DNA of 64,000 bases from Sphyrna mokarran (taxonomy: Eukaryota), in assembly GCA_024679065.1 (NCBI GenBank), contig JAGIQG010000043.1, positions 1,984,001 to 2,048,000 on the forward strand. The letters are read 5' to 3'. Below, piece by piece: positions 1 through 64,000 of this stretch. Numbering within the stretch: position 1 is the stretch's first letter; every line of letters begins with the position of its first letter. Under the pieces are notes generated by a model. It was not told where the DNA came from, did no database searches, and worked only from the letters and a program-made list of their open reading frames with translations. Made by a program: the position numbers and the translations under genes.

Positions 1-120
1 GGTTAATTGATAAGTATATGGAAGAGAAGGGAATGGTTTAGTTTGGAGGGGCATTGCTTTTTATTTTGGTCGGCACAACATCGAAGGCCGAAGGGCCTGT
101 TCTGTGCTGTAATGTTCTAT
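1..120 (+). mobile_element. 3' end of a young CR1 LINE
   Basis: Near-identical to 42997-43120, with the TGTTCTA tail. Confidence 0.85.
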
Positions 121-1104
121 AAAAAAATCACCATTAAAAAGTGGTGTGGTAGAAGAGGAATAATTCTCAAGGGGCATTGGGGAAAAAAAACGAGAGTTTA
201 GATTAAATTTACGATTCAAACAAATGTCACTGGCTTGACGGGCTGAATGGCCTATTTCTGTGCTGAAATTTGACATAGTTCTAAGCTTCGAGTCTATATA
301 ATCCATTTACCCGCGTTATGAGACGGGAAATAGATAGTATTCTTTCAGGGTTAAATATAACAGTGTCCAATACCAGGGCGCATCCAGTTAAGACTCGGGG
401 CACATTTAATCTTGCAGATTACATATCCATACAGCCTAAATCCCAATAACTTTGTGATATGCGTTGTCAGTCCTTAATCCCATCTCCAACGCACACATAA
501 TCACTCTAAAAATGTTTCTGTAAATTAGCTGAAGAGCCACCGGAAACATATTTGTTCTAAAGACTTTTAGAAACTGGAATCACACAGCTTACGTTTGGTA
601 TTCAAAACATTTTTCAATATTTAGTTAACTCGAGCAAAGATACATTTTGAATTATTTCTTGCACAATTACAGTGGAAAATCCAGAAGAGAATTTTAAAAA
701 CCGATATCAGAAATTAGAAGCACGAAGAGGTGAAAATGCACTACAGGCGATATTCCGTCATAGAATGGTGGACATGAAAAAATATTCATTTTTCCGCTTT
801 GGGCGTCATCATAATATCGAGCCGCCCGACTTTGCACTGGCTGCACTTTCGAAAGTTACCGTGCAACAGGAAGAATGTTTCTACAACACTAGACATCTAA
901 GAAGCACTGGCGAGTTCTCTCTCTCTCTCTTTTCTCTCTCGTTAGAGGGTTGGATCCTCGTTAAAGGCCAGGCTTGTCCCATAGCGTCTGTGGATGAAAA
1001 ATGAACTGCTTGTGTAATCCACACCATTATTATAAGGGTAGGTGAGGCCATGGGACCTCTCTATTCTATTCAATCGGTTCATGGCTGCCAGGTAGTTCAA
1101 GTCA

Positions 1105-1133
1105 CGCACACACACACACACGCGCGCACACAC

Positions 1134-1169
<36 letters not shown>

Positions 1170-1170
1170 C
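1105..1170. repeat. (CA)n microsatellite
   Basis: Seen directly in the sequence. Confidence 0.95.
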
Positions 1171-1639
1171 AACATTGAATAATCCTTAATCTATTCCCTA
1201 ACATATATTCATTCGTCTCAGTTTTGAAATGTAGAATTGCCCAATGGCCTGTATAACTTATTACTGACCTGAATTTAGTCTTGCGGTGTGTCTGAAGAAA
1301 TATGTGATTTCATTTGATTTATTATTGTCATATGCATTAGTATGCATTCAAAAGGATTTTTTTTTTGCCCTGAATACAGATAAAGTATACCCTGTGTGGA
1401 GAATGAAAGGGGAGGATGCAAATTTTGTGTTATAGTCATAGCTAGGGTGCAGAAAAAGATCAATTTAATACGAGGCAGGTCAATTCTAATGTCGGATGGC
1501 AGCAGGGAAGAACCTGCTTTTCAGTCGGTTGGTGAATGACCTCAGATTTATATATCTTTTTTTTTCCCGAAGGAAAAAAGTTGGAAAAGAGAATGCCCAG
1601 GATGGTTGGGGTCCCTGATTATTCTCGTTCTATTTTTTA

Positions 1640-2140
1640 TTTAGAAGCATAGACGATAGCAGCAGAAGGAGATCATTTGGCCTTCGAGTCTGCTGTACCA
1701 CTCATTAAGATCGTGGCTGATTATCCAGCCTAATAGCCTAATCTTGCTTTTTCCCGATAACCTTCGTCCCCAGTTGTTATATCCAGCCATCCCTTCGGTG
1801 CATTCAATCTTTTGGCATCAACTACTTCCTGTGTTAATGAATTCTACAGGTTCACCATTCTTTGGGTGAAGAAATGTCGACTCACTTCAGTCCTAAATGG
1901 TCTACTCAGAAACCTCAAAATGTGACCCACTGCTTCTGGACACCGTCCACCATCGGGAATATCCTCCCTGTATCTATTCTGTTTAGTTCTGTTAGATTGT
2001 TTAAGTCTCTGTGAAATCTCCCCTCATTCGTCTGAACTCCAGCGAAAACAATTTTAACCCAGACAATCTTTCCTCGTACATCAGTCCCGCCATTCTCGGA
2101 ATGAGCCTGGTAAACCTTCGTTACACTCCCTCGAGAGAAA
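1640..2140 (-). mobile_element. Degenerate CR1 3' fragment
   Basis: Eroded CR1 ORF2 C-terminal and 3' UTR motifs on the minus strand. Confidence 0.65.
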
Positions 2141-2199
2141 GAACATCCTTCCACACCACAAGCTTGGTATGTCTCCTGTTCTGTTCAAGACCACAAGAA

Positions 2200-2880
2200 C
2201 TGGTTCTCTCCAATCACTCAAATCAGCCTTCCATCCATTGACTTTGTCTGCACTTCTCGCTGCCTTGGGAAAAACAACCAGCATAATTAAGGACTCAGCG
2301 CGTTCCAGACTTCCTCTCTTCCATCTTCTTCTGTGGGGAAAAGAAAAGATACAAAGGCTGAGGTCACTACCAACAGACTAAAGGGCATCTTCTTCCCTGC
2401 TGCCATTTTAAATGGACCTATCTCAGACTAAGTTGATCTTTCTCTACGCCCTAGCTATGACTGTACCATTACAATCTCCATGCTCTCCTTTCCTTCCCTA
2501 TGAACGGTATGTCTTCTCTGTATAGAGCTCAAGAAACAAAACTTTTCATTGTATCCCAATACGTTTGACAATGATAACTCAAATCTATGTACTCTATGAA
2601 TGGTATGCTTTGTCTGCATAGCGCACAAGAAACAATATTTTTCACTATATCCCAGTACATGTAACAATAATAAACCAAATCTATGTCGTCTATGAACGGT
2701 ATGCTTTGTCTGTATCGCTCACAAGCAGCATGCTTTTCATTATATGATAATACATGTGACAATAATAAATCAAATCATTGTACTCTATAAATGGTATGCT
2801 TTGTATTTTTAGCGCACAAGAAAAATACTTTTCACTGTACCCCAATATACGTGACAATAATAAATCAAATCAAATCAGAT
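2200..2880 (+). mobile_element. Non-LTR (Rex/Babar-like) 3' fragment with a tandemly repeated ~96-bp tail
   Basis: Motif CTTCTTCCCTGCTGCC, then repeats of ATGAACGGTATGCTTTGTC...GACAATAATAAATCAAATC. Confidence 0.55.
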
Positions 2881-3061
2881 GTCCCACGATTGAATTGAAT
2901 AAAATAAACTAACTTGGGAGAAGTGTTATTCGGACTCGAAAATTTCTCTATCCCTAGTTTTCTAGAATATTCTGTGTTGGTTATGAATTCTAAACCGCGG
3001 ATTAATAATGAATGAAAAGTGTCCATGTAGTTTAGCAACAATAATTCCATTCATTCACCTC

Positions 3062-3067
3062 TTTATT
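3062..3067 (-). promoter_or_regulatory. Candidate polyadenylation signal of copy 1
   Basis: AATAAA on the minus strand about 127 nt after the TM-exon stop. Confidence 0.45.
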
Positions 3068-4074
3068 TTGTTTGTGTTCTCTGGATTCTGTCAGTTCCTC
3101 ATCACTGTTCGAGTTCCTGTTAGAAAAGGGGATATAAACTGAAACTTAAAATGGGTTTATTTCACACCGAACCCGCTCAGAAGTGTCAATAACTCAGTGA
3201 TAAATGCGTGGATTGAGAGCGCCGCGATGTAACAAATTCCCCCAACCATCACTACCTCTCTGCCGGTTCCTGCAGATCCTCCTTCCGGCCACAAAGACCA
3301 ATCCCAGAAGGAGAAGAGCCGCGGCCGACAAACGCCAGAAAAGCAGTAAATGACAGGTGGGCGAGAACGGAGAATCTGCAAACAAGAATTAAACTTTCAC
3401 TCAACGAAAATCAAGTGTGGAAATAATTAAATAAGCGAAGTCTTTTTTTGTTCAATCTAACTTTCCAATTTGAAAGGAACATGGCAAAAAGTTTTGCACT
3501 GGCTCCAATCATATGACAGAGTAATATTTTTTACAATAGAACACAAGGCGAGGTTGATAGATATAGTGACAGAGAGACTGAGCATTTTTTTTTGAACAGC
3601 GCATACATCGAGATGAGGGCGAGGGGAGGGGTGCAGAAAGAAAGATTCAGAGATAGAGTAACCATATAATCCCACAGTGCAGAAGAAAACCATCCGCGCC
3701 ATCGAGGTAATGCAGAGAGAGATGGGTAGGCACTTAGATGGAGCACCATGCAACTAGAATAAAAATAGTAAACATAGAATGCTGGAGAATACTTGATAGT
3801 AAATAGAGGGAGAGAAAGAGAGATCAAAGGAGAGAGAGAGATCAATAGCTGAAGAAAGAGATGCAAACAAAGGGTGAGGGTAGACCAACTGAGAAAGCTA
3901 CGCCATGGTAAAATGGAGGATTGATACATGGAAAGGGGGAAGGTAAACAGGGGAAGATAAACAACTGGACATATCACAAAATCCCTACAACACACTGCAA
4001 GACCGTTAGGCCCATCGAACCAGTACGACAACTATCCCAACCAGGGACAAGCAACGTAAGCCCAAATATTTACA

Positions 4075-4700
4075 CCTGACAATTTAGCATAGTCAATCCA
4101 TCTAACCTACACATCTTTGGACACCAAGGGCAATTTAGCATGGCCAATCCACCCTAACCTGCACATCGTTGGACACTGAAGGACAATTTAGCATGGTCAA
4201 TCCACCTGACATACACATCTTTGGACACTAAGGGGCAATTTAGCATGACCAATCCACCTAACCTCATATGTTGGGACACTAAGAGACAATTTAGCATGGC
4301 CAATCCGCCTGACATACACATCTTTGGACACTAAGAGACAATTTAGCATGACCAATCCGCCTGATATACACATCTTTGGACACTAAGAGACAATTTAGCA
4401 TGACCAATCCGCCTGACATACACATCTTTGGACACTAAGAGACAATTTAGCATGACCAACCCACCTAACCTCACATGTCGGGACACTAAGGAGCAATTTA
4501 GCTTGGCCAGTCCAAATAATCGGCACATTTTTGGACATTAAGGGATAATTTGCCATTTTCAATTCATCTGACCAACGCATCTTGCAACACTAAGGGGCAA
4601 ATTAGCGAGATGGATCCGTATAACCTGCACTTTTTTGGAGTGTGGGAAGAAATCAGAACTCGCGAAGGAAACCCGGTGCAAGTTATAAGATTAGAAGTGA
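4075..4700 (-). repeat. HE1/V-SINE-like element with an expanded ~52-bp tandem array
   Basis: About 10 units of GGACACTAAGGGGCAATTTAGCATGGCCAATCCACCTAACCTGCACATCTTT; paralogous array at 16340-16900. Confidence 0.85.
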
Positions 4701-6000
4701 AGACAGACGAAGGGATAAATAAATAATTCTCTGGCAAGAGCAACACTGGGGAGAGAATCACACATTTTAATGTTATGCACTGACTCAGTGGTTCCTACCT
4801 TCAGGAATGTAACGGTGCCTTCGCCAGACACAAGCAGTGGGAGAGGGGAAGAGGCCATTCGGCCTATCCAGTCTAATCTGATATTTAATCACAACATGGT
4901 CTAACCGTGCACATCAATTTCACATTCCCGCCCTTTCCCCTTACCCATTAATGTATCCGTTTTCATAAATGTGCTTCAGTGATTGAACATCGACGGTATT
5001 TTTACAGTAGTGAAGAAATTTTTAAATGACAGAGAACAAATCTCTGAAAGATTGGGAGGGTTGTGATTGGGCAGAGATGAATTGAGCCTCCTGGAGATAA
5101 TCACAGAGGCATTGCTAATCTACAAATTTGGACTGTACTTCGTAACGTGTCCCATTAAAGTTAAATTCATTGATAAGTAGTCATTGTGAATAGTTACCTT
5201 CCTGAAATGAGACACTGTCACTGAGAATACTTTCACTGGAGTTGACCCGAACGGCGCAGGTACAGCGAGCGCCGGTTCTCCAAGTTTCCGCCGAGAGACT
5301 GATGTAACTCCTGACGGTGTAGGTGCCGTCCGGCTCCAGTGTCCCCGAATCGGCCTGTCCCTCGGTATCCCGCCCCGAAACATTCCAGCGGACAGGAAAG
5401 GAATCGGGAGACGCACCTCTGACCAGGCACATCAATGGGACACTTTTCATGGCGGGAATCTCATCGAATGGCGGGGTGAGGAGGAATATGTTGGGAGAAC
5501 CCGCTAAATCCGGCAAATGAAACGAAGAACAGTCATTAATTGGTGTAACAGGACACTTTAATTGCTCTGAGATAACCACTGCAATAGAATATTAATGAGA
5601 TTTACCTATAATCTCTAATTTGGAGCCATTTCCGAATATTTGGACCATGGTCTGGTAACTGCGCTTTGCGCAGTAATACATCCCAGAGTCATTTTTTCGG
5701 GATCCGTAATTATTAGTGAATAAAGACGCCCATTTTCAGAAATCTGGCTGGAAAATCTCCCGTCAGCTTGGCTGTTCTTGTATGCTCTGTAAACGAAATC
5801 CATGCCGTTTCTCCCCCTCTGTCTGTACCAGAGGACAGGGCCAGCAGCTTGACCGTTGATGCGGCAGCGGAGATTAACAGGACTCCCCACAGGGAACGTT
5901 TGAACCGGCGGAAACTGGGACACCGTGACCTGAGACATTGTAACTGGGAAAGAGAAAGAGAGAGAACAACAGTCACTTCATGTTATGGAGCATTCCCTGA

Positions 6001-6260
6001 ATCCCTACAGTGCAGAAAGAGGCCATTTGGTCCATCGAGTCTGCACCAATCACAATCCATCCTATCCCCATTCCCGCTAATACCCTGTTACGAAGGGGTA
6101 ATTTAGCGCGGCCATTCAAACTAACCTGCACATCTTTGAACTTTGTGGGAAAGAGGAGTATCCGGAGGAAACCCACGCAGACATGGAGAGAACGTATAAG
6201 CTCTGCACGGGAATCCAAGCCTGGCGCTGTGATGTGACTGTCATAACCCACAGTGCCGCT
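6001..6260 (-). mobile_element. V-SINE in intron 1 of copy 1
   Basis: Core GGAGGAAACCCACGCAGACATGGAGAGAACG. Confidence 0.75.
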
Positions 6261-7105
6261 GAGATGTTCCAGCACTTTTCAATTTTGCTTTGATTCTTCT
6301 CCCCCTCCGTTGACTGTTGGCGCTAAAGTCTGTTCAAGAATTTATAACTGACTTTGAAGTTCGACTTGAAAATCTTTCACTCCCAAATCGCCAGTACTGT
6401 TAAGGGAGCCCATTCACACAGCATACCTCAGGCGAAATGGCAAATCAGATTAATTCAATTCTAATCATTTTTTTCAGCAACATTTGATTCATCGTTAAGT
6501 TAAAATTGCATGCTAAATCACACCTTGTAGCACTGCAGAAGACGGATTGGTTGGGGGGGACAGTTCGGCCCTTACAAATTGAGTTGGATTTGTGAAAGGT
6601 TTCACTAATATTATTGAATTTCGTCCCTTTAAATTTGTATCCAATTCCCCCATTTTGAAAGTTCCATTTCCCCTGTTTGAAAGTTCCTGTTGGATCTGCT
6701 TCCTCCGCCCTTTGAGGCAAAACCTTCCAGATCACAACAACTCAGATGGGTTTACAAAATCCCCTAATATCCCTCTCTGTTACTTTTAGCAAATTCATGT
6801 TTCCTTGGTTCCAGAAACTCCTGCCAATGGAATCAGTTTCTGCCTCTTCGCTCTATCCATAACCTTGTCCATTCTATCTGAATATAATGAGGATATCCCA
6901 CCCTGGAAGAGATGGAGCAATGCACAGATGCCGAGGAAACCCATTGTCCTTGAGTGAGACCGTGAGACTCTGAGCCCCTGATACAAATTTCATCGAGAAC
7001 TCGCTCTTGTTCTCTCTGTGTGGGGGAGGTGTGAAATACATGCACTGTGTACATGAATGAAAACACGACAGGGGGTTGAAAATAGAACCGAGGTAGAGAG
7101 CTCTC

Positions 7106-7123
7106 TGCGGTTTTCCTGTTTAC
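7106..7123 (-). promoter_or_regulatory. RUNX-ETS-FOX composite promoter element of copy 1
   Basis: TGCGGTTTTCCTGTTTAC about 160 nt upstream of the ATG; conserved in all three copies. Confidence 0.6.
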
Positions 7124-7539
7124 TACAGGTCCAGGTACTGGCGAGCATTCGGCATGTTCTCCAAAATGCCTCAAATATCTCACTCACATCAGCTACACCA
7201 GACATGGAGTCAGAGCACGGTTCTTCCGAATCTGGTAAGGATTCCCAGATAATGGAAAAGGTACATTTAACATTTCACAAGCGTGATACCAGAAATGAGA
7301 GCGTGCAACTGTCAGTGAGTCTTGAAGAGGTTGGAGCTCTTTATCTCTGAAAGAAAAATTGAAAATTGAGGGCTGATCTACCGAGATATTTGCAATTATG
7401 AAATGGTTCAACAAGGCAGAAGTAGGATTCCAAAATATTGCAGGATGAGTTTGTTGCTAAGCAGGAATTCAGGACCAAAATGTAAGTTGGAAGAATGGGG
7501 GGAATATGGAACTCGATTGCATAGGGAATACTTTAATTT

Positions 7540-8140
7540 GATTTGATTTGATTTGATTTAATAGTGTCACATGTAATGGGATGCTGTGAGCAGTATTGTT
7601 TCTTGCGCTCTACACAGACAAAGCATACCGTTCATAGAGTACATAGATTTGATTTATTGTTGTCACATGTATTGGGATACAGTGAAAAGCATTGTTTCTT
7701 GTGCGCTACACAGACAAAGCATACCATTCATAGAGTGCATAGATTTGATTTATTATTGTCACATATATTGGGGTACAGTAAAAAGTATTGCTTCTTGCAC
7801 ACGTACACAGGCAAAACATATCGTTCATAGAGTATATAGAATTGATTTATTACTATTACATGTACTACGATACTGTGAAAAGTATTGCTTCTTGTGCGCT
7901 ATACAGACAAACATACCATTCATAAAGTACATTGATTTGATTTATTTTTGTCACATGTATTGGAATACAGTGAAAAGTATTGTTTTTTGTGCGCTATGCA
8001 GACAAAGCATACCATTCATAGAGTACATTGATGTAATTTCTTATTGTGACATGTACTGGGATACAGTGAAAAGTATTATTTCTTGCGCGCTATACAGACA
8101 AAGCATACCGATCATAGAGAAGGAAAGGAGAGTGTAGTGT
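7540..8140 (-). repeat. ~96-bp tandem array derived from a non-LTR element tail
   Basis: About 6 units; explains the 32-aa periodicity of ORF 7586-8137. Related arrays at 20090-20400, 39300-39500 and 53970-54430. Confidence 0.85.
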
Positions 8141-10524
8141 CAGAATCATCGCCAGGCTGCAGAGAAATTTCGACTTAATGCAATGTGGGCCTACTTTTTT
8201 GTTGTATAGAAATACATGTGACAATAATAAAGCAAACCAAATCAATTTAACCGTCAGCTTTCACAAACTGCATGTTTTTATAATGTTTACACAACTGAAA
8301 CAGCTGAGAACCTTTCATTGAAAACACGTATCTGAAAGTATGCTCGGAGTTTTGAAGGTAATAGAACATAGAATACCGCAACATAATTGCGGTATTCAAT
8401 TGTATACACCAATACAGCTAAGCAAAGAAATAGGAACTAGGCCAAGGTGAGACTTCTGCAAAAAATTAAAATGTGCCAATTATTAAAAAAAATCGCACTA
8501 TCAAAGTTGTTCTGATTTTGGCGTTAGTTGTCCTATTTTCCTCCTCACATCCGCTTGAGACGAATGACAAAGATGTATTTTAACTGGGCAGCTGGATAGA
8601 CACAAAGGAGAGAAAGGAATAGAAGGATATGTTGATGGGGTGATAGAAATAAAGGAATGAGGTACCTCTGGAACATTGACTTTAGCTGATAGGCTCAATG
8701 GTACCAATCTGTTCTGTGCTTTTTGTGTAATCGTGTTGGAAAACCATTAAATTAAAACTATTCTTTGATACTGTGACATGTGAACAGTTAGTGCTGCCTC
8801 TATGCTTTACGTGGGTTGCAACAGGGCATAGTCAACATTATTTCAAAGAGATTACAGTCGCCTTGCTTTATGTCAAGCCTGGCCCGAACTTAATAGCCGG
8901 AGATATGTCTTTACAAGTGCACTTACTTTTGAAATGTAGGAGATTCAGTCAGGTTCATGCAAAACAGGATGCAGAAAATTGACAATTGATGAAGCTTTTG
9001 ATGAGTTAACGTTTAGACCCAAAAAACTCCTTAATGCAGAAGGAGGGCCATTCACTACTTTGAGCCTGCACCACCAGCAAACACACCCAAGGCACTTTCG
9101 CCGTGACCCCACATATTTAACCTGTTAATTCCCGCGACACTAAGGGAAAATTTAGCATGGCCAATTCACCTAACCTGCACATCTTTATCCACTAAGGCGC
9201 AATTTAGCATGGTGTATCCGGTATTCTGCACATCTTTGAACACTAAGGGACAACTGAGCATGGTCAGTCAGAAAACTGGCACATATATGGCCAGTAAGGG
9301 GGGACTTTGCATGACCAATCCAGAATACGTTGCACATCTTTGGACACTAAGCCTAACAAAGGTGTAAAAAATTATAAAACTATGAAAGGCGCAGATAGGG
9401 AGAACAGAGGGAAGCTTTTTCACAGGTTGGAGGTGACAAGCACAAAGGGTCAAAAGTTTAAGGGGCAAGGTTCAACGCATATGTCAGGGGGAATTATTTT
9501 ACATGGAGAATAGTGATGGCCTAGAATGCACTGCCGTGCAAGGTGGTGGAGGCGGACACGCTGGGATTGTTTAAGACTTATCTAGATAACCACATGAACA
9601 CAGTGGGAATAGAGAGATACAAACGAACGATCTATTTGGGCGCATGAGCGGTGCAGGATTGGAGGGCCGAAGGTCCTGCTCCTGTGCTGTGCTGTTCTTT
9701 GTTCTAAGGGGCAATTAAGCATGGCCAATCCACCTAAACAGCACATTGTTGGACATTGGCAAATAAACTTACAGCGTTCTTACTTAGACATCCTGCCCCA
9801 GACACCTCAATCGCCATTTTTATTAATTCCTGTTGCTTCTTTTGAGAAATCCTCTTAAATCAATGCCATGCAGCTCTCGATATTTTGCCCTTTTTTACAA
9901 ATATGCATTTGTTCTTTTTTACAGAAATGACAAATGGTGACAGAACACAGAAACAGACAAGGCTCTAAACTCAAAACTTAATTAAAGTAACATAATTTGT
10001 TCTATTGAAGCTATTCTACATACTTCACTTTAATATAGGCTATTGAATATAGTGCGAGTAAGAACATTCATTTATCATTGCGCCTCTACAAAATCAGCAT
10101 ACCCTTTACTGGATGACAAACTTCCTTTATACTGACAAACAGGCCTATTTAAATAGCAGGTGCCTGGTTACTTATTCTCTACCATCCAAAACCATCTCTA
10201 CACATGCTGAGTGGTTGCACATGCTGTAGACTGTATTCCTGATTAACCATTCCTGATTAATCTGTGTATTTGGACACACTACATTTGGGCCCCAACTACT
10301 AATAATCTGTCATTGATCCTTTGAACGAGAATGTTGTCCTGTGACGAGAGACTGGGAAAATTATATTTATAATCTCTATAGAACAAAAAAATGAGACTTC
10401 AAAGCATTGAAAGACAATAGTTTGAAGGATGGTAATATGCCAGGTCCGAGAGAATTTGATTTCCCCTTCGCTGGAAAATATGTTACATAACCTCAGGGTA
10501 AATAACCTCAGAGGTCCCAGAGGA

Positions 10525-12325
10525 CTGGAGGATTGCAAATGTAGTACCGTTGTTTAAAAAGGGTCAGAGGGATAACCCAGGGAATTATAGGCCGGTGAGC
10601 TTGACTTCAGTAATAGGTAAGCTAATGGAGAGGATCCTCAGGGACAGGATGGGTGATCATCTGGAGCGCTGCGATCTGATCAGGAATACGCAGCATGGCT
10701 TCGTTAAGGGGAGGTCGTGCCTTTCGAACCGAGTGGAATTTTTTGAAGAAGTGACACAAACGGTTGATGAAGGACAGGCTGTTGAGGTCGTCTACATGGA
10801 TTTCAGTAAGGTGTTTGACAAGGTTCCCCATGGTAGGCTGATGAAAAAGGTGAAGGCGCATGGGATACAGGGTCAGGTATGTAGATGGGTTGAGAACTGG
10901 CTTGGGAGGAGGAGACAGCGGGTCGTAGTGGAAGGCTCTTTTTCCAACTGGAGGTCAGTCACTAGTGGTGTGCCACAGGGTTCAGTACTAGGACCTCTTC
11001 TATTTGTGATTTATACAAATGAATTCGAAGAGGGGGTAGGTGGTGTGATCAGCAAATTTGCTGATGACACTAAGATACTTGGATTGGCGGGGACTGAGGA
11101 GCAGTGCCAGGCAATACAACAGGACATAGATAGGCTGGTAGATTGGGCAGATAGATGGCAAATGGAATTTAATCCGTATAAATGCGAGGTGATGCATTTT
11201 GGCCGGAATAATGTAGAGGGGAGTTATAGGATAAAAGGTAAAACTATCCGGAGTATAGAGACGCAGAGAGACCTGGGGTGCAGGTTCACAAGTCTCTGAA
11301 GGTGTCAGTACAGGTGGAAAAAGTGATAAAGAAAGCGTATGGTATGTTAGCCTTCATAGGAAGGGGTATAGAATACAAGAGTAGGAGTTTGATGTTGCAA
11401 TTGTATAGAACGTTGGTTAGGCCTAACTTGGAGTACTGCGTCCAGCTCTGGTCGCCGTACTACCAGAAGAATGTGGAGTCCCTGGAGAGAGTGCAGAGGA
11501 GATTTACCAGGATGCTGCCTGGTATGGAAGGGCTGTCTTACGAGGAAAGGTTGAACGCACTGGGGTTGTTTTCCGTTGAAAGACGTCGGCTGAGAGGGGA
11601 TCTATTAGAGGTATATAAGATTATGAGGGGTATAGATAGAGTAAATGGTGGTAAGCTTTTTCCACCATTAGATTCAGATAGAACGAGGGGTCACGGCCTT
11701 AGGGTGAGGGGGGCTACGTATAAGACTAATATTAGAGGGCATTTTTTCACACAAAGGGTAGTGGGGGTGTGGAATGCACTACCGAGTAAGGTGGTGGGAG
11801 CAGGCACGCTAGGGTGTTTAAGGGTCTCTTGGACAGCCACATGAGCGGTCTGCAGATAGAGGGATATATGAGGACTGTTTAAATACTTTAATTGTTTCCA
11901 CAGACTATTCGGTCCACCTTGTTGACCAACAAGGTGCAAGCATTCGGCAGGTCATGCGAGGGCTGCTCCTGGATGTTACTTCAGGAGTGGCCCAGTGCTT
12001 CATGTCGTTAGTGTATGCTTAAACTGGACCATCAGATGGGCAACATGACAGCTCAGAGACTATCGCTGTTGCTGTGCAGACACATGGATTTGGGCCTGTG
12101 TCTGCGGGAGGTTGCGCGTTCTCCCCGTGGTTGCGTGGGTTTTCTCCGGGTGCTCCGGTTTCCTCCCACATCCCAAAAATGTGCTCTTAGGCTGATTGAG
12201 TAACAAATTGTCCCTATTTTGTCTCTATATGTCATTAAGACGTTAGGATGGCAGCGCGGGCTCATTGGGCCAAAGGGCCTGTTTCCCGTGCTGTGTTGTT
12301 CTTTGTTCTTTGTTCTTTGTTCTAA
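10525..12325 (+). mobile_element. 5'-truncated CR1 LINE (RT, frameshifted near 11280) with a long 3' UTR containing a V-SINE core
   Basis: Motifs [36 protein letters not shown]; (TTTGTTC)n tail. Confidence 0.92.
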
Positions 12326-13849
12326 AGGAATTGCCATTTCAGAATGAGAGGAGAAGAATTTTCTGCGCCTAGAGGATAATGGATCTTTGGGCTCTGCCCA
12401 AGTGACCTGTCGATGTTCAGAACTCATAACCCGGTCCCTGGTGCAGTGAGAAAGTGGTGCTCTCCACTGTGTCACCGTGCCGCCTAGGAACTTAGTCAAT
12501 GGAGTAAAAATCGATGGTGACTGGCAGAAGCAGGATCAATGAATTTAATGTTGTTGCTGGATAATAAGGGCTCAAACTATGGATCAAACACCTAGGCTCA
12601 AAATTCAAATGTTAAAGATCAAAACACATTGTGTTAGAAGTATTTTGAGTCGGAGCTATTCGCTCTGTTATGAAACAAGAAACTAGTTAATATTTTTAAA
12701 TCACGAATATTAGAGCAGCATTTATTCAGATGTCCCAGTTAGACATCCCGTTAGGATCAGCTGCTTTAGTGAAACAAAACCCTAATTAGGATACAATTTA
12801 GAACACCGTTTTCCGTGATACTTACTGCAAAGCGTCAACATACACCACTTCAACAGAACGAAAACACTTAGAAACTGCCGTTGGGTGAAATCTTTCATTT
12901 TTGGGAGACTCTCATTCGACAGATGATCCAATGAGAATGTTGAAACAGCAAATTCAGTGTTCTAGTTTCTCTACAAGCAATTATTCCGCCAGGGAAAGTT
13001 CAAAAGAATGACGAGGAACAGAGCATGGAGACAATAGCTGGATCCATACATTTTAAGGAGAAGGCCCTGGAAGAACGAATGAGTGCCACAACAGGTTGGG
13101 AGATGAACAGAGAGGGCGTTCCTTCCGGAGTGGTTGCAATGCACTGCGAAAAAAAAGCTATGACCGTTAAAGTCAAGGAAAAGAGTCATGAGATTTTGCA
13201 GCACAGAGCGAGGCTTGGCAGCAGATAGAGAAAGACAGAGAGGTGTTGGCTGTGGCCACGCTTGCATGGTGTGACCTTAAGAAAGACGCCTCGCTCACAG
13301 CCATTTCAGGGAGTGTGTAAAGCATAGTAAAGCAGCAATTGCTGGTCAAGATTCTGACCAAATTGAGACAGAAAGTTGTCCGAGATTACAGCTCAATGTG
13401 GTTTTTCGTTTGTTTACAGTTGAGATGCTATACCTACTCAACTGCCTCCAGAGAACAGAAGCTGATACACAATGTAAAACCGTAGACAGTTGGGCATTCG
13501 AGATAGATTTAGCAGCACAGAGAAGCTGCTGGTTTACAATTAAGCCATATTACGAAAACATATTCAAAAGAAAATTGCTCACTATTTACATGCATTCCTA
13601 AGTGTTAAGTACAATTAGTAGAAACCTCTCTCTGAGTCACAACAGACGCACTCATTTCATCTGCAGGTCAGAGGAACTGCAGTCTCTACATTCTACACTC
13701 AAGCAGCAAATCACTGAGATTTCCAACACAATTTCAATCAACTCACATATAATTCAAAGAATATTTTCACTTCTCTTTATGAGGCAGCTTGCATCAGGAA
13801 CCATGTGCAACCTCTTTACGGAATGAATTAGATTGAACAGAATTACATT

Positions 13850-14910
13850 ACAGCACGCTGGCACAGCTGTTAGCAGTACTGCCTCGCACCGCCTGGAACC
13901 TCACTTCGATTCCTGCCTTGGGTGACTATCTGCGTGGAGTTTGCTTGTTCTCCTCATATCTGTGCAGGATTCCTCTGGGTGCTCCGATTTCCTGCCGTAT
14001 TCTAAAAATATGCAGTCTGGGCGGATTGGCCGTGCTAAATTACCCCTTCCTATCCAAAGATGCATCGTTTAGCCTTATTAGCCATCTAAATTATTCCTTA
14101 GTGTTCAAACAAGTTGAGAGTAGGTGGATTGACCATGTCAAACTGCACTTTAGTGTTCAACGTGAGCCGAATGGATAGATTGGTAATGCTAAATTCATAG
14201 GATAGGATCACAGAACTCCTGTAATGCAGATACGCCTCTTAGTATCTCAAAGTGCGTAGGGTAGGTAGATTGGCCATGCAAAATTGTCCCTTTGTGTTCA
14301 AGGTGCGTAGGCTAGGTGGATCGGCCATGGTAAATTGCTCCTAGTATCTATTAATGTGTAGGTTAAGTGGATTGGCCATGCCAAATTGTTCCTTAGTGTC
14401 CAAAACTAAGTAAGTTAGAGCGATTGGCCATGCTAAATTGCCCCTCAGTATCGAAAGATTTGTAGGTTAAGTGGATTGGCCATGAGAAATTGCCCCTTAG
14501 TGTCCAAAGGTGTGTTGGTACGTGGACTGGCCGTGCTAAATTGTCTTTTAGTGTCCAAAAATATGCGGGTTAGGTGAATTGGCCATGCTAAATTGCCCCT
14601 TAGTGTACAAATATGTGCAGGTTAAGTGGATTGGCCATGCTAAATTGCCCCTTAGTATCCAAAGATGTGCAGGTTAGGTGGATTGGCCATGGTAAGTTGC
14701 CCATTAAAGTACAAAGATGTGCAGTTTAGGTGGATTGCCCATGCTAAATTGCCCCTTAGTGTTCAAGGATGTGTAGGTTAGGTGGACTGGCCATGCTAAA
14801 TTGTCCCTTATTGCCCAAAGATGTGCTGGTTAGGCGGATTGGCCATGCTAAACTGCCCCTTAGTGTCCAAAAATGTGCAGGTTAGGTGGATTAGCCGTAG
14901 TAAATCTGCG
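13850..14910 (+). repeat. HE1/V-SINE with a large 52-bp tandem expansion (about 15 units)
   Basis: tRNA-like head near 13860, V core, period 52 (GGCCATGC at 14581 and 14633). Confidence 0.88.
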
Positions 14911-17408
14911 TTGTTATGGTTTCCTCCCACATCTCAAAAACGTTCTCTTCGGTTGATTAGAGTAACAAATTGTCCCTAAATTAGTTCTCCCTCAGTCTTC
15001 CCCAGTAGGTGTAGACAAATATCATAGGTGGAGGAGGGCACTCATCATGTTAAAATGACGCCACGGGCTCGTTGGGCCGAAGGGCCTGTTTCCCGTGCTG
15101 TATGTTCTTTATAACGTGGGTAATGTGGATAAATTGGTGCTTCCTTTGAACCGTAGGCAGTCTATAAATTCCTGCCAGTTCACATACAAACACTGAGAGT
15201 TCTACCCCCAGACGAGAGGGACAGATTAATAGTATCACCAGAATGATAAAGTGCCCCTCAAAGCTGCAGAGCGTTCTGATTTGGAACCAAACCACCAACT
15301 GTTCCGTCACTCTCCTGATTATAAACCTGGCAACTCTTCCCTCAAGTGAACTGTGAGCGAAACAGGGGTTAAAGTCGGTGGGTCACCATGGAATCGTCAA
15401 ATCCTACATTTGGCCCATTGAGTCAGCACCGACCAGAATTCCACGCAGGCCCTATCCCCATAACCCTGTGCATCTACTCTAGCTAGTCCCTCTGACACTA
15501 AGGGGCAATTTAGCCCAGTTAAAACAACGGAGAAATAAAGCACGAAGTAGAGTCATGGAGCCATAGAGGCTGACAGCATAGAAACAGGTCCTTCGGACCA
15601 ACCTGTACATACTGCCCTTTTTTTCGCCCCTAAGCTAGTCTCATTTGTCTACATTTGGCCCACTTCCCTCTATAACCATCTTGCCCAAACTTTTCCAAAC
15701 GCTTTTTAAAAGACAAATTTGTACCCGTCTCTGCTTCTGCCCCTGATAGCTTGTTCCAAACACTCACAATCGTTTGTGTGAAGAAAACGCCCCTGATATA
15801 TTGACGGGATAAACGATTCAAAGTTAATGGAGCGATCTAATGGAACACCGTTCAAAAAGACAGAGAGATAGGCAGGGCAGACAACTCGTACAGAAGTATT
15901 TCGCTCAATTTCAATTGGGAAACATAGAGAGAGCTTTAGAGAAAGAAATAAAAGGAGAGAACAAAGTAGGTAATGCAGAGAGAGATGGGTAAGCACTTAG
16001 ATGGAGCACCATGCAACTAGAATAAAAATAGTAAACATAGAACGCTGGAGAATACTTGATAGAAAATAGAGGGAGAGAGAGAGATCAAAGGAGAGAGAGA
16101 GATCAATAGCTCAAGGAAGAGATGCAAACACACGTTGAGGACAAACCAACTGAGAAAACTACGCCATGGTAAAATGGAGGATTGATACAGGGAAAGGGGG
16201 GAGGTAAACAGGAGAAGATGAACAACTGGACAGATCAAACACTCCCTACAGTACACAGCAAGACCATTAGGCCCATCGACCCAGTTCGACAACTGTCCCA
16301 ACCACGGACAAGCAACATTAGCCTAAATATATACCCCTGACAATTTAGCATGGTCAATCCACGTAACCTACACATCTTTGGACACTAAGGGGCAATTTAG
16401 CATGGCCAATCCCTCTAACCTGCATATCTTTGGACACTAAAGGCCAATTTAGCATGGGCAATCCCCCTAACCTACACATTCTTGGACATTAAGGGACAAT
16501 TTAGCATAGCCAATCCACCCTAACCTACACATCCTTGGACACTAAGGGACAATTTAGCATGACCAATCCGCTGACATACACATCTTTGGACACTAAGAGC
16601 AATTTAGCATGGGCAATCCAACTAATCTGCACATGTTGGGACACTAAGGGGCAATTTAGCATACCAAATTCACCTAACCCGCACGTTTTTTGGAAACTAA
16701 GGGGCAATTTAGCATGGCCAGTCCAAATAATCTGCACATCTTTGGATACTAACGGATAATTTATCATCGTCAATCCAACACATTTTTCAACACTAAGGGG
16801 CACATTAGCGAGATGGATCCATGTAACCTGCACTTTTTTGGAGTGTGGGAAGAAACCAGAACTCGCGAAGGAAACGCGGTGCAAGTCATAAGGTTAGTAG
16901 TGAAGACAGACGACGTGATAAATGGTTCTCCAGCATGCTGAGAAAAAGCAACACTGGGGATAGAATCACGCATTCTCAATTTTACACGCTGACTGACTGG
17001 TTCCTGACCTTCAGGAATGTAACGGCGTTTTAGCCACACATAAGCAGTGGGAGATGGGAAGAGGCCATTCGGCCTACCCAGTTTAATCTGATATTCAATA
17101 ATACTATTGTCTAACCGTGTACATCAATTTCAATTTCTCGCCCTTTCCCCTTACCCATGGATGTATCCATTTTCACAAACCTGCTTCAGTGATTGAACAT
17201 CCACGGTTTTTTTTTACAGTAGTGAAGAAGATTTTAAATGTCAGAGAACAAATCTCTGAACGATTGGGAGGGCTGTGATAGCGCAGAGATGTATTGGGCC
17301 TCCTGGAGATAATTGCAGAGACATTGATAATTTAAAAGTTAGACTGTTCTTAGTAAAGTGTCCCGTTAAAATTAAATTCATTGATAAATAGTCATTGTGA
17401 ATAGTTAC

Positions 17409-19014
17409 CTTCCTGAAATGAGAAACTATCACTGAGAATACTGTCACTGGAGTTGAACCGAACGGCGCAGGTACAGCGAGCGCCGCTTCTCCAAGTTTCC
17501 GCCGAGAGGTTGATGTAACTCTTGACGGCGTAGGTCCCGTCCGGCTCCAGTGTCCCCGAATCGGTCTGTCCCTCGGTATCGCGCCCTGAAACATTCCAAC
17601 GAATGGGAAAGGAATCAGGAGGCACACCTCTGACCAAACACAACAATGGGACCCTTTCCATGGCGGGAATCTCATCCACTGGAGGGGCTGAGGAGGAATA
17701 TGTTGGGAGAACCCGCTAAATTCAGTAATGAAACAGAACACTCATTAATTGGTGGAACAGAACAATTTAATTGCTTTGAGATACTCACTGCAATTGAATA
17801 TTAATGAGATTTACCTGTAATCACTAATTTGGAGTCATTTCCGAATATTTGGACCATGTTCTGATAAATGCGCTTTGCACAGTAATACATCCCAGAGTCA
17901 TTTATTCGGGAATCCGTCATAATTAGTGAATAAAGACGCCCTTTTTCAGAAATCTGGCTGGAAAATCTCCCGTCAGCTTGGCTGTTCTCGCACACTCTGT
18001 AAATGAAATCCATGTCGATTCTCTCCCTCTGTCTGTACCAGAATACCAGAAGACACGGCCAGCAGCTTGGCCCTGGATGCGGCAGTTGAGATTAACAGGA
18101 CTCCCCGCAGCGAGCGTCTGAACCGGCGGTAACTGAGACACGGTGAGCTGTGACATTGTAACTGGGAAAGAGGAAGAGAGAAAACAACAGTCACCTCACG
18201 TTATGGAGCATTCCCTGAAGACATACAACATAGAACATTACAGCACAGAACAGGCCCTTCGGCCTTCGATGTTGCGCCGACCAATTCTGAAAAAAAAACC
18301 AATGCCTCACCAAACTAAACCATTCCCTCCTCTTCCATATACTTATCAACTAACCTCTTAAACGCCACCAAACTTGGCGCATCCACAACTGCTGCAGGCA
18401 GGGCATTCCACTCCCGAACCACCCTTTGGGTAAAGAACCTACCTCTAACGGAGCCCATTCACACGTTGAGGAGAGATGGACAATTCGGACTAACTCCATT
18501 CCAATCATTGTTGTTAATCGATTTATAAATCCAGCAGAATCGACGTTCCATTTTGTCAGTAATATTTGTTCCGTTGTTTAGTTAAAATTGCATGCTAAAT
18601 TATAGCTTATAGCACCGCAGGACACAGGAGAATCATTTGGTTCCTCAAGTATCTCTTGAATCTTTCAAATATTTAGCTAATATTACTGAATTTTCCCCCT
18701 TTAAATATGCATCCGATTCCCCCCGTTTGAAAGTTCCAATTCCTTCTTTTGAAAGTTCCTGTTGAATCTGCTTCTTCTGCCCTTTCAGGCGAAGATCACA
18801 ACTCAGATGGATTTTAAATAATCCCATCGGCCCTCTCTCTGTTATTTTTACCAAATTCTCCAATCCATGTTCCTTTGGCTCCAGAAACTCCTGCCAATGA
18901 AAAAAGTTTGTCCCTCTTCGCTCTATCCAAATCCTTCTCCATTCTATCTGAGCATAATGAGGATATCTCACCCTGAAAGCAACGAAACAGTGCACAGATA
19001 CCGAGGAAACTCAT
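17409..19014 (-). pseudogene. VJ-C1 receptor copy 2. Exons: leader 18972-19014, VJ 17815-18161, C1 17409-17715. Frameshifted; no TM exon found
   Basis: Close paralogue of copy 1. An 8-nt tandem duplication (TACCAGAA x2, 18036-18051) makes V 347 nt. C1 has a 1-nt insertion near its 5' end (307 nt). Homology with unit 1 ends near 15965, before the TM exon. Confidence 0.88.
18220..18450 (-). mobile_element. CR1 3' fragment in intron 1 of copy 2
   Basis: CR1 tail ACATAGAACATTACAGCACAGAACAGGCCC. Confidence 0.85.
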
Positions 19015-19203
19015 TGTCCTTGAGCCAGACTCTGAGATCCCGGTTCGAATCTGACTGAGAACTTGTCCTTGTTCACTCTATGTGTGTGTATGTGTGTGTA
19101 TGTGTGTGTGTGTGGGGGGGGGGGTGGGGTGAAGTATACGCACTGTTTATATGAATGCAAAAATGACAGGGGGTTGAAAATGGAGCCGTTGTCGAGAGCT
19201 CTC

Positions 19204-19221
19204 TGCGGTTTTCCTGTTTAT
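19204..19221 (-). promoter_or_regulatory. RUNX-ETS-FOX element of copy 2
   Basis: TGCGGTTTTCCTGTTTAT. Confidence 0.6.
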
Positions 19222-20699
19222 TGTAGGTCCAAGTGCTGGCTGTATTCGACATTTTCTACAAAATGCCCATATACCTATGCACGTTCGGTGGACCAGACTT
19301 GGAGTGCGGAACAGAGTTCTTCGGAATCTGAACAAAGAACAATACAGCACAGAAAACAGGCTTTCGGCCCAACGAGCCCGTGCCGCCATTTTAAAATTTT
19401 GAGTGCCCTTCTCTACCTATCACCTTTATCTACACCTATTGGGGAAGATTGAGGGAAGACTAATTTAGGGATAATTTGTTACACCAATCAACCTAAGAGA
19501 AAAGCTTTTTTCAAGAGTTCATTTATTAGGAACAAGTAGGCTTGCATTAACTTCTCTCAGCCATCACAATCCGGCACTTGTTCATGTAAACTGCGAGAGA
19601 ATTTAGCACGTCCAATCCAACGAACCAGCATTTTTTTTTTCAGGCTGTGAGAGAAAATCGGTGCACTTGAAGGAAACACGAGCAGACACAAGCAGAATGT
19701 GCAGACTCCATACAGACAGTGACCTAAACCAGGACTCCATCTCGTGTCCCTTAACACTGTGAGGCAGCAGTGTTAAGCACTGCGCCACCAGGCTGCTGAA
19801 GCAAGCATACACAGGCAATGGAACAGGTGCTGTTAATATTTCACAATTATACAAGAACTTAGAACGTGTAAATTGTCAGTGAAGTTTGAAGATGTTGCAG
19901 CCCTTTTTCTCTGAAAAAAAGAAAATTGACGGCTGACCCGTCGAAACATTTACAATTACGAGATGGTTCAACGAGGCAGAAGGAGGAGTGCAAAATATTA
20001 CAGGATGAGCTTATCACCGATAGAGAATTCAGGACAAAAAGTATTTTGAAAGAATTGACAGAATGTAGAAATCGGTAGCACAGAGAATGCTTTTGATTTT
20101 ATTTATTATTGCCAAATGAATTGGGATTACAGTGAAAAAGTATTGTTTCTTGCGCACTATACAGACAAAGCATATCGTTGACAGAGTACATAGATTTGAT
20201 TTATTATTGTCACATGCATTGGGATACAGTGAAAAGTATTGTTTCTTGCACAATATATAAAGCATACCATTCATAGAGTAACAGATTTTATTTATTTTTA
20301 CCACATGCATTGGGATACAGTGAAAGATATTCCTTATTGCGCACTGTACAGACAAGGCATACCGTTCATATAGAAGGGAAAAAGTGTACAGAATTTAATG
20401 TCACAATCATACTAGGGTGCAGAGGAAGTTCAGTTTAATGCAAGATGTTGGGAAACACATTCTTGTATTAATACATGTTGGGTGAAAGCTTTAACTCATA
20501 ATTGATGTCTGCTATGTTTGCAAGGGCATCTGATTGACGTGTGACACATGTTGCCAAAGTTTTGTCAGCTGCAAAGTGAATTGCTCACCTTGCATTCTGA
20601 GACTCTCTGCTCCAGCTCGCCATCATGCTACCTTCCTGAATGTGTCCCCCGCCCCCCCTTTCATCTCCGTCCATAACCTCGCAAATTTGTCGAATTCCA

Positions 20700-21145
20700 A
20701 ATGCCTGGATTGGGGGGCATGCCTTATGAAGATAAGGTTGAGAGAGCTCGGTCTCTTCTTCCTGGAGAGACGAAGGTTGAGAGGCGACCTGATAGAGGTT
20801 TATAAAATGTTGTGAGGGATAAATAGTGCGGATTCTCGGAGGCTATTTCCCAGGGCAGAAATGGTCGCTATGAGAGGATACAGGTTTAAGGTGCTCCGGA
20901 GCAAGTACAGAAGAATGTTAGGGATAAGTTTTTCACTCAGAGGGTGGTGAGTGAATGGAATTGGCTGCCGTCGGTAGTAGTAAAGGCGAACTCACCGGGG
21001 TCTTTTAAAAGATTTCTGAATGAGTACATGGAATTTAATGGGATTGGGAGTTATAAATAGTTCTATGTCCTGTAGGTATGGATATGATCGGCACAAATTG
21101 TGGGCCCAAGGACCTGTTTGTGCTGTAGTGTTCTATATTCTGTTT
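20700..21145 (+). mobile_element. CR1 3' fragment
   Basis: LRELGLFFLERRRLRGDLIEVYK plus tail. Confidence 0.85.
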
Positions 21146-21189
21146 TATTTATTAATTTCGATTCTAAAATATATTTTAGAGCAAGACAG

Positions 21190-22030
21190 AAGCACACTGG
21201 TTAGCAAGTTGCCTTACAGCACGAGAATTCCTGGTTCGATTCCTGCCTCGGTTCACTACCTGTGTGGGGTCTGCACATTCTCCACACTCTGCGTGGTTTT
21301 CCTCCGGGCGCTGCGGCTTCCTCCCACAGTTGGAAGGTTAGGTGCATTGGGCGTGCTAAATTCTCCCTCACTTTACCGGAACATTTGTGTCAACGAGAGA
21401 ATTTTCACATTAACTTCACTGCAGTGTTAATGTAATGACAAATAAACTTTAAAACATAATCTCAATGAATAGTTTGTTAAGAGGTATTGCGAGCGGGCTG
21501 TATTATAAGAATAAGGTTTAGTGCAATGAACAATAGGTTATGAGGCTTCTCCGCCATTGAATGGGTTGGGTGTATATTCCATGAGGTACAGGGTAGTATG
21601 TGGCAATCTCATCAAAACATGTATGATACTGACTGGGCTTTCAATGTAAATGTTGACATGTTCTGTTGTCATTTGTGGAGATAGGCAGTGAAGAAAATTC
21701 TCGATTGCATTAACCATAGAACCCTACAGTGCAGATAAAAGCCCTTCGGCCTATTCGAGCCTGCACCGACCAAAATTGTACCCAGGTCCTATCTCCATAT
21801 TTTTATGACCCGCTAATCCACGCATCCCTGGACACTAAGGGGCAATTTAGTATGGCCAATCAACCTAAACCCCGCATATCTTTAGACTGTCGGAGGAAAC
21901 CGGAACACATCCATGCAGACACGAGGAGAACGTGCAAACTCCACACAGACAGTGACCTGAGGCGGGAATCCAACCCAGGTCCCTGGAACTGTGAAGCAGC
22001 AATGCTAATCACTATGCTACCGTGTCGCCA
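21190..22030. mobile_element. Two V-SINEs (+ at about 21190-21450; - at about 21710-22030)
   Basis: tRNA B-box-like GGTTCGATTCC and V core. Confidence 0.75.
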
Positions 22031-22519
22031 GTGCCACTACAAGGATCTTGCAACAGAGAATTAAGAAAACAATGGCAAGATCAGACAGAGTCAACATGGA
22101 TTTATGAAGGGGAAATTATGCTTGATAAATCTGTTGGAGGCAGGCAGACAGAGAGGTACATGGAGAGAAAAAATGGACAGAAACAGTTTTTGAGTATTTT
22201 TAGAAGTGTTTTCATGGGAAGGTTGATAGATTCTTGATATTTGGCGGCCATATGTCGTTGAATTTAAAGATGGACTAACCCGAATATTATTGCATGAGTG
22301 AGCTGGCTCGAATGTGTGATGGCCTCTTCCTTTTCTAGGTCCAAACTTTCATATTCAGATAAGGTTTTAGTGATGTTGTCTGAGGGGGGAAATGTGTCCA
22401 CAAGTGCACCCGTCTTTCCTATTCACAATGATCATAGCATACATTCAATCCAGGTGATTAGAAATTAGGCTTTTGTTTCAGCTGATTGGAGAATATTGCA
22501 ATGTGATTAGTCATGATCA

Positions 22520-23040
22520 GTTTGAAGTCATATTGCAACTGTACAAAACTCTGGTACGTCCGCATTCTAAGAAAGATGAGGAGGCATTCGAAAGGGTGCA
22601 GAGGAGGTGTACCAGGATGTTGCCTGGTATGAAAGCAGTGGCTTGGTATGGTGGGAAATTCTTATGAGGAAAGGCTGAGGGACTTGAGGTTATTTTCATT
22701 AGAGAGAAGAAGGTTAAGAGGTGACCTAATTGAGACATACAAGATGATCAGAGGGTTAGATAGGGTGGACAGTGAGAGTCTTTTTCCTCGGATGATGAGG
22801 AGACATAGCTTTAAACTAAAGGGTGGCAGTTACAGGAGGATGTCAGAGGAGGGTTCTTTACTCAGAAGGTAGTAAGGGCATGGAATGCCCTGCCTGCAGC
22901 AGTTGTGGACTCGCCAACTTTGAGGGCGTTCAAATGATCAGTGGATAGGCATAGGATAACATTGGAATAGTTTAGCTTAGAGGGTACATTCGTTCCACTG
23001 GTCGGCACAATATCGAGAGCCGCAGGGTGATGTTTTATGT
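22520..23040 (+). mobile_element. CR1 3' fragment
   Basis: [11 protein letters not shown] and ERRRLRGDL motifs. Confidence 0.85.
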
Positions 23041-23089
23041 TTTATAAATACTTCACTTCTTCAACACGAGATTATAGATAGAAGAAACT

Positions 23090-24680
23090 TGTAAAGAATC
23101 CGGTGTAATGGTGCAACGAGAATAATCTCTCTCTCAATGCCAGCCAAACGATGGAGGTCGTCATCGACTAAAGGAAGTGTAGTGGGGGGCATTCCCCGAT
23201 CTACATCAACGGGGATGAAATGGAAATTGTCGAGAATTTCAAGCTTCTAGATTGTCAGATCACCAGTAACCTATCCTGCCCCCTCCACGACAACGCAGGT
23301 GTCAACAACACCAATGCATCTACCGTCTCAGGAGACTATGAAAATTCGGCATGTCACCTACGATTCACACCAACTTTTACAGATGCACCATAGAAAGCAT
23401 CTTTCCCGGATCTATTACAGCTCGGTATGCCTCCAGGTTTGTGCATGAATCGCAAAAACCCAGTCTGAAGGTGCAGCAGGTGATCAAGAAGGCGAATGGA
23501 ATGTTGTCCTTTATAGCGAAGGGGACAGGGTACAAAAGCAGGGAGGCCTTGCTACAATTGTACAAGGCCGCAACAGGAGCACTGTGTACACTTTTTGTCC
23601 CCTTATTTTCAAAAGAATATATTGGTTTTGGAGGAGTACAGAGAAGGTTCACCAGGTTGATACCGGAGATGAAGAGGTTCGATTATGAGGAGAGATTGAG
23701 TAGATTGGGCCTGTACTCGTTAGAGTTTAGAAGGCTAAGGGGTGATCTTATAGAGTCATATAAGATAATGAAGGGGCTAGATAAGGTAGAGATAGAGAGA
23801 TCTTTCCACTTAAAAAGGAAACAAGAACTAGAAGATACAGCCTCAAAATAAACTGGAGGGGACAGAGTTGAGGAGAAACTTCTTTTGTCAGACGGTAGTG
23901 AATCTTTGTAATTCTCTGCTCATTGAAGTGGTGGAGGCTACCTTGTTGAATATGTTTAAGTCACAGGTAGATAAGTTTCTGATCGATAAGGGACTGAAGG
24001 ATGATGGGGGGTGGGGGGCAGGCGGGTAAATTGAACTGAACCACTATCAGATCAGCCATGATCTTATTGAATGGTGGGGCAGGCTCGAGGAGCCAGATGG
24101 CCTACTCCTGCTCCTATTTCTTAAATTGTTATGTTCCCCTGCTCTAACCAAGGCTGCAAGAAACTGCGAATAGTTATGAACATAGTGTAGTCCCTTCACT
24201 CAAGCCAGGCTTCCTTCCATTGAATTCATCTACATTTCCTGCTGCCACGGGAAAAGCTGACAGATTAACCAAGGACCAAATGTACCCCAGACATTTTTAT
24301 TCCACCTTCTTTCATTGGGAAAAGGATGGAAAAGTCTGAAGTCACGTAATAACCGTCTCAACGAGTTACTTCCCTGCTGTTATCAGACGTTTGAATAAAC
24401 CTACCTTATATTAAGCTGATGTTTTTGTACATGTGAATGTAGCATTACATTTCACACAGCTTATTTTCCTTCTCCTCTACGCACTCTATGAATGGTATTC
24501 TTTGTCTGTAAGGCGAGCAGCAAACAATATTTTTCCACACTCTAGATATGATTGTAAAATTGCAGTCTGCATCCTTTCGTTCTCCCCTATGTACTCTATA
24601 AACAGTATGTCTTGTCTCGATATTTTTTCATTGTTTCCCAATACATGAGACAATAATAAATCAAACGAAATCAAATCAAA
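23090..24680 (+). mobile_element. Rex/Babar-like fragment (about 23090-23435 and 24140-24680) interrupted by a nested CR1 fragment (about 23440-24135)
   Basis: TNFYRCTIES-type motif before the junction, KKL-type continuation and 96-bp tail after it, CR1 motifs in between. Confidence 0.65.
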
Positions 24681-25444
24681 ACGTTCAGTTATGCTAAGTA
24701 GAAACTGGAGCAACTATCCACTATCTCAATGGTGTTAACCCTACAAAGCCACCACGCTAATGAGGAGTGCAGATGTCCCAAACCTTTAAGGAAGGTGCTC
24801 GTGGCGGTGAGGAGTGCATGGGCTCGCGTCATGGGTCTTTTTGCTGTTACAACGCACCAGCTCTTCTCTCAGGTAACTCAGTACTCGGGCCCCCGGGGGT
24901 TGGAAAACATGGTGGAAATGCACGTTTTGCAGAGACGACGTGCATGCTGCTTACAAGCTGGAGAATTCAGCGCTGTGTTTATTTTGTCTCACTGTTTCCT
25001 GTTTACAATTCAAGAGGCCATTCGCATCTCAACCCGCAAAGAAAACCACCCCACAGCTTACGTTTAACTGGGTGCTTCAGACTGATGCAAACTGTAGAGG
25101 AGAGGCAAGGTTGCAGAACTCAACAATATTACTGGTTTGTGACATTCGCTTGAGCCCAGGGGACAGCAGCCTAATACCGAGTGTTGCGTTGAAATCACTC
25201 TGAACACAGTCATTTATTCTGTTTCCAACCAGAAAGTGTCAGCTTGAAGAAAACTAGAAACAGGAGTGAATGATTGAGTTATTGTTTCGCTCTGTCTATT
25301 TGTCTGGTAAAACATTCTCTTCCACAATGGAGCATGGACAATCTGCTCAGGACTGGTGATTATCCGTCACACGAAACTCCTGCTACATTTTCCAGAGTGT
25401 GGTGACTCGGGGATTTTCACATTACTTCACTGTAGTGTTAAGAG

Positions 25445-26720
25445 CATAAGAAATAGGAGCAGGAGTAGGCCATCCAGCCCCTCGAGCCTGCCCCGTCATT
25501 GAATAAGATCATGGCTGAACTGATGTGGATCAGTTCTGTTTTCCCGCTTTCTCCCCATAACCTTTAATTCCCTTGTCTATCAGAAATCTATCTAACCTTA
25601 AATATAAGGTTAAGGTTAAATATATTCAGCGAGATAGCCGCTTTAATCGGCATGAATTCCTGAGATTCACCCCCCTTTGAGTGAAGAAGTTCCTCCTCAA
25701 CCCTGATCTAAACTGCTTCCACCCCCTTATTTTGAGGCTGTGCCCTCTAGTTCTAGAACATAGAACATACAACATACAACATTACAGCACAGAACAGGCC
25801 CTTCGGCCTTCGATGTTGCGCCGACCAATATAAAAAGCAATGGCCCTCCAAACTAAACCATTCCCTTCTCTTCCATATACTTATCAACTAACCTCTTAAA
25901 CGCCACCAAACTTGGCGCATCTACAACTGCTGCAAGCAGGGCATTCCACTCCCGAACCACCCTTTGGGTTAAGAACCTACCTCTGATATCCGTCCTATAA
26001 CTATCACCCCTTAATTTAAAGCTGTGTCCCCTCGTGCTAGCTTTCTCCATCCTAGGAAAAAGGCTATCACTGTCCACCTATCTAAACCTCTAATCATCTT
26101 ATATGTTTCGATTAGGTCCCCTCTTAGCCGCCTCCTTTGTAACGAAAACAACCTCAAATCCCTCAGCCTCTCTTCATAAGACCTGCCCTCCATACCAGGC
26201 AACATCCTGGTAAACTTCCTCTGTACCCTCTCCAATGCCTCCGCATCTTTCTTATAATGTGGGGACCAGAACTGCACACAATACTGCAAGTGCGGCCGCA
26301 CTAGAGTTTTGTACAGTTGCAACATGACGTTGCGGCTCTGAAATTCAATCCCCCTACCAATAAAAGCTAAGACTCCATATGCCTTCTTAACAACCTTCTC
26401 AACTTGACTGCCTACTTTCAGGATCTATGCACATACACACCAAGATCCCTCTGTTCATCAAGACTACTAAGAATCCTACCATTAGCCCTATACTCTACAC
26501 ATTTATTATTTCTGCCATAGCGCATTACCTCACACTTTTCCACATTAAACTCCATTTGCCACCTCTTGGCCCAGCTCTGCAACTTGTCCAAGTCCCTCTG
26601 CAAACTATAACACCCCTCTTCACTATCTACCACTCCACCGACTTTAGTGTCATCTGCAGTTTTGGTTTCCTTTCGAAGCAGGAAGAATCTCTATACATCT
26701 ACCCTACCTAGCTCCTTCAT
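25445..26720 (-). mobile_element. Young CR1 (25755-26660) inserted into an older CR1 3' fragment
   Basis: ORF2 C-terminus near-identical to 42320-43130. Confidence 0.9.
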
Positions 26721-27289
26721 TATTTTGTAAGTTAACGTAAACCTCCTTGTGTGACACTAATAAATAAACGTTAAAACTTTCACATTTTGCAGAGACTCCG
26801 TACAGCGTTTGAAAATAGCACTGGAAAATCAACGCAGTGTTAATGTAAATTTTTAAGTGTGTTGTAAGTGTCAAGGAGACTTATTGCAATTAATTTTGAC
26901 TGTTTACCGCTCAGGAGCCGATCCGTGTCTCCGGCCGGAAAGGGAAACATGACACAGTGTGAGACACTGGTGAAAGGCGGTGTGCAGACTGAGGAGTAAA
27001 GACAATGTCCTTGAAATGAACAACATATCTGCTTAATTGCACTCCCCTGTGCACTGAGGATATCGCCCTAATTCTGATTGTATTTACTTCATTTCGAAAA
27101 TATTCTGCTTGCAATCATAGCGTAGCGCAATGCAAAAAGGTGACAACATAAGTTGGTGTCAGATAATTGGTTCATCCGGTATCTGTCTCCCTGCCTACTC
27201 TTGGTCTTGTAACTATTCCTCTCAATCAGCAGGCTATCTGCATCGGGCAGCTGTGACTATCTAACTGGTCTATGTCCCCGGTGATAAGA

Positions 27290-28070
27290 TCACCCCTTAG
27301 CCTCCTACGCTACAGGGAAAAATGTCCCAGTCTATTCAGCCTCTCCTTATAAACCACCAAGTCCCCGTTAAATCCTAGTAAATCTTTTCTGCAGCCTTCT
27401 AGTTTCATAATATCCTTTCTGTAATACGGTGACGAGAACTGTACACAATATCCGCGTAAGTCGTTGGCGAGGTTGCATTTGATGTATTGTGTACTGCGTT
27501 TTTTAGCCATATGATTCAAAAGAGATTTATATACTGGAAAGAGTGCAGATACGATTTACGAGGGCCATTTCAAGACTAGGGGGCGTGATTAATGTCTGGC
27601 CTTATCAATGCTTAGTACAACTTCAAGAAGACGCCCAACTCCTGCATTCAATGTTCTGACCAATAAAACTAAGATGTTAAATCTTTTCTTCATTACTCTT
27701 CCACCCTTGGTCCCACTGTCAAGGAGCTAATTGTATGTATCGCTAGAACCTTTTGTTCTGTAACTCTCTCCACCATCCTAATATTAACAGATAGCTCCTG
27801 CCCTGGTTTGATCTAGCAAAATGCATCACGTCACATTTATTTAAATTAAATTCTATCTGCCATTCATTAGCCCACTGGCCCAATTGATCAAGATTCTGTT
27901 GTAAATCTAAAATAAGTTTCTAGACTGACCACTCGCCACAAATCTTGGCATAATTCGGAAACTTACTAATCATGCTTCCTAAGTTCTCAGCCAAATCAAT
28001 AATATAATTATAAATGTGGACCAAGCACCGATCTTTGAGGCACGCCATTGATCACAGGCCTGCAGATTGG
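27290..28070 (-). mobile_element. Degenerate CR1 fragments
   Basis: YCVQFSSPYYRKD and eroded RT motifs. Confidence 0.7.
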
Positions 28071-30049
28071 AAAACAACACTTTCCATCCATTCTGTCTTG
28101 GAGAGAGCACAGCCAACGTTTTGAGTATGAATGACTCTACCTCAGAGGTCATTTTAATACGTTTTTCCTTGCAGAATAGAAATTTGAATTTCGACAATAG
28201 AACTGATAATTCAAGTAGCATGAACACAGAGTATTTCTAATGTAGAGGGACGTGTTTTTATTTCCATAGACAAAAAGTGGCACTTTGGTTAGCTTTGCTG
28301 CCTCACAGGCAGGACATGTGTTCGATTCCTGGCTTGGATGATCGTCTGTGTCTGCACGTTTCCCCCGTGTCCCCAAGGTTTGCTTTGGGTTTTCTGTTCT
28401 CCTTCCATAGTCCGAGAGACTGCTGCTAAGATGTTTTGGCCATGCTGAATTCTCCGGAATTTGGAGGGGTTCTGAGGCAAAATCGAGAAATAATCGATTG
28501 AAGAATAATGGGAAGGGCTATTCTGCCTATAGCAACACATGCCTGCAAATCATCCACTCAATTTCCGTGTGGAATGTTTGTGTTTGAGTCGACCACACCT
28601 ATATTCAATTTAAAAAATGCATTTGTAATGGGAATCACAGGAGAAACTTGATAGGTCAGATCTTAACAACCGTCTCCATTATCATGTAACTATCACCGCG
28701 ACGGATTCAAAAAATAAGTCCTAATATTTCTGATATTAAAGGCGTCATCTCAGTCAAACAGCGTTTCAAATTTGCTCGTTCCTTTAATTGAACCTCTAAC
28801 GTGAGTAGGTATTTCCTTATTTATTTTATTTAGTTATTAGTCACAAGTAAAGCTTACATTAACATGCAAATAAATTGTTATGAAATTCACTTAGTTACCA
28901 CACTTCGGCGCTGTTTAGGTAAATACAGCCCGTCTGTCAGACTGTGGGAGGAGAAAAACCTACGCAGACAAGGGGAGACTGTACAAACTCCACATCGACG
29001 GTGACCCAAACCGAGAATCGAACCCGCGTCCCTGGCTCTGTGAGGCAACAGTGTCAACCACTGTGTGACAGTGCCGCCCAAATTCTGTTAGCGAGTTTGT
29101 ATTAAACACTTTGCACGCAAAGCTCTTTCAGTCAAAACTATTGGCTGAGTTTGCCAACGGTATTGATAGTAATATTTACAAACAGAATAATAGGGTGCTG
29201 TGTTCGAAGAGGAGTAATTTTCAGGGATTTTGGGAGATAAATAAGATGCACAACTGGAGAGCAGGTTCATCCAATTGGCACCTGCGTGACGGGCAGAATG
29301 GCCACTTTCTACAGCCATAATTCGATGATTTCTGCGGATAATATCCGCTTACCCATGACGTCAGACGGGAACACGGATTGTGAATTTTGTTTCAAGAATA
29401 AATATATCTGTGTCCAATAGCAGGACACAATCTGTTTAGTCTTGAGATGCACACAAAACTGTAGACTTCATATTTATGTAGCTGAAATTCCCAAGCAGGT
29501 GTCTTGTCAGTCCCTAAACCTACTTCAAATGCATTTTTCACTCCAAAAATGGCTTCTTTAATGAGCTAAAGCGCCACCCGAAATACTTTCATTCTGAACC
29601 ACTTGGGAACTGGAATCACACGGCTTTTCAAAACGTGTTTAATGGATTGTATCATTGCTTTGCCTAACGTGCTGTACAAAATGCAGCATGTCAACGCCGA
29701 TATCGGAAATTAGAAACTTGAAAAGACTCAAGTTGAACCGCAAGCGATATTTAATTGTAGAATAATTAACATTAGGACAAAATTCCCTTTCCACTTTATG
29801 GGCCAGTGCAGACATTCAACCACAAATCCGTCTGCAGTTGAAAATTCACCTGTTCAAACTTTGCATACAACAAATTCTAAAGTTTCTGCAACATGAAACA
29901 TCCAGAAACCACACGGTGAGCACGCCCTTTCCTCTCCGATTAGAATGTTGCATCCTGGTTGAAGGCCAGGAGAGCCTCAAGTGCCTGTGGATAAAAAGTC
30001 ATTTGTACTGTAGTCAACACCAATAGTGCCGGGATAGGTGAGACCATTG

Positions 30050-30690
30050 AACCCAGAGATCCATAGAATCCATGAAAGAGAATCGTACCCAGGCCTATCC
30101 CCGCTGTATGCCCATTAACCCGCGTGTTAACCATGAATAATCCATCTAAGGGACGCATCTTTGGAATCTGTGGGGCAATTTAGCGCATCTAATTGATCTG
30201 ATATACAAATCTTTGGATTCTAAGGGTGAATTTACCATGGCTAATCCACCTAACCAGCAAAAAATTGGATACTAAGGGGAAATTTACGTGGCCAAACCAC
30301 ATAATTGCACATTTTTGGGCACTAAAGAGTAATTTAACATGGCCAGACCCTGCATCTTCGGACACTAACGTACAATTTGGCATGGCCAACCCACTTAACC
30401 AACACAGCCTTGGACACTAAGGGGCAATTTAGCATGGCAAATCCCCCTAACTTTGGACACAAAGGGGTCATGTGGTATGGCCTATCCCCTGATCTTCGGG
30501 CACCAAAGGCCAACATGGCATGGACGGTCCATTAACTTCCACATATTCGGACTATGACAGGAAACTAGAGCACCTGGGGGTACTCCATGCAGATACGGGG
30601 ACGACATGCAAACTCCACAGTCATCGAAGGCCAGAGTTGAATGCAAGTGCCTGGAATTGTGAGACAGCAATGTTAACTATTGTAGCATAG
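30050..30690 (-). mobile_element. HE1/V-SINE with degenerate 52-bp repeats
   Basis: Repeat units plus V core. Confidence 0.75.
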
Positions 30691-31024
30691 TCCCATTCAA
30701 TTCAGATCATGGCTGATAGGTAGCTTCCTGACGTATTCCCCCTATGTTTCTATAATTCTTACAAACCTCCCTGACAATAAGCTGTCCTTCTCAGTTTTGA
30801 TAGTTTCAATTGATCACTGCCCTATACGACTTTTTAGTCGCAACTGTTCCAGAATTCCATTCCTCCTAATATGAAGAACTTCCCGCGCCCACCTCCGAAC
30901 ATTTGTCTATCATTTTACTTTTCTGCCTGCTTGTCAGGAATTCCCCCCAAACGAAGAGAGGCCACTCTTCATCTATCCCAGTCCAATAATGTTGTGTAAT
31001 CATTTAAAGCATTTCAAAGTACAA

Positions 31025-31705
31025 AGAAGAACAAAGAACAAAACAGCACGGGAAACAGGCCCTTCTGCCTAACGAGCCCGCGCCGCCATCCCGATGTTCC
31101 CAACTCTACCCGCGATCCCTGTCCATGTTTATAGATCTATGGATCAAAAACCAAATTTGAGACAATTTAGGGAGACATTGTTTTGCCAATTAGCCTAAGA
31201 GCACATCTTTGGGATGTGGGAGGAAACCGGAGCACCCGGAGAAAACCCACGCAAGCACGGGGAGAATGCGCAAACGACCACAGACACAGACCCAAATCCA
31301 TGTATCTGCCCAGCACAGCGATAGTCACTGAGCTGTCGTGTTGACCATCAAATGGTCCAGGTCAAGCGTACACTAACGATGTGAAGCACTAGGATACTCT
31401 CGAAAAAAAATCCAAGAGCAGCCCTCTCACGACCCATCGCGTGTATGCCCCTCGTTAGACAACAAGGTGGACCAAAGCACCTGTAGGATCAAAATAAGTA
31501 CATCAATATCATCATCTATTTACACACTTCCCAGGGACTCCCAAGGCTCATGATACCTATTTTAAATCAGTTTTCTATATCCCTCCATTCCCATTCTGTT
31601 CATGTGCCCATCTAAGTATTTCTTAAATAACTCCAGAGTACCTGACACCACCACGTTACTTGGCAGTGCATTCCATACCCCCACCAACCTCTGTGTGAAA
31701 ATTTC
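31025..31705 (-). mobile_element. CR1 3' end with a V-SINE-core-containing UTR
   Basis: Highly similar to 61840-62510. Confidence 0.85.
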
Positions 31706-31839
31706 AATGAGATTAAGTTACAATCTTGTATTCTGGAGGTTAAGCAAACCTTGCCTGTTCTGTGTTGTAATGAGCACCATCCAAAGTCTTTTAGACAAAC
31801 ATAAAAATACATGAGTTTACAATAGATGTGAAGAAGATT

Positions 31840-32900
31840 TATACGTGTGGAATTGTCAAATGGATAGAGAAGTGACAGATGGAATTTAACAGTGAAGTGT
31901 GTGATACAGTTTGGAAGGAGCAATTTGACAAGGAAACGCCCAATCAACAGTATGACACAAGGATGTACAGAGAGACCTTGGCGTTTTTGCCCATAGATCT
32001 CTGAAGGTGGAAGAACATGTTAGCAGGGAGGCGAAAAAGCCTTATGGGAACTTGTTTTTATCAGTTGAGGCATGGATTACAAAAGCAGGGAGGTCATGTT
32101 GGAGTTGTGTAGAACTTTCGGCCTGCGACAGCCAGAATAATGTGTTCAGTTCTGCTCGCTACATCATAGGAAGGACGTGACTGCACTGGAGGAAGTTCAG
32201 TGGAGGTTCACCAGAATGCTGCCTGGCATAGAACATTTGAGTTGTAAACTGAGGTTTGGTAGGTCTGGGTTGTTTGTGTTGAAACAGAGAAAACTGAGGG
32301 AGGACTTGACCGAAGTCTGTAAGATTATGAGAGATACTGGGAGCAGGTACAGAGGAGATATCAGGGGTAAGAGAGTGAGTGGAATCGGCTGCCGTCGGTG
32401 GTGGTACAGGCGAACGCATTGGGGTTTTTTAAGCCATTTCTGGACGAGTCCATGGTGTTTACTTTGATTGAGAGTTATAGATTGGCTTGGTAGGTACGGA
32501 TATGATCAGCACAACTTTTGGGCCAAAGGATCTCTTTGTGCCATAGTGTTCTAGTTTCTATATTCTATATGGATATAGTGGAGAAGGTACTAACTAAGTG
32601 GACCCTTAGTTGAAGGGTCAATCACGAAAGACAGAGGTACAAGGTGAGTGCACGAGATTTATGGGGAATGTGAGGAAAACTCGTTTTTAACTACAGGATA
32701 ATGATGGTCTGGAATGCGAGGCCTGGCAGGATGTCGAGGCAGTTCCCTTATAATCTTTACAAGGTACACGATTGAGACCTTGACACATCACAACATTCAA
32801 GGTTAAGGGCCAAGTACTGGCAGATGGAATTAGCTTGGTGTTCAAGTGTTTCTACCGTGTTAGTGCGGATCCGATTATCCAAAGGGCCTCTTTTGCACTG
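31840..32900 (+). mobile_element. Degenerate CR1 fragments
   Basis: RFTRMLPG motif and tails. Confidence 0.75.
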
Positions 32901-33699
32901 TAAGATTCTAAGGTTCTATGAGACTTGACACATTGCTTCTCTCTCCACATATGCTGCTAACCTTGCCACCTTCTTCGAGGATATCCTGAATTGAATTCTA
33001 AACGATTAATTAACATTTTCTGCAAATTGTCCGGGTGTAGTGGCCATAATAATCTTATTCAATCACCTCTTGATTCTGTTTGTGCTCTGTGCAACCTGTC
33101 TAATCCTCGCCACTGTTCACGGTGCCTGTTAGAAAGGGGAATTTAAGTTGGACCTCAAAGACTCATTGAAACCGCTCAAGGAGCAAATAATGAGTTTCAA
33201 ATGGATGGATTGAGAGCGCAAAAGGTGAAGCATCTCCCAACAGTCGCTACCTCTCTGCCGCTACCTGAATCCCTCTTGTGGCCATAAGAACCAATCCCAG
33301 AAGGAGAAGTGTCGACATCGCCAAAGCCCTGAAAAGCAGGAAAATACAATTGGTCAGCAGCGAAGAATCTGCACAATATAAAAAAAAACTTTCAATTAAA
33401 ATAATGAATTGTGGAAAGGATTAGACACTTGGAGAATTTTCTTAACTCTGCCTGCTCAAATACTCCCGAAGGCAGAAATAATTTTTTTTTTTGTCTCTGT
33501 CATTATCATTTTTTTTAGAATCAAGATCACATATAGCATTTTTTCAATAGGACACTGCATGGACAGGTGGCGGCAGAGAGGGAGGTAATTGCCAGAAATC
33601 TTATAGAGAACATTTAGAACAGAAGAGAGAAAAATGACAGATGGATTGACAGAAAGGGAGATTCGTTGATATAACAGAATCCTAGTGACTGGCCGGACA

Positions 33700-34850
33700 A
33701 ACTTCTGACAAGTAGAGAGATTGAAGGGGCAGGCTTACACTAAACTGCTCGACTTGGATACGAAAATAACAGGAACAAATAGAGAGAGCATCATCGTATG
33801 AAATGGATATAGAGAAAGATAGAGGAGAGACACAGGAATAGGGAGACACAGGGATGGAAGTTGAGCTGGGGCTCCATGCAACTGAGACATAAAAAGGTGA
33901 TATATAGATGACTGGAACAATCAATAGAAAAAGTTAGAGAGAAACACACGTGAGAGAGAAAGAGAAAAATTGAGCGAGCAAGTGAGAGAGAGATGCAGAG
34001 AGTGGGCAGAAAAGATAGGCGAGAGAGAGAAAAGAATGTCTGCGTGGCTCTTTTTTCCGGGTGATCCTGTTTCCTCCCGCAGTCCAAAGATGCGCATGTT
34101 AGGTTGATTGGCCATACTAAATTGCACGACGTATCCCAGGATATGACGGATAGAGGCATTAGCGGGGTAAATGTGTGGTGTTGTGGGTGATAGGCCTGGG
34201 GTGTGACTGTTGTTAGTGGGGACTCCGTGGGCCAAATGGCTTCGTTCTGCACATTTTTATGATTTATTGAAGGCTTATACTGAATTAGAAGACAGTTGCA
34301 TGCTCAGGGAGAGAGAGGAGGAGAAGAATCAAAGGGCAGGCAAAGAGAACTAAGGGGCGAGAGAGAGAGAACGAGAGAGAAGGTCATACAGAGAACCATT
34401 AAATAAGAAGAGAAATAAACAGACAGATCGACAGAAAGAGACATTCATAAATAGATGGAAATTTGGTATAACTCAGTTAAAAGGTTCACAAATAGAAACA
34501 GGGACAGAAGAGGTCTTAAAGAAAATGGTACAAATCAGATAGAAACAGAGAAACAGATCAGTATAGCACGATCCCGTGAAAGAGATTCGAAAAATGCGAA
34601 AAACACAGAGCAATAGATATACATGAAGAAGAATTGGTCAATATTTAGATGGAGAACCATGTAACTATAAGAGAGAAGGCCGAGGCAGAGGTGTAGAGAC
34701 TACTGGAAGCATCAATAGAAAGAAGAATCAGAGAGGGAAACGGAAAGGCAGGGAGGGACAGAGAAAGACATACGGGTAGAGAGAGGCAGAGAGACAGGGA
34801 GGCAGAGAGGGGGAGAGTGAGAGAGAAAAAGAACAAAGAATAAAGAAAAA
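33700..34850. repeat. GA-rich low-complexity region with a SINE at about 34040-34260
   Basis: Purine-rich tracts seen directly. Confidence 0.7.
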
Positions 34851-35890
34851 AACAAAGAACAAAGAACAAAGAGCAACACAGCACGGGAAACAGGCCCTTC
34901 GGCCCAACGAGCCCGCGCTGCCGTCCCAACGTCTTAATGACATATCCATGACTTTAGGCTATGCCTATTGTGGGAGATTCCCATATAGTGACCAATATAT
35001 TTGTTGGTCAAATTTGTTACGCAATCAGCCTAAAAGCACATTTTTGGGATGTGGGAGGAAACCGGAGCACCCAGAGAAAACCCACGCAACCACGGGGAGA
35101 ACGCGCAAACTCCCGCACACACAGGCCCAAATCCATGTGTCTGCACAGCACAGCGATAATCTCTGAGCTGTCATGTTGCCCATCAGATGGTCCAGTTTAA
35201 GTATACACTAACGTCCCTGTTGTAAAATGTCCCTGCATATCCCTTCTTCCACGACCCGCGGGCTGTTGGGCGGTCTGTAGTACACACCCAACATAGTAAC
35301 CTCTCCCTTCCTATTCCTCAACTCCACCCATAGTGACTCAATTCCTAAATCACCCATACCACCCTCCCTCTGCACTGCTATGATGTGATCCTTAACTAAT
35401 AACGCCACTCCCCCTCCTCTCTTCAAACCACCTCTGTCATGCCTAAAACACTTATACCCTGGAATATTCAATTGCCAGTCCTGCCCCTCCTTTAACCATG
35501 TCTCAGTCACCGCCACCACTTCTAACTTCCTCGTGAACATCATTACCTTCAGTTCATCTGTTTTGCCAGTCACACTCCTCGCATTAAAACACATGCACTG
35601 AAGACCCTCAGGCCCTCTCTGATCCTCCTTCCTACCCTCCGGACTTACCCTGTCACCCATCTCTCTCCCACTCCCAGTTCCCTCTGTCTCCCCACCCCCC
35701 CTCCATATTAGTTTTAACCCTGCCAAAACACTCCAGCTAACCTCCCAGCTAAAATATGGGTGCCCTTCCCAGACAACTGCTCCCCGTCCCTCTTGTATAG
35801 ATGCCCCCCCTCATGAAGACTTCCCAATGGTCTATGAATCTGAAACCCTCTGCCCTACACCAATCCCTCAACCATGCTTTTAGTTGGAGC
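34830..35890 (-). mobile_element. Internally deleted CR1: ORF1 end and APE endonuclease (35208-35726) fused to the 3' UTR
   Basis: APE motifs CFNARS, AVTETWL, RGGGVALLVK, GVYYRPP; UTR matches 12000-12325. Confidence 0.85.
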
Positions 35891-35984
35891 ACGGGAAACA
35901 GGTCCTTTGACCCAATGAGCTCGTGCCGCCTCCTCGATGTTTCCAGTTTTACCTATTGTCCCTCTCTATGTTTATAGAACTATG

Positions 35985-36250
35985 CATTCAAAAAGAGACA
36001 AAGAGGGAGACAATGAAAGAGGGAGACACAAACAAACAGAAGGGCAGTGAAAAAGAGAGACAGGGAGCCAGGGAGAGAGAGAGGGAGAGACAGAGTTAGA
36101 AAGAGGGACAGAGAGAAAGAGGGAGAAAGAAAGAGACCGAGACACACACATAAAGAAAGAGAGAGAGATGTAGAGAGAGAAATAGAAAGGGAGAGAGGGA
36201 GAAAGAGAGAGAGATGCTCAGACAGATAAGTAGAGAGAGAGGAAAGATGC
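35985..36250. repeat. (GA)n-rich degenerate microsatellite
   Basis: Seen directly in the sequence. Confidence 0.85.
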
Positions 36251-36749
36251 AAACTGTAAGATGAGTAGACATAGTGAACGAGAGACATAGGTTAAACTGC
36301 GCTGGGACATGATTACATAGATTGAGAGAGAAAATCTAGAAAGGGGAGAGAGATGGTCGGTCATCTATAGCACAAAGATAAACAGACAGGCAGTGTTTAA
36401 ATGAGTATGAGACAAGTAAGTTTAAGAACGGGTAAGTAAATGACTGCATACAGCGGGTTAATATAAAGTCACTCTGGGAACGTAATCAAACTCTTCAATT
36501 TCACACATCGCTAGATCAACCACTGACAACCAACAGTGTCAATATTGCCTAGTTAGGCACAAGAACACAAAACGAAACAGCAGGAGACCACCCTGACCTT
36601 TCAGGCTGCTCCTCTATGCAATAATGGTGACTGATTATCAACAAATCTTCAAGCTTCCGGCTATTATCCAAATATATTAACGCCCCCTCCCACCCCCCGC
36701 CACTTCCTATGCAATGCCTACAACGCTATCTCACTGACTGAACATCCAT

Positions 36750-38250
36750 GTGGGTGGCACGGGAGCACACGCGGGCAGCTCGGGTCATTGTCTGTATGGC
36801 GTTTGCACATTGTCCTCGTGTCTGCGTGAGTTTCCTCTGGGTACCCCGGTTTCCTCTCACAGTGCAGGTTGATTCGCCATGATAAAATTGACCCTTAGTG
36901 TCCTACGATGCTTAGAATAGAGGAATCAATGGGTAGTAATATGTAGGAATATGGGGGTAGAGTTTGGGTGGGATTGTGGTCGGTACAGACTTGAAGGGCC
37001 TCTTTCCGCACTGTAGGGTTCTATGAATCTATGACTCCCTGGAGTACAAATAAAGAAGTACATTTTCAGAATGTGAAACTTTGAGAAACCTGTGATAGGA
37101 TAATGATTGATTGAATTTATAGAATCATAGAAACCCTACAGTGCTGAAGGAAGCCATTCGGCCTATTGACCACGCACCAACAAAAATCCCACCCAAAGCC
37201 TGTAATCCCATAACCCCACTTATTTATGTTGCTAATCCCGCTGACACTAAGGGGCAATTTACCATGGCCAATCCACTTAGTTTATACATCGTTGGACACT
37301 AAAAGGAAATTTAGCAAGGCCAATCCATCTAGCTTACACATCTTTGGACAATAAATGCTTTTGTAGCACGGTCAATCCAATTAACTGCCACATCTTCGGA
37401 CTGTGGGATGAAATTCAAGCACCTGGAGAAAATCCAAGCAGACACGGGGAGAACGTTCAGACTCCACACAAATAGTGACTAGAGGTTGAATTGAGCCTGG
37501 ATCTCTGGCGCTGTGAAGCAGCCATGCTGGTCTTTGTGCCACCATGCCACCGATTGGAAATTAGAGAGATTTGGAATTTACAAGAGACACTCACTGTGAA
37601 GTCTCTAATTAACATGGAGTGCATTAACGGGTGATCATTGTGAATACCGATATCTCTGAGCTGAGACACTTTCACTTAGAAGATGATCACCAGAGTTGAT
37701 CTGAGCAGGCCAAGTACAGCAAGCGCCGCTACTCCAAGTTTCTGTGGAGACGCTGATGTAACTGGTGATGGTGTAGTTCCCATTCAGCTCCAGAGTCCCT
37801 GAATTCATCTGTACCCAGATATCCCGGGATTTAGTAGCATGACGATTTAAATGATCGTCATGCTAAATCGTCCCCTGGTGTTCCAGAATGTGTAAACCAT
37901 GTGGATGGGCCATGTTAAATTGCCTTTAAAGGCCAAAGATGTGTCGGTTAGCTATTGGACGTGCGAAATTGCCCCTTACCATCCAAAGATGAGTGGGTTT
38001 GGTGGAATGATCATGCTAAATTGTCATTTAGTGTCGGAAGGTGTGCAGTTTCGGTGGACTGGCCATGCTAAATTGGCCTTTAGTGTCCAAAGGTGTGCCG
38101 GTTATGTGGATTGGACATGCTAAATTGCCCTCAGTGTCCGGGAGATTAGTGGAGTACGTACAAAAGGTGACGTAGATATGGCACGTTTGGGATTATTGAT
38201 TGTGATTGGCTGATTGGCCGAATATCCTATTTCTATGCTGGAGGTATTCG
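36750..38250. mobile_element. V-SINE cluster (+ 36750-37030, - 37120-37550, + 52-bp array 37855-38250) flanking the C1 remnant
   Basis: V core and 52-bp units. Confidence 0.75.
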
Positions 38251-38911
38251 ATTATTCTAATTCAGTATATATTTTTTGTTAATTGTTATTGATTGATTCA
38301 TACACTACATTTTCCCCTTCGTTAATATGTGTTTTATTGCAAATTAAACGTGAATGCGAAGCTACATAATCATACATTGCACAGCACAGCTGGAGACCAT
38401 TCCACCATTCGTGCCCCTGCTGGACCATTGCAGATTTATCTAATTAGTCCCCGCCCTCTCTTTTCTTGTTTCCCCCATATCTCTGGCACTTTGGCCCCAT
38501 CACATTCTTAAGCAAACAGCCTCTTTTGAAATTTCCGATTGAATCTGCCTTTCGGGCAGTGACTTCCATTTGACAATAATATGTTTAAATTAATCCTTCC
38601 CGTTTCCAGACATTTACCAATTGTCATCAATCTCTTTCACCCTCAGTAAAAATAGTATCTTTATTTACTGTACAGAAATCATTATCCACTCATCTGAATT
38701 TGTCAAGGATATCTCACCTTGGAAGAGGTGGAGCAGTGCACAAACGCCGAGCAAACTCATTGTCCATGAACCAATCGGCGGGTTTCTGAATACTAATCCA
38801 AACCTCACTGCGAAATCTCTGTGTGGGAGACGTGACATATGCAGTGCAAATACCGTGTTTATTAATGCATACACGATTGGTGTTACAAAATAGAACTGAG
38901 GCAGAAAGCTC

Positions 38912-38929
38912 TGTGGTTTTCCTGTTTAC
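38912..38929 (-). promoter_or_regulatory. RUNX-ETS-FOX element of copy 3
   Basis: TGTGGTTTTCCTGTTTAC. Confidence 0.6.
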
Positions 38930-39639
38930 TACAGGTCCAAGTATCGTAACAGCCTGAGCACATTTGGCAAAATACCTCATATCAGGTGGGCCAGATTTAG
39001 AGGACAGAGCACGGCTGTTCCTAATCTGGCCAGGATACAGAGCTAATGTAACTTTTGTTCTAAATACTCACAAGATTGACAGCAGAACTGATAGCTATTA
39101 ACTATCATTAAGCATCAAACTTGGAGTTCTCGCTAAAACAAGTGACGATTCAGGATTTGCAGGAAAGAAGCAATGACAACTATGACATGGTTGGAAGTAC
39201 AGACGTAGGGTTTCTAATGAACTGGTCACCAGTTTAAGATAGTCATCATTAAGTACAATAAGAAATGCAAGAAATTGGGCAGAACGTGATTAGATTTGAT
39301 CTGAATTGATTTGATTTATTGTTGTCACAGCGAATATTTATTATCTGTATACAGTGCAAATATTGCTTCTTGCGCTATACAGACAAACTATCCCGTTCAT
39401 AGTGTGCAGACATTTGATTTAATATTGTCACATGCATTAACATACAGTTAAAAGTATTGTTACTTGCACGCTATGATAACAAAGCATACTGTATGTGGAG
39501 TGCATCAGAGTAAGGAAAAGAGGGGGTGCAGAATATAATGTTATAGTCATAACTAGGTTGTTGAGGACGATCAGCTTAACATAAGGTAGGTCCATTCAAA
39601 AGTCTGGTAGCAGCAGGGAAGAAGCTGTTCTTGAGTTAG

Positions 39640-40085
39640 AGATTGAGTAGGTTCGGACTTTATTCCCTGGAGCGTAGAAGAATGAGGGATAATTTGATAC
39701 ACATGTATAAGATTTCGATGGGTATAGATAGAGTGAATGCAAGCAGGCTTTTTCCACTGAGCCAAGGGAGAAAAAAAAAACAGAGGGCATGGGTTAAGTG
39801 TGAAAGGAGAAAAGTTTTAAGGGAATATTGGGGGAGGGAAGTCTTCTTCACACAGAGAGTGGTAGGGGTGTGGAATGAGCTGCCGAATAAAGTGGTAAAT
39901 GCGCGGTATTTATAATATTAAGGTAATATTTAGGAAAAACTTGGACGGGTTCATGGATGAGAGGGATATGGAGGGATATGGTCCAAGTGCAGTGGAACTA
40001 GACAAAAAATGGTTGGGAACAGACAAGAAAGATCAAAAGGCCTTTTTTCTGAGCTGAAATTTTCTATGGTTCTATGGTTCTATGA
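39640..40085 (+). mobile_element. CR1 3' fragment
   Basis: YSLERRRMR and FTQRVVGVWNELP motifs. Confidence 0.85.
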
Positions 40086-41759
40086 GTCTCTTGATTCTTG
40101 GTCTCAGACTTTTCTATCTGTTTTCCTGACGAAAGAAAGTGAGCGGAAAGTGAAAGAATGTGGAACACACTATCACAGGGAATGATTGAGATGAAATGAA
40201 TGTAATTGGAAAGTTGGAGAAAGGCAGCAGGGAGAAATGAATGAAGGAGATGTTGATGGGGTGATATGAAGAGGAAACAGGATGAAGAACGCGTGGGGAA
40301 TTAAGAACTGCACCAAGGAGATGAACCGAATGGTCCACGCTGTGCTCAGCGTTTTATACAGTCTTGTAACTAAAAATATGAATTGAAAGCTGTGCAGTTC
40401 AGAGATATTGAAGGGCTGATGTGTAAACAGTTAGTGCTGCCTCTTTGCTCTCAGTGGTTTGCAACAGGACATGTTTGTCATTGTATCAGTGAGACGATGG
40501 TCGCCCTGATTAATATAGAAACAAGCCCGCCCACACGATGTTACATGGTCCTTTACTGTAAGTCAAGTATATTTGGAACTGCAGTGATGTTTCTTCTTCT
40601 GTGCTCAATAAGACACTTGCCCAAAACAATATCTTTCGAACAGAAATTTGCTAATGACTTGATCGGCTAACTTTCAGCTTTTTTTTTTCATTTGAGAGGC
40701 AATCCCATTGCTGTGGATCTGGAGTTGCATGTGTGCCATTCCAGGTCAGAACGGTAGATTTCTCCTTAAAGGACATTAGTGAATCAGAAAAGTATTTTAC
40801 AACTATTAAGATTGGTTTCATGGTGATCAGTACGTCTTTAATTCCAGATTGGTTTTCATAAGAATACAGAACAATACAGCGGACGCTTTTAACTCACATT
40901 ATTGTGCCGACCTGACACCAAATTAAACGAAACCTTTCTGTCTTCCCTTGGTCCAAAACCTTCAATTCGATGCATATTAATATTCTTATCCAACTGTCCC
41001 TTATAAGCCCCAACCATATCTCCCGTGCCACTAACCCTGCCAGCGAGTTCCTGACACCTATCTATGTAAAAAAAAAAGCTTGCACTTCTTACACATAATT
41101 TTCTGTGGTCCTTTTTTTGTGCGTTGGAAGATTCCATTCATTATTTGCTTTTGCATTTTTGTTACTCTTTTTAGGAACATCTTTTTGGTCTTTAAAATTT
41201 TCTCAATTCCCCCAGCCTGCTATTGATCTTTTCAGTATGATATGCGTTTTTATTTGTAATTTTCACTCCTCCTAGAGGATTTCTTACTCGGAGATCAATA
41301 ATTAATTCCATCCTATTTTTTTTTTCACAGAAAGGATCGAGGGAGGTGGGAGGGGGTTGTGGTTGGTAGTGAGTGTTTGGGATAAGCTGCCACAGACAGT
41401 AGTAGAGGCGATACAATTTTATCCTTGAAAAAGCATTTAGACAGTTATTTGGGGACAATGGATATAGAGTAATATTGGGCGAAAGCGGGCAATTGGGATT
41501 AGCTTACTGTTTTTTTTAAGAAAATGGCATGGACAAGTTAGGCCGAACGTCCTCTTTCCATGTTGTAAACTCTATGAGTCTATTGCCCTGTCTATTCCTA
41601 TCAGGTTTTACCCACACCAGGGCGTCTCGCGCGTCCTACTGTGTGCAGAGGACATGGAGGGGCAGAAGCCGCGAGCCAAGATTCTACCCACTTTACACCA
41701 CTGATGGAAAATCATTCGAGCCAGAAGCTGACATGAAGCATGAAGCTGGGGGAGTAGTT

Positions 41760-43130
41760 ATAGCTGGGGGAAGGGTAATTATGAGGCCATCAGGAGAGAA
41801 TTAGTGTGCATAGATTGGACTAGGAAACTACAGGGACTGGGAACATCTGGAATGTGGAGCTTATTCAAAGAGCAGCTGCTGCGAGTCCTTGATAAGTATG
41901 TCCCTGTCAGGCGAGGAGGAAATGGTCGAGTAAGAGAACCTTGGTGTACGAAAAAAGTTGATTTGCTGGTTAAAAGGAAAAAGGAGGCTTATGTCAGGAT
42001 GAGGTTTGAAGGCTCGGTTAGTGCAATGGATAGCTATAGATTAGCCAGGAGGGAGCTAAAGAGTGAATTGAGGAGAGCTAAGAGAGGACACGAGAAGACT
42101 TTGGCTGATAGGATTAAGGAGAATCCTAAAGCTTTCTTTAGATATGTTAAGAATAGAAGATTGGTTAGGGCAAGATTAGGGCCAGTCATAGACAGCAGTG
42201 GGAATTAGTGCGTGGAGCCTGAAGAGATTGGAGAAGTACTGAATAATATTTCTCTTCGGTATTCACGCAGGGTGATGTAAATGTAGTTATGGAGAACACT
42301 GAGGTACAGGGTAGCAAGCTGAGAGGTGGCAAATGGAGTTTAATGTGGAAAAGTGTGAGGTAATGCGCTATGGCAGAAATAATAAATGTGTTGAGTATAG
42401 GGCAAATGGTAGGATTCTTAGTAGTCTTGATGAACAGAGGGATCTTGGTGTGTATGTGCATAGATCCCTGAAAGTAGGCAGTCAGGTCGAGAAGGTTGTT
42501 AGGAAGGCATATGGAGTCTTGGCTTTTATTGGTAGAGGGATTGAATTTCGGAGCCGCAACGTCATGTTGCAACTGTACAAAACTCTAGTGCGGCCGCACT
42601 TGGAGTATTGTGTGCAGTTCTGGTCCCCACATTATAAGAAAGATGTGGAGGCATTGGAGAGGGTACAGAGGAGGTTTACCAGGATGTTGCCTGGTATGGA
42701 GGGCAGGTCTTATGAAGAGAGGCTGAGGGATTTGAGGTTGTTTTCGTTAGAAAGGAGGCGGCTAAGAGGGGACCTTATCGAAACATATAAGATGATTAGA
42801 GGTTTAGATAGGGTGGACAGTGATAGCCTTTTTCCTAGGATGGAAAAAGCTAGCACGAGGGGACACAGCTTTAAATTAAGGGGTGATAGTTATAGGACGG
42901 ATATCAGAGGTAGGTTCTTTACCCAAAGGGTGGTTCGGGAGTGGAATGCCCTGCCTGCAGCAGTTGTAGATGCGCCAAGTTTGGTGGCGTTTAAGAGGTT
43001 AGTTGATAAGTATATGGAAGAGAAGGGAATGGTTTAGTTTGGAGGGGCATTGCTTTTTATATTGGTCGGCGCAACATCGAAGGCCGAAGGGCCTGTTCTG
43101 TGCTGTAATGTTCTATGTTCTATGTTCTGA
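41760..43130 (+). mobile_element. Young CR1 with an internal deletion near 42320
   Basis: KENPKAFF region joined directly to RWQMEFN; intact ORF2 C-terminus 42333-43037; TGTTCTA tail. Confidence 0.92.
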
Positions 43131-43365
43131 CAGTGGTTTTCTTGTTTTCACAGTTCAGATTCTGCACGCACACAGCTGCCTGGGGAGGACACACCTTACC
43201 TCTCAGCTTGAAACCGCAAGCAGCAGACAGTCCAATTTAAACTGCAACCGCCCCGCCCGCACCTCGCCGCCGCTTATTTTGAGACTGTGCCCTCTTGTCC
43301 TGCTATTCTTTCTAAGCAGGAAGAATCTCTCTACCTCCTCCCTCAATCAGCAGGCTAAGCGTATT

Positions 43366-45692
43366 AGAACATAGATCATAGAACATTACAGCACAGAACA
43401 GGCCCTTCGGCCTTCGATGTTGTGCCGACCAAAATAAAAAGCAATGCCCCTCCAAACTAAACCATTCCCTTCTCTTCCATATACTTATCAATTAACCTCT
43501 TAAACGCCACCAAACTTGGCGCATCTACAACAGCTGCAGGCAGGGCATTCCACTCCCTAATCAATCTTTGAGTAAAGAACCTACCTCTGATATCCGTCCT
43601 ATAACTCATACCCCTTAATTTAAAGCTGTGTCCCCTCGTGCTACTTTCTCCATCCTAGGAAAAAGGCTATCACTGTCCACCCTATCTAAACCTCTAATCA
43701 TCTTATATGCTTCAATAAGATCCCCTCTTAGCCGCCTCCTTTCTAACGAAAACAACCTCAAATCCTTCAACCTCTCTTCATAGGACCTGCCCTCCATACC
43801 AGGCAACATCCTGGTAAACCTCCTCTGTACCCTCTCCAATGCCTCCACATCTTTCTTATAATGTGGGGACCAGAACTGCACACAATACTCCAAGTGCGGC
43901 CGCACTAGAGTTTTGTACAGTTGCAACATGATGCTGTGGCTCCTAAATTCAATCCCCCTACCAATAAAAGCTAAGACTCCATATGCCTTCTTAACAACTT
44001 TATCCACTTGACTGCCTACTTTCAGGGATCTATTGACACATACACCAAGATCCTTCTGTTCCTCAACACTATTAAGAGCCCTACCAGTAGCCCTATACTC
44101 TACACATTTATTGTTCCTGCCAAAGTGCATTACCTCACACTTTTCCACATTAAACTCCATTTGCCACCTCTCGGCCCAGCTCTGCAACTTGTCCAAGTCA
44201 CTCTGTAAACTATAACACCCCTCTTCACTATCTACCACTCCACCGACTTTAGTGTCATCTGCAAATTTACTGATACATCCCTCAATACCCTCATCCAGAT
44301 CATTTATAAAAATTACAAACAGCAGGGGCCCCAAAACAGACCCCTGAGGCACACCACTTGTCACCGAACTCCACGATGAATATCTCCCATCAACCACCAC
44401 CCTCTGTCTTCTATCTGCCAGCCAATTCCTAATCCAATTAGCTAAATCACCCTGTATTCCACACATCTGCATTTTCTGTAGAAGTCTTCCATGGGCCACC
44501 TTATCAAACGCCTTACTAAAGTCCATATATACTACATCAACCGCCTTACCCCCATCCACATCTTTGGTCACTTTTTCAAAAAACTCAATGAGGTTAGTAA
44601 GGCACGACCTACCCTTCACAAAACCGTGCTGACTATCCCCAATCAATTCATTTCTCTCTAAATAACGATAAATCCTATCCCTAATAATTCTCTCCAATAC
44701 TTTGCCCACAACAGAAGTAAGACTCACTGGCCTATAATTCCCTGGAAGGTCTCTCTTCCCCTTCTTAAACAATGGGACCACATTCGCTATCCTCCAGTCC
44801 TCCGGAACCACACCCGTAACCAACGAGGACGTGAAGATCAGAGCCAGAGGCTCTGCAATCTCCTCTCTTGCCTCCCAGAGAATGCTAGGGTAAATCCCGT
44901 CCGGCCCAGGGGACTTATCCAACTACAAACCCTCGAGAATTCCTAGCACATCCTCCCTATAGAACATAGAACATTACAGCACAGAACAGGCCCTTCGGCC
45001 TTCGATGTTGTGCCGACCAAAATAAAAAGCAATGCCCCTCCTAACTAAACCATTCCCTTCTCTTCCCTATACTTATCAATTAACCTCTTAAACGCCACCA
45101 AACTTGGCGCATCTACAACAGCTGCAGGCAGGGCATTCCACTCCCTAATCACTCTTTGAGTAAAGAACCTACCTCTGATATCCGTCCTATAACTCATACC
45201 CCTTAATTTAAAGCTGTGTCCCCTCGTGCTAGCTTTCTCCATCCTAGGAAAAAGGCTATCACTGTCCACCCTATCTAAACCTCTAATCATCTTATATGCT
45301 TCAATAAGATCCCCTCTTAGCCGCCTCCTTTCTAACGAATCTACTACAATACTTCCCAATTTGCAACCCTGTACCTCAGTGTTCTCCATAGCTACATTTC
45401 CAGCACTCTGCGTGAATACCGAAGAGAAATATTTATTCAGTGCCTCACCAATCTCTTCAGGCTCCACGCACAACTTCCCACTGCTGTCTATGACTGGCCC
45501 TAATCTTGCCCTAACCAATCTTCTGTTCTTAACATATCGAAAGAAAGCTTTAGGATTCTCCTTAATCCTATCAGCCAACATCTTCTCGTGTCACCTCTTA
45601 GCTCTCCTCAATTCACTTTTTAGCTCCTTCCTGGCTAATCTATAGCTATCCATTGCACTAACTGAGCCTTCAAGCCTCATCCTGACATAAGC
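43366..45692 (-). mobile_element. Young 5'-truncated CR1 (RT ORF 43615-44922) containing a nested copy of its own 3' end (about 44960-45340), flanked by 39-bp direct repeats
   Basis: Full RT motifs; direct repeat CTCTCTACCTCCTCCCTCAATCAGCAGGCTAAGCGTATT at 43327-43365 and 45693-45731. Confidence 0.92.
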
Positions 45693-47482
45693 CTCTCTAC
45701 CTCCTCCCTCAATCAGCAGGCTAAGCGTATTCTGTACATACAATGAGCATTGAAACATCTCTCTCAGGCTGCCACTGTGCATGTCAGTATTATTCACGCA
45801 CAGTCCATCCAATTTCTCTGCGAAGAAATTCCATCACGAATGAAGGATCACACTTGAGCATATGGATAAACCTTTTCAAGTTAAAAATTAATGTATTAGG
45901 AACAAGTAAGACTTATTGCAATTGGGTTACTGTGGAATTCCGCCTGTCACCGCAGTCGGGCGACTGTTCAGGTCGATGCACTGAACTAGCACGTCTGGCA
46001 GGGTATCCAGGCAGACACGGGGAGAATGTGCATACTTCACACAGACAGTGAGGAAAACCGGGAATCAAAAGCAAGTCCATGGTGATAAGAAGCAGCAGTG
46101 CTCATCCCTACGGTATCATGCCGTCCCAGATTTCAGACCGAGTGAGGAAAGTTTTCCTCAGCCAGGGAGTGGTGAACGTGTGGAATTCACTCTAGTGCTG
46201 TACACTTCAATGCTATACTCTAAGAAGACAACTCAACACCACCAATCAATTGGCCCATAGAGGTGATTAATAAATGCCATAAAGCCATATGATAAAGGAT
46301 CGAAATTATGCCATTCTACCCATCGATTCTGCTTTGTCATTCGATCATGGTTGAGATGTTTCTCAAATTCATTCTCCTGCCTTTTTCCCTAAACCTTTGA
46401 ACGACTTACCAATCAAGATCATATCTATCTCTCTCTTAAATATTATCAATGAATTGGCCTCCACTGCCTTCTGTGACAATAAATTCCACAGATTAACGAC
46501 TCTCTGGCTGAAGGAATTCCTTCCCATCTTTTTGTTTCTAAAGGGTCAACCTTTTCCCTGATTCTGTGCGCTGGAGCTGAGTCTGTCCTACCAATGGACT
46601 GTGGCACAGTGGTTAGCACTGCTGCCTCACAGCATCAGGGACTCAGGTTCAATTCCGGCCTTGGATGACTGTGTGGCGTTTACACATTCTCCTTGTGCCT
46701 GCATGGCAATCCTGTGGGTTCTTCTATTTACTCCCATAGTCCAAAAATGGATGGGTTTGTTGGATTGGACATGATAAATTGCCCGTGGCGTCGGGGGCTC
46801 GGCAATTGATGACTACATGGGATTTAATGGGATTGAGAGTTATAGATAGACCTGGTAGGTATTTATAGGATCGGAGCAAATTGTGGGCCGAATGACCTGT
46901 TTGTGCTGTAGTGTTGTATGTTCTATGCTCTATAATGTGGCGTTCCGGGGATATGGCTTGTATGGGGTCATTGTCATTCTAGGCCTGATGGACTAAATGG
47001 CCGCCTTCTACACTGTAGTGATTCCATTCTATTCTGAGCATGTTTTTCACGTCCACTCGACCCAGGCTTTTCAATGTTCTATAAGTTTCAGGGAGTTTCC
47101 CACCCTCATGCTCCCAAACTAAGCCGCCATACTTCATATCCTGGAAATAAAGTAAACTTCAACTTACATATTCAGTACACTTCCCACAATGATTCGCTTT
47201 TGATCGCCTTGGAATGACAAACCGGTCAAGCTCTCTGTGGATATTCTATTATTTGACCGTTGTGACGTGTAGGTGGTGACAACAGCGTGTCAAATACATG
47301 TATCATTCAGCAGAGCAATGCCCTCAACATTTGGTCATACTTTCCATTGCGTCTCTTGTCATAGTTTTCACCACATCTTAAAGTGCAGCCATTAATTAGG
47401 ACCGAGCCCAGGTATGTCCTTGACCGCCCAGCAAAAACAAACTGGTGCAAGTGGGAACAAACTGGTTGCTCACCTTTGCAAA

Positions 47483-47552
47483 ATGTCCCAGCAATCTTTA
47501 TCGCTGATAATCATTCTCCAACTGTTGTGGGCTTATAGTGATTGTGTTCCAG
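47483..47552 (+). CDS. Leader exon MSQQSLSLIIILQLLWAYSDCVP
   Basis: ATG in an AAAATG context, hydrophobic core, phase-1 donor CCAG|GTGAGA. Confidence 0.85.
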
Positions 47553-49135
47553 GTGAGAAGTTTAAATTGTTGTCAGCCAAATTAGATTTTAAGCATTGGT
47601 GTCTCAAATCGGCTTCCAGAGGAATTTCGAGGCAACTTCATTGCAATGTTATTGAAGGCCTTACTTGTCATTAATAAATAAACTTTACTTTTACATCGAC
47701 ACTGCAATGAAGTTACTGTGAAAATCCTCTCGTCGCCATATTCCCGCGCTATGAGGGTACACTGAGGGAGAATTTGGCACGGCCAACGCATCGAACCAGC
47801 TCACTGTGGGAGGAAACTCCGGCATAGAAACGGGGAGAACGTGTACAGAGAGTGGTCCCAGCCAGGAGTTGAACCCGAGTCCCCAGCGTTGTGAGGCAGT
47901 GGTGACGGCAACCTTGCCAACCGGTGACGGTACTGCAAAATCCATAGAAGGGATTTTGTCTCTTCTTTGTTTCCTCCTTTCAAGCGAAGAAAACACAAAT
48001 TGGGAAGTAAATCTAAGGAAGTATCATTGAACTCATTATGAGATTGTTCTTAATTTACAGGCGACTTATTTTGCCAAACGGCTGCTTTCTATGTCGAAAT
48101 AATCTGTGGTAATGTGTCAATAATCTCTCTGGTTACAGATTCTGAGCTGTCTCAACCTGAAAGCTCCTTCACAGTGACAGCTGGAATCGGCCAGACGGTC
48201 AATTTATCCTGTCACTACACTTACGAGGTGAAAATGGTGACTAACTATTTCTGGTATAAACAACGTGTTGGTGGAATCCCTAAAAAAATCGATACTACGA
48301 ACTGTCAGGGGGATGAGTGTAAGTTTATTTCCAAAAAAGGCAACGGCAAATGTGAATTGATACTGGAAATTCGCAATGTCCAGGCGAATGACTTGGGTTC
48401 CTACTATTGTGCTCATAAGTATGGCTCTGCACCGCTCCAGAATGGACCCACACTACTGGTTGGAGGTAAGGGAGCAAGTGAAATGAATTCAGATTGCGCA
48501 TAGAATTTCAAATTTGACGAAAGTAATCATTCACTGCGTCCCAATCTCTGTTCCAGACAGTTCCACCAACAAGACGGCTGTGCAGATCTTTGCCCCGCCG
48601 GCTGAGCTGGATGTGAATGATACTGTGCCCTTAGTGTGTTTGGTCAGTGGAGTTTCTTCCAACCAGATTGCCGTTTTCTGGAATATTTCCGGTCTGGTAA
48701 CTGAAGGATCGAGTGATCTCGGGATAGTGGAGGAGGGCGGCACCCACAGCATCAGGAGTCATGTTATGGTGTCGGGAGTAACCTGGAATAGAGGCGCTGT
48801 TTGCACTTGTGTTGTTCAACTGGGGACTCCAGGGAAATACTGGACGAAGAGTGTGTCGAATCTCAAAACAACAGGTAAGTAGAAAGGTAAAATATTACTC
48901 TGTACATTGAAGCCTTCTATTCAACTTTAGAAACAATTGGATTAATTTAATCGATCCTAGGCATCTGAGGATATATAGGTGTGTACATAAATATGCCTGT
49001 ATGATTATGCATGTCTGTTCTTGATGTGTGTGCGAGTGTGTTTATGTGCGTGCTTGTAACTGTGTGATGTGTTTGTGTATGTGTATGCATTTGTGTATGT
49101 GTCTGTGTGTGTGTCCCTGTGTCTGCATGCGTGTA

Positions 49136-49172
<37 letters not shown>

Positions 49173-52100
49173 CTGTGACTATATACCTCTCTATGTGTTT
49201 GTATGTGTAGATATATCTCTGAGCATTTGTGTGTTTGATTTCATCTGATTTATTATTGTCTCATGTATCAGTACGCATTTATAAGTATTGTTTCGTGTGC
49301 ACTACACAACAAAGCATACAGTGCACAGAGGACATCGGGGGGAAGGAAATGAGAGGGTACAGAATGCCGTGTTACAGTCATAGCTAGGGTATAAAGAAAG
49401 ATCGGGTTAATATAGGGTTCAAAATTCTGATGGCAGCCCGGAAGAAGCCGTTCTTGAGTCGGTAGGTATGTGGTCTCCACATTGATATATGTGTATAGTT
49501 ATATATATATATATATATATGAATTTGCTTGTATCAGACTATGTAAATCGATATACAGCTGGGCCTGTGTTCACGCGTGTTATATCTGACTGTGTGTGTC
49601 TATGTGTGTGTATAGGTAAATGTGTGTGTGTGAGTGTGTGTGTGTATGTGAAAAGATAAATATCTGAGCACGTGTATGTCTGTATGTAAGTGTAGGTACA
49701 TACCTGACCCTTTGTATGTCTAAATGTGGGTACAGAAAAATATAGATATCTGTGTTCACACGTGTGTTATATCTGACTGTGTGTGTGCATTCAAATATTA
49801 AAGTATCTGAGACTGCATTAGAATGGTAACAGCCCACAACGGGCAGCACAGTTAGCACGGCAGCTTGACAGCTCTAGGGACCTGGGTTCAATTCCCGACT
49901 TGGGACTCATTCCCCTCGTGTCTACGTGGGTTTCCTCTGGGTGTTCCAATTTCCTCCCACAGTCCAAATTTGTCCGGGTTCAGTTGCTTGGCCAGGCTAA
50001 AAACCGCGTTTGTGTCCTGAGATGTGTAGGTTAGAAGGAGTAGAGTGCAAACATGTAGGGATATGGGGGTAGGGCCTGGGTGGGATTGTGGTCAGTGCAC
50101 ACTGGATGGGCCGAATGGCCTCTTTCTGTACTGTAGGGTTTCTATACTTCTTGTTTGATAGATACTCTCCCGTTTCACTTTATAATTCTGAGAAAATGTA
50201 CGGATCTTTGAACAATGCACCCAGATAGATCCCTTTCAGCCTATTATATCTCGACTCCCTCTTCGAAAAAGCTATCCCGTCCGCCCAACATCTTCCTGCC
50301 AAGCCTTTTCAAGTTTTCTCCTTGTTGTCAAGATGTGATTCCTGGATTTTTTTTTTGTTTGCTCCCACCTTCCTTTTCGAAAAGTGAATTTAGAAATGGA
50401 GGAGAGATCAGTTCTACACTGCAGGCACTTTTGCAAACAGACAATAGACAAGAGATGAAATTGACATGTTTGGCCGGAAGGTTGGTGAATGAATTGACTT
50501 CATTTTGCTTCCTGTTCATCAATTTACAACGGCCTACTCACACATACAGATAATTTGAAAGTAAATTTAACATCCTGATATCAGTAACTTAATATATCAT
50601 TAATCAACCAGAGCATAATAGAATCCTACAGTGCAGACGGAGGCCATTCGGCCTATCGAGTCTACAGCGATAGCAATCCTACCCAGCCGAACCCCATAAC
50701 CCCATCAGTTTATACTAGCTAGTTCCTCTGAAACTAAGGAACAATTTAGCATGGCCAATCCACCGAACCCACACATCTTTGGACTGTGGGAGGAAACCAG
50801 ACTACCTGGAAGAAACCCACGCAGAGAAAGTGAAAACTACACACTGAAAATGATCGGAGCCGGGAATTGAACCCAGACCAGTTGTCAGGTCGTAATGCTA
50901 ACCCTTTGTGTCACCATGCCGTCTCATGATCGTATGGAAGTAGACTCGATGGGCTGAATGGACTATATCCGTTCCAATGCTTTTTCGTTGTAGGAATTAA
51001 GAGCAAATTTTGAACTTGGATTGTTGGAAACGATTCCAAACTGTCAATCACACGGTAAATGATTTCCTGGCCCTGAATCTACACGAATCATACAAACCTG
51101 CAGTAAAGAAGGAGACACTTGGATCATCAAATCTTCACCGACTTGCCATCAGAGCATTTACCGAGTTCCCTATCCCTGTAACCTCTCCTATTAATCCCAC
51201 ATCTTGGACACTAAAGGACACTAAGTTTAGCATGACAAATCCAGGGAATGGCAAATTGTGTACAACGAAGGGCCACTTTAGCATGGCCATTCCAACCAAA
51301 CCGAACATTGCTGAACACTAAGGGGTAATTTAGTACGGCCAATTCAACTATCCTGTCAACAGATTTTGAGAAGACTTACTTTATATTAAATTGACCTTTC
51401 TCGAGATGGACATCTCGAGATGTCCAACTAACAACTTTGGAACCAGAGTACCTGGAGGAAAGACAAGGACAGAGCGGGGCAAGTGTTACCTCCACACTAG
51501 CAGGCACCCAAGGCGGGAATTGAACGTGGCGCCCTGGCGCTGTTTGGCGGTAGGGCTAAGTGCTGTGCCACAGTGCTGCCACCTGTAAATCATTGAAGAT
51601 GGCCGATGGTTAGGAAAGCATAGAAGGTTCAGAGCTTTTGAAATTGAGTCACAGAATCGAAAAAGAGTGAAGCAAATTCCTGCTCCATCGGCCAGCACAA
51701 TCGAAGTCCCCACTTACCCCAGACATTTTGTTTCCCGCATCTCTCCATGGAGAAACGTACACAAACCTGAAATCCCTTGCCAACTGAATCAAGAACAGCT
51801 TTTCTCTTGCTGCCGTCAGGCTTTTGAATGGATATAGCTTTTGTTAAAGCAGAAACTGCTGGAAAAACTCTGCAGGTCTGACATTAACTGTGGGGACAGA
51901 AAACAGCCCATGTTTTGAGTCTAGATGGCCCTTCTCCAGAGCTCTGACACAGGGTCATTTAGACTCCAAATATTGGCCCTTTTCTCTTCCCATAAGTGCT
52001 GTCAGCCTTGCTGAGATTTTTCATTTTTTTCTGTATTATTTTTCCAATTCCAATATCGGCAATATTTTGCTTTTATATTAAGCTGTTTTTTCTCGACACC

Positions 52101-55100
52101 CAAAATATGACTGCACCAATATGTCCTCCATCCCCTTCTATCCCTCTCCATTATGAACTCTATTGGCGATCTGTTTCGTCTGTGTAGCGTGCAAAAAACA
52201 TATTTTTTTTCACTGCACCCCAATACACGTGTCAATAATAAATATAGATATGATAGTGATTTTTAAAGGGCGTATTGAGAAATCCATGAATAGGATGGTA
52301 ACAGAAGGATATGGTCCACGGAAGTGTAAGGGATTTACGTTCAGTTGATCTGCATGGTTCGATGCACGTTTAGAGAGCCGAAGAGTCAATCTCTACTCTA
52401 TAATATTATTTGCCCTTTGTTCTTAATAAATCAAACCAGATCAAATCAAATCTATATGTATCTATGAACAATACATGTAACACACAAGAAACAATGCTTT
52501 TCACAATACCAATGACTGTGACAATGATAATACATCAAATTAATAGCAAAACTTCGCAAAATTCTGCTTCCGTCTTAACGGTGTTCAGTTAATGGCGCTG
52601 CAATTTAAGAGAAATAAGAAGCGATTGCAGAAACAAGAATTACCAGGATGGTCATAAATATAGAACATAGAACATTACAGCGCAGTATAGGCCCTTCGGC
52701 CCTCGATGTTGCGCCGGCCAGTGGACCCTCTTACCTAAACTATTCCAATATCATCCATATGCCTATCCACCGAACATTTGAGTGCCCCCAAAGTAGGCGA
52801 GTCCACAACTGCTGCAGGCAGGGCATTCCACGCTCTCAGCACCCTCTGTCTAAAGAACCTGCCTCTGACATCCGTCCTATAACTACCACCTCTTAATTTA
52901 AAGTTATGTCCCCTCGTGTTGGTCATCACCATCCGAGGAAAAAGGCTCTCACTATCCACCCTATCCAATCCCTTGATCATCTTATACGCCTCAATTAGGT
53001 CACCGCGTAACCTTCTTCTCTCTAATGAAAATAACCTCAGGTCCCTCAGCCTTTCCTCATAAGGCCTTCCCACCATACCAGGCAACATCCTGGTAAACCT
53101 CCTCTGCACCCTTTCCAATGCTTCCACATCTTTCTTATAATGCGGCGACCAGAACTGTACGCAATACTCCAAGTGCAGCCGCACCAGAGTTTTGTACAGT
53201 TGTAACATAACCTCACGGCTCCTAAATTCAATCCCTCTAACAATAAAAGCTAACACACCGTACGCCTTCTTAACAACTTTATCAACCTGGGTGCCAACTT
53301 TCAAAGAGCTATGTACTTGTACCCCAAGATCCCTCTGCTCGACAACGCTATTAAGGGTCCTTCCATTAGCCCTATATTTCATATGCCTGTTATTCCTACC
53401 AAAGTGAGTCACCTCACACTTATCCGTATTAAATTCTATTTGCCACTTCACGGCCCAGCTCTGCAACCTCTGCAAACTGTAGCATCCATCCTCGCTGTCT
53501 ACAACTCCCCCCACTTTGGTATTGACAGCAAATTTACTAATCCAACCCTCTACACCCTCATCTAGGTCATTTATAAAAATGACAAACGGCAGTGGCCCTA
53601 AAACAGATCCTTGAGGTACACCACTTGTAACTGCACTCCAGGTTGAATATTTCCCATCAACCACCACCCTCTGTCTTCTATCAGCTAGCCAATTCCTAAT
53701 CCAAACTACTAAATCACCTTCAAAAATATGAGGAACTTCAGTTAACTGGATAGCTTTGACAAATTGTTTAGCTAGCACAATGTTGAGAGGAGATGTGAGG
53801 AGGGAGTTGAGAATCCTGAAATGATTGGACAGAGCAGAGAGGAAAACTGATTCACATAGGCAGGGAGAGCTAAGAACAAGAGGGAGATATTATAAATAGA
53901 TTGGCAAAAGAAACACTAGCGGCACCAGTGGCAGTTAACTGTCAGTCACGATCAACTTGGTCTGATTTCATTTATTATTCTCACATGCATTGGGATACAG
54001 TGTAAAGTACCTTTCCTTGCGTTCTATACAGACAAAGTATACCTTCATTGAGTACATTAATTTTGTTTATTATTGTCACATGTATTGGGATGCAGTGAAA
54101 AATATTGTTTCTTGCGTGCTATACAGACAAGGCATACCGTTCATAGAGTACATAGATTTGATTTGTTATTGCCATATGTAATGGGATACAGTTAAAAATA
54201 TTGCTTCTTGCGCATTCTACAGATAAAGCATACCGTTCATAGAGTACATAAATCTGATTTATTGTTGTCACATGTATTGGGATACAGTGAAAGGTATTAC
54301 TTCTTCCGCACTTTACAGAAATAGCATACTGTTCAGAGTACATAGATTTAATTTGATTAATTATTGTCACATGTATTGGGCTATAGTTAAAATTATTGTA
54401 TCTTATTGACCATGTAGACAAAGCGTTTCGAGTAGTTGGGGAGAAGGAAAGGAAAATAGGCAGAATCTGCTTTGCAGTCACTCATAATTTTTCGAGAAAG
54501 GTCAACTTAATATAAAGTATGTCTATTCAAAGTCTGATGGCGAAAGGGAAGAAGCTGTTCTTGCTCAAACTTTTGCATCTTTTCCCCGGTGGAAGAATAT
54601 GGAAGAGAGAATATCCGGGGTGCATGAAGCCTTGATTATGCTGGCTGTTTTTCAGAGGCAGCAGAAAGATTGCTCAGAGTTAATGGTTGGAAGATTAGTT
54701 TACATGATGGATTGGACTTCGTTCACGACATTTTGTGGTTTTCTTGGGGTCTTGGAGTAGAAGTTGTGATATGCCATGCTGCATCTGTGTAAATTGATGA
54801 GAGTTGGAGCAGAATTTCTTTACGCCGCTGAGAAAGTGGATATTTTAGTGGGTTTTCTTGATGGTAGCATCTGCGTGGATGGAGCAGTGCAGGTTATTGG
54901 TGATCAGAACGCCCAGAAAGGTAGGTATGAATATGATCGGCGCAACTTGTGGGCCGAAGGGCCTGTTTGTGCTATTTGTGCTATGTTCTAAAATGGCGTT
55001 TTGGAATCTAGAACGAGAATCTGAAAAAAGATGGCGTGCATGGATTCAATAAGCACTTCCAAAAGTAGAATTGAACAAACACATTGGTTTCAGGACTACT

Positions 55101-58100
55101 GGTGAAACAAAGAGTTGAAGTTGGGACAATTAAAAAGACCAAATTGGAAGGATGGGCTGAAGATATTCTTTCTGGACATTATCGTCCTATGATTCTGTTC
55201 ACAAATAAGATTTTTCTACGATGTTTTCTACATGTCTACGGAAATGTGTGTTGGCCGTGGAAACCGTCCAGAGGAGGTTCACAAGAACGATCCCTGACAT
55301 GAAGCGCTTGTATATGAGGAGTGATTGAGGACTCTGTGTCTGTTCTCCTTGCAGTCTAGACGGATGAGGCGGGGAGGTGGGGGTGGAATCTTATTAAAAT
55401 TGACAGGATACTGCGAAGTCTGGATAGAGTGGACGTGGAAAGGATGTTACCACTATAGGAAAAACTAGAACCAGAGGGCATAACTTCAGTCCAAAGGGAC
55501 GATCCTTTAAAACAGAGATGAGGACGATTTTTTTTTTTTTTTAGTCAGCAAGTGCTGAATCCGTGGAACTTGTTGGCGCAGAATGTGGGGGTAGGTCATT
55601 GAATGTTTCTAAGACAGAGTTGGATCAGTTCTTGATGAGTAAGAGGATCATGGGTTGTGTAGAAAAGGCAGGAAAATGGAAATGAGGGACATATCAGCCA
55701 TGATCGAATGGCGGGGCAGATTAGCCAAAGGCCGAATTCTGATCCTGCATCTTATGGTCTTATGCATTGTGCATACTGATACACTGTGAATGTTGGAAAA
55801 CTCTGACACTGTTGTTAATTAGATTGTCTCCACTAGCAAATATTGTGTAATCATTTCTATTCTGCGTATTCATTCTCCACTCTCCATTCCACTAATTGTG
55901 TTTTATTTCCCACATTCATTTATCTCTATAGAATGGTGCAGACAGACGGTTTTTGTTGGAATTCCTATCCTGGTCCTACTGATTCTACTATTGGTTCTTC
56001 TTTCCATTTGGAGTTGTAAAAATCGCAGATCAGGTGAGGATTAATGATTATCTGGGAGACTTTAATATCTCTTTCTCCAATACGATTTACTCTTTGGAGT
56101 TTTTAATTAGCTAATTTTACGTTCTTTTATTTTAGAAGACAGACGCAAAGGAACCCAAGGATCCCAGGATGAAACGTGAGTAGAACCATGTGCAAAGTTC
56201 ACCATCGCCCATTTTCTCTGAATTACATTTTGTCAAACCTGTTTCCATTAGCAAACTGATTCCAGCGACGTGAGTCTCTATTTTCCAAGATTTCTGTAAG
56301 ATCCCGAGAGAATCCTGCTTTCAATAGCGCCTGAGGTAGAACATCTAAGATCTAACATTTGTTTTTGGTTTCTTTTTCCTCATCCTATTTTAGCTTGAAT
56401 GAGAGAAAGCAACGACAGGGACGTAAAGAGCGACAAACGAGTAAGTTTCCTTGAAATGTTGGTGGAAAAGAAGTGTCAGATTGAAAGAATTAAAGTGGAA
56501 GTTGATTGATATTGGCGTTCCTGTGGAAAATGCACAGACAGTTAACTGCCAAAACATGTTTGAAAGAAAATTTAAATGACTGCACTACTTGAAATTTGCA
56601 AGAAAAAAGAAACATATCAACGAGGCTTTTGGCCTTGTATCTCCGCAAAAAACCCCACAAGAATAGCAGATATACAGAGAACAATTGTGCATTCTTCCTG
56701 ATAAGACTATTGCCCTGTTAGCAAAAGGAATCTAATGGGTTTTAGTCCTTGTATGGAAAATGCTGAGTTAACTCATGATTGTCAGTTACCTGCATGCATT
56801 TGCTAACATTGAAACAGGAAGGCAGTGTACGCCAAACGGCCTTTCGGACCTGCTCTGGCTAACCATCAAATTCAATTTCCCAATTTCCCCCTTGCCCCTA
56901 TATCTTCTGATCCCTTCAGCCTTATGAGCTATATCTAATTACTTCTTGAAATTGCACAACTTTACGTCCTCAACTAATTTATGTGACAGTTAATTCCACA
57001 TATTCATTTCACCTCATTTCCAAAACGCTTCCCACGTGCCACGATCTATCACCCCTTGATTTGGACTCCTTCTACATCTGAAATTTCTTTCTCAGTCTAC
57101 CCTGTCGAATCCTGTAAAACTTTTATGAGCTTCTATGAGATCCTATCTCTCTCTTCTAAACTCCAGTGAATATAACATTAACTGCCTTAGTCTCTCCTCA
57201 GATAACAGCCCTGCCATCCCAGGAATCCTCTGTTTTCTCTCTACAACGGGGATCTCGTACCTCAGATAAGGATATCAAAACTGCCCACAATACTCCTCAC
57301 GAACGCCCTATACAATTCCAGTAAAAATATTCCATTCCTATATTCAAATCCTTCCGCTATGAAAACTAACATACCATGTTTTTGTATTTATTGCACGTTG
57401 AAAAAAAAAAAAAAAGGTCGGTTGACTGATTGGTCAAGGCATTGGCCCGAAGGATGAACCAGAGAATGGCTCCCCTTCTTTGTTTCATTAAATGCGCCTC
57501 AATGTATCTTCCTTATGCCCACATTATATGCTAATGACCGTCAGCAAGATCAACAATCACTCGTGTACCTGTTGGTTTCAATAAAGGGAAAATTGTTGAT
57601 ATTAATACAGGTAGTGATATATCACCTGGGCAATAAGTGGCAAGTGCTGGTGTGAGGTTTTCCCCATCCAAGCATTTGCCACACAACATAGACAATACAA
57701 ATAAGAGCAGGAGGAGGTCATCCTGTTGTTTGATTCTGCTGTGCTATTCATTATAGTCATGGATGATCGACCAACTGAATAGCTTCATAGCGCCTTCCTC
57801 CCAGATCCTTTGATCCCCTTCGCCTCCAGAACTAGATCTCACTGCCTTTGAAGTGTAGTATAAGATCTGTCGAAATTTAATTGGATTTGTGTTAATGATT
57901 GCGGTGGCACAGAGGTTCACACTGCTGCCTCACAACGTGAAAGATCCATATTTAATTCCCGGATTGGGTCACTACCTGTGCAGAGTCTGTCTGCACGTTC
58001 TTCTTGTGCCTGCGTGGGTTCCCTCCGGATGCTCCAGTTTCCTCCACAGTCCGAAAAATGGGTTGGCTCAGTGCATTTGTGATGCTAATTCTCCCTCAGT

Positions 58101-58522
58101 GCCGGTGAACAGGAAGCCGGAGTGTGACGATTTTCACAGTAATCTCATTGCAGTGTTAATGTGAGCCCACATGTAACACTATTAAATAAAATTTAACCTG
58201 CTGCATTATCGGTAGCCATGGGCACACCGTGGCTTGATGTAATTATAGATCATATAGATTGGGTGATATTTCAATTCATAATTGTGAAATTTACACACAG
58301 GGAATCGTCATCAAACAGAGGCAAACTTAACAGCGCAGCATGGAATTCAGGTGAGTGCATTGAACCCCTTGTGATGCATTAGAATTAACTTTGGGGGGAA
58401 AAAAAACATTATTTTAACCGTCTCGATTATGACTGTTGAATATATTTCAGGATGGACCTCTCTACGCCTCCCTGGATTTGGCTGCATTGGAAAAAAGATC
58501 AAGGAAGAAGAACATGAAATGA
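47483..58522 (+). CDS. Intact 8-exon V-C1-TM-cytoplasmic Ig-superfamily receptor, inhibitory type, 341 aa. Exons: 47483-47552, 48139-48465, 48557-48874, 55932-56033, 56136-56175, 56394-56440, 58301-58350, 58451-58522
   Basis: All introns are GT-AG with matching phases (1,1,1,1,2,1,0). Exon lengths 70+327+318+102+40+47+50+72 = 1026 nt form one open frame ending in TGA at 58520-58522. Domains: signal peptide, V-set, C1-set, hydrophobic TM, and a charged tail ending DGPLYASLDLAALEKRSRKKNMK. Confidence 0.85.
47680..47925 (-). mobile_element. V-SINE in intron 1 of the + strand gene
   Basis: V core and tRNA-like head. Confidence 0.75.
48139..48465 (+). CDS. V-set Ig exon including the G strand (degenerate J-like LQNGPTLLVG)
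   Basis: Acceptor TTACAG; motifs VNLSC, FWYKQ, LEIRNVQANDLGSYYC; donor GGAG|GTAAGG; 327 nt, phase 1-1. Confidence 0.92.
48557..48874 (+). CDS. C1-set Ig constant exon
   Basis: Acceptor TTCCAG; motifs VQIFAPP, VPLVCLVSG, VFWNISG, THSIRSHVMV, TWNRGAVCTCVV; donor ACAG|GTAAGT; 318 nt. Confidence 0.92.
49025..49790. repeat. (TG)n and (TA)n microsatellite-rich intronic region
   Basis: Seen directly in the sequence. Confidence 0.9.
49840..51580. mobile_element. V-SINEs (+ 49840-50150, - 50620-50920, - 51080-51580)
   Basis: V core and 52-bp units. Confidence 0.7.
52660..53720 (-). mobile_element. 5'-truncated CR1 (RT C-terminal half)
   Basis: ORF 52735-53778 with GVPQGSVLGP; tail AGAACATAGAAC. 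Confidence 0.92.
55300..55765 (+). mobile_element. Degenerate CR1 3' fragment
   Basis: Eroded 3' motifs and CTTATGGTCTTATG tail. Confidence 0.7.
55932..56033 (+). CDS. Transmembrane exon EWCRQTVFVGIPILVLLILLLVLLSIWSCKNRRS
   Basis: Acceptor CTCTATAG and donor TCAG|GTGAGG; uncharged hydrophobic stretch followed by basic KNRR; phase 1-1. Confidence 0.88.
56136..56440 (+). CDS. Two small cytoplasmic exons: 56136-56175 (EDRRKGTQGSQDET) and 56394-56440 (LNERKQRQGRKERQT)
   Basis: Polypyrimidine-TTTAG acceptors; consensus donors GTGAGT and GTAAGT; the only open frame of the second exon matches the phase left by the first. Confidence 0.75.
56830..57380 (-). mobile_element. Degenerate CR1 3' fragment
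   Basis: Eroded ORF2 C-terminal motifs. Confidence 0.65.
57900..58195 (+). mobile_element. V-SINE
   Basis: tRNA-like head, V core, A-rich tail; another copy on the minus strand at about 59200-59450. Confidence 0.75.
58301..58522 (+). CDS. Last two cytoplasmic exons: 58301-58350 (RNRHQTEANLTAQHGIQ) and 58451-58522 (DGPLYASLDLAALEKRSRKKNMK-stop)
   Basis: ACACAG acceptor and CAG|GTGAGT donor convert phase 1 to phase 0; 100-nt intron; TTTCAG acceptor; YxxL motif in frame. Confidence 0.78.
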
Positions 58523-58809
58523 GAATTGGAGTGACTTGTCTGTGATGTATCTCGCAGGAGACTGGAATTACTAACATATGCTAACTCGGGAGCAAATATA
58601 TTCCTTTCAAACAGCTAAGCTCTCATCGCATATTGGCCACAGATTAGAAAGACTGACTCATTTTGTCAAATGTTTAACGAGCTTTCTTCAGCATTGTGAA
58701 AAACATTCTACTATATGTCACACCAGGGACTTCCCTGTCTTTGTTTCTGAACATTCTCTAATTCCGGTTAGTGATGCGATTGTTAACTGTTTCGAAATTT
58801 CATTATGTA

Positions 58810-58815
58810 AATAAA
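58810..58815 (+). promoter_or_regulatory. Candidate polyadenylation signal of the + strand gene
   Basis: AATAAA about 290 nt after the stop codon. Confidence 0.45.
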
Positions 58816-59539
58816 ATAAGTTATTCACCGATTATAATAATGCATCAGCCGTTTCTATTGACCAATAACCACGTTATAATTAAACATAATCTGCATGAAA
58901 CTGGAATCCCTTTTTATTTTCAGATTGCAATCCGATGAGATTCCATGGCTGGTGCGTTTCGCCGTCTTGGCAGTAGGGGGCGACTTTCTGCCCTCGTCAG
59001 TGACCAGAAGCGAATCACGCTGCCCCAGTGAAAGGTGGAATGTCTGGATTCCTGATGGGCGTGAGGGTTCTCGGGATTCATCAGAATTGCCTCTCCTGCC
59101 CATATTGGGTTCTGAACCAAAGCATGCGACGACACAATAATGATGCAAACACTTTGACTGAAATCGTATTTATTTATTGAGGTTTATTCATAATTTTCAT
59201 CATAAGCAGGTTTACATTAATACCGCAATAAAGTTACTGCGAAAATCCCTAATTGCCACACTGTTTGGGCACATTGAGGGAGCCGTTTGCATGGCCAATG
59301 CACATAACCAGCATGCCTTTCGTACTGTGGGAGGAAACCCGAGATCCCGGAAGTAACCCATAGACGGGGAGAACTTGCGAACTCCCCACAGGCAGTGACA
59401 CACACCGAGAATCAACCTCGACCCCAGATCCAGTGGCTAAGTGATATTCGCTGTCAGATGTCATTCTAATGTAATTTGGTGTCACTCTTGGCAAGTGAGG
59501 GCCTGACTGCAAGTCATCCGAGGGAGAGCTAGGAGATAG

Positions 59540-60075
59540 AACATAGAACATAGAACAATACAGCACAAACAGGCCCTTCGGCCCACAAGTTGCACCGATC
59601 ACATCTACCAATCCATAGACCTATCTGTAACCCCCTATCCCATTCGTTTCCATAAAGTTTTTTTAAAAGACCCCAGCGAGTTTGACTCAACAACCTCCGA
59701 AGGCAGCCGATTCCATTCACTCACCACCCTCTGAGTGAAAAACTTCTGCCTAACATCCCCTCTATATTTGCTTCCCTAATCCTCTCGTAGTGACCATTTG
59801 AGCTCGGGGAAATAGTCTCTGAGAGTCCACCTTATATATTCCTCTCAACATTTTACAAACCTCTATAAGGTCGCCTCTCAACCTCCGTCTCTCCAGTGAG
59901 AAGAGTCCCAGCTCCCTCAACCTATCTTCATAAGGCCTGCCTCCCAATGCAGGCAGCATCCTTGTAAATCTCCTTGAACCCTCTCAATAGCCTCTACGTC
60001 CTTCCTATAGTGAGGCGACCAGAACTGCACACAATACTCCAAGTGGGGCCTGACAAGGGTCTTATAGAGCGGCAT
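59540..60075 (-). mobile_element. CR1 3' fragment
   Basis: [18 protein letters not shown] plus tail. Confidence 0.88.
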
Positions 60076-61837
60076 GAGTGTTAATTTTCAAACCTTGCTT
60101 GAGGGGTGAACCTGACTCAATGGAGCCAACTGGCGTTGAACTTGGAATGAAGGGGATGACATTATGGGTTTCCCTGTCATTGAGAAGCCTTCCTTTACTA
60201 CTCCTATAGCTTATTTGAAGTGTTGCAGTGAACCTAATCCACATCATTTGCCCTATATTAAAAGTGCAGGCTTCTCTCTGTGTCTAATATGAACTCTGAC
60301 TTTCTGACACCGTGGAAACCAATACATCTGGATTGCTGTAAACTTAGGTCTGTTAACCTCTCACAGTATGGCATAATTCTGTCCTCATGCTGACACTGGT
60401 AACTCAGTCCAAGCCTATCCCAAATATGCTCACACACAGCGAATGTCGCTGACCTAGGACCCCCTCTCCCTTTGGACCATATGTCAGTGTTGGAAGTTAG
60501 CACAGCTCACAGCAATCAGTGCAGCCCAGCTTCTACCAAAAGTTCACATGCTCTTCTATAAGGAACCTTCACTCTTCATCATTTCCACCACGTCCAGTTA
60601 ATTCTGGAGGGGCGGGGGGAGGGGGTGCGATAGTCCAGGAGTATTATTGCTATGCTATTAACAATCTGTTTTCATGTTCTGGGAATCTGGGTCCAAATCC
60701 CACCATGGCCGACAGTGGAATTTGAATTCAATAAGACATGTCTGGAATTGATTCACTGATGATCATTAAACGATTTTCAGGAAGAACTCATCGGGTTCAT
60801 TCATGTGTATTAGGAAAGAAAATCTGCCGTCCTTACCTGATTTGACCTGCATGTGACTCCAGAGCCAGAACAATGTTCTGAACTCTCAATTGCTCTCAGT
60901 AGTTAGGGGTGAGAAATAAATGCATGACACCACTGTAAAAGAAATTATCACGGACCCAGGATCTTTCTATCTTGTTCTGGTTCAGGCTTTATGTGAACAT
61001 CTGAATCACAAGCTTTCCATCTTTAATTTAGTGAGGATAAGAGGAGGTGCTTCACTTCAGGTATAACCCAAGTGACCCACGAGGGAGCTTTTGCCAAACA
61101 AAATCTATTTAAGAATAATGTTAACATGTATAGTAAGAAAAATAACAAGCACTTTTAGCAATTACAAACAAAAATAATACAACCACAATAATGAATAACA
61201 CTTAGAGAATATGTATCAGATGTTCCAATCGAGAATAATGTCCAATAAGCAAAACACAATAAATAGATTTATCCCTGCACAGGCTAAAGACTACTTGATT
61301 GCTTGCTCCCTTGGTTGAATGCTGATTTCAAATGATCTTGAAAACTCTGAGCAGCTTGTGGTCATCAACTCCCCGAAACCAAGATTTCTTACCGTAGGAT
61401 GGCAAACAAGATGTGCCTTCAGCTAACTTGCAAAACTTTCAAAATAAAACAGAGATTTCATTCAGCGTTGCTTCTAACACAGCAGCAAAAACAAGTTTAA
61501 AAAAAACCTTGTCAACTGACCAACACACAGGTATTTGTTGTCCTCCCACCAATAATATCACCTAATGCTGCAAACTGAGAAATACTGACTGTGAGAGCAG
61601 CAGAGATGTTGATTTTAAAAAATACTCTTAAATGGATAATGTCACAGCTATCAAACTTTACCTGTGTGTTGGATGCTTGTAACAACTTCTGGAACTCTCT
61701 TCATTCGCACTACCACACCAGATCAGGGAGAGGAATGGGAAGGATGAGTTCATGCAAGGCTCCCCAACAGCAGCTGGAAGAAATGCTTCCAGGTAATCCA
61801 CATCAGAACCAACCCGGGCACACAGGGGAAGCTGCAT

Positions 61838-63930
61838 AAAGAACAAAGAACAATGAACAAAGCAAAAAACAGCACGGGAAACAGGCCCTTCGGCCTAACG
61901 AGCCCATGCCGCCACCCCGATGTTCCCATCTCTACCCGCGATCCCTGTCCATGTTTATAGATCTATGGAATGAAAATCAAATTTGAGACAATTTAGGGAG
62001 AATTTGTTTTGCCAATTAGCCTAAGAGAGCACATCATTGGGATGTGGGAGGAAACCGGAGCACCCAGAGAAAACCCACGCAAACACGGGGAGAATGTTCA
62101 AATTCCCACAGAAACAGGCCCAAATCCATGTATCTGCACAGCACAGCGATAGTCACTAAGCTGTCATGTTGCCCATCAAGCGTACACTAACGACGTGAAG
62201 CACGAAGATACTGTCGAAAAAAATCCTAGGGCAGCCCTCTCATGACCGGTCGTGTGTATGCCCCTTGTTAGACAACAAGGTGGACCAAAGCACCTCTAGG
62301 GTAAAAACAAGTACATCAATATCATTATCTATTTACACACTTCCCAGGGAGTCCCACGACTCATGATCCCCATTTTAAATCAGTTTTCTATACCCCTCCA
62401 TTCCCATTCTGTTCATGTGCCCATCGAAGTATTTCATAAATAACTCCAGAGTACCTGCCTCCACCACTTTACTTGGCAGCGCATTCCATACCCCCACCAC
62501 CCTCTATGTGAAAAAACTCTCCCTAGCATCCAAATTATACCTTACCCCCCTCACCCTTAGCCCGTGACCCCTCGGGCTATTCGAGTCCATCTTAGGAAAA
62601 AACTTAACCCTGTTTACTCTATCTATAATCTTGTAAACCTCTATTAGATCTCCTCTAAGTCTACGTCTTTCCAAGGAAAACTGTCCCGATTTGCCTAACC
62701 TCTCCTCGTAACTCAGACCTTCCATACCAGGCAGCATCCTGGTAAACCTCTCCTGCACTCTCTCCAGAGTCGCGACGTCCTTCCGGTAGTAGGGTGACCA
62801 GAACTGGACGCAGTATTTCAAATCAGGTCTAACCAACGTTTTATACAACTGCAACATTAAAGGCCAGCTCTTGTACTCTATACCCCTTCCTATAAAGGCT
62901 AACATACTATATGCTTTCTTCACAACCTTCTCCACTTGCTCTGCCACATTCAGAGTCTTGTTCTCCTGCACCCCCAGGTCCCACTGCGTTTCTATTCTTT
63001 TAATAGGTCTACTCTTTATCATATACCTCCCCCCTACATTCTTTCTCCCGAAATGCATCACCTCACATTTATCAGGATTGAATTCCATCTGCCATCTGTC
63101 TGCCCAAGCTACCAGCCTATCTATGTCCTGTTGCATCGCTTGACAATGCTGCTCACTATCCGCAAGTCCAGCCATCTTTGTATCGTCGGCAAACTTGCTG
63201 ATCACTCCACTTATCCCTCTTCCAAGTCATTTATATATATTACAAACAGAAGAGGTCCCAGTACCAAGCCCTGCGGCACACCACTGGTGACCAAAATCCA
63301 GCTAGACAAACACCCTTCCACTATTACTGTCTGTATCCTATGACTAAGCCAATTACTTATCCATCTAGCTACCTGTCCTTGTATCCCATGAGCCTCGACC
63401 TTCTCAACTAACGTCCCATGAGTGACTTTGTCAAACGCCTTACTAAAATCCATATAGACGACATCAACGGCTCGCCCTTCGTCGACCGTTTTCGTCACGT
63501 CCTCAAAAAATTCTACCAGATTTGTAAGGCACGACCTACCCTTAACAAATCCATGCTATGTATCCCTAATCAGATCGCAACGCTCTAATGCCTATACATC
63601 CTATCTCTAAGAATCTCCTCCAACTGCTTCCCTACCACTAACGTCAAACTCACCAGCCTATAATTTCCAGGGTTATCCCTACAACCCTTTTTAAACAACG
63701 GTACAAATTTAGCTATTCTCCAGTCCTCTGGGACCTCACCTGTGTCCAAGGAAGAGACAAAGATTTGCGTTAGAAGCCCAACAATTTCACCTCGCACTAC
63801 CCTAAGCAGCCTGGGATAAATGCCATCATGCCCCGGAGATTTATCAGTTTTAATGCTACCTGGAAGCTCTAACACTTCCTCCCTCCATATGGATATTTCC
63901 CTCAACTGGTCCACGAACCCCCTCACGTAA
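61838..63930 (-). mobile_element. CR1 LINE (RT with stop codons) with a V-SINE-core-containing 3' UTR
   Basis: ORFs 63585-63926, 63211-63498 and 62504-63205 are consecutive parts of ORF2. Confidence 0.92.
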
Positions 63931-64000
63931 TGTCAGCTGTTCCTTCCTCTCTTATCCAGAACTCACGGGATGATATGAATGCCCCCAGAAACTTGCTGGG

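What the first reader, a model, noticed from the sequence alone, without database searches (positions are those of the whole stretch)
3194..3375. Activating-type TM exon: membrane-proximal Cys and intramembrane Arg retained in two divergent copies
Copy 1 reads PTCHLLLFWRLSAAALLLLGLVFVA and copy 3 (33247-33368) reads TNCIFLLFRALAMSTLLLLGLVLMA. The Cys aligns, and an Arg is present in both but in adjacent codons (TGG CGT vs AGG GCT), which suggests selection for a basic residue there. Known: an N-terminal TM Arg mediates pairing with FcR-gamma/CD3-zeta in NKp46, NKp30, activating LILRs and TCR-alpha.
Basis: partly seen in the sequence, partly recalled or inferred. Interest (0 to 1): 0.72.

Follow-up and report, generated by a model that had tools for sequence, protein, structure and literature searches.

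The report
Broken activating-type shark immune receptor copies
This exon belongs to a broken copy of a large shark family of antibody-shaped, non-rearranging surface receptors in which most genes carry a brake-type tail, while a few lineages, this one included, separately gained a membrane arginine and lost that tail, and so likely became switch-on versions.

Summary
Both peptides, the Cys and the two Arg codons are there. The exon belongs to a cluster of about 74 germline-joined VJ-C1-TM genes of two alternating types (A, B) in a shark. The Arg is not 'retained': 33 of 40 A-type TM exons lack it at these positions, and copies 1 and 3 gained it separately from adjacent Gly codons (single origin rejected, p 0.0003). 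The Cys is in 39 of 39 exons, inhibitory ones included. Both copies are broken: copy 1 has a V-exon frameshift, copy 3 has no V exon. Yet the activating reading holds for the family. All 6 genes with this Arg lost the last-exon tyrosine, and 0 of 32 without it did (three independent lineages). Two intact genes (L065, L068), a horn shark model and a lungfish model show the same pairing, and the genome encodes FcR-gamma and CD3-zeta. Adaptor binding is untested, and drift in dead genes could explain copy 3. The closest known family is probably PRARP (recalled; paper not held). The scan noted similar paired clusters in other genomes before.

The parts
3256..3375 (-). Copy 1 (type A) transmembrane exon; Cys codon 3355-3353, Arg codon 3334-3332 (Cys+7)
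   Evidence: AG/GT boundaries; open
6902..6944 (-). Copy 1 leader exon, open
5606..5943 (-). Copy 1 germline-joined VJ exon with a 1-nt deletion near 5702 (spliced product stops after 123 aa)
   Evidence: same lesion in duplicate L041 and in a contig of run X1
5198..5503 (-). Copy 1 C1-set exon, open, pN/pS 0.87 against the paralogue majority
3059..3116 (-). Copy 1 cytoplasmic exon 2, 1-nt deletion giving an early stop
942..987 (-). Copy 1 last exon; 1-nt insertion shared with relic L075; tyrosine motif of intact paralogues (TLYARL) lost
17409..19014 (-). Copy 2 (type A): leader 18972-19014, VJ 17815-18161 (+8 nt), C1 17409-17715 (+1 nt); no TM exon found
33251..33368 (-). Copy 3 TM exon; Arg codon 33330-33328 (Cys+6); 2-nt deletion after the membrane span
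37652..38760 (-). Copy 3 leader (38718-38760) and 5'-truncated C1 relic (about 37652-37862); no V exon found
29940..33125 (-). Copy 3 cytoplasmic exon 2 (33067-33125) and last exon (29940-29984; Tyr codon changed to Glu)
47483..58522 (+). Intact type B gene: leader 47483-47552, VJ 48139-48465, C1 48557-48874, TM 55932-56033 (Cys, no charge in the span), cytoplasmic exons 56136-56175, 56394-56440, 58301-58350, 58451-58522 (PLYASL)

Best explanation
This is the transmembrane exon of a broken gene from a shark cluster of non-rearranging VJ-C1 receptors, and its arginine is a lineage-specific gain that likely marked an activating version before the gene died. Shown: most type A genes have an uncharged span and a C-terminal TxYxxL motif. 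Three lineages changed a Gly codon at Cys+6 or Cys+7 to Arg, and each lost the tyrosine. Copy 1 (with duplicate L041 and relic L075) and copy 3 (with L080) are two of these lineages and have broken ectodomains. L065/L068 is the third and has open V and C1 exons. Inferred: the tyrosine motif works as an ITIM/ITSM. The Arg, about five residues into the membrane, would pair with the Asp of FcR-gamma or CD3-zeta. The invariant Cys would link chains, probably A with B. Activating 3' halves would arise repeatedly, be recombined onto shared ectodomains through the C1-TM intron, and often decay. Odds by step: both window copies non-functional 0.85; copy 1 descends from a once-working activating gene 0.7; copy 3 does 0.5; intact Arg members signal through FcR-gamma or CD3-zeta 0.6.
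For: Census: of 38 type A genes with TM and last exon both seen, 6 of 6 with Arg at Cys+6/+7 lost the Tyr codon and 0 of 32 without it did. Starred branches force 3 origins, and 3 of 3 independent pairs go the same way. The chance that three losses fall on the three Arg branches is about 2e-4 to 2e-3 by branch length. Seven broken or ectodomain-less genes without this Arg keep the Tyr codon: L054, L058, L059, L072, L078, L079, C1016. Copy 1 and L075 share both the Arg and the last-exon insertion on a short stem (0.052) but have different fatal lesions. Other species: of 30 A-type proteins, the 2 with Arg at Cys+7 (horn shark XP_067878558.1, lungfish XP_043934944.1) lack the motif and the other 28 have it. 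Same ectodomain with opposite tails: L068/L067 (V exon identical) and B2409/B2481 (identical V-C1 protein). Within Cys+2 to Cys+22 there are 6 independent gains of Arg and none of Asp/Glu, with 11 versus 9 one-step paths (about p 0.03, my hand count, transition bias ignored). TM exons of CD3-zeta and FcR-gamma with the Asp are in this genome. Precedent: passages of PMC3210942 (activating variants short-lived and recurrent; ligand-domain homogenisation) and PMC6514059 (TM Arg pairs with adaptor Asp).
Against: Only 3 independent lineages in this genome, so the sign test gives p 0.25. The branch-length figure is partly circular, because tails evolve faster once the motif is lost and the tree includes the trait columns. 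Two of the three lineages are dead, and Gly-to-Arg takes one base change. Copy 3 sits on a long branch (0.23), where drift alone could give both changes. The NxxR motif of FcR-gamma-binding TMs (PMC2413239 passages) is absent. If 'motif not reached by splicing' is scored instead, 4 of 32 Arg-less genes also lose it. Type B breaks the rule: 4 of 34 B loci have Arg at Cys+7 and keep YASL in frame (three of them intact), and 2 lost the Tyr without Arg. Three intact A genes have a deeper Arg (Cys+15) and keep the motif. The horn shark and lungfish tails are RefSeq predictions, and exon-skipping isoforms also shorten the tail in Arg-less genes (P0002, P0036). Near-identical gene pairs may be uncollapsed haplotypes, which inflates counts.
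Confidence: 0.62

Rival explanations
1. Neutral decay: the two arginines are chance first-position changes of Gly codons in genes that were already dead, and the tyrosine was lost for the same reason.
For: Both copies are broken. Cys+6 and Cys+7 have 2 and 1 one-step paths to Arg. Copy 1 C1 has pN/pS 0.87, against a median near 0.33 in 11 intact paralogues. 5 of 7 genes with this Arg are broken, against 8 of 33 without.
Against: It does not explain intact L065/L068 (C1 pN/pS 0.16 between them), the horn shark and lungfish models, the seven broken Arg-less genes that keep the Tyr codon, or the lack of Asp/Glu gains.
Confidence: 0.25
2. The Arg is functional but is not an adaptor contact: it snorkels at the outer membrane face or tunes pairing between A and B chains.
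For: No NxxR motif. The position varies (Cys+6, +7; +9 in type B). B genes with Arg at Cys+7 keep the tyrosine motif. A and B genes alternate along the cluster (53 of 73 neighbours; 2 of 10000 shuffles reach this).
Against: Only 16-17 uncharged residues follow the Arg in type A, so it should lie in the bilayer. Partner B spans have no acidic residue in the hydrophobic stretch. This reading gives no reason for the loss of the tail.
Confidence: 0.08
3. Copy 1 still makes a membrane protein by skipping its frameshifted V exon (leader, C1 and TM exons join in phase), giving a C1-only Arg chain that links a B chain to an adaptor.
For: Leader, C1 and TM exons are open and all splice sites are AG/GT in copy 1 and in its 97.8% identical duplicate.
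Against: C1 pN/pS 0.87 suggests relaxed constraint, though on only 18 changes. Nothing here shows such a transcript.
Confidence: 0.04
4. One reading: an ancestral TM Arg kept by selection in divergent copies of an activating receptor family.
For: An Arg is present in both copies, one codon apart.
Against: 33 of 40 paralogous exons and 28 of 30 A-type proteins of other species lack it. The codons differ in position. A single origin is rejected (p-AU 0.0003).
Confidence: 0.01

Closest known systems
PRARP pair (Fu et al. 2019, J Immunol 202:1992; PMID 30770416). Paper not held: I saw only its citation and one-line mentions in PMC10751288 and PMC11599192; its features are recalled.
   Same: Two related non-rearranging VJ genes with a V-C1 ectodomain, a cytoplasmic tyrosine motif and a membrane-proximal Cys. 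Relatives of both types occur in sharks, rays and lungfish, type A also in turtles, type B also in gar and salmonids. A single head-to-head A/B pair lies on contig C894.
   Different: Here about 74 genes in a 2.3 Mb cluster, with Arg-bearing short-tailed members. As recalled, PRARP was described as a pair with ITIM/ITSM tails. Orthology to chicken PRARP was not tested.
Arg-type activating receptors that bind FcR-gamma or CD3-zeta (LILRA2, PIR-A, NKp46, GPVI, OSCAR, Fc-alpha-RI, Xenopus XFL TM1; NKp30)
   Same: Arg near the outer end of the membrane span with a short tail lacking tyrosine motifs (PMC2413239 and PMC6514059 passages).
   Different: No NxxR motif. The ectodomain is VJ-C1, not the single V of NKp30 or the LILR-type domains. 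The Arg arose anew from Gly codons, so this is convergence, not homology.
Paired receptor families with recurrent activating members (KIR, Ly49, KLRC, PIR)
   Same: Activating forms derived from inhibitory ones, short-lived, sharing ectodomains with inhibitory partners (PMC3210942 passages; here).
   Different: Antigen-receptor-like V-C1 chains of two types, in a cartilaginous fish.
SIRP-alpha/beta (named as closest by several earlier scan notes)
   Same: VJ-type V domain, C1-set domain, paired inhibitory and activating forms (SIRP features recalled).
   Different: One C1 domain rather than two, one tyrosine motif, Arg rather than a central Lys. No SIRP among the 60 best PDB matches of the V domain or the family profile, which are T-cell receptor and antibody chains.
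T-cell receptor chains and shark UrIg/UrIg2
   Same: V(J)-C1-Cys-TM layout; the best natural PDB matches of the V domain are TCR alpha chains. UrIg2 is also non-rearranging (PMC12227049 passages).
   Different: V and J are one exon with no recombination signal. The tail carries a tyrosine motif. UrIg2 has nine C1 domains.

Membership tests
Activating Arg-type FcR-gamma/CD3-zeta-associated receptors | Arg within the N-terminal part of the membrane span | tested here: met
   Position 5-7 of the best 19-21 residue hydropathy window in copies 1 and 3, L068 and P0007
Activating Arg-type FcR-gamma/CD3-zeta-associated receptors | NxxR motif (LILRA/NKp46/XFL type) | tested here: not met
   The residue three before the Arg is Leu, Leu, Ser or Ile; motif from PMC2413239
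Activating Arg-type FcR-gamma/CD3-zeta-associated receptors | No cytoplasmic inhibitory tyrosine motif | tested here: met
   6 of 6
Activating Arg-type FcR-gamma/CD3-zeta-associated receptors | Intact gene able to make the receptor | tested here: not met
   Copy 1 has a V frameshift and copy 3 has no V exon; met only by L065/L068 elsewhere in the cluster
Activating Arg-type FcR-gamma/CD3-zeta-associated receptors | Arg-dependent binding to the adaptor and signalling | not testable with these tools
   Adaptor TM exons are present in the genome; binding needs an experiment
PRARP (features recalled) | Germline-joined VJ exon, no recombination signals | tested here: met
   One exon ends in an FGxG-type J segment with its own donor; no RSS found around three V exons or in the window
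PRARP (features recalled) | V-C1-TM with ITIM/ITSM-like tail | tested here: met
   Pfam V-set and C1-set; TxYxxL in intact type A genes, YASL in type B
PRARP (features recalled) | Two gene types lying as a pair across jawed vertebrates | tested here: met
   A and B clades; C894 pair and alternation in C1027; consecutive accessions in Mobula birostris
PRARP (features recalled) | Orthology or synteny with chicken PRARP1/2 | not tested
   No named PRARP sequence came up; paper not held
PRARP (features recalled) | Disulfide-linked homo- or heterodimer | not tested
   Cys invariant in 39 of 39 A exons and present in 34 of 34 B exons; no complex model was obtained
NKp30/NCR3 | Single V domain followed by an Arg-containing TM | tested here: not met
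   A C1 exon is present and most members lack the Arg; definition from PMC6514059
SIRP (features recalled) | V-C1-C1 ectodomain | tested here: not met
   One C1 exon per gene in the models and in RefSeq relatives of about 303 aa
T-cell receptor chains | Split V and J segments with recombination signals; conserved TM basic residues | tested here: not met

The most novel reading that the evidence does not exclude
Sharks have a germline-encoded, two-chain, T-cell-receptor-shaped receptor system of several dozen A and B chains. It is inhibitory by default and repeatedly makes activating chains by one Gly-to-Arg change plus tail loss, then swaps activating and inhibitory 3' halves onto identical ectodomains. 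It would be a KIR/Ly49-like self and non-self sensor built on the scaffold thought to precede antigen receptors, and would show that such a scaffold is one base change away from coupling to CD3-zeta or FcR-gamma.
Probability: 0.4. Interest if true: 0.78.

Novelty: new variant of a known kind. Interest (0 to 1): 0.48.

Why it matters
The two exons flagged are relics, but they point to intact test cases. L068/L067 and B2409/B2481 have the same ectodomain with opposite tails, and the horn shark gene differs from its inhibitory sisters by one TM residue and the tail. If these bind FcR-gamma or CD3-zeta through the Arg, cartilaginous fish have a large paired-receptor family on a non-rearranging VJ-C1 frame. 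That bears on the identity of shark NK or myeloid receptors and on how an antigen-receptor precursor could acquire ITAM signalling. My searches of the held library found no description of this cluster or of activating members. The main papers on these genes were not held, so novelty is uncertain.

Tried and rejected
Run search: no RNA holder listed. Laying contigs of four runs on 3000-6050 was swamped by repeats and paralogues; only the narrow V-exon call was usable, and X1 may be the source sample. The TM exon alone has no meaningful PDB match (best E 0.39). A conserved block near 7190-7300 was first taken as the leader exon and rejected: it gives no hydrophobic peptide, and the leader lies at 6944-6902. 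One search suggested that L062 and L065/L068 lacked cytoplasmic exon 2; this was a detection miss, corrected (L062 keeps its motif). Automatic type B models mis-placed some donors; five were re-set by hand, and the more divergent B genes remain incompletely modelled. Rows dropped from the 38-gene count: of 43 type A models, 3 had no TM exon in that call (L071, copy 2, C894A) and 2 no last exon (L077, L080). Five further near-identical TM copies (L006, L007, L013, L019, L026; all Arg-less) were not modelled. No structure prediction was run. No supplements were read. Look-ups of earlier notes by place and by sequence returned nothing.

Full report
Observation. The two peptides are on the minus strand as quoted. 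Each begins at a phase-1 AG acceptor (3375 and 33368). The Cys codons align. The Arg is CGT at Cys+7 in copy 1 and AGG at Cys+6 in copy 3. In both it falls inside the best hydropathy window, with 16-17 uncharged residues after it.

The gene. Upstream lie a C1-set exon, a V-set exon ending in a J-like segment, and a leader. Downstream lie a 59-nt exon and a last exon. An intact paralogue (L043) gives 303 aa: leader, VJ, C1, Cys, uncharged span, and a tail ending in TLYARL. RefSeq models from Mustelus, Cetorhinus and Heterodontus have the same layout. No recombination signal was found. The window also holds an intact gene of a second type (B) on the plus strand, with the same domain order, a Cys and a YASL tail.

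The cluster. The TM exon has 40 matches in the genome (40 of 45 candidates scored), mostly in contig C1027 between 0.6 and 2.85 Mb. By my sorting of the C1 hits (150 of 264 candidates scored), C1027 holds 40 type A and 34 type B loci. They alternate more than chance (53 of 73 neighbours; 2 of 10000 shuffles). One head-to-head A/B pair lies on C894, both with tyrosine motifs and no TM Arg. Many loci come as near-identical pairs, so some may be uncollapsed haplotypes. A and B form two clades that include rays, lungfish, turtles, gar and salmonids.

The window's three type A copies are broken. Copy 1 has a 1-nt deletion in V. Its duplicate L041 (97.8% identical over 7.9 kb) has the same lesion, and a 112-nt contig of run X1 spans it without a difference. 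Copy 1 also has frameshifts in both tail exons. Copy 2 has frameshifts in V and C1 and no TM exon. Copy 3 has no V exon, a truncated C1 and a 2-nt deletion in the TM exon.

Is the Arg retained? No. Of 40 type A TM exons, 7 have Arg at Cys+6 or +7. The majority codons are GGG and GGT, so each Arg is one first-position change. A tree of the 3' exons forces three origins on well-supported branches: copy 1/L041/L075, copy 3, and L065/L068. Holding copies 1 and 3 together is rejected (p-AU 0.0003). The Cys is in 39 of 39 readable exons and so is a family feature, likely for a disulfide link (inferred).

Is it activating-type all the same? Among 38 genes with both exons seen, all 6 with this Arg lost the last-exon Tyr and none of the other 32 did. 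The losses differ: an insertion, a Tyr-to-Glu change, and a deletion plus an upstream stop. With three lineages the sign test is only p 0.25. Placing the losses by branch length gives 2e-4 to 2e-3 but is partly circular. Three points weigh against mere decay. Seven broken Arg-less genes keep the Tyr codon. L065 and L068 have open V and C1 exons (the leader was seen for L068 only). Of 30 A-type proteins from other species, the only two with Arg at Cys+7 (horn shark, lungfish) are the only two without the motif. Copy 1 is a mosaic: V and C1 are nearest to inhibitory L045/L042 (93%), while its TM-side intron and last exon are nearest to L075 (80%, 83%). L067 joins the L068 5' half (99.7%) to an inhibitory 3' half within the C1-TM intron. 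B2409 (Arg at Cys+9, stop just after the span) and B2481 (no Arg, YASL) encode the same ectodomain. TM exons of CD3-zeta and FcR-gamma, with their Asp, are in the genome. This matches the pattern described for KIR, Ly49 and KLRC (PMC3210942, passages).

Against. The NxxR motif is absent (PMC2413239, passages). Four B loci have Arg at Cys+7 and keep YASL, though 19 hydrophobic residues follow, so that Arg may be at the surface (a post-hoc reading). Two B loci lost the Tyr without Arg. Of 22 B-type proteins from other species, 4 lack the motif without any Arg. Three intact A genes carry Arg at Cys+15 and keep the motif. Four Arg-less A genes probably do not reach the motif after splicing. Copy 3 lies on a long branch where drift could give both changes. 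Copy 1 C1 shows relaxed constraint (pN/pS 0.87). All tails of other species are predicted models, and exon skipping shortens tails in Arg-less genes too.

Mechanism. Shown: anatomy, lesions, independent Arg gains, co-occurrence with tail loss, shared ectodomains, presence of adaptor genes. Inferred: inhibitory role of the tyrosine motif, Arg-Asp pairing with FcR-gamma or CD3-zeta, A-B disulfide dimer, former function of copies 1 and 3. It works like the Arg-type paired receptors but is not a member of NKp30, LILR, SIRP or TCR families (membership table). It fits PRARP on every recalled feature tested, but orthology was not tested.

Literature seen. Passages only: PMC12227049, PMC10751288, PMC3210942, PMC2413239, PMC11599192, PMC6514059. 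Not held: Ohta 2019, Fu 2019, Flajnik 2023, Flajnik 2012; these and their supplements may already describe shark members. Nine searches were answered; none returned a description of this cluster. Earlier scan notes from other genomes describe similar paired VJ-C1 clusters. They are unchecked, came after my reading was set, and prompted the SIRP comparison.

Verdict. Observation confirmed; interpretation partly supported. These two exons are relics of independently derived, probably activating lineages in a real and apparently little-described paired-receptor family. Interest 0.48; new variant of a known kind.

Noticed in passing
L060, L062, L066 (G000:C1027 about 789 kb, 1,709 kb, 936 kb): Three type A genes with open V and C1 exons carry an Arg deep in the span (Cys+15), from at least two origins, and keep the tyrosine motif: possible dual-function receptors.
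   Followed up: partly
L067/L084 against L068 and L078 (C1027 1,114,743-1,129,085 against 1,065,599-1,026,000): Inverted near-identical copy with a 25 kb gap that joins the activating gene's ectodomain to an inhibitory 3' half; a real rearrangement, a second haplotype or an assembly artefact.
   Followed up: partly
L139 and L146 (C1027 2,401,500-2,411,499 and 2,480,100-2,490,099): Type B pair with identical ectodomain and opposite TM/tail; both lack the usual leader donor and would need an internal one.
   Followed up: partly
G000:C894 about 2,351,000-2,395,000 (L073, L074, L095-L098): A single head-to-head A/B pair outside the main cluster, more divergent, possibly the ancestral locus; flanking genes not examined.
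   Followed up: partly
L131 (C335) and L132 (C446): TM exons of CD3-zeta-like and FcR-gamma-like adaptors; the assignment of which is which is recalled from their sequences.
   Followed up: no
P0002, P0036 (RefSeq isoforms): Skipping the short cytoplasmic exon shifts the last exon out of frame and removes the tyrosine motif, so inhibitory genes may make tail-less isoforms.
   Followed up: no
L077, L078, L079, L075: Relics with TM and tail exons but no V or C1 exon found in the stretch fetched; L077 and L079 keep a leader.
   Followed up: partly
window 10502-11883, 42315-45590, 52738-53889, 62374-63932: Fragments of reverse-transcriptase-like ORFs, recognised from recall as LINE retrotransposons; not scanned against Pfam.
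   Followed up: no
window 4078-4639, 14234-14905, 16339-16842; 2498-2872, 7548-8119, 53963-54424: Two families of degenerate tandem repeats, with units of about 52 and 96 nt, in introns and spacers.
   Followed up: no
G000 contigs C772, C994, C1548: Other large arrays of C1-set exons at 30-38% identity to the query; not identified.
   Followed up: no

What the first reader, a model, noticed from the sequence alone, without database searches (positions are those of the whole stretch)
5606..5680. Germline-fused J segment (YYC...IFGNGSKLEI) with a J-type phase-1 donor and a ~100-nt V-C intron
After frame correction, copy 1 has a CDR3-like loop and an FGxG diglycine bulge. Copy 2 has FGND and the + gene has LQNG, a graded decay of the motif. 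The V-C introns are 102, 99 and 91 nt, too short to hold D/J/RSS arrays. The conserved tiny intron supports common ancestry of the two subfamilies.
Basis: partly seen in the sequence, partly recalled or inferred. Interest (0 to 1): 0.7.

Follow-up and report, generated by a model that had tools for sequence, protein, structure and literature searches.

The report
Shark never-rearranging antibody-like receptor family
The J-like stretch is part of a broken copy of a shark gene for an antibody-shaped surface receptor, one of about 75 neighbouring copies of an ancient vertebrate family that likely was never cut into V and J pieces and likely acts as an inhibitory immune receptor.

Summary
The title's reading, a germline-fused J, is not supported. 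This is the G-strand end of a single VJ exon in a leader-V-C1-TM-tail receptor gene. Copy 1 is a pseudogene in a 2.25-Mb shark array of about 75 genes of two types, A (TxYxxL tail) and B (YxxL tail). All 37 measured A loci have the same 11-residue CDR3. No split V, orphan J or sense-strand RSS turned up, and 0 of 23 leaders carry the Ig octamer. True germline-joined lambda genes in the same genome differ: CDR3 5-12, J-C intron about 2.4-5.3 kb, octamer in 9 of 10. Trees place the family outside Ig, TCR V and UrIg, with orthologues in rays, chimaera, sturgeon, lungfish, amphibians, turtles and alligators. The 'graded decay' is not a series: FGND is private to pseudogene copy 2 and its twin, and LQNG is the old norm of shark type B. 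A and B introns do not align. Best reading: primordially joined, probably the shark PRARP/VJC1 family (membership recalled, not sequence-tested). One very ancient germline join cannot be excluded.

The parts
5606..5680 (-). The finding: Cys104, 11-residue CDR3-like loop and J-like G strand (FGNGSKLEII) at the 3' end of the copy 1 VJ exon; phase-1 donor at 5605
5606..5943 (-). Copy 1 (type A) single VJ exon, V-set; 1-nt frameshift near 5701
5504..5605 (-). 102-nt VJ-C1 intron (GTAAAT...TTAG)
5198..5503 (-). Copy 1 C1-set exon, open
6902..6944 (-). Copy 1 leader exon (split leader)
3256..3375 (-). Copy 1 connecting-peptide Cys and TM exon; carries an Arg that most A paralogues lack
3059..3116 (-). 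Copy 1 first cytoplasmic exon; 58 nt against 59 in 11 of 11 paralogues, giving an early stop
942..987 (-). Copy 1 last exon; the TLYARL motif of paralogues is disrupted
17409..19014 (-). Copy 2 (type A pseudogene): leader from 19014, VJ 18161-17815 (8-nt duplication, FGND), 99-nt intron, C1 17715-17409 (+1 frameshift); no TM exon of its own found
33057..38760 (-). Copy 3 remnant (type A): leader, half of C1 (37811-37653), TM; no V exon found
47483..58522 (+). Type B gene, open in all 8 predicted exons: leader 47483-47552, VJ 48139-48465 (LQNG), 91-nt intron, C1 48557-48874, TM 55932-56033, three small cytoplasmic exons, last exon 58451-58522 with PLYASL

Best explanation
The stretch is the CDR3-like loop and J-like last strand of a single V exon in a broken copy of a shark V-C1-transmembrane receptor gene, from a family that was likely joined from the start and never passed through RAG rearrangement. 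Shown: exon layout, pseudogene lesions, about 75 copies of two types, fixed CDR3 length in type A, no RSS or Ig octamer found, orthologues across jawed vertebrates. Inferred: the types A and B arose by duplication before sharks and bony vertebrates split; intact members are surface receptors, probably disulfide-linked through the Cys before the TM, that signal through one ITSM-like (A) or ITIM-like (B) tyrosine motif. Diversity comes from gene duplication and point substitution in the loops, not from junctions. Most likely identity: the PRARP/VJC1 family.
For: Array: about 41 A and 34 B C1 exons on C1027:0.61-2.85 Mb plus one divergent A+B pair on C894 (counted). CDR3: 11 residues in 37 of 37 measured A loci and 26 of 26 distinct open A exons; 8 in 17 of 20 distinct open B exons. 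The A J strand is the most conserved region (dN/dS about 0.3, rough). No split paralogue: family V hits run to the J end or resume after a frameshift, and 31 of 31 DNA hits of the J end sit on V exons. RSS: none on the sense strand in 77 loci, against 11 of 15 TCR V controls and perfect RSSs in kappa and sigma clusters. Germline-joined lambda control: CDR3 5-12 (13 of 17 loci parsed), J-C about 2.4-5.3 kb, octamer in 9 of 10; family octamer 0 of 23. Trees: family C1 (41 rows) apart from Ig/UrIg C1 (19 rows) at 99/99; Ig+TCR+UrIg V on one side of a 93/92 branch without the family; type A one clade of shark and bony-vertebrate rows, SH-aLRT 87. Orthologues named.
Against: Constant CDR3 length shows descent from one joined ancestor per type, not that the ancestor was never split. 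Shark lambda is also all-joined without split paralogues (PMC2193156, passages). CDR3 length does vary across species (A 7-11, B 8-10) and in 3 of 20 distinct open B exons here (7, 10, 12). The trees have only 95-111 columns, the V split is not starred, and no TCR, MHC, SIRP or tapasin C1 was in the C1 tree. Own-genome V searches scored 150 of 480 and 150 of 199 candidates. No PRARP sequence or paper could be obtained; no bird hit appeared among 45. Expression and signalling were not tested.
Confidence: 0.8

Rival explanations
1. Ancient germline join: an early rearranging Ig/TCR-like cluster was joined by RAG in the germline once, before sharks and bony vertebrates split, then duplicated into types A and B and lost Ig promoter and intron features.
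For: Antigen-receptor-like layout: split leader, VJ, C1, Cys, TM. Closest folds are Ig light chains and TCR chains at 20-26% identity. Germline joining exists in sharks (PMC2193156, passages), and 450 My could erase its traces.
Against: The V tree keeps all Ig, TCR and UrIg V together without the family; C1 is separate at 99/99. Tyrosine-motif tails and uncharged TMs are unlike TCR. No split relative was found.
Confidence: 0.12
2. Recent shark germline-joined Ig light-chain cluster, the literal sense of the finding's title and of the database labels ('kappa light chain-like').
For: FGxG motif, YYC, V-C1 layout; automatic names.
Against: TM and cytoplasmic exons; orthologues in tetrapods; fixed CDR3; about 100-nt intron against kb; no octamer; outside IgL in all three trees.
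Confidence: 0.02
3. Primordially joined, but a different VJ-C1 family from PRARP (for example SIRP-related or unnamed).
For: PRARP could not be compared by sequence; eight literature searches gave only mentions of PRARP; no bird homologue.
Against: One V plus one C1, two partner genes with ITIM- and ITSM-like tails, a juxtamembrane Cys and presence in bony fish, amphibians and reptiles match the recalled PRARP description. SIRPs have two C1 domains (recalled).
Confidence: 0.15

Closest known systems
PRARP1/PRARP2 (Fu et al. 2019, PMID 30770416) and Xenopus VJC1 genes (Ohta et al. 2019, PMID 31492741); papers not held, titles seen in reference lists, content recalled
   Same: Non-rearranging VJ exon, C1, TM, ITIM- or ITSM-like tail, two partner genes, Cys for disulfide pairing, present in bony fish, amphibians and reptiles.
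   Different: Here about 75 copies in a shark; the recalled description is a chicken pair and does not list cartilaginous fish. Shark type B has lost the first Gly of FGxG.
UrIg / UrIg2 (PMC12227049, sections 4, 7, 12)
   Same: Single-exon VJ, split leader, C1 domains, non-rearranging, elasmobranch.
   Different: UrIg has 3 and UrIg2 9 or more C1 domains, and both are elasmobranch-only. UrIg-like genes lie elsewhere here (C1548:111.4 Mb, C446:25.5 Mb; labels inferred) and branch apart.
Germline-joined shark Ig lambda (type II) and NS4 light chains (PMC2193156, passages)
   Same: V and J in one exon, many clusters.
   Different: They have kb-long J-C introns, an octamer, variable CDR3 and no TM; they group with IgL.
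NKp30 (NCR3)
   Same: VJ single exon, multicopy in sharks.
   Different: No C1 (recalled); NCR3-like exons lie at C1548:96.7 Mb and form their own branch.

Membership tests
Germline-joined Ig cluster | Domains nest within an Ig isotype | tested here: not met
Germline-joined Ig cluster | Split V/J paralogues with RSS, or heterogeneous junction lengths | tested here: not met
   lambda control. Type B shows 3 length variants among 20 distinct open exons.
Germline-joined Ig cluster | Ig octamer upstream of the leader and kb-scale J-C intron | tested here: not met
   0 of 23 against 9 of 10; 78-104 nt in 74 of 77 loci against about 2.4-5.3 kb
PRARP / VJC1 | Single VJ exon with J-like segment followed by C1 and TM | tested here: met
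   (definition recalled)
PRARP / VJC1 | Two partner genes with ITIM- or ITSM-like tails and a juxtamembrane Cys | tested here: met
   A: TLYARL; B: LYASL, turtle ILYAHL; Cys invariant in 18 of 18
PRARP / VJC1 | Orthologues in bony fish, amphibians and reptiles | tested here: met
PRARP / VJC1 | Sequence orthology to chicken PRARP1/2 | tested here: inconclusive
   No bird protein among 45 hits of a word-limited search; paper not held
PRARP / VJC1 | Linkage to MHC or an MHC-paralogous region | tested here: inconclusive
   All 53 MHC-I hits are on C1548, none on C1027, C1016 or C894; C1027 is a separate 2.9-Mb contig; flanks showed LINEs and GPCR-like ORFs
PRARP / VJC1 | Surface expression on lymphocytes; disulfide-linked dimers | not testable with these tools
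   needs RNA and protein work
UrIg / UrIg2 | Three or more C1 domains; grouping with UrIg | tested here: not met
   one C1; separate branches

The most novel reading that the evidence does not exclude
The family is the surviving sister of the gene that RAG split, a TCR-shaped two-chain receptor (V-C1-Cys-TM, A with B) kept across non-mammalian jawed vertebrates. Sharks expanded it into a germline repertoire of dozens of A and B chains whose pairing gives NK-like combinatorial recognition without rearrangement.
Probability: 0.2. Interest if true: 0.8.

Novelty: new member of a known kind. Interest (0 to 1): 0.45.

Why it matters
Single-exon VJ-C1 genes are the sought models for the pre-RAG antigen receptor (PMC12227049, Introduction). 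This family has the TCR-like layout with one V, one C1 and a TM, is pan-gnathostome, is mislabelled as Ig chains in databases, and has a large shark expansion that eight searches of the held literature did not find described. The side-by-side control against true germline-joined lambda genes gives a simple test for telling the two origins apart. The exon flagged here is itself in a dead copy.

Tried and rejected
RNA evidence: no RNA holder listed; no evidence either way. A/B heterodimer prediction with Mustelus P0036 and P0001: no verdict, score 0.49 against a control of 0.48. TCR constant exon sought in about 240 kb of C949: not found, so it is missing from the C1 tree. Synteny from 120 kb of flanks: uninformative. 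Chicken PRARP by homologue search: no bird hit. Early idea that type A is an activating subfamily with a TM Arg: rejected, most A paralogues have an uncharged TM and a TLYARL tail. A possible hinge exon near 4805: frame does not fit, dropped. Sequence homology of A and B introns: none. An RSS-like 12-spacer site before an A-type V fragment at C1027:839.2 kb: lies mid-domain in a CA repeat, not at Cys104; taken as chance. Lambda intron regex failed for most loci, so those lengths come mainly from hit coordinates. Papers not held: Fu 2019, Ohta 2019, Flajnik 2023, Flajnik 2024. The supplement of PMC10751288 holds no PRARP entry.

Full report
Observation. The coordinates are exact. On the minus strand the copy 1 V exon (5943-5606) ends YYCAKRSYQTMVQIFGNGSKLEII plus one base, followed by GTAAAT, a 102-nt intron and a C1 exon at 5503-5198. 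Copy 2 has FGND and 99 nt; the + gene has LQNG and 91 nt. Copy 1 is a pseudogene: a 1-nt deletion in V, a 58-nt first cytoplasmic exon where 11 of 11 paralogues have 59, giving an early stop, and a disrupted last-exon tyrosine motif. A twin 690 kb away shares these lesions, so they are likely genomic. Copy 2 has two frameshifts and no TM exon of its own. The + gene is open through eight predicted exons. Leader, V, C1 and TM exons all end in phase 1, so the donor phase is not a J signature.

Context. The window is G000:C1027:1984001-2048000 in a 2.77-Gb genome. The nearest named homologues are shark proteins, Mustelus at about 80% in C1. The two C1 queries find about 41 type A and 34 type B exons, partial ones included, interspersed over C1027:0.61-2.85 Mb. 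They also find one divergently oriented A+B pair on C894 and copies on small contigs that may be redundant (counted by hand). Full-length homologues are leader-V-C1-Cys-TM-tail. A ends in TLYARL (ITSM-like), B in LYASL (ITIM-like), and the TMs are normally uncharged. A model of a type A chain shows two Ig domains and a helix, nearest to Ig light and TCR chains at 20-26% identity; inter-domain geometry is uncertain (pTM 0.51).

Test 1, junction length. Of 90 family loci examined, 77 gave a donor by pattern. Twelve did not: four have variant donors and introns of about 166-178 nt, the others are partial, broken, missed by the pattern or have a long intron. One locus had no C1. All 37 A loci have Cys-x11-Phe, as do 26 of 26 distinct open A exons. 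B has 8 residues in 17 of 20 distinct open exons, with 7, 10 and 12 once each; the 12 looks like a tandem duplication. Across species A ranges 7-11 and B 8-10. The genuine germline-joined lambda genes on C772 give 5, 8, 9 and 12 (13 of 17 loci parsed, one corrected by eye).

Test 2, split paralogues and RSS. Family V hits reach the J end or resume after a frameshift; the next hits are TCR and Ig V at 41% or less (150 of 480 and 150 of 199 candidates scored). All 31 DNA hits of the A J end lie on V exons. A consensus RSS scan gave 1 strict hit in the window against 0-4 in ten shuffles, none near copies 1 and 2. Six of 77 loci had a loose hit, all on the antisense strand. The same scan found RSSs at 11 of 15 TCR V controls and in kappa and sigma clusters. 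This was a consensus scan, not an information-content model.

Test 3, Ig leftovers. V-C introns are 84-104 nt in 34 of 37 A loci (others 184, 185, 2336) and 78-99 nt in 40 of 40 B loci; one further B gene has about 2.1 kb. Lambda J-C distances are about 2.4-4.2 kb in seven pairs (hit coordinates) and 5.3 kb in one. A perfect Ig octamer precedes 9 of 10 lambda genes, 121-123 nt before the ATG in six placed, and 0 of 23 family leaders. PMC2193156 (passages) reports that joined NS4 genes keep the octamer and sit among split relatives, but also that some light-chain types are entirely joined; absence of split paralogues is therefore not decisive alone.

Test 4, ancestry. A profile search of 1.84 billion representatives and name look-ups of 20 hits show A and B relatives in rays, chimaera, sturgeon, paddlefish, lungfish, caecilian, newt, Xenopus, turtles and alligators, plus a third type in coelacanth and sturgeon. 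B is multicopy in turtles and alligators. In the C1 tree 41 family rows stand apart from 19 Ig and UrIg rows at 99/99. In the V tree 18 Ig, TCR and UrIg rows form one side of a 93/92 branch without the family (split V rows trimmed after Cys104). The concatenated tree has A as one clade spanning sharks and bony vertebrates (87) and B likewise except paddlefish (83). Columns are few, and TCR, MHC, SIRP and tapasin C1 are missing.

The two side claims. The 'graded decay' is not a series: A has FGNG in 33 of 37 loci, FGNS in 2, FGKG in 1 and FGND in 1, the twin of copy 2. B has LQNG as its norm, five loci with FGDG, L(Q/R)xG in other sharks and F(A/Q)KG or LGKG in rays, while reptile B keeps FGNG in 31 of 41. 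The first Gly was likely lost early in elasmobranch B. The introns of A and B do not align better than shuffles (z 0.8 and 0.6; A against A z 17).

Mechanism. Shown: fixed VJ exons, birth-and-death duplication, and loops more variable than the J strand (A: CDR1 dN/dS about 2.3, CDR3 about 1.0, J about 0.3; pairs not independent). Inferred: intact genes encode surface receptors that dimerise through the juxtamembrane Cys and recruit phosphatases or adaptors through one tyrosine motif, with ligand specificity varied by paralogue.

Comparison. The layout, partner genes, tails and distribution match my recollection of PRARP1/2 (Fu 2019) and VJC1 (Ohta 2019). Neither paper was held; PMC10751288 and PMC11599192 (passages) only name PRARP among joined VJ genes, and no bird sequence was recovered. 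So it works like PRARP and is probably PRARP, unproven. It is not UrIg or UrIg2 (PMC12227049, abstract and sections 4, 7 and the first part of 12) and not NCR3. Searches found no description of a shark array; subscription papers and most supplements were not visible and may hold one. Earlier scan notes reach a similar view but are not independent support.

Verdict. A real feature in a dead gene copy, best read as primordially joined (0.8), with a single very ancient germline join as the remaining rival (0.12). New member of a known kind; interest 0.45.

Noticed in passing
window 942-3375 (-); twin in L172; window 33369; L064, L067: Copy 1 and its twin combine a TM Arg, an early stop in the tail and a destroyed tyrosine motif, the pattern of an activating-type derivative. 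The V frameshift makes plain pseudogene decay equally possible. A few other A copies also have a TM Arg.
   Followed up: partly
G000:C894:2365048-2386278: A lone divergent A+B pair away from the array. Its type A gene groups with ray and catshark genes and may mark the ancestral locus; GPCR-like ORFs lie nearby.
   Followed up: partly
P0101, P0133, P0262 and unnamed hits: A third family type (extra Cys in CDR1, and in CDR3 in some) in coelacanth, sturgeon and a teleost; not searched for in this shark.
   Followed up: no
G000:C1027:2.68-2.69 Mb: Segmental duplicate of the window's copy 1 and copy 2 block with the same frameshifts; copy 3 remnant duplicated near 2.605 Mb.
   Followed up: partly
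L125 (G000:C994:512-515 kb): A joined VJ exon with one C1 about 2 kb downstream in the IgH/TCR region, a divergent light-chain-like gene.
   Followed up: no
L097 (C446:25.49 Mb), L098 (C1548:111.44 Mb), L126-L127 (C1548:96.7 Mb): Two UrIg-like genes and an NCR3-like exon array; labels inferred from resemblance.
   Followed up: partly
window 48294-48320; C1 exons 5249-5257 and 48803-48811: Type B V domains carry an extra Cys pair in the C'-D region, conserved to reptiles; both types have CxC in the C1 F strand.
   Followed up: no
window 4060-4620, 7550-8130, 14312-14955, 16321-16780, 53964-54450: Tandem arrays of 52-nt and 96-nt repeat units, plus LINE fragments, make up much of the intergenic DNA.
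   Followed up: no
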